Shown: positions 1 through 64,000 of the stretch, one piece after another
How the letters are laid out: each line of letters starts with the position of its first letter
How positions within the stretch are numbered: the stretch's first letter is position 1
Assembly (NCBI GenBank): GCA_001793095.1
Contig: MGHG01000009.1
Coordinates: forward strand, 90,391 to 154,390
Direction: 5' to 3'
Length of the DNA: 64,000 bases
DNA from: Candidatus Woesebacteria bacterium RIFCSPLOWO2_01_FULL_39_23
Lineage (GTDB): Bacteria; Patescibacteriota; Microgenomatia; UBA8517
Translations under genes and position numbers: made by a program
The notes under the pieces: model-generated
Databases searched by the model: none
What the model saw: the letters and a program-made list of their open reading frames with translations, nothing else
Told to the model about the DNA's origin: nothing

Positions 1-672
1 TGGAAACCAATAGACGACAATAAATTCCTGGAACTCATTTCTATTAGCGACCAACACATAGAGTTGCCATTAAATTATGATCTTAAAAAAGCCAAAGCAG
101 AAAACATTCCAATATTATTTACTACAGGTGGTGATGCTACCAACAAAGGCAGTCAAGAAATACTTCAGGCTTTGGCCTTAACCGATAAAAAAATTAAATG
201 GATTTACTTGATCAAGACATGGCCATCTCCCGGAAGCTTTCGAAGGGGAATTGAAGAGCTGAATTTGGCTATAAAAGAACATTTTTGGGAACGTATACGA
301 TACATCAGTGGTGAATTTTCCAGAGAATTTATGAGAAATTTAATGAATATCTGCGATATCTATATTGCTTGTTCTAGAACAGAAGGTTTTGGTTTGCCGT
401 TAGTTGAAGCCCAAATGTGCGGCAAACCAGTAATAACTATGAAGGCAACTTCTACCCAAGAAGTGGTTATAGATGGTGTTGGGGGATTAGTTTGCCCATC
501 AATTGAAACCGTTCAAGGACCTAGAGCAGATATTCATGGATTATCTGTTGTGTTAGAAAAGCTTTTACTTGACAGAGAACTAATAGTAAAATTGGGAACC
601 GGTGGTCAGCAATTTGCCAGAAACAATTTCTCACCGCAGGTAATAGCCAAAAAGTTTTTAAGTTCAATATGA
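1..672 (+). CDS. Glycosyltransferase family 1, C-terminal part; 5' end truncated by the window edge
   Basis: The reading frame is open from base 1. The EGFGLPLVEAQMCGKPVI motif is typical of the GT1/GT4 C-terminal domain. The stop overlaps the next start (ATGA). Confidence 0.6.
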   Translation, partial: WKPIDDNKFLELISISDQHIELPLNYDLKKAKAENIPILFTTGGDATNKGSQEILQALALTDKKIKWIYLIKTWPSPGSFRRGIEELNLAIKEHFWERIRYISGEFSREFMRNLMNICDIYIACSRTEGFGLPLVEAQMCGKPVITMKATSTQEVVIDGVGGLVCPSIETVQGPRADIHGLSVVLEKLLLDRELIVKLGTGGQQFARNNFSPQVIAKKFLSSI

Positions 673-1865
673 AGGATCTTGAACTGATTCTAGGAGTTAA
701 AAGAAGACCTATTCGGGTAATATATGTTTCTTCATATATTCCACGAAAGTGCGGAATTGCTACCTATACCAAGGATTTAACTAATGCCATCAATCTTTTG
801 AATCCATACGCTCTGGCAGAAATAATGGCCGTTAATCGACCGAGAGAAGATTTGAATTATCCGTGGGAAACAAAATTCAAAATTAATCAGGAAGAGTTAA
901 CTTCTTACCTTCAAGCGGCAGATTATATTAATCATTCGGGAGCGGATATAGTCTCTCTACAGCATGAATTCGGATTATTCGGTAGCCATTTAGGAGAAAA
1001 TATAATACCTTTTGTGGAATCTCTTAAACGCCCATTAGTCACGACGCTGCATACCGTGTTTGTTGAACCCAACAGTAGTGGTGGAGTTATCATTAAGAGA
1101 TTGATAGAAAAATCAAAAGTATCAATCGTTATGATGGAAAAAATTAAAAACGAACTTATTCAAAAATATCATGCATCGGCCGATAAAATTGTTACCATAC
1201 CTCACGGTACGCCGGACTTACCTTACGCTCCTACCGACGGATACAAGAAAAAGAAAAGACTATCAGACAGATTGGTTTTAGGAAATATCAATCTTTTAAC
1301 ACAAAATAAAGGAGTTGAATATATATTGGAGGCGGTTTCTCTAATTGCCAAAAGATATCCAACTGTATTATATTTTGTGATCGGCCAGACTCACCCAGTA
1401 GATTTGCAGTATAACGGGGAGACATACCGCAAGTCTTTAATAACAAGAGTTAAAAAGTTAAAGATTGAAAAGAATGTCAGGTTTATTAATAAATACATAT
1501 CTCTAGACGAACTAATTGACTGGCTTGGAGTAATGGACTTTTACATCACTTCCTATCTTGATCCTCAACAGGCATCTTCAGGGGCCTTAGCCTACGCAGT
1601 TGGTGCCGGTAAATGTTGTATTTCAAGTCCATATATTTATGCTCAAGAGGTTCTTTCGCATGGGAGGGGAATTATTGTTCCGTTCCGAGATGCAAAATCC
1701 ATTGCTTCAGCAGTAATTGATTTATGGGAAAATAAAGACAAAAAGATGAAAATAGAAAAAGACGCATACGAATACGGTAGATTGATGACGTGGTCAAGCG
1801 TTGCGCTTCAATATCTGGATCTATTTAGAACTATATTACACAACGGCAGTTACGTAAATCATTAA
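669..1865 (+). CDS. Glycosyltransferase group 1 (GT4-like)
   Basis: 398 aa. The N-terminal domain is GT-B like and the C-terminal region (VIGQTHP...GAGKCCISSPYIYAQE) resembles the GT1/GT4 nucleotide-sugar binding domain. It is translationally coupled to the upstream GT. Confidence 0.55.
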   Translation: MKDLELILGVKRRPIRVIYVSSYIPRKCGIATYTKDLTNAINLLNPYALAEIMAVNRPREDLNYPWETKFKINQEELTSYLQAADYINHSGADIVSLQHEFGLFGSHLGENIIPFVESLKRPLVTTLHTVFVEPNSSGGVIIKRLIEKSKVSIVMMEKIKNELIQKYHASADKIVTIPHGTPDLPYAPTDGYKKKKRLSDRLVLGNINLLTQNKGVEYILEAVSLIAKRYPTVLYFVIGQTHPVDLQYNGETYRKSLITRVKKLKIEKNVRFINKYISLDELIDWLGVMDFYITSYLDPQQASSGALAYAVGAGKCCISSPYIYAQEVLSHGRGIIVPFRDAKSIASAVIDLWENKDKKMKIEKDAYEYGRLMTWSSVALQYLDLFRTILHNGSYVNH

Positions 1866-1874
1866 AAAGGTATC

Positions 1875-2948
1875 GTGGTAAAACTTGAAGATTATTCACT
1901 TACCCACATTATACGTATGACAGATGATGTTGGTATCTTTGAACATTGCATTTTTGCAACCCCCGATAGATTAGAAGGTTACTGTACTGACGACAACGCA
2001 CGAGCTTTACAACTTGCACTTCGTGTGAAAAAAGAATCATTAGTAAACACGTATCTCAGATTTATAGTCTCAGCACGGACCCCTAAAGGTTTCCATCAGG
2101 ATTTAAAATCAGACTTTACATGGAGAGATGATGATGGGGTAAACGAAGGTTTTGGGCGAGCAATGGCAGCTTTAGGAGAAGCATCGATTAGTGCTCCGAC
2201 GGATGATCAAAAATTAACCGCGGTTTTTATTTTCGACAAACAAGCAATTTTAATAAAAGATGCAAGAGAACCTAGAACTATCGCTCAAGTAATAACCGGA
2301 ATTTTTCACAGAATGAAATTTGAAGCTGCAAACTCTAATTTAGTACCACTACTTGTCATGCGTAAAAAACTAGAGGGAAATACGTTAGTTGGGTTGTCAG
2401 GAAATTTAGAAATAGAATTGATCCGTCTTGCAGACAGATTAACAAAATTTTACCTTACTAATTCATCTTCTTCTTGGAAATGGTACGAAGATCTAATTAC
2501 TTATGATAATGGCAGACTCCCTTTAGCCTTGTTCTATGCTTACCAAACCACCGGAAATAAAAAATATCTCGAAGTTGCCAAAGAATCCTTAGATTTCCTG
2601 ATAGATAAAACTTACGATAACTCGAAGGACTACTTTTCCTTTCCAGGCTATAGAGGATGGTTTCCTAAAGACGGTGAAAAGGCCCTTTTTGGCCAACAGC
2701 CAATAGAAGCAGGAAGTATTGTTGAAGTTTGTTCTGAGGTTTTTAAGATCACAAAAGAACGTAAATATTTAGATTTTGCAAAAATCGCGTTATCCTGGTA
2801 CTCGGGCAAGAATATTTTAGGGATCTCGCTGATTGACAAAATAACTTGTGGAATATATGACGGTTTGGAACCCTGGGGTTTTAATCCTAACCAGGGTGCT
2901 GAGTCTACAATTTCCTACCTCTTGGCCCGCTCTTCTTTCGAGAGTTAA
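1875..2948 (+). CDS. Hypothetical protein, possibly glycosidase-like (alpha/alpha-toroid); function uncertain
   Basis: 357 aa ORF with a GTG start, co-directional and tightly linked to the two GT genes. No firm motif was recognised. Confidence 0.3.
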   Translation: MVKLEDYSLTHIIRMTDDVGIFEHCIFATPDRLEGYCTDDNARALQLALRVKKESLVNTYLRFIVSARTPKGFHQDLKSDFTWRDDDGVNEGFGRAMAALGEASISAPTDDQKLTAVFIFDKQAILIKDAREPRTIAQVITGIFHRMKFEAANSNLVPLLVMRKKLEGNTLVGLSGNLEIELIRLADRLTKFYLTNSSSSWKWYEDLITYDNGRLPLALFYAYQTTGNKKYLEVAKESLDFLIDKTYDNSKDYFSFPGYRGWFPKDGEKALFGQQPIEAGSIVEVCSEVFKITKERKYLDFAKIALSWYSGKNILGISLIDKITCGIYDGLEPWGFNPNQGAESTISYLLARSSFES

Positions 2949-3043
2949 AACTAGTATTTATTTTAAGCATTCGAGAATACCAGAGGCGTTAGCCTCAGTA
3001 TGAATCGAACGCGCAAAAACAAACTTGTTGAGCCTGAAAGGCG

Positions 3044-3075
3044 AAACTACTCATGTTTTTAGGCATGAGTAGTTT
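3044..3075 (+). terminator. Perfect 12-bp stem hairpin (AAACTACTCATG/CATGAGTAGTTT) downstream of the GT cluster; possible terminator
   Basis: Inverted repeat seen directly in the sequence. It is followed by TATATG rather than a clean U-run. Confidence 0.25.
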
Positions 3076-3498
3076 ATATGTTGACAAAAATCGCCTCTTG
3101 ATTCGGGTTTACTTCGGGATAATAATAGAGTGGAAGAGCGAGAGAGCAGGAGAGTTTAAGTTTTTAAATACCGATACTCTTACACTCTTTTACTCTTCTA
3201 CTCTAATGTCATGATTGAGAAAATCTCGACGCCAGTGTCCGTATCGATGACTTTTGACAGCACTAGTCGACGTGTCCAGCCTAAAATTGTGATTTGGCAT
3301 GGCCGCCTCTACCCTATCGTTAAGACTGGACTTCACCACACTTACAGGCAGGGGCGAACTCTTTTCCATGTTTTCTCCGTTGCCAGCAAGACGTTATTTT
3401 TTAGATTGGTTCTAGATACCGAAACCCTGTATTGGAGGTTGGAAGAGATTTCCGATGGAATGACAAATTAGCGCTTAAACTTATTATAATAAAAAAGT

Positions 3499-4134
3499 AT
3501 GGAATCTGATGAAAACATGTCGGCATACCCGTTTCGAGTTCAGCCGGGAGAAGAAATAGCGAGAGGATGGTCTGAATCGCGGGTGTACAGACACGAACCC
3601 GGTTGGGTTTTGAAAATTACTTATAGGAAATCCAGAAATAGTAAAGAGCAACTTGCAGAGAATAAAGCTGACTATGAATTTTTTAAAAGCAGACTTGGCG
3701 AATATGTACCTGAAACGCAATTTTTAATCGGACAGGATGAAAAAGGAAGAAGGGTTAATATTGTCAGACAAAAAGAAATTGCCGGCAGAACTTTATTATC
3801 TTTTACAGATGAGGAAATTAAGGAAAATATCCAACTGCAACGAAATTTAGTTGTGTTGTTTGAGAGAATAATTAAAATGTGGGAAGAGGATGGAAGAATT
3901 CCCGACCTCGTTGGACCCAGAAAGGGTGGTAGGTCATTTTTGACAAAATTTACTCCAGGTACCCATCCGGAACATACACCCAATATTATAGTTGAAGAAG
4001 GAACTAGTAAGCCTTATTTGGTTGACACCTCTGCTTCAGTAAGGTTTCAATCCAAGGATTCCCCTTTCCCCTACTTAAAGCTTAGCGAAATGATTGTAGC
4101 GAATATGCGAAGGTTTGTTAGTAAATATACTTAG
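3499..4134 (+). CDS. Hypothetical protein with weak protein-kinase-like features
   Basis: 211 aa. It has a glycine-loop-like GWSESRVY...VLKI segment, a catalytic-loop-like HTPNIIVEEG and a DFG-like LVDTS. The assignment is tentative. Confidence 0.3.
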   Translation: MESDENMSAYPFRVQPGEEIARGWSESRVYRHEPGWVLKITYRKSRNSKEQLAENKADYEFFKSRLGEYVPETQFLIGQDEKGRRVNIVRQKEIAGRTLLSFTDEEIKENIQLQRNLVVLFERIIKMWEEDGRIPDLVGPRKGGRSFLTKFTPGTHPEHTPNIIVEEGTSKPYLVDTSASVRFQSKDSPFPYLKLSEMIVANMRRFVSKYT

Positions 4135-4178
4135 CAATTATTATATACGGAGGTTGAGAAAAGTTTAGCAGAATAAAT

Positions 4179-4817
4179 ATGGCATACATTTTTTTGGACG
4201 AATCTGGTGATTTGGGTTTTGATCCTAAAAAGAAAAATTCAAAATTCTTTTTAATAACAATGGTCTTTGCTGCCGATAAAAAACCTCTGGAGAAAATTGT
4301 TAAAAAGGTACACAAAATGCTGAGAAAAAAAGTAAAAAGACTGAGTGGCGGTGTGTTGCATTGTGCTAAAGAGAAGCCAATAACAAGAAAACGTTTGTTA
4401 AATTTTTTAAAAGGACACGATTTCCCCGTGATGCTTATTTGTTTAAATAAGTCAAGGGTTCACACGAAGCTGCAGAATGAGAAACACGTGCTTTATAACT
4501 ATGTGGCTAATATATTAATTGACAGGATACTTACAAAGAGGTTAATTGACCCAGAGGGGAAGATAATTTTAATTGCGTCGAAAAGAGAGACTAACAAATT
4601 TTTAAATTTGAATTTTAAGAATTATCTTCAAAATCAAGTAAAAAATAGACACAGGCTTAATTTGGATATTGAAATCAAAACACCCGCTCAGGAAAAAACC
4701 CTTCAAGCTGTTGATTTTGTAAGTTGGTCAATTTTTCGTAAATATGAACATGGAGACCCAAGTTATTACCACCTTATTAAAGATCTTGTTGTTGAGGAAA
4801 ATAACTTGTTTAAGTAA
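4179..4817 (+). CDS. DUF3800 family protein
   Basis: The N-terminus MAYIFLDESGDLGF matches the DUF3800 hallmark (YIDESG). 212 aa. Confidence 0.45.
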   Translation: MAYIFLDESGDLGFDPKKKNSKFFLITMVFAADKKPLEKIVKKVHKMLRKKVKRLSGGVLHCAKEKPITRKRLLNFLKGHDFPVMLICLNKSRVHTKLQNEKHVLYNYVANILIDRILTKRLIDPEGKIILIASKRETNKFLNLNFKNYLQNQVKNRHRLNLDIEIKTPAQEKTLQAVDFVSWSIFRKYEHGDPSYYHLIKDLVVEENNLFK

Positions 4818-4946
4818 AACAAAACCCCGTGTGCTATTTACGAGCAACCATCCGGATGCCCACACACGAGGATTTACTTGCTAACTACATAGTACTAGAC
4901 GACTACTTTAATGTCAAGCATTACCGAATAATATACGAATACTGGT

Positions 4947-6305
4947 ATGGAAAATATTCTTAATTTTAATCCCAGGCCATCTACAATCCTACATATTGAT
5001 CTTAATTCCTGCTTTGCGACTATCGAACAGCAGGCAAACCCACATCTCCGGGGGAAACCCGTTGCTGTTGCGGCTTACACGAGCTCTAATGGCTGTATCC
5101 TTGCTCCCTCTATTGAGGCTAAGAAATATGGTGTAAAAACCGGAATGAGAGTAAAGGACGGGATGCTTTTGTGTCCTAATTTAATAATTTTACCTTCCGA
5201 TCCCTGGAAATACCGCAACGTCCATCTTAGCCTAAGGCAATTGCTTTCAAACTACACACCTGACGTTATGCCTAAGAGCATAGATGAGTTTGTATTAGAC
5301 TTTCAGAGAGTTGGAGGGATCAGAGGATCGGAAAACTCGGAGTATTCAGATGGTCAGATAGCCAGAGAGTCAGAATTCCGGAAATCTGGTGATCCGATGC
5401 TCGGGTCCCCTGAGTTTTCTGAGGGCTCCGGTTCTCCGTTATGTCGAGTTGCTCAAGAGATCAAGCAGCGTATCAAGCAAGAGGTTGGAGAGTGGCTGAC
5501 TGTTTCGATTGGAATTGCCCCGAATAGGTTTTTGGCAAAACTTGCGTCGGGTTTGCATAAACCGGACGGCCTCGATGAAATTAATAAAGGTAATTTCTTG
5601 GGAGTTTATTCTCAACTTGAACTTACTGATTTGCCTTATATTAAAATGCGTAACGCCATTAGGCTTAATCGTATGGAAATTTTTAGTGTTGTCGATTTTT
5701 ATCATGCACCGCTTTGGAAATTGAAAGCAGCTTTTGAGTCAGTTAATGGTTATTATTGGTATTTGAGGTTAAGGGGGCAGGAAATAGATGATGTCGCTTT
5801 CGGAAGACGAAGCTACGGCAATTCGTATGCGCTCCCCCGCCCTCTAGCCACACCGGAAGACTTGTCGCCTATTTTGACTAAGTTGGTAACTAAGACAGGT
5901 GCCCGTCTTAGGCATGCGGGGTATGCTGCCCGCGGAGTGCACGTTGCCGTAGGCTATAGGGACGGTAGTTTTTGGCATAAGGGTGTGACTTTCAGTAAAA
6001 ACTTATTTGAGTCACGAGAGATTTATAAGTGTTCACTTAGAATTCTTTGTCAGTCTCCGTATCGTAGGCCGGTCAGAGATTTGGCTATTTCGGTCTTCGA
6101 TTTGCGAAGAAAGGAGAGCCTTCAGCTTGAACTTTTTGAGGATGCTGTTGCTAAGGAGAATTTAGCTAAAGCGGTTGATCGGGTGAACGAGCGTTGGGGT
6201 GATTTTGTGGTTACACCGGCGCGCATGGTTAGTGCTTCGAGCGAAGTTCCAGACAGAATCGCGTTCGGCGGGATTAAGGAGCTAGAAGAATTTGCACTAA
6301 GCTAA
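4947..6305 (+). CDS. dinB: DNA polymerase IV (Y-family translesion polymerase) with a ~45 aa lineage-specific insertion
   Basis: Matches ILHIDLNSCFATIEQ..GKPVAV, SIDEFVLDF and SIGIAPNRFLAKLAS. 452 aa against the usual ~360; the extra segment is GIRGSENSEYSDGQIARESEFRKSGDPMLGSPEFSEGSGSP. Confidence 0.8.
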   Translation: MENILNFNPRPSTILHIDLNSCFATIEQQANPHLRGKPVAVAAYTSSNGCILAPSIEAKKYGVKTGMRVKDGMLLCPNLIILPSDPWKYRNVHLSLRQLLSNYTPDVMPKSIDEFVLDFQRVGGIRGSENSEYSDGQIARESEFRKSGDPMLGSPEFSEGSGSPLCRVAQEIKQRIKQEVGEWLTVSIGIAPNRFLAKLASGLHKPDGLDEINKGNFLGVYSQLELTDLPYIKMRNAIRLNRMEIFSVVDFYHAPLWKLKAAFESVNGYYWYLRLRGQEIDDVAFGRRSYGNSYALPRPLATPEDLSPILTKLVTKTGARLRHAGYAARGVHVAVGYRDGSFWHKGVTFSKNLFESREIYKCSLRILCQSPYRRPVRDLAISVFDLRRKESLQLELFEDAVAKENLAKAVDRVNERWGDFVVTPARMVSASSEVPDRIAFGGIKELEEFALS

Positions 6306-6328
6306 CAAAAACCCTTTGGTGATTACCG

Positions 6329-6925
6329 TTAAAGCTGTGACAAATCAACGCTGTCTCCTAGCTTTACTCCGTATTTATCGGAAAAGCCTGTATTGACTTC
6401 AAGAACATATCTAATAGGTTGCGTAGAAGAATATGTGGGTAGTTTTGAATTTGGAGTATCCAAAGATGGTTTGGGTACATTTTTATCAATATCAGCTATG
6501 ATTCCTTTGTTATCGATCCAAATCATGTCGAGCGGAAAAAGCATTTCTTTCATCCAGAAATGAGGTATGGAGTCTGAAGCGAAAATGAAAATCATTCCTT
6601 CTTCGTCGCTGATCGGTGCATGTCCCGAAAGACCCAATGTTTGTAATGCTGGAGTATCTGCCACTTCAACGGTAAGAGTTTTATCCGCAATTTTGATCTC
6701 CTTTTTCTTAGCTTTTTCTACAACGGTTTTTGTGTCTTCGGATGATATATCTTTACCCGCCTGCAACGCTTGAGGCGTCCCGCTCGCATCGCTACGCGAA
6801 ACGTTTCGGGTGAGAGCATCTGCGGGCAGGTATGTAACATTGGGGTTGCGAAATGCGAATTTATAGAAAACAGCAATCACGATAACGAGAGCTGCAATTG
6901 CTATCGAGATTTTATGTTTAGTCAT
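6329..6925 (-). CDS. DUF192 (COG1430) family protein with N-terminal TM; carries a 33-aa in-frame inserted element
   Basis: The C-terminal HFWMKEMLFPLDMIWID..G..RYVLEV pattern is typical of DUF192. It has an N-terminal hydrophobic helix. Confidence 0.5.
   Translation of the reverse strand: MTKHKISIAIAALVIVIAVFYKFAFRNPNVTYLPADALTRNVSRSDASGTPQALQAGKDISSEDTKTVVEKAKKKEIKIADKTLTVEVADTPALQTLGLSGHAPISDEEGMIFIFASDSIPHFWMKEMLFPLDMIWIDNKGIIADIDKNVPKPSLDTPNSKLPTYSSTQPIRYVLEVNTGFSDKYGVKLGDSVDLSQL
6742..6841. mobile_element. In-frame palindromic inserted element, copy 1 (~100 bp, 33 codons) inside the DUF192 gene
   Basis: About 94% identical to 28041-28140, which lies inside an unrelated gene. It contains nested inverted repeats (CGCCTGCAACGCTTGAGGCG and the perfect palindrome CGAAACGTTTCG). 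Confidence 0.6.
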
Positions 6926-6930
6926 TCAGA

Positions 6931-7194
6931 CTAGTATGAAGCATTAAGTTCTTTTTCAATAGCACTGATTTCTCTGTCAATTTCACTCAAATCGGTGTCA
7001 TTAATATCTTTTTCTATCGCTTCTACATCATCGGACTGTGATTGCGTTTGGATTTGACGGATTTCAGTAGAGGCTTTTTCAGGAGTAACAGGAGCTCTCT
7101 TTTGAGAAAAGAAAGAAAAAATAACTATACCCATTAATATTAATACGATAGATAAAGTTAAGAGAAAATTATTATTTTTATTTTTTAATATCAT
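6931..7194 (-). CDS. Small membrane protein (N-terminal TM, acidic C-terminus)
   Basis: 87 aa ORF tightly packed between neighbouring minus-strand genes. Confidence 0.35.
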   Translation of the reverse strand: MILKNKNNNFLLTLSIVLILMGIVIFSFFSQKRAPVTPEKASTEIRQIQTQSQSDDVEAIEKDINDTDLSEIDREISAIEKELNASY

Positions 7195-7196
7195 AA

Positions 7197-7877
7197 TTAA
7201 GGTGTTGGGACTGGCGTTTCACTTGGTTCGGGTGTCGGTGTATTAGTTGGTACCGGGGTCTCAGTGGGAGTAGGCGTTTCACTTGGTTCAACTATTGAGG
7301 TAGGAGCCGGCGTTGTATTGCCTACTCTTAACCCTTTTATTTGGCCGATAACTTGTACTAGAATTTTATGAACTTTTGTCAGATTATCCTTTATTTTTTT
7401 GATATTGTCTTTGACCTCTTTGAAGGCTGTTTTTGGATTTTCGGAAGCAAGAACTTCTTCTAATTTAGTTTTAGTATCTTGTAAAAGAAGTTGTGTGTCA
7501 GCTAATAACTTTTTAGCGTCAGCTATTTGGGTTTTTACAGATGGATCTACCGGAGTTCCAGAAGCTTCAATTTTGGCAACACGGGATTCAATTCTTCCAG
7601 CTAACTTATCAAGCCTTAATATAAGTGCCCCAATTCGTGTCACCATTTGATTGAAAAATGCTCTTACGTGTTCTTCTTTTGCTTGGCTGACACGAGCAGA
7701 GTTAGTAGCGCGTTTTTCTGCATTTTTTTCCTTTATTTCAGAGAGTTTAAGTTGCCTTTCTTCAGTACGCTCCTCTTTTGTTGGTTTAGATGAATCACTT
7801 GAAGTAGTTGCAAATACAAAACTTGGAGTAATTCCCAGAAGAATTATAGTTGCCAGGGCAGTAATAAATTTTGGCAT
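7197..7877 (-). CDS. Secreted coiled-coil protein with a C-terminal Pro/Thr-rich repeat linker
   Basis: It has a signal-peptide-like N-terminus and a long heptad-rich region. The 3' end encodes TPxPTETPVPT repeats from a tandem DNA repeat at about 7200-7300. Confidence 0.45.
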   Translation of the reverse strand: MPKFITALATIILLGITPSFVFATTSSDSSKPTKEERTEERQLKLSEIKEKNAEKRATNSARVSQAKEEHVRAFFNQMVTRIGALILRLDKLAGRIESRVAKIEASGTPVDPSVKTQIADAKKLLADTQLLLQDTKTKLEEVLASENPKTAFKEVKDNIKKIKDNLTKVHKILVQVIGQIKGLRVGNTTPAPTSIVEPSETPTPTETPVPTNTPTPEPSETPVPTP

Positions 7878-8105
7878 GAATATATTCTATGAAAAAAACT
7901 ATCGTTTTGTCAAGTTCGTTAAGTGCCTTAAAGATTATTGAAGAGTGTAGTGAAAATAAGGAGAGTGACGATAAAGACGATAAATGGGAAGAAGTATAAA
8001 AGTACGGCGATATTATTATAAGGATGCTTGGGGTAAATATGAATTTTATTATCCATTAAATAAAATTATAAATAATAATTCGGGGAATTGTAAGTTAGAG
8101 TTATG

Positions 8106-8188
8106 TGCCCTCGAGAGGATTTGAACCTCTACCCCTAAACGGGACAGGATCCTAAATCCTGCGCGTCTGCCAATTTCGCCACGAGGGC
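8106..8188 (-). tRNA. tRNA-Leu (anticodon TAG), type II
   Basis: Cloverleaf reconstructed by hand. It has a GCCCTCG/CGAGGGC acceptor stem, a long variable arm, a TTTAGGA anticodon loop and an A discriminator. Confidence 0.8.
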
Positions 8189-8225
8189 ATTACATATAAT
8201 TCGTAGTTTGGAAGTATTATAACAT

Positions 8226-8753
8226 TTATAAATCGAATTCGAGCGGTGTCGAATCAATTTTGCTCATGAAAAATTCGACTTTTCCACCCCAAGTTGAACT
8301 TGGAGGAGCATAGCGGCGTGCAATGCTTTTAATTGTTACTGCTCCCTTATCCTTATATTTAAGTCTTAAGGTTTTGGTAACATGTTCAATTGAATCCTCC
8401 CACGAACTAAAACGGTATTCTCCGTTCGCCCAACCATATGCATTAAATGAATTTTTGGGTATTCTTTTACCGAACGTAGATTCTACACCACTTATTGCCG
8501 GAATCAGCCTCCAGTCAATATTATAAACGTCAGCCCAATAAACAAAGTACTTTGCATAAGGAGTAAGGGGTGAATTATATTTTTTAAAGAATATTTTCAG
8601 TTTAAGTGTTCTATAATCCATCTCATAGTTACCAATATTGGTTATAGTATAGGAATCAGAATAATTAGGTACGCTAACAGCTGCCCTTGCGTTGGGTGTA
8701 AGTGTTGCATATAGAATAAACATCACAATTGAAAATACTTTTACATTTCTCAT
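8226..8753 (-). CDS. Membrane-anchored lysozyme-like / lytic-transglycosylase-like protein
   Basis: It has an N-terminal TM and the motif ISGVESTFG...YGW. The ORF-track start at 8798 is probably an N-terminal over-extension; the Met at 8753 is preferred. Confidence 0.4.
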   Translation of the reverse strand: MRNVKVFSIVMFILYATLTPNARAAVSVPNYSDSYTITNIGNYEMDYRTLKLKIFFKKYNSPLTPYAKYFVYWADVYNIDWRLIPAISGVESTFGKRIPKNSFNAYGWANGEYRFSSWEDSIEHVTKTLRLKYKDKGAVTIKSIARRYAPPSSTWGGKVEFFMSKIDSTPLEFDL

Positions 8754-8899
8754 ATAATCTTTCCAAAAAGAAGGGAGGTACCGTCTGGTACCTCCCATAA
8801 AAAATTCTGACGCTTTTCAAGACTATAAGTCTGAATTGCCTCAGAACATGATGCTAATATAGCATAATACTACAGGATTGTCAAGCTTGTGGGGGTTGA

Positions 8900-9688
8900 T
8901 TACGTCTTTTTTGCAAGTATGAAAATAGAAGGACCGAAATTGATTCTGGAGAATGGTTTCTGAAGCTGATTTTCCAAGAAAAGAAGAGTTTCTATAGTTA
9001 AAAGTTTTTTTATGAAGTTACTTCTTATATTAGAAACAGATCTTTGTTCTATTATTGTAAAGCCGCTATCTCTAAGCTTTTGTCTTATAATATCCGGGTG
9101 ATAGTTAAAAAACGGTAAAGTTTTTTCTTTTTTTGATTTACTACTTCGAACATCTTTAGGGTAGATATCCAGAAAAAAAGTTAAATTGCCTCTTAATAAT
9201 TCTGTAATAGCCGCCTTGAGGTGAATTTTATTTGGAAACTCAATGATTAAATAGCCATTTGGTTTTAATAGGTTGTGTATTATTCTTATTGATTTATCCA
9301 GATCTTTAATATGATGGAGAACTCTGACAATCAGGATTAAGTCGACTGAATTTTTTCTTATTTTTGACGGTAGTTTTTCTATCGGTGAGCGTATGAATTT
9401 TACGTTTTTTCTGTTAAATTCTTTTTTCGCTATCGCTAATAGTTTGGCCGATGGGTCTGTCAAAATGATATTCTTACCTCGAAAAATATATGTCGGTGTA
9501 AGGCGGCCAAAGCCGACCCCAATATCGAGTATTTTACCTATCTTTTTGATTTTAGAGAGAAAGCCGGAAATTGCGATTACTTCAGCCTTATGTTCGTATT
9601 CGCGTCCAACCCAATAATTCGGATAATCAAATGTGTCGTATGCTGCAGACATATATATTACACCACAAATTATACTTGGAATATGCAA
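8900..9688 (-). CDS. Class I SAM-dependent methyltransferase
   Basis: It has a glycine-rich SAM motif (ILDIGVGFGRL) and LKPNGYLIIEFPN. Confidence 0.65.
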   Translation of the reverse strand: MHIPSIICGVIYMSAAYDTFDYPNYWVGREYEHKAEVIAISGFLSKIKKIGKILDIGVGFGRLTPTYIFRGKNIILTDPSAKLLAIAKKEFNRKNVKFIRSPIEKLPSKIRKNSVDLILIVRVLHHIKDLDKSIRIIHNLLKPNGYLIIEFPNKIHLKAAITELLRGNLTFFLDIYPKDVRSSKSKKEKTLPFFNYHPDIIRQKLRDSGFTIIEQRSVSNIRSNFIKKLLTIETLLFLENQLQKPFSRINFGPSIFILAKKT

Positions 9689-9701
9689 ATTTGCAGAAAG
9701 A

Positions 9702-10316
9702 TCACTGCATTTCGGAGATAAACTTATTTACGCCTTCCGCCCAACTGCCGTTACTGGACGGAGTATATTTTGCCATAATTTCTTCAGGATTAGTGTAGCC
9801 TTTGTCGATATACTCTGTCTTTAACCCTTTTGTGACGGTTTCGATTCCCTCCTCAAATGAAGAGAAGCCCAAAGTACCCCTACTATGTATCCCCCACCCG
9901 TAGCAATTATAAGTTCCTTCTGGATAATTTTTACAAAGGTTTGATTCCTGTTGAGATATAGCAGTAAGCAGGCGAAAGTCAACCTTATATTTATCTGCTG
10001 TATTAACGATTAAATGTGCGTATGGAACTAACGGGGATTGATATTTTTCAAGATATAACTTGATAATCTCACCTCTTGCATCACCGGCTAAAATGTTTCC
10101 GGTTATACTCGGGTAGGAGCTTGGAACCGATGCAAATATTTGGGTACCCGTAGTTTCGTAAGAAAGTACTTTATTGTTAATTGGCCTGGATTCATTTTGA
10201 AGAGAGTTCGAATTCGTAAGCGTTAAATAAACAAAAACTGTCCCGATGACCAAGGGTGTAATTATAAAAAATAAAACTGTAAATGTAATTTTGTTGAAGA
10301 TCGAAAAGATATGCAT
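9702..10316 (-). CDS. Membrane-anchored lysozyme-like protein (paralog of 8226-8753)
   Basis: Its AISQQESNL...YGW region matches the other copy, and it has an N-terminal TM. Confidence 0.4.
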   Translation of the reverse strand: MHIFSIFNKITFTVLFFIITPLVIGTVFVYLTLTNSNSLQNESRPINNKVLSYETTGTQIFASVPSSYPSITGNILAGDARGEIIKLYLEKYQSPLVPYAHLIVNTADKYKVDFRLLTAISQQESNLCKNYPEGTYNCYGWGIHSRGTLGFSSFEEGIETVTKGLKTEYIDKGYTNPEEIMAKYTPSSNGSWAEGVNKFISEMQ

Positions 10317-10366
10317 ATCTAGCTATTGAGTATAACTTAAGCAAAGCATGACATAAATTCAGTTTA

Positions 10367-10936
10367 TTAGTCAAGATTCGGCTTCGTTTTTAAGAAAACT
10401 ACATACCCTGCGTATTCTTTTTTGTAATTTTTGTTATGTAATACTCTCCAATTATGGAAGTCCAAATTATGCTTATTTTTGTTCTTTAACCACTTATTAT
10501 AATCAGAGAAATATTCTTCTTCATTTCCGACTACATTGTAAGCAAAATTTGTTATTTTATTTACTTTTGAAAAATCTCCTGTATTTAGTGCAACTTTGTA
10601 GAGAACGGCATAAGAATCAGTATTATATTTTATTTGCGCTGTATTATTAGCGTTACATAATAGATCATAAAACCTTCTAGATATGGGTTTAATATTTTCT
10701 GCTACTTCGGTGGAAATCGTTCCATAAGCTAGCGAAACTATAAAATTAACATCGGAGAAATTTCCGGAATTATTAGCCTTATTCCACAAATCCAAAAAGG
10801 AATTTTCTTTAAAAAAGTTTTGTGTAAAGACGTCTACGCTTTGAACAAGCTTATGAAAAGCCAAGGTTTTCATATACGGGTGTTTATCAAGATCAGTGGT
10901 TATTTTTATGTGTTTACCTCGACGTTCCTTTGACAT
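10367..10936 (-). CDS. Hypothetical protein with an internal duplicated ~40-aa segment
   Basis: 189 aa. The repeat GNFSDVNFIVSLAYG / GDFSKVNKITNFAYN is visible. Confidence 0.3.
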   Translation of the reverse strand: MSKERRGKHIKITTDLDKHPYMKTLAFHKLVQSVDVFTQNFFKENSFLDLWNKANNSGNFSDVNFIVSLAYGTISTEVAENIKPISRRFYDLLCNANNTAQIKYNTDSYAVLYKVALNTGDFSKVNKITNFAYNVVGNEEEYFSDYNKWLKNKNKHNLDFHNWRVLHNKNYKKEYAGYVVFLKTKPNLD

Positions 10937-11017
10937 TTAAGAATGAAGGCAGATAAATCTTAACTATATTAATGCGACGTGGTGTAAAGTTAGGAAATTT
11001 CGTTTAAGTTTATATTG

Positions 11018-11089
11018 TGAGCCTGGAAGGACTCGAACCTTCAACCGTTACCTTAAGAGGGTACTGCTCTACCATTGAGCTACAGGCCC
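11018..11089 (-). tRNA. tRNA-Lys (anticodon CTT)
   Basis: Cloverleaf built by hand: GGGCCTG acceptor, CTCTTAA anticodon loop, GAAGG-TTCGAGT-CCTTC T-arm. The top pair of the anticodon stem is weak. Confidence 0.7.
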
Positions 11090-11236
11090 GCGGCGTCGGA
11101 ATGTGCTTCACTTTCGGTATACCGCAAAGCTTTACACCTATCGTTTCGCAATTCCTCCTTTCAATTCCTCGCCATGCTCGGAATTGATATTAGAACAGAT
11201 ATAATTTTATCAGATTCAGGTTCAAATTGCATTTAA

Positions 11237-12526
11237 TTATGAACCATCCTCCTTAAAGAGGTAACTACCAAGAATATTAGGAGCTATTTTATAGGAGTTT
11301 AGGGGATTGATTTCTCTTGTCAGTAATATCCCGGAGTGACCGGGTTCGATGTCAAAGAATAAAGGACCATTTGTCTCGATTTTGGTTCTGTCATCGAGGT
11401 TAATCTGATAACTTGATCCCTTTTGCCAGATCACCTGACCTGTGTTTTCAAGAATAGTGACGCCGTACATTTTACCGTCTTTTTTTATAAATTTCGGGAT
11501 TAACGTAGCTTCAAGTTTACCTTTGTCTAATCGGGCAGGCTCCCCTGTTTTTTTAGGCATGCTTTGAACTGTTTGATAAAATGGATAGAATCCGTCACTT
11601 CCTTTCCATGAAAATTTATTAAAGGGTACCTCTTGATAATTCAGGATAAACGGAGTTACGGCAACAATGTTTTGATCGTTGGACCAAAAGTCGTACGCTT
11701 TTATCCAATTTTCCTGAAGTTTTTCCATTTGAATAGTATCGTTAACCCACCCCGTTTCTGAAATAAATACCGGCAGGTCCTTTTTTATTTTCAAGCTTTT
11801 TAATAAAGTTAATTCCCAAAGATAGCTTTTAATTGTATTTGCTCCGGAAGCTTCGACAGATCCTGAAAAATTGGGATTGGGATAGGAATGTGAAGACCAA
11901 CCGTCTATAAAGTCAAAAATATCCGGTTCTTTATTGATCATTTTCTTGATAAAGAGAAACTCGCTCATATGAATCTTATTATTTGGTGCAGCTGAATCAA
12001 ATCCTGCTGGAATTATGAAAAAATCGTTAGATGAACTCTTTAGTTCGCTGGATATCGATTTTAAATATGAGGCATACTCCTCCGGGTTAACCTCTCCACC
12101 CCATTCGGCTGCATGATTTGGTTCGTTGCCTATTATGATGTAGCGATTTTCTACCACCCAATTTAATGAGTTTAAAAAATTCGTCCAATTTTCAATATCT
12201 TCAAATTTAGGTTTTGCCCAACCTCCATTTTTCTGGCGAGTAGCAAGCCTGATTATAGGTATAAGGTGCAATTTCCTCATCTTGTCAAAAGCATTTTGCC
12301 ACCTGGTTTTATCTCTCTCGTCTTCTCTTATTACGATAGTTACGTATCCCCAATCCCCATCAGCTGAATTGACCAATGCAGCCGCATCTTCGAGATCATT
12401 TTCGTCAAAAATATGGATTCCGAAAATATTATTGGCATTCAATCTCGGGTCGCTTAGTGCATACGATGCGTGGCTAGAAGAAGTTAGAAATAACACCGTA
12501 AGTATAAAGAGTAAATATTTTTTCAT
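11237..12526 (-). CDS. Secreted glycoside hydrolase, clan GH-A-like (GH5-type NEP motif)
   Basis: It has a signal peptide and IIGNEPNH with a catalytic-acid-type Glu in NEP. 429 aa. Confidence 0.4.
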   Translation of the reverse strand: MKKYLLFILTVLFLTSSSHASYALSDPRLNANNIFGIHIFDENDLEDAAALVNSADGDWGYVTIVIREDERDKTRWQNAFDKMRKLHLIPIIRLATRQKNGGWAKPKFEDIENWTNFLNSLNWVVENRYIIIGNEPNHAAEWGGEVNPEEYASYLKSISSELKSSSNDFFIIPAGFDSAAPNNKIHMSEFLFIKKMINKEPDIFDFIDGWSSHSYPNPNFSGSVEASGANTIKSYLWELTLLKSLKIKKDLPVFISETGWVNDTIQMEKLQENWIKAYDFWSNDQNIVAVTPFILNYQEVPFNKFSWKGSDGFYPFYQTVQSMPKKTGEPARLDKGKLEATLIPKFIKKDGKMYGVTILENTGQVIWQKGSSYQINLDDRTKIETNGPLFFDIEPGHSGILLTREINPLNSYKIAPNILGSYLFKEDGS

Positions 12527-12604
12527 GTCAGTTTACGATTGTAGTATTATTGTAGTTATTTTAATATTTGCTGGTTTAAAACGAATCATTATATAATTTA
12601 GTGC

Positions 12605-13696
12605 ATGTTTGGTAAAGAAGGTAGAGGATTTTACATAGCGTTATTGGTTATCTTTTTAGTACTTCTGACTGTATTAATATTTTTGATACGCAAGGGTAAG
12701 GTTCCAAATTATCAATTTAAAAATGAGGTATCCAGTAGTATTACGGAAAAACCGGAAATTATTTATAAGTCACCCCCGGAGATATCCGGTTGGATAGCCT
12801 GGTGGAAAGAGAAAGAAGCTTATGATTTGGTTGTTAAAGTCGGTGTAAAAAGTATTAGGTCAATATCACCCGTATGGTATATGGTATCCACTAATTTGGA
12901 GTTGCTCGAGGTGGGGCAAAATGATAAAAAAGAGGTAGTAAATAAATATAAAGATAAAGGAATTATAGTTTTGCCTACACTTGGGTCTGAATTAAGCGGT
13001 AAGAAGTTAACCCCTTTCTTTACAGATAACAAAAAGACAAAAACATTATCCGAAAAATTAACGACCGATATTATAGAACTTGGTGCCGACGGTCTCGACA
13101 TCGATCTTGAAGGCATTGAATTAGAAAATAAAGAACTATATGAAAGTTTTTTAGTCGGTCTTTCTGGAGCACTAAAATCAAATAATTTGTATTTATCGGT
13201 AACCATTCATGCTCAGACTTCAACACCGGACTGGGAAGGCGTATTGGGGCAAGATATTAAAAATATCTCGGAGATTGCGGATGAGGTACGTATTATGACG
13301 TACGATTACCACAGTGGGGATTCTGATGCGGGTCCCATTGCTCCTCTTTCTTGGTTAAGTGAAGTTGCGAAGCACAATCTTTCAATAGTTACCAACAAAA
13401 ATAAATTAGTTTTCGGAATTCCATCATACGGGTACGTTTGGGGTAATGCTGAGACAAAAGGACTTCAATATGATGAATTCGAAAGGTTTATTGATAATGT
13501 AAATTATACTTCGGAGCGTGATGCAGATTCGGGTGAATTAATTATTAAATCCCTTGGGTTTACTGGATACTTGTCAGATTCAGAAAGTATGATACGAAAG
13601 ATTGATCTACTGAGATCACTCGGAATTAATAAATTTGTTATTTGGCACCTTGGGGGGATGGACGAAAAATTCTTTGAAACGCAGTGGTCGAATTAA
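12605..13696 (+). CDS. Glycoside hydrolase family 18 (chitinase-like) with N-terminal TM anchor
   Basis: It has the catalytic DxxDxDxE motif DGLDIDLE and a TIM-barrel-like periodicity. Confidence 0.6.
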   Translation: MFGKEGRGFYIALLVIFLVLLTVLIFLIRKGKVPNYQFKNEVSSSITEKPEIIYKSPPEISGWIAWWKEKEAYDLVVKVGVKSIRSISPVWYMVSTNLELLEVGQNDKKEVVNKYKDKGIIVLPTLGSELSGKKLTPFFTDNKKTKTLSEKLTTDIIELGADGLDIDLEGIELENKELYESFLVGLSGALKSNNLYLSVTIHAQTSTPDWEGVLGQDIKNISEIADEVRIMTYDYHSGDSDAGPIAPLSWLSEVAKHNLSIVTNKNKLVFGIPSYGYVWGNAETKGLQYDEFERFIDNVNYTSERDADSGELIIKSLGFTGYLSDSESMIRKIDLLRSLGINKFVIWHLGGMDEKFFETQWSN

Positions 13697-13795
13697 TTAG
13701 TATACTGCCAACTTGCCTTTTTAAATAAAAAGTAAGGTTAATTAGAAGGCTTAAAATTAAAGATACGCCTCCTATTTGAGGTCCTGCCATTGCCA

Positions 13796-14881
13796 TTATT
13801 GACTTCCTCCTTCCGTTAAACTATAGCGATTGCTGTCCCAAACAAAGTCTTTCTGATTGCTTAAGAAACCTGCAAAATAGCATTTTAAAAATATCAGACT
13901 TGATAATAATCTTAGAAAATAAAAGTGCAGCACGTATCGTATTTTTGAATAATCCCTATCAGAAACAGAACTCCAAAGTATTGTGGGCAGGAAAAATGCA
14001 AAAAAGTCGATATATAACGGCGCCTTGAAAATAGTAATTTTTCCCAAGGATGCAATTGGAATTATCGACATCAGAAAAAATATAACTATTAAACCGTTAA
14101 ATATACCTTCCATTGCGAGTAATACTACGACAAGATCGAGGGTTTGTGCATGCCATGGTATCTCGTGTTTTTTAACAGACTGCCAAAATCCTGTATACCA
14201 TCTGGTAATTTGTTTTACGAAATCTTTTATATTTCTGGGGTCTTGTGTGTATACGACTGCTTTATCCTCAAAAATCATATTGTTATACCCCATCCTGTGA
14301 AGCAGGAAGGTAAAATCCATATCTTCTGTCATTGTACCGTAGGGAATTTTAACCTTATCAAAGATATAACTGCGGTAGATAGTAGCGCACCCAGGAACTA
14401 CCAATATACTTTTTAAATTAGCCTGTGCACGTTTATGGATAAAATGCGATATATAGTATTCCCATTGTCTGTATTTTGAAATCCAATTTACGCCAATTCC
14501 TTCCACCCGCCCGACAACGCAGACTATTTTTTTATGTCGATCATTTTGAAAGTGAAGTAATGCATATGTAAGAAAATTTTCATCAGGAGAGGTATCAGCA
14601 TCAACGAAAAAAATGTATTTATATTTTTTAGTCAGTTTGAATTTTTCTATAGCAGTGTTTAAGGCGTGTGCCTTGCCTTGATTGGGAAGAGTCAGAACAT
14701 GGTGTGTAAATTTTCTAGCAACTGTTGCTGTTTTATCTCGAGAGCCGTCATTGACGACATACAGATCCTTTTTCTTGATAATTTTTAATACTGCTTTAAG
14801 TGTCGTGCCGATTACTTTAGCCTCGTTGAAAGCTGGAATTATTACTGCGACTTCTTCCTTGTGTGTATAGTATTTTTTCAT
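13796..14881 (-). CDS. Family 2 glycosyltransferase with C-terminal TM helices (processive synthase-like)
   Basis: VAVIIPAFNE...NDGSRDKT...FFVDADT are GT2-A motifs. Several C-terminal hydrophobic segments are present. Confidence 0.7.
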   Translation of the reverse strand: MKKYYTHKEEVAVIIPAFNEAKVIGTTLKAVLKIIKKKDLYVVNDGSRDKTATVARKFTHHVLTLPNQGKAHALNTAIEKFKLTKKYKYIFFVDADTSPDENFLTYALLHFQNDRHKKIVCVVGRVEGIGVNWISKYRQWEYYISHFIHKRAQANLKSILVVPGCATIYRSYIFDKVKIPYGTMTEDMDFTFLLHRMGYNNMIFEDKAVVYTQDPRNIKDFVKQITRWYTGFWQSVKKHEIPWHAQTLDLVVVLLAMEGIFNGLIVIFFLMSIIPIASLGKITIFKAPLYIDFFAFFLPTILWSSVSDRDYSKIRYVLHFYFLRLLSSLIFLKCYFAGFLSNQKDFVWDSNRYSLTEGGSQ

Positions 14882-14882
14882 A

Positions 14883-15770
14883 TTATGATTTGTTAATTAT
14901 CTGACTTGGCGTAATTACAGTGATATTGTTTTCTTGAACATACTTAATAATGTCCTCAAAGTCATCTTTATTAATGTCGTAACGTTCACTGTTGACATCT
15001 TTAATTGGTTCGCCGACCTTATGGAATAAAAGGATCAACCATGCTTTATCCTTTTTAGTTTGGTCGATCCATAACTTTATATCATCAACCTTTGTATTAT
15101 TTTCGATATTTTTAACCTTCATGTTATAGGGATCTAGTGTATCTACAGGATTAAAACCGGGATCGACAGTACGATATCCTTGAAACAGTTTACTGGCTTC
15201 ACTGCGGAGCGTCGGACTGTCTACCCCACACGGTGTAACAAAGACAGTGGCGGATAATTTTTGACTCCAAAGTATATTCCTGGCGGTAGTTAAATCTGTT
15301 TTTATTTGATCTTCGCTTAATGACTGCATGTTGCAATCATGTTTCAAACTATGATTTGCTATTTCCCAGCCGTCGTCTTGGATAATTCTTAACTGTGCCC
15401 AATTCATGTAATCTTTTTGGCCGATTGCAACAACCGGGACTGCAATGGTTCCCTTTAACCCCGCTTCTTTCATTAATGGATAGGCAACCATGTATTGTGA
15501 CAGCCACGCATCGTCAAACCAAAAGGTTATGTAACCATCGGTATTATTTGGTAACGCGGCATAATCTTTAAAAAAAGGATTAGCAGGATTTGTCGTACTG
15601 TAATTTTGCACACTCCTCCAAATAGGAGTATCGGATACTGAACCGAAAACATAACCAATGACAAGCCAAAGGATTATTAATGGTACTACTAACCAAAACA
15701 GGAAAGAATGTTGGCCGTCTTTCGGGCTACCGATTTTTTGAACTAAATTATTTATTTTCTTGTTTTTCAT
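14883..15770 (-). CDS. Polysaccharide deacetylase (CE4, NodB homology) with N-terminal TM
   Basis: FWFDDAW...NHSLKHD motifs. The ORF-track start at 15869 reads into the intergenic repeat element; the Met at 15770 (MKNKKINN) is preferred. Confidence 0.65.
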   Translation of the reverse strand: MKNKKINNLVQKIGSPKDGQHSFLFWLVVPLIILWLVIGYVFGSVSDTPIWRSVQNYSTTNPANPFFKDYAALPNNTDGYITFWFDDAWLSQYMVAYPLMKEAGLKGTIAVPVVAIGQKDYMNWAQLRIIQDDGWEIANHSLKHDCNMQSLSEDQIKTDLTTARNILWSQKLSATVFVTPCGVDSPTLRSEASKLFQGYRTVDPGFNPVDTLDPYNMKVKNIENNTKVDDIKLWIDQTKKDKAWLILLFHKVGEPIKDVNSERYDINKDDFEDIIKYVQENNITVITPSQIINKS

Positions 15771-15960
15771 GACATCCTCCCTGCTCTTACAAGCAGGGTT
15801 TCCTTCTCTAAAGAAGGATGATACTTCGACAAGCTCAGTATCATGCTGAGTATCGTCGAAGCATGACATATCAGGCTCGATTCTCTACGAGTCAGAGACT
15901 CTTAGAGTCGGCGACATCCCCGAGCTAACGCTCGGAGTTTTCTCGAGATCTGCTATAAAC
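15771..15960 (+). repeat. Modular structured intergenic element, copy A (full length, ~190 nt)
   Basis: It shares a 5' hairpin module, a 45-nt palindromic module, a GCTCGATTC linker and a 3' GC-hairpin + TTTTCT + GCTGTTATAA tail with copies at 17504, 38557 (minus) and 61594. The stems co-vary between copies. Confidence 0.65.
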
Positions 15961-17418
15961 TTTAAAAAAACCTTCTTCATATATTAATTTGTATCTTCCG
16001 TCTATTTCTGTAAGAATTTTCATTGCCAGTTCTTTTTTCGCTTCGTTTTTATTATCTAGCTCTATGTAGTCGAAATACTTATCCCTTATTGCTTGGATAT
16101 AGGCTGTATCATCGCTCATGCCTGAATACTCGATCCAATCCAGAGTGAAGATATTACCCGGGGGATATGTTTTATTATATAAACTTAAAACAACGTCGGC
16201 GCCGGTTTCGGCAAGTACTTTGTCTCCCATTTGCACATTCGTACTTAAGAATTTTTTGAGATTTGCTGTATTTATCCAATCGTGTTCAAGTCGGTAAAGG
16301 TTTTTAGGTAATATAGCTAAGTAAATTATTGCAAGCACTAAAACGGATAATCTTATAACAAAAGCAATAATTTTGTTTTTGCTGTCCATTAGGTAAGCGA
16401 ATGTATAGCCAATAATTGGCGACAAGAAAATAATTGTCAGATAAATATGTTTGTTCAGCGTTGGATAGCGCATGAGAGATATATGAAAAATCGGAATTAT
16501 TAGCGCGAGTGCCAATAAACCCAAGACACTTTTAACTCTCCTGATTAGAAGAAGAATATAGAGCGAAATACAAGACATTATTAAAGTTACATACGAGTTT
16601 TCCCATATCACATGAATAATCGATTGAAGAAAGTCAGAATCTCTGGTTGTTTGGGATGATGCATAAATAAGTATGTCTCTACCAAAAAATAAGGCATAAA
16701 AAAGTATTCCGAGTACAAAGGGGACTAAACCGTACAAATACCATAATTTTTTATGGAAATTATTTCTTTTTCTAATTTCTATAACTGATAAAATGAATAG
16801 AACCGGAAAAAAAAGTGCAGTAACTATCTTCATTAAAAAAGCAGCCAATAAACTGACAGCTGCCAGAAAGTAATATTTTCCATTATTAAAGTAATTAGCT
16901 TTTATAAAAGAGTTGATTGAAAAGAGCATTAAAAAATAAGTTGGTATATCGTAGGTTGCAAGTTTTGAAACAAAAATTCCGACGTAGGAAAATGCAACGA
17001 TGAATGATGCAATTAAAGCCGCAGGAAGGTTGTATTTTTTGCTATTGAAAATATTAAGCATGCGGGTAAAGCGGTAAACTTCTTCTACAAGAAAAACTCC
17101 AAAGAACACGTTCAAAAGTCGGGATCCGATTATGCCTCCAACCTGATATGCCATTGCAGTTAAACTGGGATACAGATAAGGTAAACCCGCCATCCAAAGC
17201 CTGGCACCATAACTCCACCAGTCATTTGCAAATAACCCCATTTTCCCTACAACGACATATATTGCCTCGTCATTAAAAGGTGTATTGTAATTCAAATTAA
17301 TGATGCGGACTATTAAAGCTGGAAATATTATCAGGTAGAACAGAAATTTCTCCTTGTTAACTTTTCTAAAGTATTTGTTTTTAAGTAACTTTATAGTTTT
17401 TAGCATGCACGATATCAA
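15925..17418 (-). CDS. GT-C fold membrane glycosyltransferase (GT39/GT83-like; PMT/ArnT-type)
   Basis: About 12 TM helices and a first-loop DE motif (NTPFNDEAIYVV). The last ~10 codons overlap the repeat element. Confidence 0.55.
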   Translation of the reverse strand: MISCMLKTIKLLKNKYFRKVNKEKFLFYLIIFPALIVRIINLNYNTPFNDEAIYVVVGKMGLFANDWWSYGARLWMAGLPYLYPSLTAMAYQVGGIIGSRLLNVFFGVFLVEEVYRFTRMLNIFNSKKYNLPAALIASFIVAFSYVGIFVSKLATYDIPTYFLMLFSINSFIKANYFNNGKYYFLAAVSLLAAFLMKIVTALFFPVLFILSVIEIRKRNNFHKKLWYLYGLVPFVLGILFYALFFGRDILIYASSQTTRDSDFLQSIIHVIWENSYVTLIMSCISLYILLLIRRVKSVLGLLALALIIPIFHISLMRYPTLNKHIYLTIIFLSPIIGYTFAYLMDSKNKIIAFVIRLSVLVLAIIYLAILPKNLYRLEHDWINTANLKKFLSTNVQMGDKVLAETGADVVLSLYNKTYPPGNIFTLDWIEYSGMSDDTAYIQAIRDKYFDYIELDNKNEAKKELAMKILTEIDGRYKLIYEEGFFKVYSRSRENSER

Positions 17419-17503
17419 TATAGGTCATGTATTATACATTATTAGGGATAATTATAAACATAATATGGGATATTAATTAAATATGTACTAACTTAAATGT
17501 TAT

Positions 17504-17661
17504 GACATCCTCCCCGCCTTGAAAGGCGGGGTTTCCTTCAAAGGAGGATGATACTTCGACAGGCTCAGTATCATGCTGAGTATTATCGAAGCATGACATA
17601 TCAGCGTTCAATTCATCCCCGGGCTGAAAGCCCGGAGTTTTCTTGAATGCTGTTATAAGCC
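17504..17661 (+). repeat. Modular structured intergenic element, copy B
   Basis: Same module order as copy A, with compensatory stem changes (CCCCGCC-TTGAAA-GGCGGGG against CCCTGCT-CTTACA-AGCAGGG). Confidence 0.65.
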
Positions 17662-17716
17662 TTGCTTCACTTTATTATACAATTTAATGAAGCAGTAATT
17701 TTTCGTACAATATTAT

Positions 17717-18037
17717 TTGGGTGTAAAGCAATATTCCCCCACTTCAATCAAACATGTTAATAATTTATTAGAAATTTTAAAAGGCGTAAGGGATGTTTAT
17801 GCAAAATGTATTAAAATAAAGTTAGAGTATTTTATGAATCAAAGTTCTGTTCAATGCCCTTTTTGTAAGGGTAAGAATATTGGTGATGCTTTACCGAGCT
17901 GGAAGCGTAGGTTGTTTTATATATTTATTGCAACAGCAAAAAGATATACACCTGATAATGAAAGATTGAAATATTGTTATAAATGTAGGGATTGTGGATT
18001 TACATGGGAAAACAAAAAAGCTAATTTCCCTATGTAA
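17717..18037 (+). CDS. Small zinc-ribbon protein (2x CxxC)
   Basis: CPFCKGK...CYKCRDCGF. 106 aa. Confidence 0.35.
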   Translation: MGVKQYSPTSIKHVNNLLEILKGVRDVYAKCIKIKLEYFMNQSSVQCPFCKGKNIGDALPSWKRRLFYIFIATAKRYTPDNERLKYCYKCRDCGFTWENKKANFPM

Positions 18038-18112
18038 TTATGTAATATAGTTAATGATTAGCTAATTTAATAATTCGTGGCCCAAGATTCCTCTGCTTCA
18101 AACGGAAATTTG

Positions 18113-18185
18113 TGACCCAGGGTAGAGTCGAACTACCAACCTACTCGTTAGAAGCGAGTTGCTCTGTCCATTGAGCTACTGGGCC
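18113..18185 (-). tRNA. tRNA-Arg (anticodon TCT)
   Basis: Cloverleaf built by hand: GGCCCAG acceptor, CTTCTAA anticodon loop, GGTAG-TTCGACT-CTACC T-arm. Confidence 0.8.
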
Positions 18186-18299
18186 TCGTCAAAACAAATT
18201 ACGCTTTCAGCAAATCGCAAAGCTTTTTGCTTTACGCTACATTGTTTTCCTCTCAAAATTGCATGCAATTTTGTTAATAACTATTATTTTACTAAATTA

Positions 18300-18614
18300 G
18301 AAGTAATAAAGAAAATTTAATATTATTACAGGGTAGTTGAGTCTGACTCGCTTGACTTTAATTTATATAAGGTCATATAATTCAGAAAGTCGAAATAAAC
18401 TAAAAGCGTTTGAACTTGGCTAACACCGAGTGAGCTTAAGGAAGAAATCCATATTTGGAAATTAGAACCTTGCGGGAAGTGCCCGTTACAGCACAAAGGG
18501 TTTGCTGCCTGAATAAGTCGATAACCTAAAGAGAAAATAAGGGTGGTACCGCGGGTTTAGAAGACTCGCCCCTTTTCCGAATGAATTTGTTTCGGAGTGG
18601 AGGCGAGTTTTTTT
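18300..18614 (+). promoter_or_regulatory. T-box riboswitch leader (transcription attenuation) upstream of the aminotransferase
   Basis: Canonical T-box sequence AAGGGTGGTACCGCGGG at 18539-18555. A terminator follows (CTCGCCCC...GGAGGCGAG + T7 at 18565-18614). The Stem-I-like hairpin 18349-18408 has a 3'-side internal loop ...AAAC CUA A|AGCG. Confidence 0.65.
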
Positions 18615-19769
18615 ATGGTTACAAAAAATATTGGTAAAATAGAACCTTCACCCACTTTAGAACTAGCTGCAAAAGCAAAACAACTTCAATCGGCCGGTGT
18701 TTCCGTGATAGATCTATCTCTTGGTGAACCAGATACTATTACTCCCGAACATATAAGAAGAGCAGCGATACTTTCTATAAAAAAAGGCTTTACTCACTAC
18801 ACCAATACAGCTGGAGTTCTTGAATTGAGGGAAGCAATTACTAAAAAATTATTGACTGAAAACAAAGTTAAATATACACCTAAAGAAGTAGTTATTGGAG
18901 TAGGAAGTAAGCAACTTCTCTATCATGCCTTTCAGGTGTTATGCGAAAAGGGTGATGAAGTTTTATTGCCCGTTCCCACATGGAGTACTTACTTTGAGCA
19001 GATTAAGCTTTCTAAAGCGACACCTGTCTTAGTACGACTAAAACCACCATTTAAATTAAAAGCATCAGATTTGCTCGAAAAAACCACTTCAAAAACTAAA
19101 GTTATACTATTAAATACCCCTTCAAATCCCACAGGTGCAGTTATAGAAAAGAAAGAGTTGGAAAAGATCGCAGACATTGCTGTTAAGAAAAATATTTTTG
19201 TAATTTCCGATGAAATTTATGAGAAAATTCTCTACTCTGGGAAGCACTATTCTATTGTTTCGTTTGGGCATGATATTAAACAACAAACAATTACAATTAA
19301 CGGATTTTCAAAGGCGTATGCTATGACTGGTTGGAGAGTGGGGTATGCTGCGGGTCCAGAAGAAATCATTGAATCCATGGTTGCTTTGCAAAGTCAGACG
19401 ACTTCTAATACCTCATCGATAAGTCAGATGGCAGCTCTTGCTGCCATCAATGGACCTCAAAAATCTGTGCATTTAATGTTAAAAGATCTCAAAAGGCGAC
19501 GTGACATTATCTTGAAACTTCTTTTTGAAATTGATGGTTTATTTATTACGCGGCCTGAAGGGGCATTCTATTTATTTGTGGGTATAGAGAAGCTACTTAA
19601 TAAGAAATATCCGACATCATCTATTTGGTGTACTAAGCTATTAGAAGAAAAGGGTGTGGCACTTGTTCCCGGTGAAGCATTTTTATATCCTAGATATTTC
19701 CGCCTCAGTTTTACTAATTCTATAACTAATATTTCTGAAGCGGTGAGTCGCATAAAAAGTTTTATTTGA
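18615..19769 (+). CDS. Class I (fold-type I) aminotransferase, aspartate/aromatic family
   Basis: NTPSNPTG, SDEIYE and a GFSKAYAMTGWRVGY-type PLP-lysine region. The ATG at 18615 sits right after the leader terminator; the ORF-track start at 18597 lies inside the terminator. Confidence 0.8.
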   Translation: MVTKNIGKIEPSPTLELAAKAKQLQSAGVSVIDLSLGEPDTITPEHIRRAAILSIKKGFTHYTNTAGVLELREAITKKLLTENKVKYTPKEVVIGVGSKQLLYHAFQVLCEKGDEVLLPVPTWSTYFEQIKLSKATPVLVRLKPPFKLKASDLLEKTTSKTKVILLNTPSNPTGAVIEKKELEKIADIAVKKNIFVISDEIYEKILYSGKHYSIVSFGHDIKQQTITINGFSKAYAMTGWRVGYAAGPEEIIESMVALQSQTTSNTSSISQMAALAAINGPQKSVHLMLKDLKRRRDIILKLLFEIDGLFITRPEGAFYLFVGIEKLLNKKYPTSSIWCTKLLEEKGVALVPGEAFLYPRYFRLSFTNSITNISEAVSRIKSFI

Positions 19770-19773
19770 AGCT

Positions 19774-21282
19774 ATGACAAGAAAAATACCGTCAACTATG
19801 ATTTCTCAACACCCAGATCATGCAAGTAAACCTTATTGGCTGGAAGAAGAGTTTATTGGAACTCACAACGAATCTAAAGAGTGTTTTTTATCTTTTTCTG
19901 AGCTGGGTTCCTCTGAATATAAATGGGACTGGGAAGGAAAACTTGTCGATGAGTCAGTTGTAGAAAGGCTATTCATGGATCATTATGACTATTTTCAAAA
20001 ATATCAATTAGGTAAAGAAAAGTTTCTTACATTTCGTTTGCCTAACCCAAGAGTAGAAAGCGAATACAGACTGGGTCGAGCGTTTATGGGTCTACTCAGC
20101 GCTGCCGGTTTAGCTAAAGGAGTGGGTTTACACACACCTCCTTTATTTGAGGCTATACTACCAATGACAGAATCTGCAAAAGAGATAATTGAAATACAAG
20201 AAGCGTTTGCAGAAATATCTTCACTTAAACACCGTTTAAATAGTTCTAAAAACGGTTCATTGAAGCATGTTGAGTTAATACCTCTTTTTGAAAAAGTAGA
20301 CACGATTATAAGATCAGATGAAATTTTGAATGAGTATATTGATATACACAAGAAAAAGTTTGGAAGACAGCCTGATTATATAAGACCTTATATTGCGAGG
20401 TCTGATCCGGCTCTAAATTCAGGATTAATTCCGACAGTATTAGCAATTAAAATGGCTCTCTCCCGCTATAGACGATTCGAATCGGTTAAAAACATTAAGC
20501 TATATCCAATAATCGGTTCTGCTTCGCTACCTTTTCGGGGTGGGCTTACCCCAGAAACAATAGGTAATTTTACAAGGGAATATGGGGGTGTAAGAACGGC
20601 ACTACTGCAAAGTGCTTTTCGATATGACTATGATAAGGACAAAGTAATAAAAGCCATAAAAGAATTGGAGTCTATCCTCCCTTATACAAAAGCGGTAGAG
20701 ATATCAAAAGTTGAGGAAACAAAATTAATGAAAACAATTTCTCTCTTAGAGAAGGATTATAAAGAGACCGTTGAAGAAATAGCTACCATTATTAACGATA
20801 TTGCATCGAAACTACCTAAAAGAAGAGAACGCGTCCAACATATAGGACTATTTGGCTACTCAAGAGGCGTTGGTAGAGTGAAGTTGCCAAGAGCAATTGG
20901 CTTTACTGGTGCTTTATATTCTTTAGGTGTTCCTCCTGAAATTATTGGGACAGGGCGAGGTCTTAAGAAAGCTGAGGAATTAACACTTTTGAAATATATT
21001 GAACAGCATTATCTTAACCTAAAGCAGGATCTTATTAAAGCAGGTTTGTACTTGAATAAGGATAACTTATATAAGTTATCCTGTTCAAACCCAATATGGA
21101 CTGGGGTAATGGAAGATGTAAAGTATATTGAGCAATTTTTGGGTAAAGAACTGGGGCCTCAAAACACAGATCATGTAGAACACTGTAAAATAACTGGTAA
21201 AATATTTAAGTTACTCGTTGCAGGAAAGGATTTCAGCCAGGAATTATCACAGGCGGCGGTATTGCGAAAAAGTATAGGTTAA
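19774..21282 (+). CDS. Phosphoenolpyruvate carboxylase, archaeal type (PepcA)
   Basis: N-terminal ...STMISQHPD, FRLPNP, IELIPLFEKVDT, YPIIGSASLPFRGGL and LLQSAFRYDYD match archaeal-type PEPC signatures. About 500 aa. Confidence 0.8.
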   Translation: MTRKIPSTMISQHPDHASKPYWLEEEFIGTHNESKECFLSFSELGSSEYKWDWEGKLVDESVVERLFMDHYDYFQKYQLGKEKFLTFRLPNPRVESEYRLGRAFMGLLSAAGLAKGVGLHTPPLFEAILPMTESAKEIIEIQEAFAEISSLKHRLNSSKNGSLKHVELIPLFEKVDTIIRSDEILNEYIDIHKKKFGRQPDYIRPYIARSDPALNSGLIPTVLAIKMALSRYRRFESVKNIKLYPIIGSASLPFRGGLTPETIGNFTREYGGVRTALLQSAFRYDYDKDKVIKAIKELESILPYTKAVEISKVEETKLMKTISLLEKDYKETVEEIATIINDIASKLPKRRERVQHIGLFGYSRGVGRVKLPRAIGFTGALYSLGVPPEIIGTGRGLKKAEELTLLKYIEQHYLNLKQDLIKAGLYLNKDNLYKLSCSNPIWTGVMEDVKYIEQFLGKELGPQNTDHVEHCKITGKIFKLLVAGKDFSQELSQAAVLRKSIG

Positions 21283-21414
21283 CCTATGGAATATTACGCA
21301 GTTAGTCAAGAAATCGAAAATCTATAAAGGGAAAATTATTACACTGACATAATAGGGTTATAACTTCATCATTGACATTTGAGGTAAATAGTTTTTAATT
21401 GTAAATGAATTCAA

Positions 21415-22488
21415 GTGCAAAATATTACGGTTAGTCCATCAACAAAAAACGGTTATGAATTCCCCAAAAAGGTAGGGATTGTCTATAGCGATGTTAAAAG
21501 AGAATATTTTCCTACGGAAGCTCAATACCTAACTGAAAAAGATGCCGATAAAGATGCCAAAACAATTGCTTCATATTTAGATAAATTAAATATTGAAGTA
21601 TACCTTTATGCAGGGAATTCTCGCTTGACAAAATTTCTCAAGAAAGCTAAACCGGACATGGTGATAAATCTTGTCGATTCTGTAAAGGGTTTTGAAAGTT
21701 TAGCGTCTTCAATTCCGGGGGTTTTGGAGCTTCTGGATTTTCCTTATACAGGAGCAGACATCTTGGGCATGTCTTTGGATACAAATAAATTTTTAATAAA
21801 AAAAATTCTCCAGCAAAACGGCGTACCGGTTCCCCATTATCAACTTATTACTAGCCCAAATGACTTTATCGATCCGACTCTACGTTATCCGTTAATCTCG
21901 AAATTAAACGAAATTCACGGCGCGGTTGAGATAACAGAAAATTCAGTATCAGATACTGAGAAACATTTAAAAGAGAGACTGAAGTTTTTAATTAATACTT
22001 ATAAGCAGGGTGTTTTAATAGAGGAGTTTATTGTTGGTCGTGAGGTTACTGCAATACTATTGGAGGGGCTCAATAAAAAGGTTTATCTTGCTGAGAAGGT
22101 TTTTAAAAAAACTGATGGGAAATATATTTTTTCAACTTTCGAAGACCAGTGGCTTAAAAAAGGTTCTGAGACGTTTGTTTACGAAAAATATGAAGACCCG
22201 ATATTAAGGGAGTATGTTAAACGGGCTTTTGATGTAGCCAAGATGTATGATTACGGAAAATTTGATGTAAGAATTGACCAATCCGGTCGTTATTTTTTCA
22301 TCGATTCAAACTGCAATCCGGCATTCGGGCCGAAAGAACTCGACGTTGCGATGTCAACAATTCTTGACATGTATGGAGTAAATTTCCAGGAAATTTTAAA
22401 AAGACTACTCTTGAATACCATGCGAGATGCCGCTGGTAAAGAAAGGCTGCCATATACTACAAGTGAGAAAGATATTTCCTCGAATTAG
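21415..22488 (+). CDS. ATP-grasp domain protein (D-Ala-D-Ala ligase-like fold)
   Basis: EEFIVGREVTAILL and GKFDVRIDQSGRYFFIDSNCNPAFG resemble ATP-grasp C-terminal motifs. Confidence 0.5.
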   Translation: MQNITVSPSTKNGYEFPKKVGIVYSDVKREYFPTEAQYLTEKDADKDAKTIASYLDKLNIEVYLYAGNSRLTKFLKKAKPDMVINLVDSVKGFESLASSIPGVLELLDFPYTGADILGMSLDTNKFLIKKILQQNGVPVPHYQLITSPNDFIDPTLRYPLISKLNEIHGAVEITENSVSDTEKHLKERLKFLINTYKQGVLIEEFIVGREVTAILLEGLNKKVYLAEKVFKKTDGKYIFSTFEDQWLKKGSETFVYEKYEDPILREYVKRAFDVAKMYDYGKFDVRIDQSGRYFFIDSNCNPAFGPKELDVAMSTILDMYGVNFQEILKRLLLNTMRDAAGKERLPYTTSEKDISSN

Positions 22489-22508
22489 GAATAAAAGTTT
22501 TTCTAAGC

Positions 22509-22760
22509 TTATTTAAGAGCTTCATCAACTAATTTATTTACTTCTTCTTTACTTAACAGTTGTGGTGGTCTGTGTCTTCCTATGAATGGCCAATGAGAAA
22601 CAACTTTCATTGGCTTACCATGTTTTACCTTTACCAGCTTTCTTCGCTCATTAATCCGCATTTCACGAATAGATTCGATTATATCTCCAACTTGCCTTTC
22701 AATTGCAAGTTCAAATTCAGTTTTTGCTTCATTGTTAGGAATTGGTTGGCCTTCTTTCAT
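22509..22760 (-). CDS. Hypothetical small protein
   Basis: 83 aa ORF convergent with the ATP-grasp gene. Confidence 0.3.
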   Translation of the reverse strand: MKEGQPIPNNEAKTEFELAIERQVGDIIESIREMRINERRKLVKVKHGKPMKVVSHWPFIGRHRPPQLLSKEEVNKLVDEALK

Positions 22761-22914
22761 CTTTTTATATTGTTACTATTCTGTTATTTTATGTAATTTC
22801 CTAGTAACTTTCTATCCATTTCTGTCACTTCTTGAGCGGTGGACCGGATTTGTGCGCACAACTTCTTCAATTCTTGGCGCTTTCAAAGCATTCAACCTGC
22901 TCGAGGGAACCGAG

Positions 22915-22986
22915 AGCGGTGGACCGGATTTGAACCGGCGACCTTCTCCTTGGCAAGGAGACATTCTACCGCTGAACTACCACCGC
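22915..22986 (-). tRNA. tRNA-Gly (anticodon GCC)
   Basis: Cloverleaf built by hand: GCGGTGG acceptor, TTGCCAA anticodon loop, U73 discriminator. Confidence 0.85.
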
Positions 22987-23004
22987 ATTTCGGAGATAAA
23001 CTCC

Positions 23005-23253
23005 TCAATGTAAACTATTAATCAAATTTTGCTTTTTAAGTCTACTCCAACCTTTGATCTCTTTTTCTCTTCGAGCGGCTTTATACCTATCTGTTAGCTT
23101 TTCCCAATAAACTAATTTGACCGGTATCTTACTTAATTGTAAGCAAGACTTGATTCTTAAGTTGTGCTCTTTGATACGTTTCTTGAGATTCCAACTAATT
23201 CCCGTATAGTAGGAATTATCTTTGCACTTAAGTATATAGACAAACCAAGACAT
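23005..23253 (-). CDS. Stand-alone GIY-YIG nuclease family protein
   Basis: FVYILKC.DNSYYTGIS.NLKKRIKEHN is the GIY-YIG signature. 82 aa; starts 18 bp from the tRNA-Gly 5' end. Confidence 0.6.
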   Translation of the reverse strand: MSWFVYILKCKDNSYYTGISWNLKKRIKEHNLRIKSCLQLSKIPVKLVYWEKLTDRYKAARREKEIKGWSRLKKQNLINSLH

Positions 23254-23307
23254 TGCAATGTTAAACCCTAAATAGTTTACATTGAGCCTCAGCTAAGAGG
23301 CGAAATG

Positions 23308-23380
23308 TGCCGAGGTGAGGAGTCGAACCTCAATCTCATGTTCTTCAGACACGCGCCGTGACCACCTTGGCTACCTCGGC
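23308..23380 (-). tRNA. tRNA-Phe (anticodon GAA)
   Basis: Cloverleaf built by hand: GCCGAGG acceptor, CTGAAGA anticodon loop. Confidence 0.75.
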
Positions 23381-23511
23381 AAGGAAATCATTCCCCACGG
23401 AACATTATCTTGCGTCATATTATAGCAAATTTGTCAGAAGAGATAACAGATAAATTCCGATTCTATTTAATCTGAGGTTTAAGGAGGTTTATTTTATTTT
23501 AAATAGTGAAG

Positions 23512-23820
23512 CTATTCTTCTTCATTAGGAATTTCTTCTAAGAAATCGGCAAACTGTCTGCGAACAGCAAAGGCATCTTCCCTATGCCGAGCATACATAA
23601 CCTTTCCACCATAATTACCTTGCGACACTTGATAAGATTTTAAAGGAATACCAACAGGTTTGTTAGCAATTTCCCAAACACTTGAAACACCTAAATGTAA
23701 TCCTCCTTCGTGTCTTGGTAATTTAATACCTTCGTCCTTTAATTTTTTAACCAATTCTGGAATTTTGTCTTCTTTAACTCTTACTTTTCTATCTAACGGT
23801 ATTGGATTTTCTACTGGCAT
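23512..23820 (-). CDS. Hypothetical protein
   Basis: 102 aa. A promoter-like TCTCAA-N18-TATAAT with a palindromic spacer lies upstream at about 24010-24040 on the minus strand. Confidence 0.35.
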   Translation of the reverse strand: MPVENPIPLDRKVRVKEDKIPELVKKLKDEGIKLPRHEGGLHLGVSSVWEIANKPVGIPLKSYQVSQGNYGGKVMYARHREDAFAVRRQFADFLEEIPNEEE

Positions 23821-24112
23821 ATTTTGTCGTGTTTTGAATTATACTTTTTACAAAATTAAATGGCAAATAATATAAAGGAGAGTGAACTTAAACTAACAAT
23901 CCTGACTACCTCGGCTTGTCGAAATGGACTTCGCTTTCTGTAAAACGCTAACGCTTTTTACTTAACGCTTCGTCATTTCTCCACTCAAAATCTCAAAGAG
24001 ATTTTGTTTATACATTATACAAGATTGCATTGCAATCTTGAGAGGAAGAGCCAACTAGTAAGCGAGGTTTCAATATAATTGAAACAAAGCGGTAAAGTTG
24101 ATCTCTGATGAG

Positions 24113-24186
24113 TGGTCGCTGAGGGATTCGAACCCCCGACCTTCTCGATGTAAACGAGACGCTCTAACCAACTGAGCCAAGCGACC
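24113..24186 (-). tRNA. tRNA-Val (anticodon TAC)
   Basis: Cloverleaf built by hand: GGTCGCT/AGCGACC acceptor, TTTACAT anticodon loop. Confidence 0.8.
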
Positions 24187-24427
24187 CAAAGTGCGAGGAA
24201 GTTTCCTAAGATTGAACCAATATTAAGAAATTTCCAGCAGCTTATTTTAGCATATCCCAACTTTGAATCACAGTTTTATTATGCCTAAATCACTCTATAG
24301 GGAATCTTCGTGATGAAGAGAAATACATGGATAATGATTTGTTATGTAGGGATTTAAACAAATATAGAGCAATTCAGAGTTAATAGTTTAAAAATAAAAA
24401 AGCTTAATTACGGAAGATGAATAGGAT

Positions 24428-24697
24428 TTATAGTTCTATTTTTGTCTCAGAACCAGCACAAAACATACGATAAAATACACAAACATTATTAACACAAGTA
24501 GTATACCCTATTACTGTTTTTTTATCTGATTGAAGAATCTTTTGAATACCCATTTCGATATTAATGTTTGTATCAGCATTACCATCTCTAGGGTCATAGT
24601 CAGTACATAAAATTTCATCCTTTCGACTTGTAAGTCTTACTTTAGGTGCTTCACCAGAAATGTTACTTTTATCGCATCGGTATATTTCTAAATTCAT
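24428..24697 (-). CDS. Hypothetical Cys-rich small protein
   Basis: 89 aa ORF between tRNA genes. Confidence 0.25.
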   Translation of the reverse strand: MNLEIYRCDKSNISGEAPKVRLTSRKDEILCTDYDPRDGNADTNINIEMGIQKILQSDKKTVIGYTTCVNNVCVFYRMFCAGSETKIEL

Positions 24698-24803
24698 TAG
24701 ATGAAATTATATTATTATAGGGTTCTATTGTCAATATTGAATCATAAGATTGAAACAAGACTTTGAGCAATTCGGGACTTAATAACCCCATGTCAACGTT
24801 AGT

Positions 24804-24885
24804 GCGGGGAAGAGGACTTGAACCTCCACGGATTACTCCACAGCCTCCTCAAGACTGCGCGTCTGCCAATTTCGCCATCCCCGCG
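24804..24885 (-). tRNA. tRNA-Leu (anticodon GAG), type II
   Basis: Cloverleaf built by hand: GCGGGGA acceptor, TTGAGGA anticodon loop, long variable arm. Confidence 0.8.
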
Positions 24886-25095
24886 CGTCGTAACACGACA
24901 CGCTAAATTTCATTCTGCTTTTGCAGAACTCCATCCGCTTATCTGTTGCTCCCTTTCAATACTTTGACTTCACTCACGATTGTCTTTATATTCTAACAAA
25001 ATTTGTTTATACAAATTTTGAGAGGAGAAGCAAACGTAAGCTAAAGTTTTGAGCAAAAGCTCAAAACAAAAGCTGCAAGTTTAGATTCGACTTGG

Positions 25096-25179
25096 TGCCC
25101 TCGAGAGGATTTGAACCCCTACGAGCTAAAGCTCATAGCGTCCTGAACGCTACGCGTCTGCCAATTTCGCCACGAGGGC
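25096..25179 (-). tRNA. tRNA-Leu (anticodon CAG), type II
   Basis: Cloverleaf built by hand. Near-identical acceptor/D-arm to tRNA-Leu(TAG); TTCAGGA anticodon loop. Confidence 0.8.
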
Positions 25180-25301
25180 AATATTATATTTAAAAGGACG
25201 GTTAATATTATATCAGATTTTTACTAAAACAGCCTTATTTGTAATTATTTTTACCGATTAAAAATATTATATATTTCAAAATTAATGTATTCTTAGATAT
25301 A

Positions 25302-25928
25302 TTGAAAAGTATGAATTATAACGACTTAGCCAGTGACATTTCTGTAAATAAAGTAACCAAGGCGCTTCAAAGAATTGGTTACATCGTTTACAGGGTTGAA
25401 GAAGGCTCTGAAGCTTTAAATAAGATTAAGAAAATAATTACGCGAGGTTCATCCGTAATGAACGGAAGCTCGGTTACATTGGAGCAGATTGGGTACATTG
25501 ATTATCTTAAATCCGGTAAACACGGCTGGATTGATTTACACGCAAGGGTTAACGCAGAAAACGATAAAGAAAAAAGGGCTAAACTACGAAAAGAATCAAC
25601 TTTATCCGATTATTATTTAGGAAGTGTTCACGCACTAACAGAAGATGGTGAATTTGTAATAGCGAGTAATACCAGTAGTCAGCTTCCGCACGTTGTTTAC
25701 AACTCCCCAAATTTAATTTTTGTAGTCAGTACTAAAAAGATCGTTCCCGCTCTTGAAATAGCTATGAGGCGTTTGGAGGATTATGTTTATCCCCTAGAGG
25801 ATAAAGCGTCAATGGCGAAGTATAATAGCCACACAGGTCTGAATAAAGTTTTAATTTTTAAAGGCGAGGTGACATCGAGTACCAGAAAGATTAATTTTAT
25901 TCTTGTAAATGAAAATTTGGGCTTCTGA
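25302..25928 (+). CDS. LUD-domain (LutC/YkgG-like, DUF162) protein
   Basis: Central ...ALTEDGEFVIASN...VVYNSPNLIFVVSTKKIV... pattern. Moderate resemblance only. Confidence 0.35.
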   Translation: MKSMNYNDLASDISVNKVTKALQRIGYIVYRVEEGSEALNKIKKIITRGSSVMNGSSVTLEQIGYIDYLKSGKHGWIDLHARVNAENDKEKRAKLRKESTLSDYYLGSVHALTEDGEFVIASNTSSQLPHVVYNSPNLIFVVSTKKIVPALEIAMRRLEDYVYPLEDKASMAKYNSHTGLNKVLIFKGEVTSSTRKINFILVNENLGF

Positions 25929-25967
25929 AAATTATATTTATTTTCCTGCGATTTTTATTTAGGCATA

Positions 25968-27737
25968 ATGAAAAGTATATATAAGATCATAAAACTAGCG
26001 AAACCGCAACATAAGTTAATTATTGTTGCGTGTGTATTGATTACAATCCAGGCGATTCTGCAGCAATTAACTCCAATCACACTAAAATATGTTGTTGATG
26101 AATTATCAAAGCAAATTAGCCAAGGTAATGGCAATTTCCAGAAATTAACATATTTATTTGTTCTTATTCTTTCAATCAATATTGCAATTGTAATTATTAA
26201 TGCTGTCAGTCAGCGTTTGGGCGACTACATATCCTCCCGACTAGCCAGACATCTTACCGAAATTTACTACCGTAAAATCTTTACCTTATCTCAGGTATAT
26301 TTTGATTCGGAAATCTCGGGGAAAATCGTTAATCAACTTAATCGGGGAATTCTGTCAATCCGTGAATTTGTCGGGACGTCGACAAATTTTATTTTGCCTG
26401 CCTTGCTCCAGGCAATATTCGGAATAGCAGTTCTTTCCTATTTTGACTTAGGTATTGCTGTTATGGCGCTTGCTGTATTTCCTGTCTACATAGCTATTTC
26501 AAGTTACTCGACACGTAAATGGGGTGAAATTCAAAAAGAGAAAAATATTCACGAGGATGCGACCCGGGGACGTATCCAAGAGGTGATAAGCAATATTAAA
26601 TTGGTAAAAACTTACAATACCCAGGGGCACGAGTGGAAGTATGTTTCAGATGAATATCAAACTATTAATAACCTATACGATAAACAGTCGCTCCAGTATC
26701 ATATTCTAAACTTCATTCGTGAGTTTGGTTTGGAAATTACATTCGTAATCATCCTTTATATAATATTCCGCAAAACTTTCTTGGGGGATCTGACACTCGG
26801 AGAAATGGTTTTAATTATTCAAATTCTAAATCAACTGCGCTGGCCGCTTTTTGGCATGAGTTATATTTTAGAGCAGATTCAGCGGGCAGGGTCTGATTCT
26901 AAAGAGTTTTTTGAAGTTTTGGATCTTCCGAGTCGTGAAGTTTTTCATACAAAAAAACTTTCTCCATTAATAAAAAATCCTGAAATTAATCTAGAGAAGG
27001 TAAAATTTGCTTACGAGGACGGTTCGCCCGTTTTGTCAGGTGTCTCACTTGATCTGAAAAATCACGAAACCGTCGCATTTGTCGGACATTCCGGTGCCGG
27101 TAAAACAACTTTGGTTAATTTAATTTTAAAGCTGTATGAACCGACGAGTGGAAAAATGATGCTGTCCTCAAAGGATTACTCGAAAGTAAGTCACGCCTGG
27201 ATACGTGACCACATCGCACTGGTTTTCCAAGACAATGAGTTGTTTTCTTCAACAGTCCGGGAAAACGTTACCTATGGAGCCAATAAAGTAACAGATACGC
27301 AGATTATTACTGCTCTTAAACAGGCAAATGCTTATGATTTTGTCATGAAATTCAAAGACGGACTTGACGCAAAGATTGGTGAGCGGGGAGTTAAACTTTC
27401 GGGAGGACAAAAACAACGAATACAAATTGCCAGAGCAATTTTGCATAATAAGCCTATATTAATTATGGATGAGGCAACGAGTAGCTTAGATTCTAAATCC
27501 GAAAGACTTGTTCAGGATGCGCTACAAAAATTATTCCAAAAAAGACTTGTAATTATTATAGCCCACCGCTTCTCAACCATCCAAGACGCTGACCGAATTG
27601 TTGTTATCGATAAAGGTAAAATTGCCGATATCGGAAGACCAAGCGAGCTTGCTAAGAGAAAAGGCGTATATTCTGAACTCCTCCAGTACCAAATAGAAGG
27701 AAATAAAAAACTTCTAAGCGAATATGAACTGCAGTAA
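25968..27737 (+). CDS. ABC exporter, fused permease + ATPase (MsbA/type I exporter-like)
   Basis: Six N-terminal TM helices. Walker A GHSGAGKTT, ABC signature LSGGQKQRIQIARAIL and Walker B ILIMDEATSSLD. Confidence 0.85.
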   Translation: MKSIYKIIKLAKPQHKLIIVACVLITIQAILQQLTPITLKYVVDELSKQISQGNGNFQKLTYLFVLILSINIAIVIINAVSQRLGDYISSRLARHLTEIYYRKIFTLSQVYFDSEISGKIVNQLNRGILSIREFVGTSTNFILPALLQAIFGIAVLSYFDLGIAVMALAVFPVYIAISSYSTRKWGEIQKEKNIHEDATRGRIQEVISNIKLVKTYNTQGHEWKYVSDEYQTINNLYDKQSLQYHILNFIREFGLEITFVIILYIIFRKTFLGDLTLGEMVLIIQILNQLRWPLFGMSYILEQIQRAGSDSKEFFEVLDLPSREVFHTKKLSPLIKNPEINLEKVKFAYEDGSPVLSGVSLDLKNHETVAFVGHSGAGKTTLVNLILKLYEPTSGKMMLSSKDYSKVSHAWIRDHIALVFQDNELFSSTVRENVTYGANKVTDTQIITALKQANAYDFVMKFKDGLDAKIGERGVKLSGGQKQRIQIARAILHNKPILIMDEATSSLDSKSERLVQDALQKLFQKRLVIIIAHRFSTIQDADRIVVIDKGKIADIGRPSELAKRKGVYSELLQYQIEGNKKLLSEYELQ

Positions 27738-27750
27738 ATTTTCTTTCATA

Positions 27751-28941
27751 TTAAATAAATCTAACCTGCATGCCGTCAAGAGCCTGTAAGGATAGGGAGA
27801 CTTCTTGGCCGGGGAATTTTGAACCGATAGCCCAGATTTTTGCGTGCGTTCTTTCTTCTGCGAAATCAGGCCCAATTTTTTGTGCAACTTCGAATAAACT
27901 TGCCCCTTTTTTCATAACGATAGGGCTATTAAAATTCGGCTCTTCATCGAGGCGAACAAGATAAACATTGATAAAACCAAGAGTTTCCCAAATCCTTTCT
28001 TTTAAATGGTCTAGTCCGTAATCTTTTACTGCACTTATGTATGATATATCATTACCCGCCTGCAACGCTTGATGCGTCCCGCTCGCATCGCTACGCGAAA
28101 CGTCTCGGGCGAGAGCATCCGCGGGTAGGTATGTAACATTATCATTCGGCTGCATAATAATTTCTTTGTTTAACATGTCCGATTTATTTATAACAGAAAT
28201 TGAGGGGGTGTAAACGCGATTTAGTGATAATGCATCGATTAATCTTTCCAAACTTAAGTTTTCATTGATTGTTATTTCCGCGTTTTTTATTCCAAGTTCA
28301 CTAATAACACTTTTAAAAGTTTCTCTCGTGAGGTCTTGTTTAATATTGGAGTGAATGATAAGTCCTCCAGAAACTTTTTTGTCCACTATTATATTTGGTC
28401 GCACAATATCAAGTCTAATTCCGTTTCTTTCGAGTGCAGCCTTAATTCTTTCAATAGCCTCAGGTCTGTCGATGTCCGTCATTAGAATTATCAGGTCAGC
28501 CCCTCGAGCTACCGACAAAACTTCACGTCCTCTTCCCTTCCCTTCTTCTGCACCCTCAATTAGACCAGGAACATCCAAGATTTGGATTCTGGCATTTTTA
28601 TACTCCATCATGCCCGGAATAACTGATACGGTTGTAAAAGAATAGGGAGCCACTCTGCTTCTTGCGTTTGTAAGTCTATTCAGAAGAGTTGATTTTCCGG
28701 CTGACGGTGGACCTATTAATATTACAGTTGCATCTCCCTGGTGCTTTACTGCATAGCCTTGACCTCCTCCACCTCTTGATTTTGAGGATGTTTCTATTTG
28801 TTTATCTTTCAGCCTTGCAATTCTAGCCCTGAGCCTTCCGATATGGTGCTCGGTACCTTTATGGTAAGGTGTGTCGCGTATTTCTTTTTGAATGGCTGAA
28901 ATTTGTTCACCTATATGATCAATATCGGAAAAATCACTCAT
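27751..28941 (-). CDS. DRG/Obg-family GTPase with C-terminal TGS domain; carries a 33-aa in-frame inserted element
   Basis: G1 GPPSAGKSTLLN, DVPGLIEGA and a C-terminal TGS-like ...QVRFI. The N-terminal helix region resembles eukaryotic/archaeal DRG. The ORF-track start at 28998 overlaps tRNA-Arg(TCG); the Met at 28941 is preferred. Confidence 0.65.
   Translation of the reverse strand: MSDFSDIDHIGEQISAIQKEIRDTPYHKGTEHHIGRLRARIARLKDKQIETSSKSRGGGGQGYAVKHQGDATVILIGPPSAGKSTLLNRLTNARSRVAPYSFTTVSVIPGMMEYKNARIQILDVPGLIEGAEEGKGRGREVLSVARGADLIILMTDIDRPEAIERIKAALERNGIRLDIVRPNIIVDKKVSGGLIIHSNIKQDLTRETFKSVISELGIKNAEITINENLSLERLIDALSLNRVYTPSISVINKSDMLNKEIIMQPNDNVTYLPADALARDVSRSDASGTHQALQAGNDISYISAVKDYGLDHLKERIWETLGFINVYLVRLDEEPNFNSPIVMKKGASLFEVAQKIGPDFAEERTHAKIWAIGSKFPGQEVSLSLQALDGMQVRFI
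28041..28140. mobile_element. In-frame palindromic inserted element, copy 2 (~100 bp, 33 codons) inside the DRG GTPase gene
   Basis: About 94% identical to 6742-6841. It encodes DNVTYLPADALARDVSRSDASGTHQALQAGNDIS between conserved GTPase and TGS segments. Confidence 0.6.
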
Positions 28942-28983
28942 TTGAGGTATAATTATACAGGTTTTGAGCTTTGCCTGTATTAA

Positions 28984-29059
28984 GCGCCTGTAGTTCAATG
29001 GATAGAACGGCGGTCTTCGGAACCGACAATTGGAGGTTCGACTCCTCCCAGGCGCACCA
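28984..29059 (+). tRNA. tRNA-Arg (anticodon TCG) with encoded 3' CCA
   Basis: Cloverleaf built by hand: GCGCCTG acceptor, CTTCGGA anticodon loop, GGAGG-TTCGACT-CCTCC T-arm, A73 + CCA. Confidence 0.7.
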
Positions 29060-29106
29060 CGTCAAATAATGTGCTATATTTGAGGGTGTGAAGTTTACAT
29101 CGTGAG

Positions 29107-30810
29107 ATGAAATTTATAATAGTTTCCGGTGGCGTTTTATCCGGTCTTGGTAAAGGAGTTACGGCAGCTTCAATAGGACTTCTTCTTAAATCCTACGGAA
29201 TAAAGGTTACAGCGATGAAGTGTGATATGTATCTCAATATTGATGCAGGGACAATGAACCCGATTGAGCACGGTGAGGTGTTTGTCACCCACGACGGCGT
29301 GGAAACAGATCAAGACTTGGGCCACTACGAGAGATTTATTAATGTTACTCTGACTCGGGAGAATTATTTAACAAACGGATTAATATATAAGATCGTGTTG
29401 GATAAAGAGCGTGCACTAGAGTACGACGGTAAATGTGTAGAACCATATCATCATCTCCCCCCAGAAATAATATCCCGCTGGTATGAGGCCGGTAAAGTAC
29501 ATAATGCTGATGTTGTTATTGTTGAGCTTGGTGGTACTGTCGGCGAATATGAAGGTCTGCTTTTTTTTGAATCGGTGAGGAGGCTAAAACTTCAGAAACC
29601 CGGTGATGTGATTCTTGTACATGTGGGGTATCTACCTCTACCGCCATCGATAGGTGAACTAAAATCTAAACCGCTTCAGCAATCAATTCAACAACTGAAT
29701 TCGTTAGGGCTGCATCCAGACATTATTGTTGGCAGGGCTGAGAGAGAAATTGACAGTAAGAGAAGAGAAAAAATTGCTTTAGCCTCAGGGGTTCCAGTAG
29801 AAGATATCGTTTCGGCTCCTGACGTTAAAAGCATTTATTTAGTTCCGGAAGTGCTAAAAAAACAAAAAGTTGACAAACGGATTATGACTAAACTTGGGTT
29901 GAAAGCTACCAATAAGGATTTTGAAGAATGGCATATGATGACAAAAAGTATACTGGCAGCAAAGGGGCAAGTTAACATTGCGATTGTAGGCAAGTATCAA
30001 AAAACCGGAGATTATACACTTGAAGACAGTTATGTTTGTGTTGTAGAAGCGCTTAAGCACTCCTCATGGAGGAGTGGTGTAAATCCACACACAGTGTGGA
30101 TAGATTCAGAGATCTTAGAAGCTAAAAGCGATAAAGAAGTTACTGATGTATTTTCTGGGATAGATGGAATTATCGTACCTCAGGGTTGGGGAACTCGGGG
30201 AACAGAAGGAAAAATTAGAGCCGCAAAATTTGCAAGAGAGAATAACATACCCTATTTGGGCTTATGTTTTGGCATGCAGATGGCTTCAATTGAATTTGGC
30301 AGAAATGTAGTTAGGTTGAAGGGTGCAAATACCGAAGAGGTTGATTCCAAAACGGCATATCCGGTTATCCATATTATGCCGAATCAGGTTGAGTATCTTA
30401 AAAATAAACAATATGGCGGGACGATTCGACTCGGTGCGTGGCCGTGCGTAATAAAAAAGGGAACTCTACTTGAAAAAACCTATCGTGATAATAGTAATGG
30501 TCGGACTGCTCCTTGGTACCAACCGAATCCCTTATCTAAAATAAACCCCAATGATACATCAAACAAACTTATTATTTATGAACGCCATAGGCATAGATAT
30601 GAATTTAATAATAAATACAAAGATATGTTTGAGAAGTCCGGTTTTATTATTTCGGGTGTATCCCCCGATGGTGAATTGGTTGAAGCGATAGAGCTTAAAG
30701 GTCACCCGTTTTTTATCGGTACCCAGTTTCACCCGGAATATCTTAGCCGTCCACTAACCCCACATCCGATATTTTTAGCTTTTATCGATACCATAATTCA
30801 CAAATTGTAA
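29107..30810 (+). CDS. pyrG: CTP synthase
   Basis: N-terminal ...SGGVLSGLGKGVTAASIGLLLKS... plus a C-terminal glutamine amidotransferase domain (GLCFGMQ). 567 aa. Confidence 0.9.
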   Translation: MKFIIVSGGVLSGLGKGVTAASIGLLLKSYGIKVTAMKCDMYLNIDAGTMNPIEHGEVFVTHDGVETDQDLGHYERFINVTLTRENYLTNGLIYKIVLDKERALEYDGKCVEPYHHLPPEIISRWYEAGKVHNADVVIVELGGTVGEYEGLLFFESVRRLKLQKPGDVILVHVGYLPLPPSIGELKSKPLQQSIQQLNSLGLHPDIIVGRAEREIDSKRREKIALASGVPVEDIVSAPDVKSIYLVPEVLKKQKVDKRIMTKLGLKATNKDFEEWHMMTKSILAAKGQVNIAIVGKYQKTGDYTLEDSYVCVVEALKHSSWRSGVNPHTVWIDSEILEAKSDKEVTDVFSGIDGIIVPQGWGTRGTEGKIRAAKFARENNIPYLGLCFGMQMASIEFGRNVVRLKGANTEEVDSKTAYPVIHIMPNQVEYLKNKQYGGTIRLGAWPCVIKKGTLLEKTYRDNSNGRTAPWYQPNPLSKINPNDTSNKLIIYERHRHRYEFNNKYKDMFEKSGFIISGVSPDGELVEAIELKGHPFFIGTQFHPEYLSRPLTPHPIFLAFIDTIIHKL

Positions 30811-30855
30811 TTACTTCTATTTAACTTTAATATTAACTATGCGGGGCGGATTAAT

Positions 30856-33402
30856 ATGGAGAAATTGTGGAATTTAAACGGTGACAGGGTTTTAGAATTA
30901 CTTCAAACAAGTGATGATGGTTTAAGCACCGAGGAAGCTATAAAACGCTTCGAAAAATATGGTGACAATATAATCGGCGAGAAAAAACCTCCAAGCGCAA
31001 TAAAAATTTTTTTCAACCAATTTAAAAGTTGGCTCATATTAATTTTGTTATCTGCTTCAATCCTCTCCTTCTACTTAGGTGAACATATCGATGCCCTTGT
31101 AATTATATTTTTAGTTTTACTAAGCGTCACCTTCGGTTTTTTACAGGAATACAAGGCCAATAAGACAATTTTTGATCTTAAAAAATTCATTACTAATAAA
31201 TGCAGAGTATTAAGAGACCATAGGTGGGTATTAATTGACAGCAGAACCGTTGTTCCGGGAGATATAGTTGAGGTTCGTATCGGGGATAAAATTCCGGCTG
31301 ATATACGGATTCTTTCCGCTGATTCATTGCTGATAGATGAATCTATCTTAACGGGAGAGTCTTTACCTGTTAATAAAACTGATAGTACATTGACTGAGGT
31401 TTCCGAGAATCCATCGAAGCTTAAAAACATAGTTTTTATGGGTTCGACCGTATCTTCCGGAAAAGCTACAGGTGTGGTTATCGCCACAGGGAATAAAACT
31501 TTTTTTGGCAAAACTGCTCAAATATTAGAGAAGAGCGAACCTGAAACAGATTTTCAACAACAAATAAAAGCCTTCAGCGCCTTTCTTTTTAAAGTCATAA
31601 TTATTATGACCGTATTCATATTTATAAGTAACTCTTTACTTAAAAAGGAAATACTCGAATCTTTTCTTTTTGCACTTGCACTTGCAGTCGGGATAACTCC
31701 TGAAATGCTGCCTGCAATAATTACTGTGACGCTTTCACAGGGGGCCATTAAAATGGCTAAGAGAAAAGTTATAGTTAAAAGATTGATTTCTGTTGAAGAC
31801 TTCGGGAATATTGACACTCTTTGCATGGACAAAACGGGCACACTTACTGAAGGAAAATTCTCGCTTGATAATTATCAGGATTTGGAAGGAAAGAAGTCAG
31901 AAGAAATAATACTTTTTGGACTATTGTGTACCCGCGGTTTAGGAGAGAGATTACAGGGTGTAATTTCGGATCCTATTGATCGTGCAATTTGGCAAAGCGT
32001 TCAATCACATAGGCTTAAAGCTAAGCTGGCAACATATAAGTTTATTGATGGAAATGAGTTTGATTACGAAAGAAGAAGGATGAGCGTTCTGGTAAAATCC
32101 GGCGCCGAAAGTTCGTTAATTTCGAAAGGTGCGCCAGAGTCTATATTATCAATATCGACTCACGCAAACATTAACGGTAAAAACGTGAGACTTACTCCGG
32201 AGATTAATAAAAGAATCGAACAAGACCTAAATAAGATGGAAAAAGATGGTTTTAGAGTAATTGCTATTTCTAAAAAAGATCTGGCATCACGTACTTCGAG
32301 TAAAAACGATGAAAAAGATATGGTATTTATGGGATATTTACTTTTTAGTGATCCTGTTAAAATTTCTGTCAAAGAAGCAATCGAGCGTTTTACTAATTTG
32401 GGAGTTTCTTTAAAAGTACTTAGTGGTGACAGCCTTATAATAACGAAAAATATTGCATTTGAAGCTGGATTAAACTTTAAAAATAATGAAATGATAAGCG
32501 GTGATGAACTTGAAGGTATGAGCCAAGAGAAGTTTTCAGAAACAGTAAGAAGGGTAAAAATTTTTGCGCGTGTAACTCCGGAGCATAAATATAAAATAAT
32601 CAAAAGTTTGAATTATGAAGGTCATATTGTCGGATTTTTAGGGGACGGGGTCAACGACGCTCCCGCGTTGAGGGAGGCAGATGTTGGTATTTCTGTAGAT
32701 TCAGGAGTCGATATTGCCAAAGATGCATCAGACATTATTCTACTTAAAAAAGACTTAAAAGTACTTTCTGAAGGTATCGAGGCCGGTAGAAAAACCTTCG
32801 GTAATATTATGAAGTACATTCTGAATACGATATCTGCGAATTACGGTAACATGTTTACAGTTGCCCTTTCATCTTTGTTTCTGAAATTTATACCCCTCCT
32901 GCCTTCACAAATACTTTTAAATAATTTTATCAGTGATGTTCCCCTATTCGCTGTAGCCACGGATAATGTAGATCCCGATTTTGTCAAAAAACCCAAGCGA
33001 TGGAACATTTCTTTTATTAAGAATTTTATGGTTTCGTACGGATTTGTAAGCTCCGCTTTTGACTTGGTTTTAATTCTTCCGATGATATTTTTCTTTAACG
33101 TAAGTGTTGACGTATTCAGGACGGCCTGGTTCGTTGAGTCGAGTCTATCCGAAATGTTAGTAACTTTTACCATCAGAACAAAACTCCCCTTCTATAAAAG
33201 TAGGCCAAGTAAGTGGTTAATTGGGTTGAGCATGGGTTCTGCAGCAATAGTTCTAGCTCTATCATTTTTAGAGGTAAATATTTTTAAATTTGTGCGGTTG
33301 CCGATGTATGTTTGGGGGCTAATTATCGTTGACCTTGTTTCATATTTTATTGTTACGGAAATCTTCAAGAAGAAATTCTTTACAAAACTCGAAGAGAAGT
33401 AA
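30856..33402 (+). CDS. P-type cation-transporting ATPase (type II/IIIB, Mg2+/Ca2+-type)
   Basis: CMDKTGTLTEG phosphorylation motif, TGES-like TGESLPV and GDGVNDAPAL hinge. 848 aa with N-terminal cation-ATPase-N and 10 TM helices. Confidence 0.85.
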   Translation: MEKLWNLNGDRVLELLQTSDDGLSTEEAIKRFEKYGDNIIGEKKPPSAIKIFFNQFKSWLILILLSASILSFYLGEHIDALVIIFLVLLSVTFGFLQEYKANKTIFDLKKFITNKCRVLRDHRWVLIDSRTVVPGDIVEVRIGDKIPADIRILSADSLLIDESILTGESLPVNKTDSTLTEVSENPSKLKNIVFMGSTVSSGKATGVVIATGNKTFFGKTAQILEKSEPETDFQQQIKAFSAFLFKVIIIMTVFIFISNSLLKKEILESFLFALALAVGITPEMLPAIITVTLSQGAIKMAKRKVIVKRLISVEDFGNIDTLCMDKTGTLTEGKFSLDNYQDLEGKKSEEIILFGLLCTRGLGERLQGVISDPIDRAIWQSVQSHRLKAKLATYKFIDGNEFDYERRRMSVLVKSGAESSLISKGAPESILSISTHANINGKNVRLTPEINKRIEQDLNKMEKDGFRVIAISKKDLASRTSSKNDEKDMVFMGYLLFSDPVKISVKEAIERFTNLGVSLKVLSGDSLIITKNIAFEAGLNFKNNEMISGDELEGMSQEKFSETVRRVKIFARVTPEHKYKIIKSLNYEGHIVGFLGDGVNDAPALREADVGISVDSGVDIAKDASDIILLKKDLKVLSEGIEAGRKTFGNIMKYILNTISANYGNMFTVALSSLFLKFIPLLPSQILLNNFISDVPLFAVATDNVDPDFVKKPKRWNISFIKNFMVSYGFVSSAFDLVLILPMIFFFNVSVDVFRTAWFVESSLSEMLVTFTIRTKLPFYKSRPSKWLIGLSMGSAAIVLALSFLEVNIFKFVRLPMYVWGLIIVDLVSYFIVTEIFKKKFFTKLEEK

Positions 33403-33446
33403 TTTGTTTCGACACGCTCCCGCGAATGTTGAGCTTGTCGAAACAG

Positions 33447-33517
33447 AGCGGGTAGGGGGAATCGAACCCCCATAAAGAGATTGGAAATCTCTTGTTCTAC
33501 CATTGAACCATACCCGC
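33447..33517 (-). tRNA. tRNA-Gly (anticodon TCC)
   Basis: Cloverleaf built by hand: GCGGGTA acceptor, AGAGA/TCTCT anticodon stem, TTTCCAA loop, U73. Confidence 0.75.
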
Positions 33518-33538
33518 ATATGTTACATATTTTCAATG

Positions 33539-33670
33539 GCCAAGCTCCGCTTACAGCGCGTAGCGATGCCAAGCTTTGCTTACAGCGCGTAGCGATGCCA
33601 AGCTTTGCTTACAGCGCGTAGCGATGCCAAGCTTTGCTTACAGCGCGTAGCGATGCCAAGCTCCGCTTAC
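33539..33670. repeat. Tandem minisatellite, 29-bp unit x ~4.5 (GCCAAGCTYYGCTTACAGCGCGTAGCGAT)
   Basis: Directly adjacent repeats with no spacers. It sits between tRNA-Gly(TCC) and a duplicated 20-nt copy of the tRNA 5' end (33668-33687). Confidence 0.8.
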
Positions 33671-33816
33671 CATTGAACCATACCCGCGCGTCGTAACACG
33701 ACGCACTAATCGTATCACAATGCCTTTGCGTAGGATACTAACGCTAGTCGGTTACTCCTTTCAATCCTTCTGCTTTGCTCAGGATTGGTTTCTAACAATC
33801 AAATAATATGTTTTTG

Positions 33817-33888
33817 TCGGGGACCCGGGAATTGGACCCGGTGCCTCTCGCTCCCAAAGCGAGCATTCTACCGTCGAACTCGTCCCCG
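33817..33888 (-). tRNA. tRNA-Pro (anticodon TGG)
   Basis: Cloverleaf built by hand: C1-G72 acceptor, TTTGGGA anticodon loop. Confidence 0.8.
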
Positions 33889-33894
33889 GATCGG

Positions 33895-33980
33895 TGTCGG
33901 GAGGGAGACTCGAACTCCCACGAGACTAATGTCTCATCAGCTCTTAAGGCTGAGGCGTCTGCCAATTCCGCCATCCCGAC
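33895..33980 (-). tRNA. tRNA-Leu (anticodon TAA), type II
   Basis: Cloverleaf built by hand: GTCGGGA acceptor, CTTAAGA anticodon loop, hairpin variable arm. Confidence 0.8.
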
Positions 33981-34040
33981 TCGTCGAAAGGAACAAAGAT
34001 AGTATATTTTACTATTGAGACGTGTAAAGAGGCAAATATA

Positions 34041-34910
34041 TTATTTTTTTGTGCCGACGATTATAATTACGTCATAAGAAGAGCTGGAAGCGACTTTAGT
34101 GTCAGATTTGGCCACGGAGTATGTAGACTTAAGTAGTTCTTCGATTTTATCGTATACTTTTGATGGCGTATTTTCTTTGAGCTTAACCTCGGTATCTTCA
34201 TAGTCATAATTGTCAGCATTAGCAGTATCAGTCTTTTTAAATTTAGCTGAAGCTAAAAGATCCTTTACCTTTCCAGCTTCTCCTGGAATACCTGAGCCGT
34301 TAAGTATTTGAATGCTGTAGTCAGAAAATTTAACTTCACCCGATTCGGTGGCTCCCGGAGTTGTAGTAGGGGTAATGGTAATAGTAGGCGTACTTGTGGG
34401 TTCTGTATCTCCTTCGTCCCCCGTCTTTTTAGTCATATTCTTTTGGTAGTAAAGGAAACCGCCAGTGATAATTGCCAAGAGTGATAAAACCAAGAGTATT
34501 ATTAAAAATATTTTGAAAAAACTTTTTCCTTCTTTTTTCTCCGGAGTTTTATTTGTTTCGTCGTAATTTTCTATCCATTTATTCACACTGTCTTTTGAAA
34601 AGTCAGTCGACATGATATCTTTTTCAGGAACACTTCCGGTATCAGCTTGGGCTATTGTTGGAACCTTTGATTTTGCAGATGCATCCTCTGCCGGTTTATC
34701 TGAATCAATGAGACCAAAAGATGTCACCTTTGGAGCGTCCTCTGCAGCAGGCTCGGCTTTTAAATCAGGAACGAAACTCTTTTTTGGGGGGTCTGCCGGA
34801 TCCGGATCGTCATTTTTGGCTAGTTCCGCCGATTTCAGAGTATCCCCTGTTTTTACGGTAATGACTTCCTCCTCCTCGTTGTCGCTTGTCTTTTTACTAT
34901 CGGCAGCCAT
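34041..34910 (-). CDS. Hypothetical membrane protein with acidic low-complexity N-terminal region
   Basis: 289 aa with a single central TM helix and Pro/Thr-rich linkers. Confidence 0.35.
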   Translation of the reverse strand: MAADSKKTSDNEEEEVITVKTGDTLKSAELAKNDDPDPADPPKKSFVPDLKAEPAAEDAPKVTSFGLIDSDKPAEDASAKSKVPTIAQADTGSVPEKDIMSTDFSKDSVNKWIENYDETNKTPEKKEGKSFFKIFLIILLVLSLLAIITGGFLYYQKNMTKKTGDEGDTEPTSTPTITITPTTTPGATESGEVKFSDYSIQILNGSGIPGEAGKVKDLLASAKFKKTDTANADNYDYEDTEVKLKENTPSKVYDKIEELLKSTYSVAKSDTKVASSSSYDVIIIVGTKK

Positions 34911-34939
34911 ATATTAAACTAATATACATTTTTATGCAT

Positions 34940-34969
34940 AAAAGAATCTTTGTCAACACCCTATCAAAT
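34940..34969 (+). promoter_or_regulatory. Sigma70-like promoter for tRNA-His (TTGTCA-N18-TAAAAT)
   Basis: Hexamers read directly from the sequence about 20 bp upstream of the tRNA 5' end. Confidence 0.4.
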
Positions 34970-34990
34970 TTGGTAAAATACGATATACCT

Positions 34991-35064
34991 GGTGGGCATA
35001 GCTCAACGGTTAGAGCGCTTCCCTGTGGAGGAAGAGGTTGCGCGTTCGAATCGCGTTGCCTACC
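34991..35064 (+). tRNA. tRNA-His (anticodon GTG) with genomically encoded G-1
   Basis: G-1 followed by GTGGGCA...TGCCTAC acceptor, C73 discriminator, CTGTGGA anticodon loop. Confidence 0.85.
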
Positions 35065-35137
35065 CCCGAGTCAAACTCGGTTCCCCCGAATTTGAGGAGG
35101 TGTCGCGTTTGACGCGACCAATCAAATATATAGTTAA

Positions 35138-35425
35138 ATGAAGGAAACGTCTGACGTTTCCAAAATGAGATTTTATGTTTATATACCCTACTCCTTAAGA
35201 GATAATGGATTTTATATTAGTCTTACTTATAATTTAAAACGAAGACTTCTTGAACACTCGCATAGAATGGTGGACGCAACAAAAACTGGGGTTCCTTTAA
35301 AGCTTATCCATTACGAATATTTTATTAATCTGGAAGATGCGAAAGCACGAGAAAGATTTTTAAAAAGCGGTTATGGTCGTAAACAGCTTAAGGAAATTTT
35401 AAAAAGAACACTTCAAAAAATATAA
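35138..35425 (+). CDS. Stand-alone GIY-YIG nuclease family protein
   Basis: FYVYI..S..DNGFYISLTYNLKRRLLEH is the GIY-YIG signature. It lies 74 bp downstream of tRNA-His. Confidence 0.55.
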   Translation: MKETSDVSKMRFYVYIPYSLRDNGFYISLTYNLKRRLLEHSHRMVDATKTGVPLKLIHYEYFINLEDAKARERFLKSGYGRKQLKEILKRTLQKI

Positions 35426-35479
35426 GTCTTTCGAACTGTCCTATCGGCCACCCAACAGGAGAAAAGTGTCGGTTTATAA

Positions 35480-35686
35480 TTATTCATCACCTAGTCTGTT
35501 AATTATCTCGTCGTAAGGATTTTTTGCTTTTCTAGTATCATCATCGGAGTATTTGACTCGAACACCTTCAGGTAAATTTACAGCATCCCAGGTCAACATA
35601 GGTCTTTTGCCTTTTGCTCGAGCTTTATCAAACCTTTCTGCCGCTTCAAACAAATCTTTTGTTGGTGCTTGCGGAACATCTTTCAT
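35480..35686 (-). CDS. Hypothetical small protein
   Basis: 68 aa ORF in the AT-rich islet. Confidence 0.25.
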   Translation of the reverse strand: MKDVPQAPTKDLFEAAERFDKARAKGKRPMLTWDAVNLPEGVRVKYSDDDTRKAKNPYDEIINRLGDE

Positions 35687-35796
35687 AGAGTTAGTTTTAT
35701 TGTCATACCCGTTTTATTCTTCAATATCTCTAGGTATGTAAATTTACTTTTAGTATATTCCTCAAAATATATTTTTTCGTATCTTCTTAAGTAATA

Positions 35797-36060
35797 TTAT
35801 GATAAGGAATGCATTCCATTCGGATGAATTTTTTCTAGAGCTTCAATTTGATCACTATGCTTTGATTGTCTTTCTGATACTATGTCCATAGACCCTTCGA
35901 GATTGTCAAGTTTTTTTAGTATTTTTACGGTTTGTTCATAAAAGTCATCTTTAGTAGGAAGGTATTTTAGGTCGTCTTTTCTAACAAGTGTTTCGTCTTC
36001 GCTAATTGTTACTTTTATTAAATCCTTTATATTGTTTAGATCTTTATTTGTAAGACTCAT
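35797..36060 (-). CDS. Small coiled-coil protein (paralog of 37104-37313)
   Basis: Shared TxxDLxxIxxxI...TKDDF...LxKLDxI pattern with the plus-strand ORF at 37104. Confidence 0.35.
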   Translation of the reverse strand: MSLTNKDLNNIKDLIKVTISEDETLVRKDDLKYLPTKDDFYEQTVKILKKLDNLEGSMDIVSERQSKHSDQIEALEKIHPNGMHSLS

Positions 36061-36233
36061 GTTTTAATTTATGACATTTTATCTTTTTCGTCAATGATTA
36101 GTTCGGAATAATTTGATATTCAAAAGTTATAAAATCGTCCCCCACCAGAGGCGGGTGGGCACCACGCACCCCGATAAAATTAAACTTCTAACATTTGTGT
36201 ATACCCTTGATGTAGAGATATAATACCCCAAAT

Positions 36234-36536
36234 ATGCTAGAACGTACGCGTATTCCTCAACCCAAGGAACCAATTAAGAGAGTGAAAGGATTACCAGAAG
36301 ATAGACAGTGTTTAAAATTTCCAGGGTATCTGTGTAATTGTGTAATGTCGGATACCGATTTAAGAAAAAAAATACTTAGAGAACTTAGACAGGAATTAGG
36401 TGTTTATTCATTTATAAATTTGCTTGATACGGGTGTTGCAGAAATGTATGAAGATAGAAGAAAAAAACTATGCGAAGGTGAACCCCCAAAACTTATACAG
36501 AGAATTAAAAACTTTTTAACTATACGAATTGTTTAG
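36234..36536 (+). CDS. Hypothetical protein
   Basis: 100 aa ORF in the islet. Confidence 0.25.
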   Translation: MLERTRIPQPKEPIKRVKGLPEDRQCLKFPGYLCNCVMSDTDLRKKILRELRQELGVYSFINLLDTGVAEMYEDRRKKLCEGEPPKLIQRIKNFLTIRIV

Positions 36537-36715
36537 GAATAATTTGTAAATTTATTAGTTTCCCAATATCTTCAAAAGAAATAACAAATTCAACTTCTCT
36601 GGTTCTAAATAAGTCTGTTAAGCGACCTCAATCTATTTAATTTATAGTAAATCAATTGGAAAAATAGAGTTTCTGTGATATGATGTAGTCTAAAATTAGA
36701 ACTCGAAGAGAAAGA

Positions 36716-36922
36716 ATGGAAGAGATATCGGGAGATGCTGTTAGTAAACTAACTAATGACCCTGATGTTAAGGCTGACGCAATAAACTTATTTATGAGTT
36801 ATGTAGGTGTAAGAAGTTATCAACATGCTGTGGAAATTGCAATAGAAAGAAAAAATGTAGCTACTGGTGGAACACCTACTTTGCATAAACAATTATTCCC
36901 AGGATTAGATATACCCCGTTAA
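36716..36922 (+). CDS. Hypothetical small protein
   Basis: 68 aa ORF. Confidence 0.2.
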   Translation: MEEISGDAVSKLTNDPDVKADAINLFMSYVGVRSYQHAVEIAIERKNVATGGTPTLHKQLFPGLDIPR

Positions 36923-37103
36923 ATTATTAGAATTTTCTGAAAGAAGTTAAGCCCTTAATATCTCCTATTCTTTCGAATCTGCGGCTAAATTAGTTCGAAC
37001 GTCGATTAATGGACGACTAAAGGTTTCTATCTTTAAACAACAAGACTAGTTATGTCATTTTAACATTCTTGACTTTGTTTAAATAAAACGCTTTAATCTA
37101 ACC

Positions 37104-37313
37104 ATGGCAATAACTCAAAGAGATTTAGACGAAATTGAAAATAGATTAAGTGAAACGTTTGTTACAAAAGATGACTTCACTGAATATAAAAGTGAATTAT
37201 TTAATAAATTAGATGAGATTGTAAAGAATACTTCAGATACTAACCGAGAAGTTGAATTAATTGAAAATAGAGTAACTAATATTGAAACGAAACTTCAGGT
37301 TACAGCAGAATAG
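37104..37313 (+). CDS. Small coiled-coil protein (paralog of 35797-36060, opposite strand)
   Basis: A paralogous pair in inverted orientation. Confidence 0.35.
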   Translation: MAITQRDLDEIENRLSETFVTKDDFTEYKSELFNKLDEIVKNTSDTNREVELIENRVTNIETKLQVTAE

Positions 37314-37452
37314 AAAGTTTTAAAATCGTAGTTCGGTTTTACTCACCATTGTAATCCCCCCTCGATTCCTTTGACTGAGCACAAGATCAAGATTCGTTCA
37401 GCATATTTGGCGTGGGGGTAAGTTACCAGGCAGTAGGTTAAGTCTTTTGAGC

Positions 37453-37776
37453 TTAGTTTTTACGAACGATGATTCTTTTCCAGTCAGAGAAGGATAACCC
37501 TTGGAGAATTCCACCCACTAAATAACCTTTTGCAAAAATATTATCGAGAAAATTGATGTTGAAAGTTAAAGTAATAACCAGAACAATAGTAAAATAAAGC
37601 CAATGGTGCAGGTGCAGTGTTTTGTTTTTAAAATGTATGTGAATTTCCGGGCTGAATTGAAAAAACTTTATTTTCATGAGCGGAAGTTTTTTATTAATAA
37701 TGTCTCCTTCCTTTGATATCAATTTGCTTAGAATATACCCCAGCATCAGTGCAAATATGAAGATAATAATATTCAT
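37453..37776 (-). CDS. Small membrane protein (3 TM)
   Basis: 107 aa hydrophobic ORF. Confidence 0.3.
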   Translation of the reverse strand: MNIIIFIFALMLGYILSKLISKEGDIINKKLPLMKIKFFQFSPEIHIHFKNKTLHLHHWLYFTIVLVITLTFNINFLDNIFAKGYLVGGILQGLSFSDWKRIIVRKN

Positions 37777-38168
37777 TAGATGTGTTTAATAGTACCATAT
37801 AATAAAAAGATTTAATTAATATATTCGCTAATTAATAAAATTTCAATTCATACTTTCAATATCATGAAAGTTGCAATAATATTTCCTCACGTATTAAATA
37901 AGCAAGATATCAATTAAAATAAGCATGTATTGCTCTATTGTTATATAGCAATAGAGCAATGTAACTTAACAAATTTGAATTAGCTGAATGCTTTAAAGTT
38001 TTACTTTAGTGAGTTTTGTGGGGTCTTTGTAGAATGTTACTGTCCTAATTTCATTACAATATTGTCGTCTAATCTTTCGGCGAGGCTTCCGAAAATACCG
38101 GGACTTTTTCTTAAAACAATGGCGGTATTTCCCAAATTAAAATAAGAATGTATTTTATCTTTATCTCC

Positions 38169-38381
38169 TTATGAACTGTAAAGTATATTTGTTATCAAGC
38201 CGTTGGAACACTGATTTACTATTGCTTCATCTTGCATACTTGACAGTACATCTTTAGCATCTTCCTGGTCAATTCGACTATCAGCTGCTGCATTTCTAAT
38301 TTGCAAAACTTTTTTGGGTCCTGTGCAAATGCTGTTTTCATTCATAAAACAACGTTTATTACAATATTCCTTATCTGACAT
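38169..38381 (-). CDS. Hypothetical Cys-containing small protein
   Basis: 70 aa. Copy D of the structured element lies just upstream, co-oriented. Confidence 0.25.
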   Translation of the reverse strand: MSDKEYCNKRCFMNENSICTGPKKVLQIRNAAADSRIDQEDAKDVLSSMQDEAIVNQCSNGLITNILYSS

Positions 38382-38556
38382 AATGCTATATTGCTACACC
38401 TATAGAAGAAGTTCAAGTAGTTTAATTATTGACTCGGTAGGTTAAGTAAACGGTGATGAAAAGGTGCATTATTAAAAAAATTAGAGCGGGAGATCTTCTG
38501 ACAAGCTCCTTCTTTACTACTCTTTTATCAAAATAATCCATTAACTTTAGTGCTGA

Positions 38557-38667
38557 GGTTATAACAGCGTTCAAGAAAACTCCGCTCTTCAGGGCGGAGA
38601 TGAATTGAACTCTGATATATCGTCCTCCTTAGAGAAACCCCGCCCTTGAGGGCGGGGAGGACGTCAT
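38557..38667 (-). repeat. Modular structured intergenic element, copy D (minus orientation, lacks the central palindromic module)
   Basis: The reverse complement reads GACGTCCTCCCCGCCCTCAAGGGCGGGGTTTCTCTAAGGAGGACG ATATATCAG AGTTCAATTCATCTCCGCCCTGAAGAGCGGAGTTTCTTGAACGCTGTTATAACC. This aligns module-by-module with copy B. Confidence 0.6.
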
Positions 38668-38993
38668 TTAGAATCCTGCCAGAGACAATACATCGCAACA
38701 ACCCATATTCTCTCCTCAGGATGGCTCCAAGAACCATTTCCTCCTTCTACAAAATATTTATAAGTGCCGCCTTCTTTATCTCTTTTAATTTTCATCAATC
38801 GGCCTCCCCGATCAATTCCTTGAACCGTCTCTGCTCCCCTTACAAAACGCCTTCTTAAGGCCTGTGACGCACGCTCATAGGCGTTCATATCGTCCATTAG
38901 CCTCTTTGCGGTTTTATCTAAACTATCAGCGCTGGTGATGTCTAGTGAGTTTAAATAATTCGAGGTTTTAGGAAATGTTTTATGTAAATCCAT
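38664..38993 (-). CDS. Hypothetical protein
   Basis: 109 aa ORF. Confidence 0.3.
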   Translation of the reverse strand: MDLHKTFPKTSNYLNSLDITSADSLDKTAKRLMDDMNAYERASQALRRRFVRGAETVQGIDRGGRLMKIKRDKEGGTYKYFVEGGNGSWSHPEERIWVVAMYCLWQDSK

Positions 38994-39008
38994 ATTCAGG
39001 CGATTATA

Positions 39009-40328
39009 TCACTTTCTTTCAAGATTATACCAGTTTGGATGATATAAAAAGATTGCCGGTGCATCTTCCAAGAGGTATTTTTGAAAGTCCAAATATATTC
39101 GTTTTCTTTCTTCGAAATTTTCTTGTGTACGGCCATCTTCCAGAAGTTTGTCAATTCGTGGATTTTTATATTTTGTAATGTTCGTATCGATTTGTGTTGA
39201 ATGCCAAAGAGTGTATTGATCTGGGTCGGTTGGTATATCGAAAATAGTAAGATAAGCCTGATAGTCGGTGGGAATAACCGAACTGACTAAGGCTTGGCCG
39301 TCAACCCCGACATCCTTCCAGTCTTTAACAATTTTTTCTGCGATGCCGATTAACGATGGAGTGCTCACGAGCTTAACATTTAGTTTGCTTCTTACTTCTT
39401 TTGGGAGAGCGGTGATGATTTCTCTTGAACGAGCTGGGTCATAGTCGTAGAGTTTCACCTGGGGATTGAAAGCAAACGAATTTGGGTCAATAGGACTTAT
39501 TGCACGCTCAGATGAAAGAATGTCTTTATTGATAGCGTAACTTAAAGCTTGTCTTATGTTTTTTTCCGAAAGTACTGGGTCTTGAGTATTGAAAAATATT
39601 ACTACGGCTTCATGTTTATTTACGATATTTGTGACTTTAGAGTTAATCCATTTGTCAAAAGGTTGCGGATTTAAAACGTTAACCATTTTGTTTATCTCAC
39701 CCATTTTATATGCGAACTTAACTTGATCTTCGGATGGATAGAATTTATATATAATTTTGGATTTACCTTTTATTAATATAATTTTTTGTATATATTCCCC
39801 CGTAACCGTAATTTTATCTACTTTCCACGATCCCGTACCCAATAAACCCTTTTTAAAAACAGGACGCGAAACGACTGATGGAAATGCAATGTAGGGCTCT
39901 TTCAAGTTAAAAATTATAGTGTCCGAGGAGGGATATGTAACATTGACTTCAGAAAAATTATATTTAATGTCTTGACTTTGTAAGGGTTTGCCATCGTGCC
40001 AATAGACGCTTTCATTTAATTTAAATTTCCATGTTTTACCCTTATCATCAGTTCCCCACGATATCGCAAGTCCCGGCTGAGGAATGCCTTTATCATCTAT
40101 TTTAGTTAACCCCAATCCTATCGTGTTTAAGATGTCATCTGGAAGCGTATTTACATGAAATCTGCCTGTAATACCGATAACCTCGGTTTTTGTACTTATT
40201 ACAAGTGGGGAAATAAAGATATATAAAAATAGAATGATAATTCCAGCGAAGGAGCTTAACAAAATTATACCCTTATACCTACTTAAAAACGCCAATAATA
40301 ATCTTAAATAGTAACGAAGTATATGCAT
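39009..40328 (-). CDS. ABC-transporter solute-binding protein, family 5 (peptide/nickel type), short form
   Basis: N-terminal TM/signal, then ...ISWGTDDKGKTWKFKLNESVYWHDGKPL... typical of SBP_bac_5. Confidence 0.5.
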   Translation of the reverse strand: MHILRYYLRLLLAFLSRYKGIILLSSFAGIIILFLYIFISPLVISTKTEVIGITGRFHVNTLPDDILNTIGLGLTKIDDKGIPQPGLAISWGTDDKGKTWKFKLNESVYWHDGKPLQSQDIKYNFSEVNVTYPSSDTIIFNLKEPYIAFPSVVSRPVFKKGLLGTGSWKVDKITVTGEYIQKIILIKGKSKIIYKFYPSEDQVKFAYKMGEINKMVNVLNPQPFDKWINSKVTNIVNKHEAVVIFFNTQDPVLSEKNIRQALSYAINKDILSSERAISPIDPNSFAFNPQVKLYDYDPARSREIITALPKEVRSKLNVKLVSTPSLIGIAEKIVKDWKDVGVDGQALVSSVIPTDYQAYLTIFDIPTDPDQYTLWHSTQIDTNITKYKNPRIDKLLEDGRTQENFEERKRIYLDFQKYLLEDAPAIFLYHPNWYNLERK

Positions 40329-40350
40329 TTAAATAAAGGCTTATTAATAT

Positions 40351-40563
40351 TTAAAGGGTTGTTTGCAGGATTGAAATGATTATAAATAAGCCTACAGTAA
40401 TAAATGTAAATTTGAATAAGGCTTTTTCTAATCCCCGCCTTGAAAATGAAACGCTGCTTCCTCCCCAAACCCGACCTAATCCTGTACCTTTGTTTTGAAT
40501 TAAAATAAAAATTATTAAAAGAATAGAAATTATTATTTGTATTGCAATAATTATGTTTTGCAT
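40351..40563 (-). CDS. secG: Preprotein translocase subunit SecG
   Basis: 70 aa with two TM helices and a central glycine-rich loop (KGTGLGRVWGGSS). Confidence 0.6.
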   Translation of the reverse strand: MQNIIIAIQIIISILLIIFILIQNKGTGLGRVWGGSSVSFSRRGLEKALFKFTFITVGLFIIISILQTTL

Positions 40564-40582
40564 ATTCGAATTATATACCTTT

Positions 40583-40984
40583 TCATTTTATTAGCCAATA
40601 AATTGCTGAGCTGGTTAAAGAAAGTAAAAATGAAAAACCGATAAACGCGCCGATGCCTTGTAGATTAATTTGAGGAATGTCGATCCATTTTGTTGATAAT
40701 GCTGAAAAGTAAAAGGCTATTACTTTAAAACCGGGTACGAGAAGAGTTGCAAGGTATATTACAACAGATGACGCGACCCATCTGAAAAGTCCGAAAGTAA
40801 CTAAATTAATAGGTAATAAAAGTATGTTAATTATTGGTTTTGCGATCAAAGAAACGGTCGTAATTGCTATGCCAGTAAGTAGGAATGTTTTTGCTCCGCC
40901 GGCAAATTCAAGACCAGTTGCAAGTTGGGAGACGAGATATAGACAAAATGTGTCGATAACAAAATGCCTTAATATTCTTTTCAC
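40583..40984 (-). CDS. Four-TM membrane protein (phage-holin-4_2/DUF-like)
   Basis: 133 aa with a hydrophobic periodicity. The assignment is tentative. Confidence 0.3.
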   Translation of the reverse strand: MKRILRHFVIDTFCLYLVSQLATGLEFAGGAKTFLLTGIAITTVSLIAKPIINILLLPINLVTFGLFRWVASSVVIYLATLLVPGFKVIAFYFSALSTKWIDIPQINLQGIGAFIGFSFLLSLTSSAIYWLIK

Positions 40985-41038
40985 TAATACATTATCAGGC
41001 TTTTTTTTTAAAAAAGAAAGTCGGGCAAAGAAAATTAT

Positions 41039-42364
41039 TTAATTTTGTAATAAAGCTTTCGATAATAATAAATGGTGATATCTTCGTGCGAAACGGTGAG
41101 CTTCGTTTCTAATTCTTTGGACGAGATATTTTGCCGGCGGAGATGCTTTTATCAGCTGGAATCTGTATTTATCGAAAGATTTTATCGGTATAACGAGCAT
41201 TTCTTCTCTTTTGGCGATACCGAAAACAGGTATGGCGTACTCAGAAAAAATGGTGTTCATCGCAGACGCTTGAGATTTTCCTCCATCGACCAACACTAAA
41301 TCAGGCTTACCCCACTTTTTAAAATATTTCAGTCTTCTACCGGCAACTTCACTTAAAGAACTAATGTCGTTATCACCACGGTTTCGTCTTATTTTAAAGT
41401 GCCTGTATAGTTTTTTTTCCGGAACCCCCCCAATAAAAGTAACCATTGAAGCCGCAGGGTAGGAGGAAGCAAGGTGTGCAACATCGTAACATTCAATTCG
41501 ATTAATTTTATCGACTTTAATGTAATTATGTAATATCCGATGTAAATGCTCTAATTCGAAGTTAATAATATCTTCCGCAAAGTTAGGGTTTTTTATAAAT
41601 TCATCGATTTGATTTATCGGCTGGGTAAGGTAATCCAATCTTTTTATTTTTTCTCTGACCCGTATGGCATTCTCATAATCGTTTAAAGTAGAATACTCGT
41701 CCATTTCGGATTTTAGATCTTTTATAACTCTTGAAAATTTACCCGATAAAATAGTTTTTACAGATTTGATATTAGTCAAATATAACCTTTTCTGAAATAA
41801 TATTTCTTCACCATTTTCCAAATTTTCTATATCATTTGGACACGGATTACAAAGTTTTATTTGCTTATACAGGCATGCTTTATGTCCTATTGTATGTTGA
41901 GAAAAAGGAAATATTTTTCTCAACATTTTAAGTGTGGAATAAATTGCGGTGGAGTTAGGAAACGGTCCGAAGAGTGCGAGAGACGGTAGTGTATCGTTTT
42001 TTCGAACGGTTAATATTCTCGGGTATTTTTCTTTCGTAATTTTTATATAAAGAGGGTGTTTGTCGTCTTTGAGGGCTGAGTTGTAAAAAGGGTCCAATTT
42101 TCTTACCATTTTTGCTTCTAATAAAAGTGACTCAAGTTCACTCATGACTTGTATTATGGATAGATGGTCTGCTTTGGATATCATTTCTTTTGTTTTAGGT
42201 AATAGTTTATTTCCGTAGTATGATCGGAGTCTGGCTTTGAGGTTTTTTGCTTTGCCAACATATAAAGCAACATGTTTTTTATCTGAAAATATATATATTC
42301 CGGGACCTTCCGGGAGGGTAGAAAGATTAATTTCAGATAAATTAATATTAATGAATCCTCGCAT
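41039..42364 (-). CDS. uvrC: Excinuclease ABC subunit C, short form lacking the C-terminal (HhH)2
   Basis: GIY-YIG (GIYIFSDKKHVALYVGKAKNLKARL), Cys-rich CLYKQIKLCNPC and RNase-H-like DLVLVDGGKSQ. 441 aa. Its stop overlaps the start of the upstream operon gene. Confidence 0.7.
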   Translation of the reverse strand: MRGFININLSEINLSTLPEGPGIYIFSDKKHVALYVGKAKNLKARLRSYYGNKLLPKTKEMISKADHLSIIQVMSELESLLLEAKMVRKLDPFYNSALKDDKHPLYIKITKEKYPRILTVRKNDTLPSLALFGPFPNSTAIYSTLKMLRKIFPFSQHTIGHKACLYKQIKLCNPCPNDIENLENGEEILFQKRLYLTNIKSVKTILSGKFSRVIKDLKSEMDEYSTLNDYENAIRVREKIKRLDYLTQPINQIDEFIKNPNFAEDIINFELEHLHRILHNYIKVDKINRIECYDVAHLASSYPAASMVTFIGGVPEKKLYRHFKIRRNRGDNDISSLSEVAGRRLKYFKKWGKPDLVLVDGGKSQASAMNTIFSEYAIPVFGIAKREEMLVIPIKSFDKYRFQLIKASPPAKYLVQRIRNEAHRFARRYHHLLLSKALLQN

Positions 42365-44225
42365 GCTTTTTTTTGTTAATTTTAACTAAAGATGTAAAAA
42401 TAACTACGATAAAGAACAAAAACATGCTTATAATTTGAAAGAGTAAGTCCTGATTGTGTAGAGTTGGAATTTCGATGGATTTATTATACGCTTCGACTTT
42501 AATTACTTTAGGTGTTTTTTTTGCTAACAATGAAAAAGGAATGGTTAAATTTTTTTGATAATTGCCAAAAGGCGGTAGTGTTTCAATACCGATGTCTTCA
42601 AAGTGATTATTATCAAAATATATTTTTATAGACGTATTATAAACAGTAACTGAGCCGGTATTCTCTAATTTTAGATTTACCTTTCGGTCAACGAAAAACG
42701 TTTTACTGTAAGATCCCGTAACGGTGATATCTTCATGTCTGTCCGTGGGCAGTTGACTGAATCCTACAAAAACATCCTTTTGTGGGTTACTGCCAAGTTT
42801 ATATGAGCCTGCAGATACAGGACTTTCTGAACTTACGCCATGAATAACAAAAGCGAAGTGCCTTAAATCAAATTTATTAAAGTAATCTATCCCGCTTGTT
42901 GATCCCCAAGTTGGATCGACAGGGACCCAGGCTTTTAGTTCATCGTTCCAGTATTCGGGCCATGAATGCAGAACATCGTTAACAAGTGATAAGGGTTGTA
43001 TTTGCGGATTTTCAGTATAAGCGTAACCGTTTATCTCTCTCGCTGGAATACCAGCTGCTCGTGATAAGGTTATAAAAAGATCGGTAAATTCCATACATAT
43101 AGCGTTTTGTTTGTCAAAGAGAACTGCTTTCGCCCCCAATCTTTGAGTTTTTTCACTTATTTTTGCGGAATTGTACTTTAAATTTTGCGTCACAAAGTTG
43201 TAGATTGCTTCAGGGGTTTTAAGCTCTTTTGCGAGGTTTTGAATATTCGTATCGTCTACCTCCCAGTATTTTTGAGGTTTCAAATTTGCAAAAAGTTCAA
43301 TCGGCATCGGGGTTAAATATTTTCTCGGATTTGCAAACACTTGAACGTCACCACTAACCTCAACATCTATTCTCTCTTTGGGCTTAAGGTTATAAATGGC
43401 TATCCAATTTCCGTCTTTATCGGTAACAATATTTACGGGTTTTGGAGAAATGTTTGTGTAGTACATCCTTTGGTATGACGTGTCAGGCGGTATGCTAATT
43501 TCAACAGGATCATATTTATTTTTAGTGTTTTCTAAATGGTATCCCAACTTGAAAGAAAATACCTGAAATGTACCAAAGCCTGCAACTATCCCTGAGGTTT
43601 CCATATTTTTTTTGTTATACACATAAGTTAAGCTATTTTCTGTTTCAGATACTGTACCTGGATTAGGTGAAATATATGCTTCGTTGCCGAAAGACTTAGG
43701 AACGATAATCGATATTGAATAGTCTCTATAAGAGCCAGCATCACCCACCTTAGGAATCGAAATTTCCCAAACCTCCCCGGATTTCCGGGCGAAATTGTTT
43801 GATGTATAAATAATTTCAAGAAGTCTTTTTTTTCCTTTACCCACGACTTTATCATCGAAGTTAATCGTGAGCGTTAAATTATCCCCGTCTTTATTTTGTA
43901 TTACATTTAGTTCATGACCGTTTTCTATAGCCTTTAAGTCGCTTAGATTTATATTATTTAAATTGAGATTATATTGCAGCGAATACTTTTCTGTAACTTT
44001 ATTTTCTATTGTAATCTCATTTGTAACGCTAGTTTTTCCGTCGCCATTAATGGAATAAGAAATATGCAAATCAGCGTCAAAGTAATCATCGGCTAAGGCA
44101 ACGCTGGTAAATATAAAAAAATTAAATAAAAGAAATATTACTAAAGTTATTATTTTCTTATACATGTTAAAGTGTATTTGAGAGGAACTTTGCAGTGTGC
44201 GAACCTTTAATTTTTTTGATGTCAT
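42348..44225 (-). CDS. Transglutaminase-like (Cys-His-Asp) domain protein with N- and C-terminal TM
   Basis: Core CMEFTDLF..L.RAAGIPAR..NGY. 625 aa. Embedded in the uvrBA-uvrC operon. Confidence 0.55.
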   Translation of the reverse strand: MTSKKLKVRTLQSSSQIHFNMYKKIITLVIFLLFNFFIFTSVALADDYFDADLHISYSINGDGKTSVTNEITIENKVTEKYSLQYNLNLNNINLSDLKAIENGHELNVIQNKDGDNLTLTINFDDKVVGKGKKRLLEIIYTSNNFARKSGEVWEISIPKVGDAGSYRDYSISIIVPKSFGNEAYISPNPGTVSETENSLTYVYNKKNMETSGIVAGFGTFQVFSFKLGYHLENTKNKYDPVEISIPPDTSYQRMYYTNISPKPVNIVTDKDGNWIAIYNLKPKERIDVEVSGDVQVFANPRKYLTPMPIELFANLKPQKYWEVDDTNIQNLAKELKTPEAIYNFVTQNLKYNSAKISEKTQRLGAKAVLFDKQNAICMEFTDLFITLSRAAGIPAREINGYAYTENPQIQPLSLVNDVLHSWPEYWNDELKAWVPVDPTWGSTSGIDYFNKFDLRHFAFVIHGVSSESPVSAGSYKLGSNPQKDVFVGFSQLPTDRHEDITVTGSYSKTFFVDRKVNLKLENTGSVTVYNTSIKIYFDNNHFEDIGIETLPPFGNYQKNLTIPFSLLAKKTPKVIKVEAYNKSIEIPTLHNQDLLFQIISMFLFFIVVIFTSLVKINKKKHARIH

Positions 44226-47169
44226 TAGGAGTACCTTGTGCGATAATTTCTCCTCCTTTTTCTCCTCCTTCAGGGCCTAAATCTATAATCCAGTCGGCAT
44301 TTTTTATGACATCAAGATTGTGTTCAATAACATAAACACTGTTTCCTTTTGATACTAATCTTTTTAATACTCTCAGAAGCTTTTCAACGTCTGAGAAATG
44401 AAGTCCTGTTGTCGGCTCATCAAGTATATAAGCCGTTCTCCCCGTCGCCTTTTTTGTCAGTTCGGATGATAATTTAACCCTTTGTGCTTCACCACCTGAT
44501 AAAGTCGTCGCCGACTGGCCAAGTTCAATGTACCCCAAACCCACCTCTTGTAGCGTTGACAACTTGGATACAATTTTGGGATGGTTGTGAAAAAATTCTA
44601 AGGATTCGTCAACCGACATTTTTAACACGTCGGCAATGTTTTTACCTTTATAACCTATCTCCAAAGTTTGTGTATTATAACGAGTCCCTTTGCATATATC
44701 GCACGTAATCCAAATGTCACTCATAAATTGCATTTCAAATCTCTCTTGACCTTGGCCTTCGCATGCTTCGCAGCGACCACCCTTCATATTAAATGAAAAT
44801 CGGCTCTTTTTAAATCCTGCAGCACGTGCCTCGTGAGTAAAACTGAAAACGTCTCTAATGCTATCGAAAACTTTTGTGTATGTTGCGGGGTTACTTCGGG
44901 GAGTTCTGCCTATTGGAGATTGGTCGATTAAGATTACTTTATCTATTTTTTCCAAGCCTTCAATTGTTTTATATGTACCAACATCTCCCCTAAATCTGGA
45001 GTTAAATTCACGCTCCATCGCAGCATACAGAGTTTCAACAAGAAGGGTGGATTTGCCGGAACCGGAAACTCCGGTGATTACAACTAATTTACTTAATGGG
45101 AAAGTAACATTAATGTTTTTTAGATTATACTGTGAGCAACCAAAGATTGTAAGTGACTGGTGATTGGTGGATTTTGAAAGGTGATTGGTGATATGTGATT
45201 GGTTGCTTGCAGTACTTGTGCTACTTGTTATACCTGCGCTACTTTTTGATATATCAATTTTTTTCTTCCCGCTCAAATACAGTCCGGTAATGGATTTTGC
45301 GTTAGTGGATATTTCAAAAGGAGTTCCTGCAGCAATTACGGAGCCGCCGAGCTTGCCTGCTCCCGGACCGAAGTCAAAAATATAATCTGATTGAGTCATC
45401 ATTTCTCTGTCGTGTTCGACAACGATTATTGAATTACCTAAATCCCTTAATTTTTTAAGGGTATCTATTAATTTTTGGTTATCCTTTTGGTGTAGACCAA
45501 CTGTTGGTTCATCGAGTACATAAAGAACGCCAGTTAAGCCAGATCCAATTTGACTAGCTAAACGGATTCTTTGGGCTTCGCCTCCAGAAAGCGATCCTGC
45601 GTTTCTGTCAAGCGTCAAATAATTCAAACCGACTGAAATTAAGAAACTCAGTCTCAATAATATTTCCTTTAAAATTTCATTTGATATATTTATTTCCCGG
45701 GAATTAAGTGGCGACGTACCATTTGTAAGAAGTATGTTAATCCACGAGTAAGCACCCCCGATGGTGAAAGAACTAACTTTGGCGATTGAGAGTTTATTAA
45801 TTGTTACGCTTAGCGACTCCTTTTTGAGTCGAGTACCATGACAATCCGGGCAAATATTTTCGCGCATATATTTTTCAATTTCCGATCTAACCCAATCCGA
45901 AGTACTATCCTTGTGCTTTCTTTCAAGCTCAGGCATTATGCCCGAAAACGCTTCATAAATTTTAGTTACTCTCCCGAATCTATTCGTTCCTTCAACTTCG
46001 TACACTTTATCTGCGGTTCCGGCTAGCAGAAGATTTTTTGCATCACTACTCAGTAATTTAATAGGCAGTCTTGTATCAATATCATAATCGAGGCAGACTT
46101 TATTAATTAGTCTTGAGTACCAGGTGTCGTGTTCAAACATATTAGAAAACGGTAATATTCCACCTTCGCGTATACTAATTTCAGGCGAAAAAACGAGGTT
46201 ACTGTCAATCTTAAGAATTTTCCCTATCCCCGAGCAGGTAGCACATGCTCCGTGAGGAGAATTAAAAGAGAATGATCTGGGTTCGATTTCTGTAATTTGA
46301 ATATTGTCATTTGGGCAAGCAAACTTTTCAGAAAAGAGATGATCGTCGAATTTTTTTGGAAACTCGGGCATAACCAGTGCGTCATCATTGACCTCAGTCG
46401 CAATAATTTTACCGTCAGACAATTTTAATGCCTGTTCAATCGAATCTGTAAGCCGTGCTTTTAAATTATCGGCAAATATTTTGTTTTTTAAATCTTTGAA
46501 AGAAAATGAGATTTTATCAATAACTGCCTCTATTGTGTGTTTATTGGTTTTAATAAGAAAAAAATCCTCGCCAGTATTTTTAATGATATTATCAACCCTA
46601 AGTTGTTTGTAGCCTTTTGATTTAAGGTTGACGAAAAGTGAACTAAACTCACCCTTTTTGTCGCTTATGACGGGAGATAAAATTAAAATCCTGACGATCC
46701 TTTTGTCTTTAGCTTTATCCAATAATAATTTTAGTAATGAGCTTACAATTTCATCGACCGTCTGGCTGGCTATTTCTCTTCCGCAGATAGGACAATGGGG
46801 GTGACCGATGCGCGAAAATAAAAGCCTTAAATAATCGTAAATCTCGGTAACTGTACCTACGGTTGAGCGAGGATTGCGTGAAGTTGTTTTTTGATCAATT
46901 GAAATTGCCGGAGATAAACCTTCTATTAAATCGATATCCGGTTTTTCCATAATCCCTAAGAACTGCCTTGCATACGTCGAGAGACTTTCGACGTAGCGTC
47001 TTTGACCCTCGGCGTATATGGTGTCAAATGCAAGCGAACTTTTTCCACTTCCCGAGACACCCGTAAAAACGACAATTTTATTTTTGGGTATATCCAGATC
47101 GATATTTTTTAGATTATGCTGTCTCGCACCTCTTATACGTATTGTATTTTCCATATCATCGGACGCCAC
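44167..47169 (-). CDS. uvrA: Excinuclease ABC subunit A with a ~35-aa low-complexity insertion in the inter-domain linker
   Basis: Two ABC modules (GVSGSGKSSLA / GVSGSGKSTLL; LSGGEAQR x2) and zinc-finger CxxC pairs. 1000 aa. Confidence 0.9.
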   Translation of the reverse strand: MASDDMENTIRIRGARQHNLKNIDLDIPKNKIVVFTGVSGSGKSSLAFDTIYAEGQRRYVESLSTYARQFLGIMEKPDIDLIEGLSPAISIDQKTTSRNPRSTVGTVTEIYDYLRLLFSRIGHPHCPICGREIASQTVDEIVSSLLKLLLDKAKDKRIVRILILSPVISDKKGEFSSLFVNLKSKGYKQLRVDNIIKNTGEDFFLIKTNKHTIEAVIDKISFSFKDLKNKIFADNLKARLTDSIEQALKLSDGKIIATEVNDDALVMPEFPKKFDDHLFSEKFACPNDNIQITEIEPRSFSFNSPHGACATCSGIGKILKIDSNLVFSPEISIREGGILPFSNMFEHDTWYSRLINKVCLDYDIDTRLPIKLLSSDAKNLLLAGTADKVYEVEGTNRFGRVTKIYEAFSGIMPELERKHKDSTSDWVRSEIEKYMRENICPDCHGTRLKKESLSVTINKLSIAKVSSFTIGGAYSWINILLTNGTSPLNSREINISNEILKEILLRLSFLISVGLNYLTLDRNAGSLSGGEAQRIRLASQIGSGLTGVLYVLDEPTVGLHQKDNQKLIDTLKKLRDLGNSIIVVEHDREMMTQSDYIFDFGPGAGKLGGSVIAAGTPFEISTNAKSITGLYLSGKKKIDISKSSAGITSSTSTASNQSHITNHLSKSTNHQSLTIFGCSQYNLKNINVTFPLSKLVVITGVSGSGKSTLLVETLYAAMEREFNSRFRGDVGTYKTIEGLEKIDKVILIDQSPIGRTPRSNPATYTKVFDSIRDVFSFTHEARAAGFKKSRFSFNMKGGRCEACEGQGQERFEMQFMSDIWITCDICKGTRYNTQTLEIGYKGKNIADVLKMSVDESLEFFHNHPKIVSKLSTLQEVGLGYIELGQSATTLSGGEAQRVKLSSELTKKATGRTAYILDEPTTGLHFSDVEKLLRVLKRLVSKGNSVYVIEHNLDVIKNADWIIDLGPEGGEKGGEIIAQGTPNDIKKIKGSHTAKFLSNTL

Positions 47170-47218
47170 GCAAGATCCGGAGCGGTTTCCCGGAGCGTTC
47201 TTAATTATACACGCTTAA

Positions 47219-49306
47219 TCAAAGTTCCAGTTCTTTTATTTTGTCTCTTATCACGGCCGCGAGTTCGAAGTTCAAATCTTGTGCCGCTATTTTCATTTCT
47301 CTTCTTAACCTGGTGATTAACCTTTGTTTATCAATCGGCGCTAAACTTTCCGTGTCAATATCAGGCAGTGTTTCGAAATGTGATAAGTCACGCTTGAAAA
47401 GTTTCTCGACATCGCTGTCTTCTTCTTCGTCAACAAGTCTTTCACGGATAGGTTTTTCTATTGATTTCGGTACAATACCGTATTTTTTGTTCATTTCTCT
47501 TTGGAATTTTCTTCTTCTGTCAATTTCATCCAAGGCTCTTTTCATGGAATCGGTTTTCTTATCGGCATATAAAATTACTTTTCCATTTACGTGTCGTGCG
47601 GCGCGCCCCATCGTTTGTGTTAAAGATACTTCGCTTCTTAAGAAGCCTTCTTTATCTGCGTCAAGAATAGCGACTAAAGACACCTCAGGTAAATCTAGCC
47701 CTTCGCGCAGAAGATTAACTCCGACAATACAATCGTAATTTCCCTTTCTTAAATCCTCCAGTATATTAGTACGCTCGAGAGTTGCGATATCGCTATGTAA
47801 ATAATGGACATGTATGCCTTGTTCTTTCAGGAAATTTGATAAATCTTCAGCTGTCTTTTTAGTCAAAGTTGTAATAAGGGCGCGTTCCTTATTTTTATCC
47901 TTTGGCGGGTTAGCGCGAATTTTTATTTCCTCGATAACGTCTTTTACCTGGGTTGCGGTTGGTCTTATATCGACTTTAGGGTCAGGAATACCTGTCGGTC
48001 TTAAGAGTTGTTGCACTACTCCAATGTTTTTGTTATTTAGCCTCTTAGTTTTTGAGTTTTTTAATTTTAAAGCATCATCATTAGCCATATTAATTTCCCA
48101 AGGTGAGGGTGTTGCTGAGGTTGCAATAAAACCCGGAATTTTTCGTACAAATTCTTCAAACATCAAAGGGCGGTTGTCTAATGCAGCTGGAAGCCTGAAA
48201 CCATAATCGATCAGTGTTTTTTTGCGTGATACATCACCGATGTACATACCCCTGATTTGAGGAAAAGTTATGTGACTTTCATCGATGAAAAGTAGCCAGT
48301 CGTTTTTATATGGTTCACTGAAATAATCTAATAGCGTGAAGGGGGGATCGCCCGGATTTCTTCCGTCGAAATAGCGTGAATAGTTTTCAATGCCTTTAAC
48401 GTAACCCACCTCTTTGATCATTTCCAGATCGTACGTAACCCTTTGTTTAAGACGGTATGCTTCTAGTATTTTTCCGATTTTTGTTAATTCATGACATCTT
48501 TTATTAAGATCCGACTCGATCATGTTAAAAGTGTCCTTATTTTTCGCGGGATCGGTAATGTAATGTTTTGCTGGGTATAGTACGTATTTGTCAATATTTT
48601 CTGAAGGTTGAATATTATCTCCGGTAACTGTGTTAATGATATCAATATTTAATATTTTATCGGTATCAAGGATAATTCTTAAACCTTCGTCTTTATAGGC
48701 AGGATAGATGTCTATCGTATCCCCTCGTACTCTGAAAGTTCCTCTCCTGAAGCCGAAATCACCCCTTTCATATTGAAGATCAATCAGTCTGTCGATTATT
48801 TGTAAGCGATTGATTTTCATGCCTTTAACAAATTCAAAAATGAATTTGCCGTATTCACGAGGGGAACCGATATTATAGATACAGGATACTGAAGCAACGA
48901 CGATAGTATCGGATCTTGTTAACAAATTTGAAGTTGCAGCAAGTCGTAATTTATCAATTAACTCATTAATATCAGCGTCTTTTTCGATATACGTATCGGT
49001 TGACGGTATATACGCTTCGGGTTGGTAAAAATCATAGTATGAAACAAAATATGAGACCGCATTATTCGGAAAAAAGTCCCGAAACTCCTGATAAAGTTGT
49101 GCTGCCAACGTTTTATTATGAGAAAGGATCAGGGCGGGTTTTTGTAAACGCTCGATAACATTGGCAACGGTAAATGTTTTTCCGGAGCCTGTAACTCCTA
49201 GAAGTACCTGACGGTTAATTCCTTGAAGATGGCGTTCAACTAGAGAATTAATTGCTTTTTCCTGATCCGGTATCGGTTTATAGTTCGTTTGAAGTTTAAA
49301 TTGCAT
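47219..49306 (-). CDS. uvrB: Excinuclease ABC subunit B
   Basis: Helicase motifs GVTGSGKT and DESH, a beta-hairpin region and a C-terminal UVR coiled coil (KIKELEL). 695 aa. Confidence 0.9.
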   Translation of the reverse strand: MQFKLQTNYKPIPDQEKAINSLVERHLQGINRQVLLGVTGSGKTFTVANVIERLQKPALILSHNKTLAAQLYQEFRDFFPNNAVSYFVSYYDFYQPEAYIPSTDTYIEKDADINELIDKLRLAATSNLLTRSDTIVVASVSCIYNIGSPREYGKFIFEFVKGMKINRLQIIDRLIDLQYERGDFGFRRGTFRVRGDTIDIYPAYKDEGLRIILDTDKILNIDIINTVTGDNIQPSENIDKYVLYPAKHYITDPAKNKDTFNMIESDLNKRCHELTKIGKILEAYRLKQRVTYDLEMIKEVGYVKGIENYSRYFDGRNPGDPPFTLLDYFSEPYKNDWLLFIDESHITFPQIRGMYIGDVSRKKTLIDYGFRLPAALDNRPLMFEEFVRKIPGFIATSATPSPWEINMANDDALKLKNSKTKRLNNKNIGVVQQLLRPTGIPDPKVDIRPTATQVKDVIEEIKIRANPPKDKNKERALITTLTKKTAEDLSNFLKEQGIHVHYLHSDIATLERTNILEDLRKGNYDCIVGVNLLREGLDLPEVSLVAILDADKEGFLRSEVSLTQTMGRAARHVNGKVILYADKKTDSMKRALDEIDRRRKFQREMNKKYGIVPKSIEKPIRERLVDEEEDSDVEKLFKRDLSHFETLPDIDTESLAPIDKQRLITRLRREMKIAAQDLNFELAAVIRDKIKELEL

Positions 49307-49417
49307 ATTATTATCCCGAAACTATACCGAAAATTATACCATATGGTTGTTATCTACTTTCTTTGAGCGGTTGCAAACATATTTATCATGGGTATAACAT
49401 GTAAACGAAAGAAAAAC

Positions 49418-50680
49418 ATGGACAGCAAAATTAGATCTATTAAAGCGAGAGAAATATTAAGCTCAAACGGTTTACCGACACTTGAAACAACTGTCTTGTG
49501 CGCTAATGGTACAAATTCTTCTGTTTCTATTCCCTATGGAGAATCTGCCGGTAAATACGAGGCTGTGACGATTTTTGATGAAGATAAGTCAAGATATGAA
49601 GGCTACGGCATGCTTAAGGCAGTCAAAATTGTAGACGAAATTATATCCCCTCAACTTGCGGGAGTTGATGTAACCGATCAAAAACAGATTGATCAGAAAC
49701 TTTTTGATTTAGACCCAACACCACAAAAAACTAATTTGGGCGGTAATAGTCTGTTGAGTGTTTCTCTTGCGTGTGCTAAAACTGCCAGCGTTATCGAAAA
49801 GCTGCCTCTTTATATTTATATTCAAAAAACTTACGGATTCGATGGTGGTATTACTAACATGCCTAAACCAAACATGGTCGTGTTAGAAGGAGGAAAACAT
49901 GCTGATAATTCAACAGATTTTCAGGAATATTCTGTTTCAGTAATCGGAAAATTTAACTGTTCTGATTCTGTGAGAGCCGGTATAGAAATATACAGATCTT
50001 TAGGGCGTGAGCTAAAGCTTAACGGTTTCAATATTAATGTCGGAGCAGAGGGTGCGTATGCGGCGGTCTCAATGAAATCGAACATTGACCCTTTGCTATA
50101 TATAAAAAATGCAATAGAAAAAACTAAATATATTCCCGAAAAAGACGTAGGAATTTCACTCGATCCTGCCGCTTCTGAATTTTACGAATCGGGTTTTTAT
50201 AATTTGTCTAAAGATCAGAAAAAATTTAATTCATCGGAGATGATTACTTATTACGAAAATCTTTTAGATAATTATCCGATAATTTCGATAGAAGACGGAT
50301 TGGCAGAGGAGGATTGGGACAACTGGAAGCCTTTATTTACGAAACTCAGTGAAAAAATAATGATCGTAGGTGATGATCTAACGGTAACCCAGGAAAAAAG
50401 ATTAAAAAGAGCGATCGACGAAAAGACGATAAATTCAATAATAATTAAGCCTAATCAGGCGGGAACCTTAACTGAGACTATGGCGACAGTCATGTTGGCT
50501 AAAGATAATAATATTAAAACAATAGTTTCGCACCGCGGAGGTGGCGAAACGACTGATACTTTTATTATAGATTTAGCTGTAGCAATAGGAGCGGAATATG
50601 TTAAGGTCGGTCCAACCAGGGGCGAACGAACGCAAAAATATAATCGATTGATGGAAATAGCCGCCGAATTAAATCTGTAA
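49418..50680 (+). CDS. eno: Enolase (paralog 1, more divergent)
   Basis: IKAREILSSNGLPTLE..., KPNQAGTLTET, SHRGGGETTD. The start is moved to the Met at 49418 (MDSKIRSIKAREIL). Confidence 0.75.
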   Translation: MDSKIRSIKAREILSSNGLPTLETTVLCANGTNSSVSIPYGESAGKYEAVTIFDEDKSRYEGYGMLKAVKIVDEIISPQLAGVDVTDQKQIDQKLFDLDPTPQKTNLGGNSLLSVSLACAKTASVIEKLPLYIYIQKTYGFDGGITNMPKPNMVVLEGGKHADNSTDFQEYSVSVIGKFNCSDSVRAGIEIYRSLGRELKLNGFNINVGAEGAYAAVSMKSNIDPLLYIKNAIEKTKYIPEKDVGISLDPAASEFYESGFYNLSKDQKKFNSSEMITYYENLLDNYPIISIEDGLAEEDWDNWKPLFTKLSEKIMIVGDDLTVTQEKRLKRAIDEKTINSIIIKPNQAGTLTETMATVMLAKDNNIKTIVSHRGGGETTDTFIIDLAVAIGAEYVKVGPTRGERTQKYNRLMEIAAELNL

Positions 50681-50701
50681 TTTTCTTCTTATATTTCCCA
50701 C

Positions 50702-50730
50702 TTGACATATTCGGGTTTTGTTAGTATATT
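50702..50730 (+). promoter_or_regulatory. lexA promoter (TTGACA-N17-TATATT)
   Basis: Near-consensus hexamers about 80 bp upstream of the lexA ATG. Confidence 0.5.
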
Positions 50731-50742
50731 GATTTAACTCAT

Positions 50743-50792
50743 AACTTAGAACTCAAATGTTAAAACTAAAATACAATTTTGAGTTATAAGTT
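50743..50792. promoter_or_regulatory. 15-bp inverted repeat AACTTAGAACTCAAA ... TTTGAGTTATAAGTT (20-bp spacer) between the lexA promoter and start; candidate LexA operator
   Basis: 14 of 15 positions are complementary. The repeat lies in the promoter-proximal leader of the autoregulated repressor gene. Confidence 0.4.
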
Positions 50793-50811
50793 TCTAGTTT
50801 TGTGTTGACTT

Positions 50812-51435
50812 ATGGCACCAGTAATTTACAAACGCCAAGGACAGATATTAGATTTTATCAGACAACATATTCAATCTACCGGTTCAGCCCCCACATTAAA
50901 GCAAATAGCAGAGGCAATCGGGGTTTCTTCACTCGCTACAGTACACGAGCATTTAACCACGCTTGAAGAAAAAGGTTTAATTAAACGAAAATACGGAAAA
51001 AATAGATCTATAAAACTAGCCGATAATGATATTAATTTTTCACCCGAGGGTATTGCTGTCCCAATTCTTGGATATATTGCAGCGGGGACGCCCATCGAGC
51101 CCTATACTGATCCAAATGCGAGCATGGCAATACCCTACTCTTTCGTTACAGGAACAAAACGCACATTTCTTCTTCAGGTAAAAGGCGAGTCTATGATTGA
51201 AGAACAGATTCGGGATGGCGATTATGTGGTAATTGAGCAGTCTGAGATTGCCAATAATGGAGACATTGTTGTAGCGCTACTTGATAATGGTATGGCAACA
51301 TTGAAACGATTTTTTAAAGAAGCTACACGCATACGACTTGAGCCGGCAAATGCTAAAATGAGTCCTATATTTGTTAAAAATGTAAGAATACAGGGAAAGG
51401 TCGTAGGGCTTATAAGGAAGTACACTAGGAATTGA
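50812..51435 (+). CDS. lexA: LexA repressor (S24 peptidase)
   Basis: N-terminal wHTH (LTTLEEKGLIKRK) and C-terminal S24 with VKGESM and a catalytic K. 207 aa. Confidence 0.85.
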   Translation: MAPVIYKRQGQILDFIRQHIQSTGSAPTLKQIAEAIGVSSLATVHEHLTTLEEKGLIKRKYGKNRSIKLADNDINFSPEGIAVPILGYIAAGTPIEPYTDPNASMAIPYSFVTGTKRTFLLQVKGESMIEEQIRDGDYVVIEQSEIANNGDIVVALLDNGMATLKRFFKEATRIRLEPANAKMSPIFVKNVRIQGKVVGLIRKYTRN

Positions 51436-52075
51436 CTTCCCCTTTTTTTCTTTTAGATTTAGCAACCTCTAGTAAAATTGGAAATAGTGAAATAATTATT
51501 ATTACGCCAATAACTATTTCGAAATTATTCTTAACAAAAGCTATATTACCGAAATAATAACCTCCAAAGACAAAAATGGAAGTCCACAGAAATCCGCCAA
51601 CGATATTGAATATTATAAATTTTGTGTACTGCATGATGCCAACGCCGGCCACAAAAGGTGCAAATGTTCGGATTATCGGAACAAAGCGTGCAAGAATAAT
51701 TGTTTTTCCTCCGTGCTTAGTGTAAAATGCCTTAGTCTTATCTAAATAATCTTTTTTTATAAATTTAGGGTCTTTTTTAAATACGGCCGGACCTATTTTG
51801 TAACCGATCCAATAATTTACTGTATCTCCAAGAACAGCAGCAATAAAAAGCACGAGAAATAAAAGATAGATATTCATCGAGCCGAGTGCTGCTAAGGTAC
51901 CTGCTGCAAAAAGTATCGAATCTCCCGGAAGAAAGGGCGTAATAACAAAACCGGTTTCCATAAAAATTACAAAAAATAAAACGACATATACTCCTACCCC
52001 GACATGTGAAATTAATATCGATAAATAGTTATCAAGATGAAGTAAGATGTCGACAAGATAGGAAAAATTTATCAT
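51425..52075 (-). CDS. DedA family membrane protein
   Basis: The VTPFLPGDSILFAAG motif is a DedA/SNARE-associated signature. About 6 TM helices. Confidence 0.7.
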   Translation of the reverse strand: MINFSYLVDILLHLDNYLSILISHVGVGVYVVLFFVIFMETGFVITPFLPGDSILFAAGTLAALGSMNIYLLFLVLFIAAVLGDTVNYWIGYKIGPAVFKKDPKFIKKDYLDKTKAFYTKHGGKTIILARFVPIIRTFAPFVAGVGIMQYTKFIIFNIVGGFLWTSIFVFGGYYFGNIAFVKNNFEIVIGVIIIISLFPILLEVAKSKRKKGEVNS

Positions 52076-52079
52076 GAAG

Positions 52080-53351
52080 TTACATCCGACCGCTTAGAAG
52101 TTCAACTTCGATTGCAGATAAGCGATTATATTTAGCGACCCTTTCTCCCCGCGACGGAGCACCAAATTTGACAAAATCCGCTCCAATACCTACAGCGAAA
52201 TCTGCTATAAACCATTCGTTAGTTTCTCCGGAACGATGAGAGACAATTATTTTCCACGAAGACGCAAGTGCTTTTGAGATAACCCTTAACGTTTCCGTAA
52301 TTGTTCCTAATTGATTTGGTTTGACAAGTATTGCATTACAGGCTTTCTCTTTAATCGCTTTGACTACTCTTTCCGGATTTGTCGCGAGCAGGTCATCACC
52401 GACAACGGTTAGTTGCTCAGACATCTCAGTATAAAGCTTTTTCCAGCTATTCCAGGCATCTTCCTGAAAAGCGTCTTCGAGTATTGCTAGATGATACTGA
52501 TTATTTAAGGTTTTATAGTATTCAAGCAAATCATCATCAGTCAAAGGAGACGATTTATCCCTTATTGAGTAATTACCATTTTTATAGAAGACAGATGCGG
52601 CAGCATCAAGACCGAGAAAGACATCGCGACCCAATTGATATGGGGTTTCTTTAATTGATTCAACGAGTATTTCGAAAGCGTCAGCATTAGTAAAAAGATT
52701 GGGGGCATATCCGCCCTCGTCACCAACAGAATGAATTGCTCCCCGTCTCTTAAGGTTGTCGCCGATAGTCATGTAAGTTTCGACGCCCATTCTGAGTCCT
52801 TCGCTGAATTTTTTGGAGGTTGCTGGTATTACATGGAATTCCTGAAAATCCAGATTACCAGCACCATGTAATCCGCCATTTATCATGTTAAAAATAGGAG
52901 TTGGTATGTGTTCTTTTGCTTTGATACCGAATTTAGCAGCCATTTGGTTAATGTAGGAGTATAAGGTTTTACCAGCAGAAAGTGATCCAGCCTTTGCGGT
53001 AGCTATCGAGACTGCGAGGATTGCGTTAGCACCGTATTTTGATTTATTTTTTGTTCCGTCGGTATCGATGAGTTTTTTGTCTATTACTTCCTGGTCGATT
53101 GGATCCATGCCTATAAGCACCTGACCTAAGATATTATTTACATTGTTAACCGCTTTTAATACACCCTTACCGTGATATCTTGAAGTGTCCTGATCTCTAA
53201 GCTCAAGAGAATCGTATTTTCCGGTCGGTGTAGCTGACGGTACTGAGGCAATAGCCACTTGTCCGGTATCTAAAAGACAAGACGCTTCAACAGTAGGAAT
53301 GGCTCGCGAATCCAAAATTTCTCTTGCCCATATTTTTGATATTTTTGACAT
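52080..53351 (-). CDS. eno: Enolase (paralog 2, canonical)
   Basis: SKIWAREILDSR, KPNQLGTITET, SHRSGETNEWFIADFAVG. 423 aa. Confidence 0.85.
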   Translation of the reverse strand: MSKISKIWAREILDSRAIPTVEASCLLDTGQVAIASVPSATPTGKYDSLELRDQDTSRYHGKGVLKAVNNVNNILGQVLIGMDPIDQEVIDKKLIDTDGTKNKSKYGANAILAVSIATAKAGSLSAGKTLYSYINQMAAKFGIKAKEHIPTPIFNMINGGLHGAGNLDFQEFHVIPATSKKFSEGLRMGVETYMTIGDNLKRRGAIHSVGDEGGYAPNLFTNADAFEILVESIKETPYQLGRDVFLGLDAAASVFYKNGNYSIRDKSSPLTDDDLLEYYKTLNNQYHLAILEDAFQEDAWNSWKKLYTEMSEQLTVVGDDLLATNPERVVKAIKEKACNAILVKPNQLGTITETLRVISKALASSWKIIVSHRSGETNEWFIADFAVGIGADFVKFGAPSRGERVAKYNRLSAIEVELLSGRM

Positions 53352-53353
53352 AG

Positions 53354-55639
53354 TTACTTGTGCGAATTTAATGCAATTGCTTTTTCTGATTCATATATTA
53401 CACTTCTAACACGATCAATAGCATCAGGATTTACGGAAATGCTTGTTACTCCATATTTTATCAGTTTTTTAACAAAGTCTTCATAAACCGAGGGTGCCTG
53501 TCCGCAAATTGACGAGGTGACATTGGCGGCATTACAGTGTTTAATTACGCGCCGTAATGACCATAAAACAGCTGGAGATCTCTCATTAAATGATTCAGCA
53601 ACTTCGGCGTTATCTCTATCGGTTCCTGTTATAAGCATCGTGAGGTCATTCGATCCTATCGATACCCCATCAATGCCGACTTTTAAAAACTCGTCAATTA
53701 AAATAACATTTATCGGTATTTCAACCATCATCCAAAATTTAAATGTAGGACTGTCGAAAAGTCCAACCGAAGTGACAATTCTTCTGACCCTAGAAAGCTC
53801 CTCTGGCGATCTGACAAATGGAACCATTAGCCACAAATTTTTATATTTTTCGCGAACAATTTTTATTGCCTGTAGCTCTAGGTTAAATACTTCCGGATTT
53901 GAAATATAGCGAAATGCACCCCTAAAACCTAACATTGGATTTGCTTCCTTCGGCTCCCAGGCCTCTCCTCCCGGAAGCGAGCGATATTCATTAGTTTTAA
54001 AGTCTGTCGTCCGATATACAACAGGTCGGGGATCGAACGCCTTACAAAAAGTAATCATATCCGAAGCAAGTTTTTGAATAAAATGCTCTTGTTTTTTCTC
54101 TTTAATGGCTTCTTTTGGATGAATTCCTATATTTGCTATCATAAATTCAGCTCGCAATAGCCCGACGCCATCGATATTAAACTTTGATACCTCAAGTGCT
54201 CTTTCGGGTTCGGCTAAATTAACATACAAACGCGTGGCAGTCTTTAATTTTTTAAGTTTTAATTTTTTATGAGGTTTTACATTAATTTCTTTGACAATAT
54301 TGCTTCCTTCATAAATAAAACCCTTACTACCGTCAACAGTTACGATCGTATTTTCTTTTAATTTTTTAGTAGCCTCTTTTGTGCCTACGACACAAGGTAC
54401 GCCCAGCTCCCTACTGACAATCGCTGCATGCGAAGTTAAACCGCCTTCATCTGTTACAATTCCTGCGGCCTTTTTCATCGCCGGAACATAATCGGGAGAG
54501 GTCATTTTAGCTACGAGTATATCGCCCTGTTTTACTTTTTCAATTTCTTTAGGACTCTTTAACACCTTAACGATTCCTGTTCCGATACCTGGACTTGCAG
54601 CGGTACCAACAAGTATCGGTATTGCCGCCCCCATCATGGTCTCCTTTTTGATTTTACTTATTTTTTTGACATCACCTATTGTTGTTACCGGGCGTGTTTG
54701 GACTATATAGATTTTGCCTTTTTCCTTAGCCCACTCGGTATCTTGAGGGAAGTAATAATGTTTCTGAAGTTTATCGGATATTTTTGCTAATTCAATTATG
54801 TCGCTATCACTAATTTTTTGCTTTGTTTGTAATTTCGAAGGGACTTTTGCTTCTTTAGTCACTAACCCTTTTCGTATATAAGCCACTTTTTGGTCGGCAA
54901 TTTCTTTTGAAAGTACTGAATAGGTATCTTTTTGAACAACAAACTTATCCGGAACAACCGATCCCTGAACAATATATTCTCCCAGTCCCCAGATTGCTTC
55001 GATAATGATTTTATCTTTTTCATTTGTAACTGGATCGATTGAAAACATAACACCCGACGCTTCGGACTGAATCATTTTTTGAATAATGACCGAGATCTTT
55101 ACTTTATCGTGATCAATTTTATTCTGTACTCGATAAAATATTGCTCTGGCTGTAAAAAGAGAAGCCCAACATTCTCTTACGGCCATAAGTAAGTTATTGA
55201 AGCCTTTGATATTTAGGAAGGTTGCCTGTTGTCCGGCGAATGAGGCACCGGGTAAATCTTCAGCTGTAGCGGATGACCTGACAGCGACAAACGCCTGTTT
55301 GAAAGTTCCGGACAATTTTTTGTAAGCAGATGTAATTTCGCGGGCAACATCATCAGGTATTTGTGAATTATTAACAATTTTTTGTATTTTTTTGGAAGCT
55401 AGATCAAGTTGTTCGGCGTCATTAACATCAACTTGTTTAAGGAGGTCATTTATTTGTTCTGTAATCCGGTTAAAATCCAAAAACTTTTGGTATGAAGCGA
55501 CGGTTATTGCAAAGCCGCCGGGCACCGGAAAACCAGCTTTTGCCATTTCTCCGAGGTTCGCACCCTTTCCTCCTACAAGAGCAAGGTCATTTTTATCGAT
55601 ATCTTTAAAGAATAAAATTAGGTCAGTATTTAATGTCAT
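53354..55639 (-). CDS. ppsA: Phosphoenolpyruvate synthase (pyruvate, water dikinase)
   Basis: N-terminal ATP-grasp-like ...GGKGANLGEM..., phospho-His domain GGLTSHAAIVSRELGVPCVVG and a C-terminal PEP-utilising TIM barrel. 761 aa. Confidence 0.8.
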   Translation of the reverse strand: MTLNTDLILFFKDIDKNDLALVGGKGANLGEMAKAGFPVPGGFAITVASYQKFLDFNRITEQINDLLKQVDVNDAEQLDLASKKIQKIVNNSQIPDDVAREITSAYKKLSGTFKQAFVAVRSSATAEDLPGASFAGQQATFLNIKGFNNLLMAVRECWASLFTARAIFYRVQNKIDHDKVKISVIIQKMIQSEASGVMFSIDPVTNEKDKIIIEAIWGLGEYIVQGSVVPDKFVVQKDTYSVLSKEIADQKVAYIRKGLVTKEAKVPSKLQTKQKISDSDIIELAKISDKLQKHYYFPQDTEWAKEKGKIYIVQTRPVTTIGDVKKISKIKKETMMGAAIPILVGTAASPGIGTGIVKVLKSPKEIEKVKQGDILVAKMTSPDYVPAMKKAAGIVTDEGGLTSHAAIVSRELGVPCVVGTKEATKKLKENTIVTVDGSKGFIYEGSNIVKEINVKPHKKLKLKKLKTATRLYVNLAEPERALEVSKFNIDGVGLLRAEFMIANIGIHPKEAIKEKKQEHFIQKLASDMITFCKAFDPRPVVYRTTDFKTNEYRSLPGGEAWEPKEANPMLGFRGAFRYISNPEVFNLELQAIKIVREKYKNLWLMVPFVRSPEELSRVRRIVTSVGLFDSPTFKFWMMVEIPINVILIDEFLKVGIDGVSIGSNDLTMLITGTDRDNAEVAESFNERSPAVLWSLRRVIKHCNAANVTSSICGQAPSVYEDFVKKLIKYGVTSISVNPDAIDRVRSVIYESEKAIALNSHK

Positions 55640-55700
55640 ATCCAGCTTATATCATAGTGGCAGATAATTATTTCTTTTTCAACTACATTCTTTTGCTTAA

Positions 55701-56789
55701 TTATTTACCGAGGGGTTGGCCAAGTTGTTCTTTGAAGTAGTCAACCCAGGGAATTGGAGCCGGATCGGTGTCATAGAGCATGGACAAGTAAAAATTCGTA
55801 TATGCTCCAAATTGAATAAGTTCGAACGATTGTGTAAGTTTATTTATAGAATTCAAAGTATATTCAAAATAACCAATATTATTTTTTTCAACAACTTCCT
55901 TTGTAATAGTAAACCTCTTTTTAATCCTTTCCGGATAAAGATTCGAGTCGGCGAAAATGAAAAAAAGGTTTTGGGGGTTCATTTCCGGATGTTTTAATCC
56001 CTCCATAAGATGATGATTAAGTTCAGGAATAAAAACATCCGTAGACATATTTTTTGTATTTTCATTCAACTGATTATTTACAGTATGCATTGCTCCGATT
56101 AGGTGACCGGAAGAGACGTAGATAATAACTTTTCCATACATGCTTCTTGCAAGTTGTTTGGCGGGATTATCGTTTTCAGTTATTTCAGAATGGCTTTTTG
56201 TTTGAATAGTTTTCATGATTTCTGCAGACTCATCAATGTCGCTTTTTTGGAGTTTGAAAAGACCAACTTTTGAGGCTAAAACCAATTGACCGACAATTGA
56301 ATAGCCGATGGCCATTCTAGGCTGATTTGATGGATTATATTTTGCATCAATTATATAACATGGAACACCTTTCTCTTGAGCTAGCTTTATAAGACTATTA
56401 CCACTCCCGATAGCCATCCATTTGCATTTCCTATCTATTGCTTCTTTGGCATTTTGCAACGTTTCCTCGGTTTCTCCAGAATAACTCGAACATATAACTA
56501 GCGTATGAATGTCACTAAAACCAGGTAAGTTATAGTCATTCACTCTAACTAAAGGCAATCTTAGGTCACTTCCATATACAGATTCAATTACTCGTGCACC
56601 CAAACCGCTGCCTCCCATACCACACATAACAACATTTTGGATATCTTTGTAAAAGTCGGGTACGTCAACCTTCTCTGCTTCCTCCCACGCATGGAGACAT
56701 TGGTCAGGTAGCTCGTCAATAGATCCCAACACATTCTGGCTATCGAGTTTTTTAATGTCTTCACTTGCATCAATATTTACCATCTTCAT
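55701..56789 (-). CDS. SIS-domain bifunctional phosphoglucose/phosphomannose isomerase (archaeal-type)
   Basis: Two SIS-like halves (MCGMGGSGLGARV; ICSSYSGETEET). 362 aa. Confidence 0.55.
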   Translation of the reverse strand: MKMVNIDASEDIKKLDSQNVLGSIDELPDQCLHAWEEAEKVDVPDFYKDIQNVVMCGMGGSGLGARVIESVYGSDLRLPLVRVNDYNLPGFSDIHTLVICSSYSGETEETLQNAKEAIDRKCKWMAIGSGNSLIKLAQEKGVPCYIIDAKYNPSNQPRMAIGYSIVGQLVLASKVGLFKLQKSDIDESAEIMKTIQTKSHSEITENDNPAKQLARSMYGKVIIYVSSGHLIGAMHTVNNQLNENTKNMSTDVFIPELNHHLMEGLKHPEMNPQNLFFIFADSNLYPERIKKRFTITKEVVEKNNIGYFEYTLNSINKLTQSFELIQFGAYTNFYLSMLYDTDPAPIPWVDYFKEQLGQPLGK

Positions 56790-56820
56790 ATGACAAGGTC
56801 CGACCTTGTCAATAGTTTAT

Positions 56821-58254
56821 TTATTTTACAAAATCTATATTCACACAAAGGGGATCATCCCAAATAACTTCTTTGTAACTATGTAGTATATCTTTAATAT
56901 ATTGCCTCCTTTTTTCAAAAACATCCTGTGTCTTAGCCTCAAACTTGACTGTAATATATGGTCCATTTTGTGAATATCGTATAACTAACATTCCATCTTC
57001 AAAATCTGCACGTATACCATCATCACCAGGAATTACATTTTCGTCAGTAATTTCCGCCCCAGAAAAATCTTTTTTAAACTTTACTGATAAGTCTTTTATT
57101 ACAGCTTTCTTTTTACCGTCCGGGCATCCAACTTTTATTTCAGGAGAAGATATAAATTGAGGAAAAGTTTCGTAAAGTTGACTTAGAGTCATATTTTTTT
57201 CTGATAAATATTCAAGAACTCTCAATGTTGCATATGTGCCATCGTCGTGCCCATATGCATTATCGGCGAAAAAGAAGTGTCCTGAAAGTTCTCCACCAAA
57301 AGCTGCACCCACTTCAGCTATCTTAGCCTTTATAAAAGCATGTCCAGTAAGCCACATAACGGGAGTACCTCCATTTGCTTTAATAACTTCTCTTACAACT
57401 TGAGAGCAAAGTGTATTGTATACAATTTTGGAATTAGGGAATCTTTCGAGAATGTCTTTTGAAAAAATTGCGACGGCTACATCGTTCCAAAGTACGCGAC
57501 CCTTCTCATCAACAAAACCAATTCTATCGCCATCTCCATCGTATGCCAATCCTATATCTGCTTTATTCTCTAGAACTACCTTCGACAAACTTTCCATTAA
57601 TTTTGCGTCAGTCGGATCTGGTGTTCCTGCGGGGAAAGAACCGTCTACTCCGGAATTAATTTCTATTACTTCACAACCTGTTTTTCTAGCAATTTCAGGA
57701 TTGAAGAGAGTTGTAGTACCTTTATGAGTATCCATAACAATTCTGTATGACTTTTTTATTTCAATTCGTTTTAAAACATCATTAATATAATCTTCTTTTA
57801 TATCTGCATTCGTAACATTACCCACCCTTTCAGATTGAAAAAAGTTTTCAGTTTCAACAATACGTTTTAATTCTTGAACCTCTTCCGGACCGGTAGTCAA
57901 AGAGAATCCTATTGCTAATTTAAAACCATTATAATTCCATGGATTATGAGAGGCGGTTATCATAACTCCGCCGTTAGTTTGAAAACGATATTGCCCATAA
58001 TAAACCATTTGAGTCATAACCATTCCCAAATCTATAAGATCGATTCCACAACTCGCTAGACCTTTTATAAATGATTCATGATATGAAGGTCCGCTTAATC
58101 TGCAGTCATAACCAATAACAGCTTGTTTTATCTTTCGCTTTCTAAGGAATGTTCCGTAAGCTTTTGCAATTGCTTCGACTTTAACTGGATCCAGATCGAC
58201 GTCAACAATTCCTCTTATGTCATAATTTCTAAATATTAAAGGATTTATTTGCAT
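56821..58254 (-). CDS. Phosphoglucomutase/phosphomannomutase (alpha-D-phosphohexomutase)
   Basis: Active-site ITASHNPWNYNGFK, Mg site DGDGDR and a sugar-binding GELSGH. 477 aa. Confidence 0.85.
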   Translation of the reverse strand: MQINPLIFRNYDIRGIVDVDLDPVKVEAIAKAYGTFLRKRKIKQAVIGYDCRLSGPSYHESFIKGLASCGIDLIDLGMVMTQMVYYGQYRFQTNGGVMITASHNPWNYNGFKLAIGFSLTTGPEEVQELKRIVETENFFQSERVGNVTNADIKEDYINDVLKRIEIKKSYRIVMDTHKGTTTLFNPEIARKTGCEVIEINSGVDGSFPAGTPDPTDAKLMESLSKVVLENKADIGLAYDGDGDRIGFVDEKGRVLWNDVAVAIFSKDILERFPNSKIVYNTLCSQVVREVIKANGGTPVMWLTGHAFIKAKIAEVGAAFGGELSGHFFFADNAYGHDDGTYATLRVLEYLSEKNMTLSQLYETFPQFISSPEIKVGCPDGKKKAVIKDLSVKFKKDFSGAEITDENVIPGDDGIRADFEDGMLVIRYSQNGPYITVKFEAKTQDVFEKRRQYIKDILHSYKEVIWDDPLCVNIDFVK

Positions 58255-58261
58255 ATCATAA

Positions 58262-58936
58262 TCATTCTAAGTATTTTATTATTAGTAAATCAAGAGACGG
58301 AAGAAGTTCGGCTTCGGATTTTTTAACTTTGACGTCTATTTTGGCTAATTTTGAAATAATTTCAGTTATTTTTTTGACTGAAAACTTTGATGCCTGATTT
58401 TTTAATTTACTTACCCTCCAATCTTGATAAGGAATAGAAGAAGGCTCCAATTTTACCCAGTAAAAATCTCGCATGAGTTTGGCTAGTAGACTGAAGATAA
58501 ATTCAATAGGCATATTACTTACTGAACTATGCAGTAGTTTGAGAATATTTAACGAATTTCCGGGGTAGAAAGAGTCCAGTAATCTCCAAATATATACGGG
58601 AAGCTTGAATTCTTCGACCTTAGAACCTTCGGGGAACGAATTCAGTACAGTTTTTGTAATAGGTGAATCCGAATAGATTAGAAGCATTCTTTCCTCCAAA
58701 TCTTTATTCTTTTTTACCCAAATAACATCATCCTTATTAATAAGCGAAGACGATTCAACCAAAACTAATCTTTTTGTATTAAAAAGTCCTTGTGATACAA
58801 GAGCTTCTTTTACGTTTTGGTTTTTATTGTCGATCTTTTCGATTTCCCACCCTTTGTCCTTGGCTTTTCCTAATAAAGTTTGAAGTCTAGTATAACTCTC
58901 TATCGTATTATCACCGTGAATTAGAATAATGTGCAT
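58262..58936 (-). CDS. Possible DNA polymerase III delta subunit (HolA-like), short
   Basis: N-terminal ILIHGDN...E.L.S..LF..KRLVLV pattern. Weak. Confidence 0.3.
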   Translation of the reverse strand: MHIILIHGDNTIESYTRLQTLLGKAKDKGWEIEKIDNKNQNVKEALVSQGLFNTKRLVLVESSSLINKDDVIWVKKNKDLEERMLLIYSDSPITKTVLNSFPEGSKVEEFKLPVYIWRLLDSFYPGNSLNILKLLHSSVSNMPIEFIFSLLAKLMRDFYWVKLEPSSIPYQDWRVSKLKNQASKFSVKKITEIISKLAKIDVKVKKSEAELLPSLDLLIIKYLE

Positions 58937-58937
58937 T

Positions 58938-59348
58938 TTAATATTTTATATTTTTCAGATACTGAGCGAACAATTCATCTACCCTATCGTGGAAATTTCT
59001 TTTACCGCGGGAACGTGTATGAGGAAGCAAACTCCCAGAAAAGTTTTTTGGAATATGGGCTAATTCATGGAGCAGAACCTTGTCCTGTTCTTTTATAGGT
59101 AATTTATCAAATCTTTGTGAGATAACTTCAACGATATATGAGGGATTAGTTTTTAGTGCTAATTGCCAAACCCTCGATAGGCCCCAGATCCTTGCATAAG
59201 CGCGTGTTGAGGAAGTGGTCGATCTGAACGTATAAATATCTGAAGATTTTAACCAACTTAAATCCAACGACGATATTAATATTTTGACTCTTTTTTTAAT
59301 ATCAGGAGCATGCTTCCAGTCAACACTAACCCATTTCTTTTTTCGCAT
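58938..59348 (-). CDS. SprT/DUF45-like putative zinc metalloprotease
   Basis: HELAHI (HExxH). 136 aa. Confidence 0.35.
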   Translation of the reverse strand: MRKKKWVSVDWKHAPDIKKRVKILISSLDLSWLKSSDIYTFRSTTSSTRAYARIWGLSRVWQLALKTNPSYIVEVISQRFDKLPIKEQDKVLLHELAHIPKNFSGSLLPHTRSRGKRNFHDRVDELFAQYLKNIKY

Positions 59349-59507
59349 TAAGTTATAATACTAATCTACTAATATATGCGAATGCAACTAATTCCTAATA
59401 ATAGTGATGATCAAAGAACATTCTCTAAAGTCAAGGTAATTAGTATTCTTATACCAGACTGCCAACGATCGCGGTCAGGTAGCTTAAGTACAGATATATA
59501 ATTAGTA

Positions 59508-59762
59508 TTATGAAACTTTGTAAACCTCAGCCCCCTCTTTTAATTCATTACTAACTTTTAGACCGACTATATCTCCTTTACTTGCCGATTGAATATTATT
59601 GTGTTCAACCTGCATTGAATCGACGTTTTCTTCAAACAGATCTTCTCCACCTCTAACAAATTTAACTTTGTCACCGACAGCTAAATTACCATCCAACTCA
59701 ACTATCGCAACTTTGATTTTATCGTAATAATGAGTAACTACACCGACTTTAAAATCTGCCAT
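59508..59762 (-). CDS. Small beta-barrel protein, EF-Tu-domain-2-like (hypothetical)
   Basis: 84 aa with a G..V..G.I..G..V...GD pattern and a strong GGAGGTGA RBS. Confidence 0.3.
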   Translation of the reverse strand: MADFKVGVVTHYYDKIKVAIVELDGNLAVGDKVKFVRGGEDLFEENVDSMQVEHNNIQSASKGDIVGLKVSNELKEGAEVYKVS

Positions 59763-59835
59763 TTATATCACCTCCCCCTGTGAGATAGTCACGTACGTGA
59801 CATCTCACGGGGTCCCGTTAGATGTCGCAGACTAT

Positions 59836-60339
59836 CTAACTGGGACCTTTCCTACTCTGAAATACATGTGTCAGGGCTACCGCCAATGCATCGGCAGCAT
59901 TATCAAAATGGGTTTTCTTGTGTGCTTTACTTTTAATATTATTACCTAATATTTTTCTTATAGATCTTTGAACATCTTTCTTATTGGCTCGACCACTACC
60001 GGTTATCATCTTTTTAATTGTTCCGGGTGCGTATTCAACTACTTCTACTTTTGTCTTTGAAGCTGCCAATAAAAGTACACCTTGTGCCTGGCCAACTGCA
60101 ATGGCTGTTTTTGCGTTTGTAGCAAAGAAGATTTTCTCAAACGCAAAGACATGTGGATTATAACTTTTTATAATAGCTAATATTTCTTTATAAATTATTT
60201 CCAGTCGGTTTTCTTTGAAGCCGTTTTTATCAGTTTCTATTAACCCCCAATTAATTACTTTAAAGTCGCCTTTGCCGTTCGTTTCAATTACTCCGTATCC
60301 TGTAGTAGCAGTACCGGGGTCGATACCTAAAATTATCAT
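59836..60339 (-). CDS. ruvC: Holliday junction resolvase RuvC
   Basis: MIILGIDPGTATTGYGVIE... catalytic-Asp N-terminus. 167 aa. Confidence 0.85.
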   Translation of the reverse strand: MIILGIDPGTATTGYGVIETNGKGDFKVINWGLIETDKNGFKENRLEIIYKEILAIIKSYNPHVFAFEKIFFATNAKTAIAVGQAQGVLLLAASKTKVEVVEYAPGTIKKMITGSGRANKKDVQRSIRKILGNNIKSKAHKKTHFDNAADALAVALTHVFQSRKGPS

Positions 60340-60656
60340 TAATCAATTATACCCTTTTTTGTTTTCTTTAGGGATGTCTTAGATTCTTCAAGATTTAAAT
60401 TTTTCTGAAAGAACTTAAGGTATACCAATTCAAAAATACCCAAAGTATTTAACAAAAGCAAAATAATAAACCAATATCTCTGGTTATTTCTGGAAGCTTT
60501 CCAAAGTGTATAACCTTTAATAAATAAAGACCAGGCAACAAGCAGTAAAGCAAAAAATTTATTATTAACGGGCAAGTAACTAAAGTTCTGTAAAAACTGA
60601 GACATGATTACATGAAGTACTTCACTTTTAAGTTGGTACGTTTTTCTTCGATCCAA
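60339..60656 (-). CDS. Small membrane protein (3 TM)
   Basis: 105 aa. Its stop overlaps the ruvC start. Confidence 0.35.
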   Translation of the reverse strand: MDRRKTYQLKSEVLHVIMSQFLQNFSYLPVNNKFFALLLVAWSLFIKGYTLWKASRNNQRYWFIILLLLNTLGIFELVYLKFFQKNLNLEESKTSLKKTKKGIID

Positions 60657-61294
60657 CTCCTGTATAAATCGGATAATTTCTCCTGAAATATCTGAGCTTT
60701 TAGCGATTCTTTTACGTCATCATATTTAGTTTCAGGAGAGTATGAACTTTTATTATCGTCAAACCGTTGTTGAATTTCTTCATCAGAGATACTTATTTTA
60801 TGCTGAAGTAATTTTTCCAATATTTTTTGAATTTCTATATTTTCTCTGAGTTCTTCAAGAGTCATGCCTTGTAGTGCAAGAACGTCGTTAAGGTTGCTTC
60901 CCTGTTGATTAATGCTTTCGGAAATTTTTGCCAACTCACTAGTTATTTCGTCTCGAGATATTTTAATATTATTGTTTTTGGCTTCCTGAAAAATAATTTC
61001 TTTTGTAATAATATCTTCAAGAACTTTGCCTTTATCTTTTTTTTCTAGTTCACTGTAAAGTTGGTGTCTGGCTATCAATCTACCGTTCACTGACGCGATG
61101 AAGTATCTTCTGAATAGTGCGTTTAAAACAATAACAAGAAGTATTGCAACAGATGCAAGAATTATTATTCGATTACTTTTAATTTGAGGAAATAAAGCGT
61201 TTTTATTGTTGTTACTTTTTTTGGCCAAAGACTTTTTAGTACCAGCAGAACTTACTTGTTTTTTATTTTTGGATTTAATTGCTTTTTTTGCCAT
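60608..61294 (-). CDS. SurA-N-terminal-domain-like periplasmic chaperone (no PPIase domain)
   Basis: TM anchor followed by a SurA_N-like helical region. The start is placed at MAKKAIKS (61294) rather than the ORF-track 61360. Confidence 0.35.
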   Translation of the reverse strand: MAKKAIKSKNKKQVSSAGTKKSLAKKSNNNKNALFPQIKSNRIIILASVAILLVIVLNALFRRYFIASVNGRLIARHQLYSELEKKDKGKVLEDIITKEIIFQEAKNNNIKISRDEITSELAKISESINQQGSNLNDVLALQGMTLEELRENIEIQKILEKLLQHKISISDEEIQQRFDDNKSSYSPETKYDDVKESLKAQIFQEKLSDLYRSWIEEKRTNLKVKYFM

Positions 61295-61331
61295 GCGCAA
61301 ATAGTAACACAAAAAAATATAAATTACACAG

Positions 61332-61550
61332 TTAAAATAATTTAAACAGAAACTTAACAATAATAAAAAGGACTATGGCTAGATAAAAAGATGTTCCGGT
61401 CGGTATGTAAAGAACTTTAGACATTTTTCTAATATAAATATCTCCCGGCAAAACCATTGGATTTCCAGGTTTAGAAAACTGGAAATACGCGATAGCAGCT
61501 GAAATTGCCCAAAGCAGAAAAAATAATTTAATACCTCCTAATTGCGCCAT
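61332..61550 (-). CDS. Small two-TM membrane protein
   Basis: 72 aa. Confidence 0.3.
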   Translation of the reverse strand: MAQLGGIKLFFLLWAISAAIAYFQFSKPGNPMVLPGDIYIRKMSKVLYIPTGTSFYLAIVLFIIVKFLFKLF

Positions 61551-61593
61551 TTCTTAATAATAATAGTTTAATAGACTATTGACAAGAAGATAT

Positions 61594-61685
61594 GACATAC
61601 TCGCCTCGCCGTGGCTTGAGCGAAGCGGGTCAGGGCTCGATTCATCCCCGAGCGTAAGCTCGGGGTTTTCTCGAAACTGCTATAC
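61594..61685 (+). repeat. Modular structured intergenic element, copy C (short form)
   Basis: Shares TATGACAT 5' context, a 5' hairpin (CGCCTCGCC...GCGAAGCGG), the GCTCGATTCATCC linker and the CCCGAGC-GTAA-GCTCGGG TTTTCTCGAAA CTGCTATAC tail. It ends 8 nt before the ATG of the next gene. Confidence 0.6.
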
Positions 61686-61692
61686 TTAGCGA

Positions 61693-62472
61693 ATGAAAAG
61701 ACGACTTTTATTGTTAATATTTTTAGTAATATTTATTTATTTATTTTTTCAGAAACACATTGTTAATGACAGCTCAAATCTCGTCCAGAAATCGGATCAA
61801 ATTGCATCTCCTACTCCAGTTATAAATCAGGCTCAGAATGAGATATCGAAAGAAAACATTACTTATTTTATTAATTGGTTTCGTGTTGAAGACACCAAAA
61901 ATTTCTTTTTAATACCTAATTTCCAGGAAAAATTAAGTTCCGAAGAAATTATAAAGAATAAGTCATGTAAATATTTGTCTAGTGCGGGTTTTTACACAAC
62001 AGACAACAAACCCATTGGCCTGTTTTATACAAATAACAAAAAATATTCTCAAGACACAGAAAACACAATATTTAATGGTTTTTTTTATGTTTCTGGCGAC
62101 GGATCTATTTTTATTGATCAAAAAGCACCTACAGAAAGTTATCGCATGGCAATACAAACGGGTCCGCTTATTAAATTTAAATCTAACTATCTTGATTTAT
62201 CTAACCTAAATAACGATTCTGCACGAAGAAATGTACTAGCCCTAAGTAATGATGGAAAAATTATTATTCTCAGTATTTATAAAACCAACTCTTTCTTTGA
62301 CGGGCCGAGATTACAAGATTTACCAGAAATATTAACTAAATATGAAAAAGAAAATCATTTTATATTAAGTGACGTTATTAATTTAGACGGTGGCTCCGCT
62401 TCGGTTTTTAAAAACGACTATGCATATTTAACTGAGTTAACAGTTGTTGGAAGTTTCTTGTGCTACATTTAG
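61693..62472 (+). CDS. Secreted protein, possibly phosphodiester-glycosidase-like (DUF2233-like)
   Basis: Signal peptide and a C-terminal NLDGGSAS motif. Weak. Confidence 0.3.
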   Translation: MKRRLLLLIFLVIFIYLFFQKHIVNDSSNLVQKSDQIASPTPVINQAQNEISKENITYFINWFRVEDTKNFFLIPNFQEKLSSEEIIKNKSCKYLSSAGFYTTDNKPIGLFYTNNKKYSQDTENTIFNGFFYVSGDGSIFIDQKAPTESYRMAIQTGPLIKFKSNYLDLSNLNNDSARRNVLALSNDGKIIILSIYKTNSFFDGPRLQDLPEILTKYEKENHFILSDVINLDGGSASVFKNDYAYLTELTVVGSFLCYI

Positions 62473-62852
62473 TCATACCTTATAATTTTACTTGAAGTTA
62501 TAATTCCTGCATCAGCTTCTAATGCAACTATTTCTATTTTATAATTTTTTATATTTTTTAAATTATGCATTAACAGATAATAATCAATAGTTTTCTTAAT
62601 TTTTCTAATTTTATTCGGTGTTATTGATTCCTCTGGTTTTCCGTATTTCTTAGACCAACGTGTTTTTACTTCCAAAAATGATAATGTATTTCCATCTTGT
62701 GCAATAATATCTATTTCGCCGAACTTTGAATGAAAATTCCGTTCTATCAAATTGTAACCTAAGTTACTAAGAAGCCGAATCGCAAATAATTCGCCGATGT
62801 CACCTTTAGAGCGCTTACTAAGCATTAAATCACTTTTGGCGTTTAGAAGCAC
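62469..62852 (-). CDS. YraN/UPF0102 family endonuclease
   Basis: GELFAIRLLSNLGY.LIERN......GEIDIIAQDGNTLSFLEVKTR. Confidence 0.65.
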   Translation of the reverse strand: MLLNAKSDLMLSKRSKGDIGELFAIRLLSNLGYNLIERNFHSKFGEIDIIAQDGNTLSFLEVKTRWSKKYGKPEESITPNKIRKIKKTIDYYLLMHNLKNIKNYKIEIVALEADAGIITSSKIIRYD

Positions 62853-63177
62853 GCGAATATATTAAATCAATCTCCTTTTTGGATTTGTTCCGTATGAAAT
62901 AAAGTTTTGCTTTTCTGACACCCTTTACTCCCATTTTAGTAACTTCTACATTCGTTAAAGTTGGAGATTTTGCAGGAAATATCCTCTCAATGCCTATCTG
63001 ATTAGCGCCAAGTCTACGAACGGTAAAACTTTTATTGTCAACGTCTCCCTTTATTTTAATAACGATACCGGCGAATATTTGAGTACGTTCTTTATTTGCT
63101 TCTTTAATCCGTTGATATACTTTAACTTTATCGCCGACTCCGAACATATTTTCACCGAACTTTAGTGTTAACGACAT
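62830..63177 (-). CDS. rplS: 50S ribosomal protein L19
   Basis: FGVGDKVKV...RIQIFAGIVIKIKG...FTVRRL...GIERIFP is the L19 signature. Confidence 0.85.
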   Translation of the reverse strand: MSLTLKFGENMFGVGDKVKVYQRIKEANKERTQIFAGIVIKIKGDVDNKSFTVRRLGANQIGIERIFPAKSPTLTNVEVTKMGVKGVRKAKLYFIRNKSKKEIDLIYSRASKRQK

Positions 63178-63210
63178 AATATGATATTTTAGCTTAAACC
63201 TAGCTACTTC

Positions 63211-64000
63211 TCAAGAAGAAATCGTATTCCTTTGTAAAATTAAATCGATCTCATGTGCAAGATTTTCGCTCCATGTAATTTTTATCGGAAGATCTAAGCT
63301 GTTTTTCTTGGGCGTCATGAATACCAAACTTACTTTTTGGCTGCCTGGATTATTAATTAAAATCCGCTTCAGTTTATCCAAACTGGTCTTATTTGTATTT
63401 TCGGGGATTTTTATATATAAATGGTCAGACCCCTTAACAGAATCTTTTGTGTAAATATTTTCGACAATTATCGACGGAGTCTCGTCCCTAATATCTATTT
63501 TTCCACTTACCAAAATTGCAGTGTTGTCGATAAGTGTATTTCTGATTTTTTCAAAAAGTCTCGGAAAAACGACTAAATCGATGCTCCCCGTTTCATCTTC
63601 TGCTTTTACAAATGCCATTTCCTGTCCCGTTCTTTTTGTTACTATAATACGGACATCCACAATAACGGCGGCAATTTTAATATTGTCTTTGATCTCATCT
63701 TCAGTCGTAATTTCAAAGATTTTATGAGTTGCGGAATTTTGTAAATTACCGATTACAATATTTAGAGGTTTTGCTGAAAGAGAAAAACCCAGGAGCTGTC
63801 TCTCAAGTAAATTTATTTCATCGTCATTAAACTCCTCACCTTCCAAAGACACATCTTGTATCATTGTTACTTTTTTAACATCCTCCGAACTGAAAAGACC
63901 TTGTTGATTATTTACCAAGCTTTTGGGAGAAATTCTGCTTCTAATTTCGTCCAATTTTGCAAGAAGAGAGGCTCGTTTTCCAAAATCAGAAAATACCCCG
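63211..64000 (-). CDS. dnaE: DNA polymerase III alpha subunit, C-terminal part (OB-fold region); 5' end beyond the window
   Basis: The frame is open to the window edge. The C-terminal OB-fold-like segment is ...IAAVIVDVRIIVTKRTGQEMAFVKAEDETGSIDLVVFPRLFE... Confidence 0.5.
   Translation of the reverse strand, partial: GVFSDFGKRASLLAKLDEIRSRISPKSLVNNQQGLFSSEDVKKVTMIQDVSLEGEEFNDDEINLLERQLLGFSLSAKPLNIVIGNLQNSATHKIFEITTEDEIKDNIKIAAVIVDVRIIVTKRTGQEMAFVKAEDETGSIDLVVFPRLFEKIRNTLIDNTAILVSGKIDIRDETPSIIVENIYTKDSVKGSDHLYIKIPENTNKTSLDKLKRILINNPGSQKVSLVFMTPKKNSLDLPIKITWSENLAHEIDLILQRNTISS

Follow-up and report, generated by a model that had tools for sequence, protein, structure and literature searches.

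A repeat-punctuated variable slot beside tRNA-His in a Woesebacteria genome and its possible organization as a mini-cassette array

Gene content of the islet after tRNA-His

We analyzed a 64-kb stretch of DNA (the window) from Candidatus Woesebacteria bacterium RIFCSPLOWO2_01_FULL_39_23 and in particular the islet at 35066–38560, which adjoins a tRNA-His gene. The tRNA-His (GTG) lies at 34991–35067 on the + strand (ARAGORN; 65 bits with Rfam). Two short GC hairpins directly after it (35066–35118, + strand; fold −21.9 kcal/mol, z = −2.9) could be the terminator of the tRNA transcript.

A sequence-only reading of the window had described the islet as gene-poor and AT-rich, and our measurements agree with this description. 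Islet GC content was 32.3%, compared with 36.6% for the window, within the lowest 1.4% of 3.5-kb segments; the segment at 60151–63650 was even lower. Coding density was 58% in the islet and at least 86% elsewhere in the window, with median ORF lengths of 78 aa and 289 aa, respectively. As described, the islet held only small ORFs, measured at 68–107 aa. A lack of coding signal in most of these would have counted against the earlier reading, but all eight small ORFs scored above the 95th percentile of off-frame sequence, with strong signal for GIY-YIG, 68a, cc87, 68b and cc69 and weak signal for p100, tm107 and p70. The three stretches named as ORF-free (36540–36715, 36925–37100 and 37780–38168) indeed contained no ORF of at least 35 aa, and the first two each contain a clear copy of a repeat (M1 and M2, below).

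Directly after the tRNA is a gene for a stand-alone GIY-YIG protein (35138–35425, + strand; 95 aa, or 86 aa from an alternative start at 35165; coding score 0.045), an identification from the earlier reading that a Pfam match above cut-off supports (PF01541, residues 12–81; 29.5 bits, cut-off 22.6; E = 9e-7). The protein is of the UPF0213/YhbQ type (COG2827; BH0048, PDB 1zg2), with which it shares a length of about 90 aa, a catalytic domain alone and, as far as a weak alignment shows, the Tyr...Tyr...Arg...Glu pattern. Its alignment with the UPF0213 protein BH0048 was weak (E = 0.48), with YVYI, FY(IS), RR and E in register; it differs in having Ser for the Gly of YIG (YIS) and a divergent Arg-to-Glu segment. 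An I-TevI-type homing endonuclease was rejected: the 95-aa protein consists of the catalytic domain alone, with no DNA-binding domain, and lacks intron context (no intron detected by Rfam). The gene was missing from all related loci.

Several islet genes were likewise restricted to this genome among the loci compared. No homologue or family match was detected for 68a (35480–35686, − strand; 68 aa; score 0.058) or p100 (36234–36536, + strand; 100 aa; weak score of 0.011), both missing from related loci, and the 90%-identity cluster of 68a contains this population alone. Related loci also held no homologue of 68b (36716–36922, + strand; 68 aa; score 0.069), a single-gene unit between M1 and M2 for which a promoter scan found the promoter-like site TTGGAA-N17-(TG)TATGAT at 36656–36684, or of the Cys-rich p70 (38169–38381, − strand; 70 aa), which had the weakest coding signal (−0.016). 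Altogether, five islet ORFs had no family match.

Other genes have homologues in relatives, namely cc87, tm107 and p109. The predicted membrane protein tm107 (37453–37776, − strand; 107 aa; promoter-like site at 37846–37818 in the promoter scan) is 42% identical to an ORF in related locus L033 (E = 6e-33). The tm107 gene was called by NCBI and is missing from the ENA gene calls. The coiled-coil protein cc87 (35797–36060, − strand; 87 aa) belongs to a family of 14 clusters with 45–100% identity and conserved motifs LPTKDEFY...H.D.IEALEKIHP; its homologues adjoin SBP in L009 and are divergent from cc69 in L024.

The gene cc69 (37104–37313, + strand), encoding an acidic two-helix protein of 69 aa, is the conserved resident of the region and the only recurring gene between tRNA-His and the SBP-SecG-holin-UvrC block in related Woesebacteria. 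Its predicted structure has helices at residues 5–18 and 22–67 (pLDDT 72.8). The family comprises 79 clusters with 66–100% identity, and 69 representatives were found at E ≤ 1e-3 among 1.84 billion proteins. In the genomes compared, homologues (67–69 aa) are 66–93% identical and exceed both CTP synthase and UvrC in conservation; cc69 is under strong purifying selection (pN 0.07–0.15, pS 0.64–0.95, dN/dS ≤ 0.09). Part of the islet thus behaves as a core region would, through the conservation of cc69 and the homologues of cc87, tm107 and p109 in relatives. Upstream of cc69 is a promoter at 37069–37097 (+ strand), with TTGACT at 37069–37074, a 17-nt spacer and TTTAAT at 37092–37097, and the same layout precedes 13 of 14 homologues. 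The 6 nt from TTTAAT to the ATG suggest a leaderless mRNA, and cc69 is probably transcribed as such from its own promoter.

The earlier reading had proposed that cc87 and cc69 are paralogs on opposite strands, produced by inverted duplication. A distant relationship was supported, both by BLASTP between the two ORFs (E = 1e-4 over 54 columns, 15 gaps) and by a cc87-family profile against cc69 (91% probability, E = 1e-6). No DNA-level inverted repeat joins the two genes, so a recent inverted duplication is not supported.

A palindrome and a hairpin element at the distal end

The distal part of the islet contains two structured features. The palindrome at 37929–37960, downstream of p70 (209 nt from its stop) and upstream of tm107 (153 nt from its start), is real but had been described as 12-bp arms around an N8 spacer; we measured 32 bp, with 16-nt arms, one mismatch and no spacer. 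It folds at −18.7 and −19.6 kcal/mol (z = −4.1 and −3.4), and the window as a whole holds four perfect palindromes with 12-nt or longer arms, compared with 0.03 expected. A role as operator or origin is not supported: the half-site does not recur in the window, a search of viral contigs found no other copy, the palindrome is missing from the closest locus with the same neighboring gene, and the nearest promoter-like site begins only some 80 nt downstream of it. We also rejected an intrinsic terminator, as the palindrome did not appear in the terminator scan, its stem is AU-rich and the first U-run on the − strand starts 8 nt after the stem. The islet ends, as had been noted, at copy D of a multi-copy GC-hairpin element (38556–38667, − strand), which places two terminator-like hairpins immediately past the stop of p109. 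Copies of this element differ by paired changes in the hairpins.

A 27-nt direct repeat at gene boundaries

Gene boundaries in the region are marked by a 27-nt direct repeat, AGTTC[T/G]AAC-N9-TA[G/A]-N3-ACCC. Using nhmmer, we found 33 matches at E < 0.01 in 260 kb, distributed over 12 loci. The strand of the repeat is uniform within each locus and is that of tRNA-His or cc69 wherever either is present. All copies lie at gene boundaries, none occurs elsewhere in the 64-kb window, and the spacing between copies is 113–1812 nt (median 640). The information profile places the core at AGTTC[T/G]AAC, within which GTTCGAAC is an 8-bp palindrome. The repeat has no coding periodicity.

The window contains two clear copies and one diverged copy. 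M1 (36588–36631, + strand; core GGTTCTAAATAAGTCTGTTAAGCGACC; nhmmer E = 2e-4 to 1e-3) lies within 36540–36715 and shares about 80% identity with the two copies found on either side of the L009 homologue of cc87. M2 (36980–37023, + strand; core AGTTCGAACGTCGATTAATGGACGAC; E = 1.2e-4) lies within 36925–37100; its position upstream of cc69 is occupied by a repeat copy in relatives and by the tRNA-His 3′ end in L027. The diverged copy, M0 (GTCTTTCGAAC..TGTCCTATCGGCCACCC, 35426–35453, + strand), begins 1 nt past the GIY-YIG stop codon. It can be aligned to copies in L025 and L027, with an identical GGCCACCCAA end. A relaxed two-block pattern, expected 0.53 times per 64 kb, matches the window at M0 and at one other site, both on the + strand within the islet. 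The M0 call comes from this relaxed pattern and the alignment, since nhmmer detected neither M0 nor M3. The latter, a degenerate and doubtful copy (AGTTCGGTTTTACTCACC..., 37330–37365, + strand), is assigned by position: relatives have a repeat copy 19–32 nt past the cc69 stop, where M3 lies.

The repeat bears a modest likeness to tRNA-His, judged from sequence. The tRNA 3′ end (T-loop GTTCGAA ... CCTACCCC) is similar to the motif, and diverged copies share the T-loop-like GTTCGAA and the His-like CCACCC end. In local alignments with the repeat, the 3′ ends of tRNA-His are not consistently ahead of other tRNAs, and the repeat is about 5 nt longer than the matching tRNA segment. Copies are closer to each other across distant genomes than to their own tRNA. 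The repeat is conserved while cc69 synonymous sites are saturated, which implies selection or continual renewal and indicates that it is maintained rather than decaying.

One reading of this likeness is that the repeat acts in RNA, as a processing, stability or termination signal mimicking the tRNA 3′ end and punctuating tRNA-operon transcripts. It shares the strand of the tRNA cluster, lies 1–100 nt past the stop codons of + strand genes and carries T-loop-like and ACCC-like sequence. We found this improbable, as RNAalifold predicted no conserved pairs in 21 instances with flanks and no inverted partner was visible, and an acceptor-like helix would lack a partner strand. Repeat orientation is also independent of − strand genes, and the cc69 promoter lies downstream of its repeat copy, so this copy is not in the cc69 mRNA.

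A second reading, put forward in the sequence-only account, is that the islet is a decayed integrative element, that is, the remnant of a tRNA-targeted element or prophage minus its integrase, with the repeats as decaying att scars. Its position beside the tRNA 3′ end, lower GC, low gene density and ORFans would suit such a remnant, as would direct repeats on the tRNA strand with tRNA-like ends. Yet no integrase matched any islet ORF, and a search for a degraded one found no remnant; the small ORFs had no homologues among phage, plasmid or viral-contig sequences. Repeats resembling the tRNA-His 3′ end do exist downstream in diverged form, but no copy of that end within 3 mismatches occurs anywhere in the window. 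Units of 0.1–1.8 kb are far smaller than integrative elements, and the repeats, more alike between distant genomes than to their own tRNA, are conserved at synonymous saturation. We therefore consider a remnant very unlikely.

Variation among related loci

Comparison with related loci showed that many Woesebacteria share a variable slot, of which the islet is this genome's version. The slot is framed by tRNA-His on one side and the conserved SBP-SecG-holin-UvrC block on the other; where only one of these was present, we compared the DNA around cc69 instead. Gene content between the two, or around cc69, differed in every related locus recovered, in keeping with the earlier suggestion of a hypervariable region beside the tRNA. 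Variable content in this conserved frame was seen in L009, L013, L017, L024, L025, L027, L033 and L046; in L017, for example, the order is tRNA-His, NTP_transf_2, cc67, 183 aa, 81 aa, SET, SBP, UvrC. Slot genes in relatives include a type IIG restriction enzyme, an OLD nuclease, HigB and a nucleotidyltransferase. In L013, L017, L024, L025 and L027, tRNA-His lies 47–2016 nt upstream of the cc69 homologue.

Breakpoints between loci coincided with the motif. Homology between L013 and L017 is exactly a motif-cc67-motif block (5910–6261 versus 5912–6258, 87%), with unrelated genes on both sides. L025 differs from L027 by a 713-nt insertion with one gene, placed exactly at the tRNA-His 3′ end. This insertion has a motif copy as its right end, with ...CCAACCC aligned to the tRNA ...CCCACCCC, and the flank beyond is homologous. 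A shared flank, T[TC]AGATAT[AG]GTTTGATA[TC]AC, occurs twice in L013, once after the tRNA-His 3′ end and once after another, weak repeat copy, and in L021 after a motif copy. L025 has three tandem copies 114 nt apart with no gene between, and copies also flank − strand genes with orientation unchanged. Motif copies also occur in L046 and L015, where the nearest 10 kb (L046) or about 6 kb (L015) around cc69 contain no tRNA, and no recognizable motif was found at cc69 loci L022, L028, L029 and L031.

The repeat could instead have a regulatory role, as an operator, insulator or nucleoid-protein site in the DNA upstream of each accessory-gene promoter, while ordinary indels and homologous recombination vary the gene content. 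Each copy lies 55–120 nt upstream of the next + strand start with promoter-like boxes after it, the core is palindromic, the site is conserved despite saturated neutral sites, and no recombinase was found. Depending on the locus, 12 to 55 nt separate the repeat from the −35 box of cc69, which argues against a phased activator site. Gene-free tandem copies, unchanged orientation beside − strand genes, homology blocks that end at the motif and a tRNA 3′ end in the motif position in two comparisons are also difficult to reconcile with regulation. On balance, we regard a purely regulatory site as rather unlikely.

The islet might also be an ordinary, poorly conserved part of a small AT-rich genome in which GIY-YIG, cc87, cc69 and tm107 are real genes among spurious ORFs and the repeat is a functionless lineage-specific leftover. 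The weak scores of p100, p70 and tm107 and the five ORFs with no family match would fit. All population copies of this genome are also 99.9–100% identical, so nothing points directly to mobility. We give this explanation little credence, given 33 co-oriented copies confined to the slot at 12 loci and breakpoints that coincide with the motif. In addition, L046, fetched after model building, came out as predicted, with seven intergenic motif copies (E ≤ 7.5e-6), every one of them on the strand of cc69.

A possible tRNA-His-anchored mini-cassette array

The reading we prefer, at a probability of roughly 0.5, is that the slot may be a tRNA-His-anchored array of mini-cassettes with the repeat as recombination site. 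The order in the window would then be tRNA-His, GIY-YIG, M0, 68a/cc87/p100, M1, 68b, M2 and cc69, followed by tm107, p70 and p109 as SBP-side genes. The repeat would serve as the recombination site of mobile cassettes of 0.1–1.8 kb, which may integrate next to the tRNA-His 3′ end or at a repeat already present; a recombinase gene outside the slot may provide for their excision or shuffling. We read the GIY-YIG gene as the first cassette and, with the ORFans, as putative cargo. That the repeat is a recombination site we only infer, because no recombinase was seen: a regex heuristic found no tyrosine-recombinase signature in the 64-kb window or the fetched loci, and Pfam labels included no Phage_integrase among the called genes of the loci. 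Most units also appear to have their own promoters, unlike integron cassettes, and no strain was found in one form carrying a cassette and in another lacking it; both points count against the cassette reading.

Such an array would be analogous to the attC/attI system of integrons, with a different kind of site. Integron cassette arrays that lack a neighboring integrase (CALIN) are defined by two or more recombination sites that share a strand, lie within 4 kb and bound cassettes (PMC4889954). M0, M1 and M2, like the 33 co-oriented copies of the 12 loci, are arranged in this way, as copies of the slot's own repeat and not as bona fide attC. As in CALIN (Cury et al. 2016, PMC4889954), short and mostly single-gene units, many of them ORFans with no integrase nearby, are each bounded by a repeated one-strand site less than 4 kb apart, and order and content vary between relatives. 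The site here differs in being about 27 nt with no imperfect-palindrome hairpin, and its units seem promoter-bearing. The attC architecture of imperfect inverted repeats (R''-L'' / L'-R') forming a hairpin was not seen in the 21 instances folded, and GTTRRRY / RYYYAAC cores were absent; TCTAAC partly fits YYYAAC but has no GTTRRRY partner. In contrast to integrons, several arrays start at a tRNA gene rather than at attI/intI. A complete integron has IntI next to attI and Pc, whereas a CALIN by definition lacks it; no IntI was found in the 64-kb window or the fetched loci. A limited literature search returned no integron report for Patescibacteria.

Two other known systems share features with the slot. 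tRNA-targeted islands with tandem accretion also lie directly 3′ of a tRNA, vary in presence among relatives, have atypical composition and carry direct repeats on the tRNA strand that resemble, in the slot modestly, its T-loop-to-3′-end segment, and the clean L025 insertion relative to L027 is of this kind. Here, in contrast, the tRNA-proximal gene encodes a 95-aa GIY-YIG protein and no integrase, units are 10–100 times smaller, and the repeats, which match the tRNA end only inexactly, form a separate motif that is conserved between species. Xer/dif-bounded modules share a conserved site of about 28 nt bounding exchangeable modules and, on the cassette reading, a recombinase with its gene at another place. 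The repeat is unlike dif, and its halves are not clear inverted repeats. In pdif modules, site orientation alternates, whereas copies here are all direct. A tentative possibility is an undescribed, integron-like form of gene capture in Woesebacteria, in which promoter-bearing mini-cassettes of 0.1–1.8 kb would use an unstructured 27-nt site mimicking tRNA-His from T-loop to 3′ end, with tRNA-His as primary docking site and a recombinase acting in trans.

Patescibacteria (CPR) have tiny genomes, and their gene gain and loss are poorly known. If the repeat is merely regulatory, the finding shrinks to an ordinary variable region. If the mini-cassette reading is true, the repeat-punctuated slot would represent a concrete mechanism of gene flux in CPR via very small units and would be a place to seek accessory, defense and host-interaction genes.

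Composition and coding content of the islet

The 3.5 kb lying 3' of tRNA-His (34991-35067) had been described in a sequence-only reading as a gene-poor, AT-rich islet (35066-38560), and base composition, ORF-free stretches and the coding scores of the small ORFs together confirm that observation. GC content is 32.3%, compared with 36.6% for the whole window, which places the islet in the lowest 1.4% of 3.5-kb windows. Coding share is 58% versus at least 86% elsewhere in the window, and median ORF length is 78 aa versus 289 aa. The three stretches named as ORF-free contain no ORF of at least 35 aa and matched no credible family in Rfam. Under a frame-aware Markov model trained on the window's long genes, each of the eight small ORFs outscored 95% of off-frame sequence. 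Five of them (the GIY-YIG ORF, 68a, cc87, 68b and cc69) gave a clear signal, and the other three (p100, tm107 and p70) a marginal one (numbers in names are lengths in aa). The region 34000-40400 is 100% identical to 322-kb contigs of RIFCSPLOWO2_01_FULL_39_23 and sibling bins (MGGL01000004.1, MGFV01000010.1 and an ENA assembly). Population copies of this genome are 99.9-100% identical to one another, so dN/dS within the population is impossible to derive.

The GIY-YIG ORF (35138-35425) encodes a catalytic domain only, which scores 29.5 bits in Pfam against a cut-off of 22.6. The protein is of the UPF0213/YhbQ type and aligns weakly to 1zg2. We rejected a homing endonuclease, as the protein is the catalytic domain alone. 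The remaining islet ORFs had no credible match in Pfam, PHROGs, NCBIfam or PADLOC, and PADLOC defence-system models gave zero matches to the islet. Judged from family libraries and related loci alone, 68a, p100, 68b and p70 are provisionally ORFans. Because an ORF in a related locus (L033) is 42% identical to tm107 (37453-37776), the comparison indicates that tm107 is a genuine gene. Separately, the AT-rich intergenic region between the divergent cc87 and p100 contains a GC-rich hairpin, CCCCCACC-AGAGGC-GGGTGGGCA (36139-36175), whose second arm is identical to nt 1-8 of tRNA-His (GGTGGGCA). The motif-like sequence AGTTCGGAA lies 40 nt upstream, and this region may be a disrupted copy of the repeat motif described below or a tRNA-end remnant.

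The coiled-coil proteins cc87 and cc69

The two coiled-coil ORFs on opposite strands, cc87 (35797-36060) and cc69 (37104-37313), had been read as an inverted duplication. Their relatedness holds but is distant (BLASTP E=1e-4; profile-versus-sequence probability 91%), and a recent inverted duplication does not, with no DNA-level inverted repeat between the two genes. The protein comparison indicates that they are old paralogues. The cc87 family is small, with 14 clusters; that of cc69 comprises 79 clusters with 66-100% identity, and cc69 has just 69 representative relatives among 1.84 billion proteins. Compared with 12 homologues, the window's cc69 shows pN of 0.07-0.15 and pS of 0.64-0.95 (dN/dS at most 0.09), whereas SBP, UvrC, GTPase and CTP synthase are merely 46-57% identical between the same genomes. 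The predicted structure of cc69 is a plain two-helix protein.

In 13 of 14 cc69 homologues, TTGACT-N17-TTTAAT ends 3-9 nt before the ATG (in the window, TTGACT at 37069-37074 and TTTAAT at 37092-37097). We infer that these boxes form a dedicated cc69 promoter that would produce a leaderless mRNA. Several relatives also carry a truncated cc69 of ~44-54 aa with 80-91% identity (L032 and L033, 8001-8132; L034; clusters P0087-P0093), and some of these versions recur across many contigs. Either the protein has a shorter isoform or truncation has happened repeatedly.

Palindromes and other repeats in the window

The inverted repeat at 37929-37960 proved to be a 32-bp palindrome with one mismatch, capable of a stable hairpin (-19 kcal/mol), but the operator or origin role proposed for it was not borne out. 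Neither the window nor viral contigs contain a second copy of the palindrome, and the tm107 homologue in L033 has no counterpart beside it. In the window the palindrome sits ~80 nt upstream of the best promoter-like site for tm107. No U-run directly follows it. The palindrome, together with 200 nt of ORF-free DNA, lies between the two copies of a 20-nt direct repeat with 19 of 20 positions identical (37912-37931 and 38135-38154; AATTAAAATAAG[C/A]ATGTATT). With arms of 12 nt as the minimum, the window contains four palindromes where 0.03 would be expected, a ~100-fold excess of perfect palindromes. The three others are perfect, with arms of 12-13 nt (3044-3075, 21059-21082 and 41894-41926), and two of these fall within long ORFs (19774-21282 and UvrC).

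A multi-copy element, in which GTTTTCT[TC]GAA.GCTG[TC]TATAA comes after two or three GC-rich hairpins, occurs at 15746-15961, 17479-17660 and 61643-61674 on the plus strand and at 38556-38667 on the minus strand. Its copies differ by paired hairpin changes (CCCCGAGC/GCTCGGAG, CCCCGGGC/GCCCGGAG and CTCCGCCC/GAGCGGAG), and its Rfam match to HgcC is weak (28.5 bits, below the cut-off of 50). The minus-strand copy reads as a double terminator after p109. Two further repeats are a 100-nt direct repeat with 94% identity, GC-rich relative to the genome (6742-6841 and 28041-28140), and a tandem repeat of about five 29-nt units, GCCAAGCTTTGCTTACAGCGCGTAGCGAT, adjoining tRNA-Gly(TCC) (33539-33683). The last unit of the latter merges into sequence like the end of a tRNA-Leu gene, and unit number or sequence differs among population contigs.

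Gene content of the slot in related genomes

Related loci were recovered via homologues of cc87 and cc69. In distant genomes the UvrC-holin-SecG-SBP block is kept and divergence starts right beyond SBP. The slot lies between that block and tRNA-His. In L017, a tRNA cluster with tRNA-His last is followed by NTP_transf_2, cc67 (a cc69 homologue), ORFs of 183 and 81 aa, SET, SBP, holin and UvrC. In L013, tRNA-His is followed by a 116-aa ORF, cc67, a 245-aa ORF, a dehydrogenase, P4_cII, Beta_protein, an M78 peptidase and HigB. L024 has tRNA-His, two ORFs, cc86 (a cc87 homologue) on the minus strand, cc67 on the plus strand and CTP synthase, thus repeating the window's divergent cc87/cc69 pair, and in L027 tRNA-His and cc67 are separated by 47 nt. 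In L009, SBP adjoins cc79 (a cc87 homologue), beyond which come genes for a type IIG restriction enzyme and for an OLD nuclease, and in L046 ~13 kb of small ORFs flank cc69, with SBP at the end.

The GIY-YIG ORF, 68a, p100, 68b and p70 were present in none of the recovered loci, and tblastx against all related loci found no pseudogene remnants, detecting nothing beyond cc87, the repeat, cc69 and tm107. These absences indicate that the slot is hypervariable, as the sequence-only reading had allowed, and that cc69 is its conserved resident gene. The other suggestion of that reading, a decayed integrative element, was not supported: we found no integrase or integrase remnant, and a tblastn search with the nine small proteins as queries turned up no phage homologue in INPHARED and no plasmid homologue in PLSDB. 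IMG/VR held no true match for the cc69 profile, the cc87 profile, the repeat or the palindrome; two matches to an 18-mer were dismissed as chance, lying inside unrelated phage genes.

tRNA arrangement also varies around this locus. L013 (2921-5472) and L017 (4257-4966) have the tRNAs Leu-Leu-Val-Phe-Gly-Arg-Gly-His clustered compactly on a single strand. In the window (8105-35067) the same eight are spread over 27 kb with protein genes between, on the opposite strand apart from tRNA-His, which alone is on the plus strand. One population contig (L040, 12600-13803; ENA ERZ27254844 k141_2062901), aligned at window position 34991, has 99.97% identity to the window from the islet onward but departs from it inside tRNA-His, where its D-arm shows two substitutions and one indel. 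Upstream is an unrelated RnfD/NqrB-like gene, and the switch is either a strain rearrangement with a tRNA-His breakpoint or an assembly chimera.

A co-oriented intergenic repeat

A stretch of 55 nt in the window (36585-36640) matches two L009 sites, which flank cc79. This led us to align the flanks of cc69 homologues, and a 27-nt direct repeat emerged. Its information profile gives the consensus AGTTC[T/G]AAC-N9-TA[G/A]-N3-ACCC. An HMM built from motif instances found 33 copies in 12 loci (E<0.01, 260 kb of non-redundant DNA). Copies occupy a single strand per locus, that of cc69 and tRNA-His wherever either occurs, are spaced 113-1812 nt apart (median 640) and are intergenic irrespective of neighboring gene orientation. 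The only two HMM matches in the 64-kb window (36588-36631 and 36980-37023) fall within the first and second ORF-free stretches, and a third, diverged copy (35426-35453) comes straight after the GIY-YIG stop codon. As a prospective test, L046, obtained once the model was fixed, yielded seven copies (E<=7.5e-6), all co-oriented and all intergenic. In L025 (9106-9378), three copies follow one another in tandem every 114 nt with no intervening ORF, and each of the two spacers has a 7-bp hairpin (CGGAAAT...ATTTCCG); the arrangement may represent empty cassettes or a small repeat unit.

Several readings of the repeat were rejected. On the reverse strand the repeat reads G-x-L-[PV]-x-x-V-R-T, but a coding remnant disagrees with conservation that lacks 3-nt periodicity, with the stop codons that immediately precede at least five copies and with the lack of a consistent start codon. 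RNAalifold predicted zero pairs in 21 instances, which excludes an RNA hairpin, an intrinsic terminator and attC architecture (as defined in PMC4889954). The repeat is not a decaying scar, since the motif is retained while neutral sites are saturated between genomes.

The slot as a putative cassette array

Three comparisons link the repeat both to breakpoints of rearrangement and to the 3' end of tRNA-His. L013 and L017 are homologous over exactly motif-cc67-motif (87% identity), and the genes outside are unrelated. Relative to L027, L025 has a 713-nt, one-gene insertion exactly at the tRNA-His 3' end; a motif copy forms its right end and aligns through its last bases with the tRNA end, and the downstream flank is homologous to L027. 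Finally, one 20-nt flank is shared by three sites: 3' of tRNA-His in L013, 3' of the post-cc67 motif copy in L021 and 3' of another, weak L013 copy. The search for att-like repeats found no copy of the tRNA-His 3' end in the window, exact or with up to three mismatches, but the motif shares with tRNA-His a T-loop-like GTTCGAA and the His-specific CCACCC end. Overall likeness is modest, and other tRNAs are not consistently worse.

The main rival reading, that the repeat is a regulatory site, seems unlikely: it lies anywhere between 12 and 55 nt from the cc69 promoter, a spread that suits a phased regulator site less well than a junction. Breakpoints, tRNA-like motif ends and variable promoter spacing together favor a cassette array, to which we assign a probability of roughly one-half. 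Units of such an array would dock at the tRNA-His end or, alternatively, at a repeat copy already present. Three observations count against this reading. Some arrays (L015 and L046) have no tRNA nearby. No recombinase was found in the window or related loci by signature search and Pfam labels of called genes, and near-identical strains (copies 99.9-100% identical) showed no with/without-cassette polymorphism.

The repeat-punctuated layout of the proposed cassette array resembles that of tRNA-anchored islands and of integron/CALIN-like arrays (CALIN, a cassette array without a nearby integrase) but departs from both. The repeat has neither the hairpin architecture nor the core boxes that define attC, and the slot lacks the integrase that classical tRNA-anchored islands require, so it should not be labeled an integron/CALIN-like array or a tRNA-anchored island. 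The islet is part of a lineage-wide variable slot, which in relatives houses genes recognizable as belonging to defence or addiction. Those of L009 (14462-19822) encode a type IIG N6-methylase/Eco57I enzyme and a nuclease of the OLD family, and those of L013 (8116-11223) a HigB toxin, M78 peptidase, Beta_protein and P4_cII.

Follow-up and report, generated by a model that had tools for sequence, protein, structure and literature searches.

The LexA motif of Alphaproteobacteria and Acidobacterium is the direct repeat GTTC-N7-GTTC (PMC8565304). LexA motifs of the direct-repeat type have also been published for Patescibacteria, which are named together with Acidobacterium among such cases (PMC7739468). 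In enolases, Ser39, which ligates the second Mg2+, and the L1 loop are key elements of the active site (PMC8495383). Jaffe et al. 2020, in a study of CPR enolases, describe one large monophyletic cluster of Microgenomates enolases and other Microgenomates enolases that group with distant lineages (PMC7304191). Trypanosomatid prozymes partner with or regulate an active paralog (PMC5201418).

A 64,000-nt stretch of the genome of Candidatus Woesebacteria RIFCSPLOWO2_01_FULL_39_23 (the window) contains two enolase genes, eno1 and eno2, next to the SOS repressor gene lexA. The two groupings of Jaffe et al. 2020 match eno2 and eno1, respectively; the co-occurrence of both in one genome, the insertion site between uvrB and lexA and the active-site changes are not described in the accessible text of that paper. 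The arrangement resembles xenologous gene displacement with differential paralog loss, in which a vertically inherited enzyme stands beside an acquired isofunctional homologue and most lineages lose one of the two. As in pseudoenzymes, catalytic residues are repeatedly lost from the resident eno2 where both copies persist, yet its open reading frame is full-length and slowly evolving. Unlike the role of trypanosomatid prozymes, any partnering of eno2 with eno1 or regulation of eno1 by it would be hypothetical, and the inactivity of eno2 is a prediction from sequence. We consider it likely, taking all parts together, that eno1 was gained and is the active enzyme, that eno2 is impaired, that a tandem TTCG repeat serves as the LexA operator and that no SOS box is formed by the inverted repeat of the lexA leader.

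Organization of the SOS and lower-glycolysis locus

The neighbourhood is a core SOS and lower-glycolysis locus, in which uvrA-uvrB are divergent from lexA, and lexA converges on the string pgm-pgi-ppsA-eno2-dedA (Table 1). Divergent uvrB and lexA are found in nearly all Woesebacteria loci, and eno2 belongs to a conserved eno-ppsA-pgi-pgm cluster. The lexA product, 65-90% identical across Woesebacteria, retains the AAG cleavage site, the GESM serine and the LKR lysine; the 3' ends of lexA and dedA overlap by 11 nt.

Table 1. Genes and sequence elements of the locus, in window coordinates.
Feature	Position	Strand	Description
dinB-operon promoter TTGATT-N17-AATAAT	3098-3126	+	TTCGGGTTTACTTCGGG (3102-3118) in spacer
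Second exact TTCG-N7-TTCG	4925-4939	-	8 nt 5' of the Y-family polymerase start codon (ATG)
Y-family polymerase gene	4947-6305		Pfam IMS and IMS_C
Archaeal-type PEPC (PEPcase_2)	19774-21282		About 28 kb away
uvrA	44167-47169		After uvrB
uvrB	47219-49306	-	Pfam UvrB_inter, Helicase_C, UvrB and UVR domains
Candidate LexA box of uvrB, TTCGGTATAGTTTCGGG	49315-49331	-	TTCGG in tandem with an 11-bp period; immediately 3' of the -10
uvrB extended -10 TGGTATAAT overlapping palindrome ACCATATGGT	49333-49347	-	Read from sequence
Putative eno1 promoter TTGCAA-N16-TATAAC	49371-49398	+	Read from sequence
eno1	49418-50680	+	420 aa; SHRGGGE-subfamily enolase
lexA promoter TTGACA-N17-TATATT	50702-50730	+	11/12 consensus matches
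Candidate LexA box of lexA, TTCGGGTTTTGTTAG	50710-50724	+	Fills promoter spacer
Inverted repeat, lexA 5' leader	50736-50799	+	Core 50743-50757 / 50778-50792
lexA	50812-51435	+	LexA_DNA_bind and Peptidase_S24; TIGR00498, 200 bits
dedA	51425-52075	-	VTT domain; closes the pgm-pgi-ppsA-eno2-dedA string
eno2	52080-53351	-	423 aa; resident, vertically inherited Woesebacteria enolase
eno2 codons 38-47 (PSATPTGKYD), catalytic L1 loop	53211-53240	-	G37A, S39P, E44D (yeast numbering)
ppsA-like PEP synthase / pyruvate-water dikinase	53354-55639	-	PPDK_N, PEP-utilizers and PEP-utilizers_C domains

The preliminary description of this DNA reported two enolase genes on opposite strands, 1.4 kb apart, with lexA and dedA between them, and this layout was borne out by open reading frames, coordinates and profile matches. 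Both products contain Enolase_N and Enolase_C domains and exceed the cut-off of 300 bits for the NCBIfam enolase equivalog TIGR01060 (446 bits for eno1 and 480 bits for eno2); their mutual identity is 41%. The motifs SHRGGGETTD and SHRSGETNEWFIADFAVG, given for the enolases called divergent and canonical, were both found. Of the two genes said to lie nearby, ppsA does adjoin eno2, and the archaeal-type PEPC gene is too remote for this wording.

Origin and catalytic state of the two enolases

In about 50 species, orthologues of eno2 (64-74% identical) are syntenic with ppsA; eno1 occurs in a few species only, and eno2 is therefore regarded as the resident copy. All eno1-positive species fall inside one subclade of the uvrB+lexA+ppsA tree, with which the eno1 tree agrees. 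The order uvrB|eno1|lexA|...|eno2|ppsA was found in five of the six species for which the context was read; the contig of the sixth contains uvrB|eno1, and lexA and eno2 were not seen on that contig. We infer that the ancestor of this subclade may have gained eno1 from a different enolase subfamily, with insertion between the divergent uvrB and lexA, and that the gene would then have been vertically inherited and lost in most descendants.

Judging by its sequence, eno1 belongs to a large and conserved subfamily of enolases, recognisable by SHRGGGE, and is not unusual within it. Residues S39, H159, Q167, E168, E211, D246, E295, D320, K345, H373, R374 and K396 are present and invariant among 111 members of its clade, from which eno1 deviates at a single one of 81 near-invariant columns. 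In comparison with canonical enolases (TIGR01060; for example Chloroflexus aurantiacus 4yws, E. coli and yeast Eno1), both copies have the two-domain structure, the acid-base pair K345/E211 and the ligands of Mg(I). The eno1 subfamily differs by the absence of Ser375, where Gly and one inserted residue stand instead (SHRGGGE), by T-L-x-D in place of ELRD, and by GxEGAYA in place of GDEGG, the Asp of which is changed; the nearest solved structure is at best about 49% identical to eno1. Genes of this subfamily are located in pgk-eno-iPGM-iPGM-pta-ackA-PFOR operons of other Patescibacteria and of many metagenome contigs, and this operon context points to a working glycolytic enolase. With its full catalytic set, eno1 most likely provides the 2-phosphoglycerate dehydratase activity in this genome.

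In eno2, three substitutions, G37A, S39P and E44D, are located in the catalytic L1 loop. Among 119 close homologues used for comparison, all three are unique to this species: 118 of 119 orthologues have Ser at position 39, and the conservation of G37 and E44 is similar. They are the only deviations of eno2 at 149 near-invariant columns, and the probability of their clustering by chance is about 2e-5; the closest relative, the eno2 of locus L170, reads PSGASTGKYE at the L1 loop. Position 39 is Ser at all 49 loci without eno1 and P, T, I, S and S at those with eno1, that is, changed in three of five (Fisher P = 4e-4; the five species with both enolases are mutually related, and eno1 absence was scored around lexA only, so that copies elsewhere in those genomes are possible). 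The eno2 of one of these loci, L167, additionally carries E211G and E44G. The replacement of the Mg(II)-ligating Ser39 by Pro, together with two further L1-loop changes in an otherwise conserved protein, suggests that eno2 is probably catalytically impaired; the enzyme may also tolerate S39P or compensate for it, for instance through the neighbouring Thr at the A38 position. The roles assigned in the preliminary description are therefore reversed, since the copy called divergent has intact catalytic residues and the copy called canonical has the damaged L1 loop. Its suggestion that one paralog may have a moonlighting or regulatory role is retained in the sense that loss or change of the catalytic role is plausible for one copy, eno2 and not eno1. 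The resident gene would be either under functional displacement or retained for a non-catalytic or altered role.

Two other readings of the enolase pair were considered. Both genes could encode fully active isozymes differing only in kinetics or regulation, with the altered L1 loop of eno2 tolerated. This is consistent with the retention in eno2 of E168, E211, K345, K396, H373, R374, S375 and all three Mg(I) ligands, with its TIGR01060 score, with its position in a glycolytic operon and with its normal evolutionary rate: overall rate acceleration of the window eno2 relative to its closest relative was not detected, which is equally compatible with a still-functional enzyme. We nevertheless regard the isozyme reading as rather unlikely, given the near-complete conservation of the three altered positions, the role of Ser39 as ligand of the second Mg2+ (PMC8495383), the recurrence of S39 loss only where eno1 is also present and the loss of the catalytic acid E211 in one eno1-carrying genome. 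A neofunctionalised eno1 with a DNA-damage-related or regulatory role instead of a glycolytic one appears improbable. The altered Ser375, ELRD and GDEGG positions and the location between uvrB and lexA, kept in five of the six species, would fit such a role, as would the eno1 of locus L049, to which a separate copy of the lexA-type promoter and box belongs. However, the acid/base and metal residues do not vary, members of the subfamily are encoded in glycolytic operons, and a LexA box is absent from the eno1 promoter in the window, L168 and L169. The putative eno1 promoter itself was unlisted in the consensus scan, its -10 ending in C.

Candidate LexA operator and other promoter elements

The strong lexA promoter reported earlier was confirmed, and its architecture is common to about 55 orthologous promoters. 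Its spacer is filled by an element conserved as TTCGGGTWWTRTTNG in 55 species; with a weight matrix built from 55 lexA promoters, the lexA box scored 24.5, the best value in the window, although its second half-site is degenerate (TTAG). The uvrB box is an exact match to the pattern, and the tandem repeat is also found in orthologous uvrB promoters, with a 172-fold enrichment in the 120 nt preceding uvrB (P ~8e-18). Among outgroup lexA promoters (related LexA, three other phyla), 22 of 23 contain the tandem TTCG repeat (P ~1e-74). Counts of the bare TTCG pattern across the window are non-significant alone; the significance of the repeat follows from its position and cross-species conservation. 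By these sequence comparisons, the conserved candidate SOS element is a tandem TTCG(G)-N7-TTCG at the promoters of lexA, uvrB and the dinB operon. LexA would repress these genes through TTCG(G)-N7-TTCG(G), a direct repeat whose period is 11 bp, located in the spacer (lexA, dinB operon) or just past the -10 (uvrB), where its binding would occlude RNA polymerase.

Similar to the known direct-repeat LexA motifs, the element is tandem and not palindromic, has an 11-bp period, is TTC-based and occurs at promoters of lexA and of genes for DNA repair and translesion synthesis. It differs from GTTC-N7-GTTC in the core, TTCG(G), in which TTC is invariably followed by G and the base preceding TTC varies (C 50%, A 25%, G 10%). 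The LexA motif of Patescibacteria was reportedly described by Sanchez-Osuna et al. in 2017; the present element is likened to it as a direct repeat, not by consensus letters.

That the TTCGGG-containing element instead belongs to the promoter as such, or is bound by a non-LexA regulator, seems very doubtful. The lexA element does lie wholly inside the promoter spacer, and its spacer-like T/A-rich middle is also conserved, but the tandem repeat tracks lexA promoters that otherwise differ in sequence and G+C content between four phyla, follows the -10 at uvrB and has the reverse orientation at dinB, and is associated with the classical SOS set of genes; a direct-repeat LexA motif is also on record for Patescibacteria (PMC7739468).

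The lexA leader was also said to carry a 15-bp inverted repeat that may define the SOS box of the lineage. The repeat exists: the two halves of its core are complementary at 14 of 15 positions and separated by 20 nt, the arms can be lengthened to 22 nt (50736-50757 / 50778-50799) with three AACTNNN units each, and among the short-range inverted repeats of the window it is the longest. As the operator of the lineage, with ACCATATGGT as an alternative operator at uvrB, it is extremely improbable, despite its position 3' of a strong promoter. No further copy was found at any SOS promoter of the window, including uvrB and dinB (up to two mismatches), elsewhere in the window or at any fetched locus, and the repeat is not conserved in the approximately 55 orthologous lexA promoters. 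Orthologous leaders are shorter than 40 nt in 50 of 59 cases despite the high LexA identity, the long ones being unrelated in sequence, and it is the tandem element that is conserved at the lexA, uvrB and dinB promoters. The repeat, restricted to lexA of this species, would represent a species-specific insert in the 5' untranslated leader, forming at most a weak AU-rich RNA hairpin (-16.1 kcal/mol, z = -1.4).

The perfect palindrome ACCATATGGT, reported as abutting the uvrB -10, is present at 49338-49347 and not at 49330-49340, a shift of 8 nt. It was rejected as an operator: perfect 10-bp palindromes are common (113 in the window versus 86 +/- 8 in shuffles), and ACCATATGGT consists of the extended -10 TGGTATAAT, with TATAAT at 49333-49338 on the minus strand, and an upstream half that is not conserved, whereas TGGTATAAT-like -10 elements recur in uvrB orthologues.

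Organization of the locus and features of eno1

Two enolase paralogs surround lexA and dedA, as stated in the preliminary description, with open reading frames as described there. Both eno1, the enolase gene of the SHRGGGE subfamily, and eno2, the resident Woesebacteria-type gene beside ppsA, encode the two-domain architecture of the family (TIGR01060; PF03952 and PF00113) and score above the TIGR01060 cut-off; the two are 41% identical. All gene assignments at the locus are supported by Pfam and NCBIfam. The region is flanked by uvrB-uvrA upstream and by ppsA-pgi-pgm downstream and was independently assembled in many metagenomes. Of the neighbors claimed to lie nearby, ppsA is located directly downstream, but the archaeal-type PEPC gene is 28 kb off.

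Coordinates, strands and supporting scores of genes, promoters and candidate LexA boxes in the window
Feature	Position	Strand	Details
eno1	49418-50680	+	Enolase_N 137 bits, Enolase_C 259 bits; TIGR01060 446 bits (cut-off 300)
lexA	50812-51435	+	PF01726 67.9 bits, PF00717 103.7 bits; TIGR00498 200 bits (cut-off 111)
dedA	51425-52075	-	Pfam/NCBIfam
eno2	52080-53351	-	Pfam enolase domains; TIGR01060 480 bits (cut-off 300)
lexA promoter, TTGACA-N17-TATATT	50702-50730		consensus match 11/12
Candidate LexA box of lexA	50710-50724		between -35 and -10; weight-matrix score 24.5, window maximum
Candidate LexA box of uvrB	49315-49331	-	tandem repeat pattern
Candidate LexA box of the dinB operon, TTCGGGTTTACTTCGGG	3102-3116, repeat to 3118	+	spacer of TTGATT-N17-AATAAT; weight-matrix score 19.5, second best
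ORF, no Pfam match	3211-3471	+	86 aa
ORF, no Pfam match	3499-4134	+	211 aa
DUF3800 gene	4179-4817	+	
Second exact TTCG-N7-TTCG of the dinB operon	4925-4939	opposite strand	8 nt before the polymerase ATG
Y-family polymerase gene, last of the operon	4947-6305	+	IMS and IMS_C

The convergent coding regions of lexA and dedA share 11 nt at their 3' ends (51425-51435), and eno2, ppsA and dedA are spaced by gaps of only 2-4 nt, tight packing that suggests translational coupling. Most of the window's 13 tRNA genes are clustered at 22915-25179 and 33447-35064; these tRNAs were the only Rfam matches at gathering thresholds in the whole window, with no match at the lexA or dinB leaders.

The copy first described as divergent, eno1, retains its catalytic residues. 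The gene encodes the base K345, the acid E211, E168, the Mg ligands D246, E295 and D320, the Mg(II) ligand S39, and H159, H373, R374 and K396 (yeast numbering), and all of these, together with Q167, are invariant in 111 members of the eno1 clade. Of the tested set, only the phosphate-binding Ser375 of SHRSGE is missing, SHRGGGE representing S375G plus a one-residue insertion, invariant in the clade; other clade-wide differences are G213A and the loss of E47 and R49 of ELRD. The signatures of the clade are SHRGGGE(T)TD, VGxEGAYA(P/A) and VP(Y/F)G(T/S)SAGxxEAxT(L/I)xD. Since eno1 has a single deviation across 81 near-invariant clade columns, its sequence is, by prediction, that of an intact enolase. 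Relative to eno2 and the Chloroflexus enolase 4yws, the eno1 clade is monophyletic; 4yws is slightly closer to it (mean identity of 49%) than to eno2 (45%).

Genes of iPGM are located directly downstream of the enolase in 19 of the 29 SHRGGGE-type loci outside Woesebacteria, and in 16 of these 19 they form a tandem pair. In operons of L093 and L096 and of the large Patescibacteria contigs L172 and L173, the order is NiFe-hydrogenase, pgk, eno, two iPGM genes, PTAC, ackA (or ADP-forming acetyl-CoA synthetase) and PFOR. Because these operons encode a route from lower glycolysis to acetate, the SHRGGGE subfamily appears to be the putative housekeeping enolase of these fermenters. The metagenome scan with the eno1 alignment relied on unspecific peptide patterns, and of its 80 loci more than half proved to be canonical enolases from organisms unrelated to these. 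As far as could be found, the SHRGGGE branch and the two-iPGM operons are undescribed within this known enzyme family. Among the metagenome and Patescibacteria contigs (L088-L103, L114-L116, L172, L173), two full-length iPGM paralogs in tandem usually follow the SHRGGGE enolase. The protein P0356 of the eno2 clade bears residues of the eno1 type (N155V, M156L, N158E, S374G) and may represent an intermediate between the two subfamilies or a case of convergence.

A LexA scan of species-representative genomes yielded 56 Woesebacteria/Microgenomates loci, in nearly all of which uvrB and lexA are divergent neighbors and a gene of the eno2 type (64-74% identical) is located beside ppsA downstream. 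Among them, the window species and L049 were the only ones with a gene of the eno1 type between uvrB and lexA. Further look-ups revealed the order uvrB, eno1, lexA, then eno2 and ppsA, also in L083/L087, L167 and L168, and uvrB with eno1 only in the short contig L169. The Woesebacteria eno1 genes form one subclade (seven sequences, 58-67% identical). In the tree of uvrB, lexA and ppsA, all eno1-positive species belong to one Woesebacteria subclade, mixed with eno1-lacking species, and the eno1 tree matches the species tree (L049 groups as sister to L167, and L083 is near L168). The two species most closely related to that of the window, L170 (LexA 90% and eno2 80% identical) and L171, contain the string dedA-eno2-ppsA-pgi-pgm and lack eno1. 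The G+C content and GC3 of eno1 are genome-like; since, in addition, its tree agrees with the species tree, a recent foreign insertion is rejected and the gain is old, and we infer a single old gain, vertical descent and many losses. According to the account of the CPR enolase tree in PMC7304191, one large cluster holds Microgenomates sequences and other Microgenomates sequences group with distant lineages, which fits this history.

Active site of the resident enolase

The L1 loop of eno2 reads PSATPTGKYD versus PSG(A/T)STGxxE in the rest of the clade, the changes G37A, S39P and E44D being unique among 119 sequences. The Mg(II)-ligating Ser39 is thus absent from the window eno2, with Ser in the remaining 118 orthologues. 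K345, E211, E168, D246, E295, D320, H373, R374, S375 and K396 are present. The three substitutions are the sole deviations of eno2 at 149 near-invariant columns, and the chance of all three landing in the L1 loop is ~2e-5. In yeast enolase, the replacement S39A lowers activity roughly 10,000-fold. The second Mg2+ is held by Ser39 and the L1 loop (residues 36-43), both of central importance to the active site (PMC8495383).

Position 39 of eno2 is Ser in all 49 loci without eno1. In the loci with eno1, it is Pro in the window, Thr in L083 (which also has T40N), Ile in L167, and Ser in L168 and L049; the association of a change at this position with the presence of eno1 is significant (Fisher's exact P = 4e-4). 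In the eno2 of L167, the catalytic acid is gone as well (E211G), and E44G is present. In all five eno1-positive species, eno2 deviates at 2-4 near-invariant columns, compared with a background mean of 0.55 and a 95th percentile of 2; in other high-deviation members of the eno2 clade, catalytic residues were not hit.

An assembly error as the source of the loop changes is ruled out, because the identical eno2 protein was found on 27 contigs from several sources. A neutrally decaying pseudogene would also account for lost active-site residues, but is not favored: the reading frame is intact, and Tajima relative-rate tests gave no overall acceleration, either for the window versus L170 (25 vs. 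18-25 unique changes) or for L167 versus L049 (15-16 vs. 11-13). Judged from the sequences, the catalysis-specific constraint on eno2 appears relaxed where eno1 is present, the remainder of the protein being conserved.

Under such relaxed constraint, the window eno2 may be a tolerated loop variant, a recently inactivated gene en route to loss, or a gene retained in a non-catalytic role. A broader form of the last, that in eno1-keeping Woesebacteria the ancestral enolase turned into a pseudo-enolase more than once, kept by purifying selection in the glycolytic operon for a non-catalytic job, is considered unlikely; it is based on losses of S39, E44 and, once, E211 among eno1-positive species. 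The protein could, for example, partner eno1 in a regulatory or structural capacity, or moonlight by binding RNA or protein. The earlier suggestion that one enolase copy has a different role survives in this sense, although it applies to eno2 and not to eno1, the roles being reversed.

A search of the literature on pseudoenzymes or paralogs of enolase gave no directly pertinent hits. As an evolutionary observation, the repeated erosion of the active site of the resident enolase is of modest novelty. The coexisting enolases are a small-scale natural case of gene displacement or of a nascent pseudoenzyme. For metabolic reconstruction of CPR bacteria, a canonical look poorly predicts which paralog works.

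Predicted LexA operator and the lexA leader

The lexA product consists of the LexA winged helix-turn-helix and S24 peptidase domains and scores above the TIGR00498 cut-off. Its translation contains ...YIAAGTPIE..., ...KGESMIE... and ...ATLKRF..., which we take to hold the Ala-Gly cleavage site and the Ser/Lys dyad, as placed by E. coli LexA A84-G85, S119 and K156. LexA is 65-90% identical across these Woesebacteria species, so the operator is expected to be conserved. The lexA upstream regions are alignable at one block only, cTTGACA-NN-TTCGGGTWWTRTTNG-TAtnnt, which consists of the -35 and the -10 and, between them, a 15-bp element whose TTCGGG and TT-G are near-invariant. The strong lexA promoter proposed earlier is present and contains this element in its spacer.

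An exact TTCG-N7-TTCG occurs four times in the window: three copies are in the promoter regions of uvrB (49315-49331) and the dinB operon (3102-3118 and 4925-4939), and one is inside the PEPC coding sequence. Bare counts of TTCG patterns in the 64-kb window are not significant alone. The uvrB promoter, on its own strand, reads TGGTATAAT-TT-TCGGTATAGTTTCGGG-ATAATAAT-ATG; its site scores low with the lexA-trained weight matrix, which had picked up the T/A-rich lexA spacer as well, and half-site patterns were used instead. In 46 Woesebacteria loci (532 kb), 9 of the 14 matches to TT[CT]GG-N6-TT[CT]GG are located no more than 120 nt upstream of uvrB (172-fold, P ~8e-18). The next-closest LexA proteins (44-50% identical) belong to Gemmatimonadota, Vicinamibacteria/Acidobacteriota, Nitrospinota and Longimicrobium, and their lexA promoters are arranged alike (for example, cTTGCAcTTCGGcctgtcTTCGGttagcgt). 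Same-strand TTCG-N7-TTCG was found in 22 of these 23 outgroup lexA promoters, with 33 sites in 3.45 kb versus 10 in 456 kb elsewhere (P ~1e-74).

Since the same repeat recurs at lexA promoters of related LexA proteins and at uvrB and dinB, the TTCG tandem repeat, with its 11-bp period, is the predicted operator of this LexA clade; it would be sited so as to block RNA polymerase. The alphaproteobacterial operator GTTC-N7-GTTC (PMC8565304) is alike, but there the invariant G precedes TTC, and here it follows. According to its citation in PMC7739468, a direct-repeat LexA motif has already been published for Patescibacteria, and the TTCG operator is accordingly treated as already known in kind. 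The motif is usable for the prediction of SOS regulons in uncultured Woesebacteria, Gemmatimonadota, Acidobacteriota and Nitrospinota.

The inverted repeat in the lexA leader (50743-57 / 50778-92), proposed in the preliminary description as the SOS box, is real and extends to 22-nt arms, being the longest short-range inverted repeat in the window, but its operator role is refuted. It spans about +6 to +69 of the transcript and does not contain TTCG. Only its two arms match each other: no other copy was found in the window, including the uvrB and dinB promoters, or in ~170 fetched loci, and the repeat is absent from the other orthologous lexA upstream regions (54 species-representative loci and L083, L167, L168, L170 and L171). 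An attenuator or terminator is unsupported, the terminator scan having detected nothing at this position. As RNA, the repeat reaches -16.1 kcal/mol, equalled by 18 of 200 shuffles (z = -1.4), and a conserved RNA structure is likewise rejected, other leaders being mostly short or unrelated: in 50 of the 59 orthologous loci the lexA leader is shorter than 40 nt, and the nine long ones are heterogeneous. In the closest relative, L170, the lexA leader instead contains a purine/pyrimidine hairpin. We regard the inverted repeat as a leader insert specific to this species and not as the SOS box; in the 5'-UTR it may function as a weak hairpin. For annotation, an inverted repeat beside a strong promoter need not be an SOS box.

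Each arm (50736-50757 and 50778-50799) is composed of three 7-nt periodic AACTNNN units, and the two arms are the only perfect AACTNNN-repeat matches in the window. Similar 7-nt periodic ACT repeats are visible by eye in the lexA leaders of L007, L015/L016 and L017 (e.g., ACTAATN x4 in L015).

The palindrome reported at the uvrB -10 exists as ACCATATGGT, although at 49338-49347, 8 nt from the position first stated. It represents an extended -10 (TGGTATAAT, recurrent in orthologues) joined to an upstream half lacking conservation, and such palindromes are common (113 in the window vs. 86 +/- 8 in shuffles).

In the window, eno1 has a putative weak promoter of its own (TTGCAA-N16-TATAAC, 49371-49398), and the uvrB box lies ~40 nt upstream of its -35. 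No box was found near eno1 in L168 and L169; only in L049 does a duplicated lexA-type promoter with a box precede the gene. For these reasons, the position of eno1 between uvrB and lexA looks like an inherited insertion site and not a regulatory link. The near-identical TTGACAtcTTCGGGTTTATTTA promoter/box copies before eno1 and lexA of L049 are located at 4495-4525 and 5930-5960, and eno1 of this locus may be LexA-regulated.

The dinB operon and other sites

The region 3098-6305 (+) comprises a promoter with TTCGGG-N5-TTCGGG in its spacer and four open reading frames ending in a Y-family polymerase gene, and is a probable SOS operon. A cluster at 41039-47169 contains uvrC, a transglutaminase-like gene, uvrA and uvrB, and ruvC is nearby (59836-60339); the upstream regions of uvrC and ruvC yielded no TTCG tandem repeat. 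The site TTCGGGTAATATATG at 712-747 (+), with a weight-matrix score of 15.7 and a 15-nt inverted repeat with 733-747, probably arose by chance, since it is inside the coding region of a glycosyltransferase-like ORF (669-1865).

Many Gemmatimonadota lexA promoters (L060-L082) contain two successive TTCGG-N6-TTCGG pairs ~26 nt apart upstream of lexA. In the lexA promoters of L168 (3687-3732), L049, L167 and L027, a second, inverted box shares the central TTTGTACAAA, and the resulting TTCG-N7-TTTGTACAAA-N7-CGAA is a composite palindrome of ~34 bp, which suggests binding of two LexA dimers.

The leader of the dinB operon (3126-3205, +) contains a long hairpin with a purine arm and a pyrimidine arm (-36.5 kcal/mol, z = -5.2). 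Homologous hairpins were found in the lexA leaders of two other Woesebacteria, L003 (~5912-5998, 97% identical over 33 nt) and L170 (~2062-2140). This hairpin, found in few copies, may represent a 5'-UTR element that recurs in SOS transcripts or moves among them.
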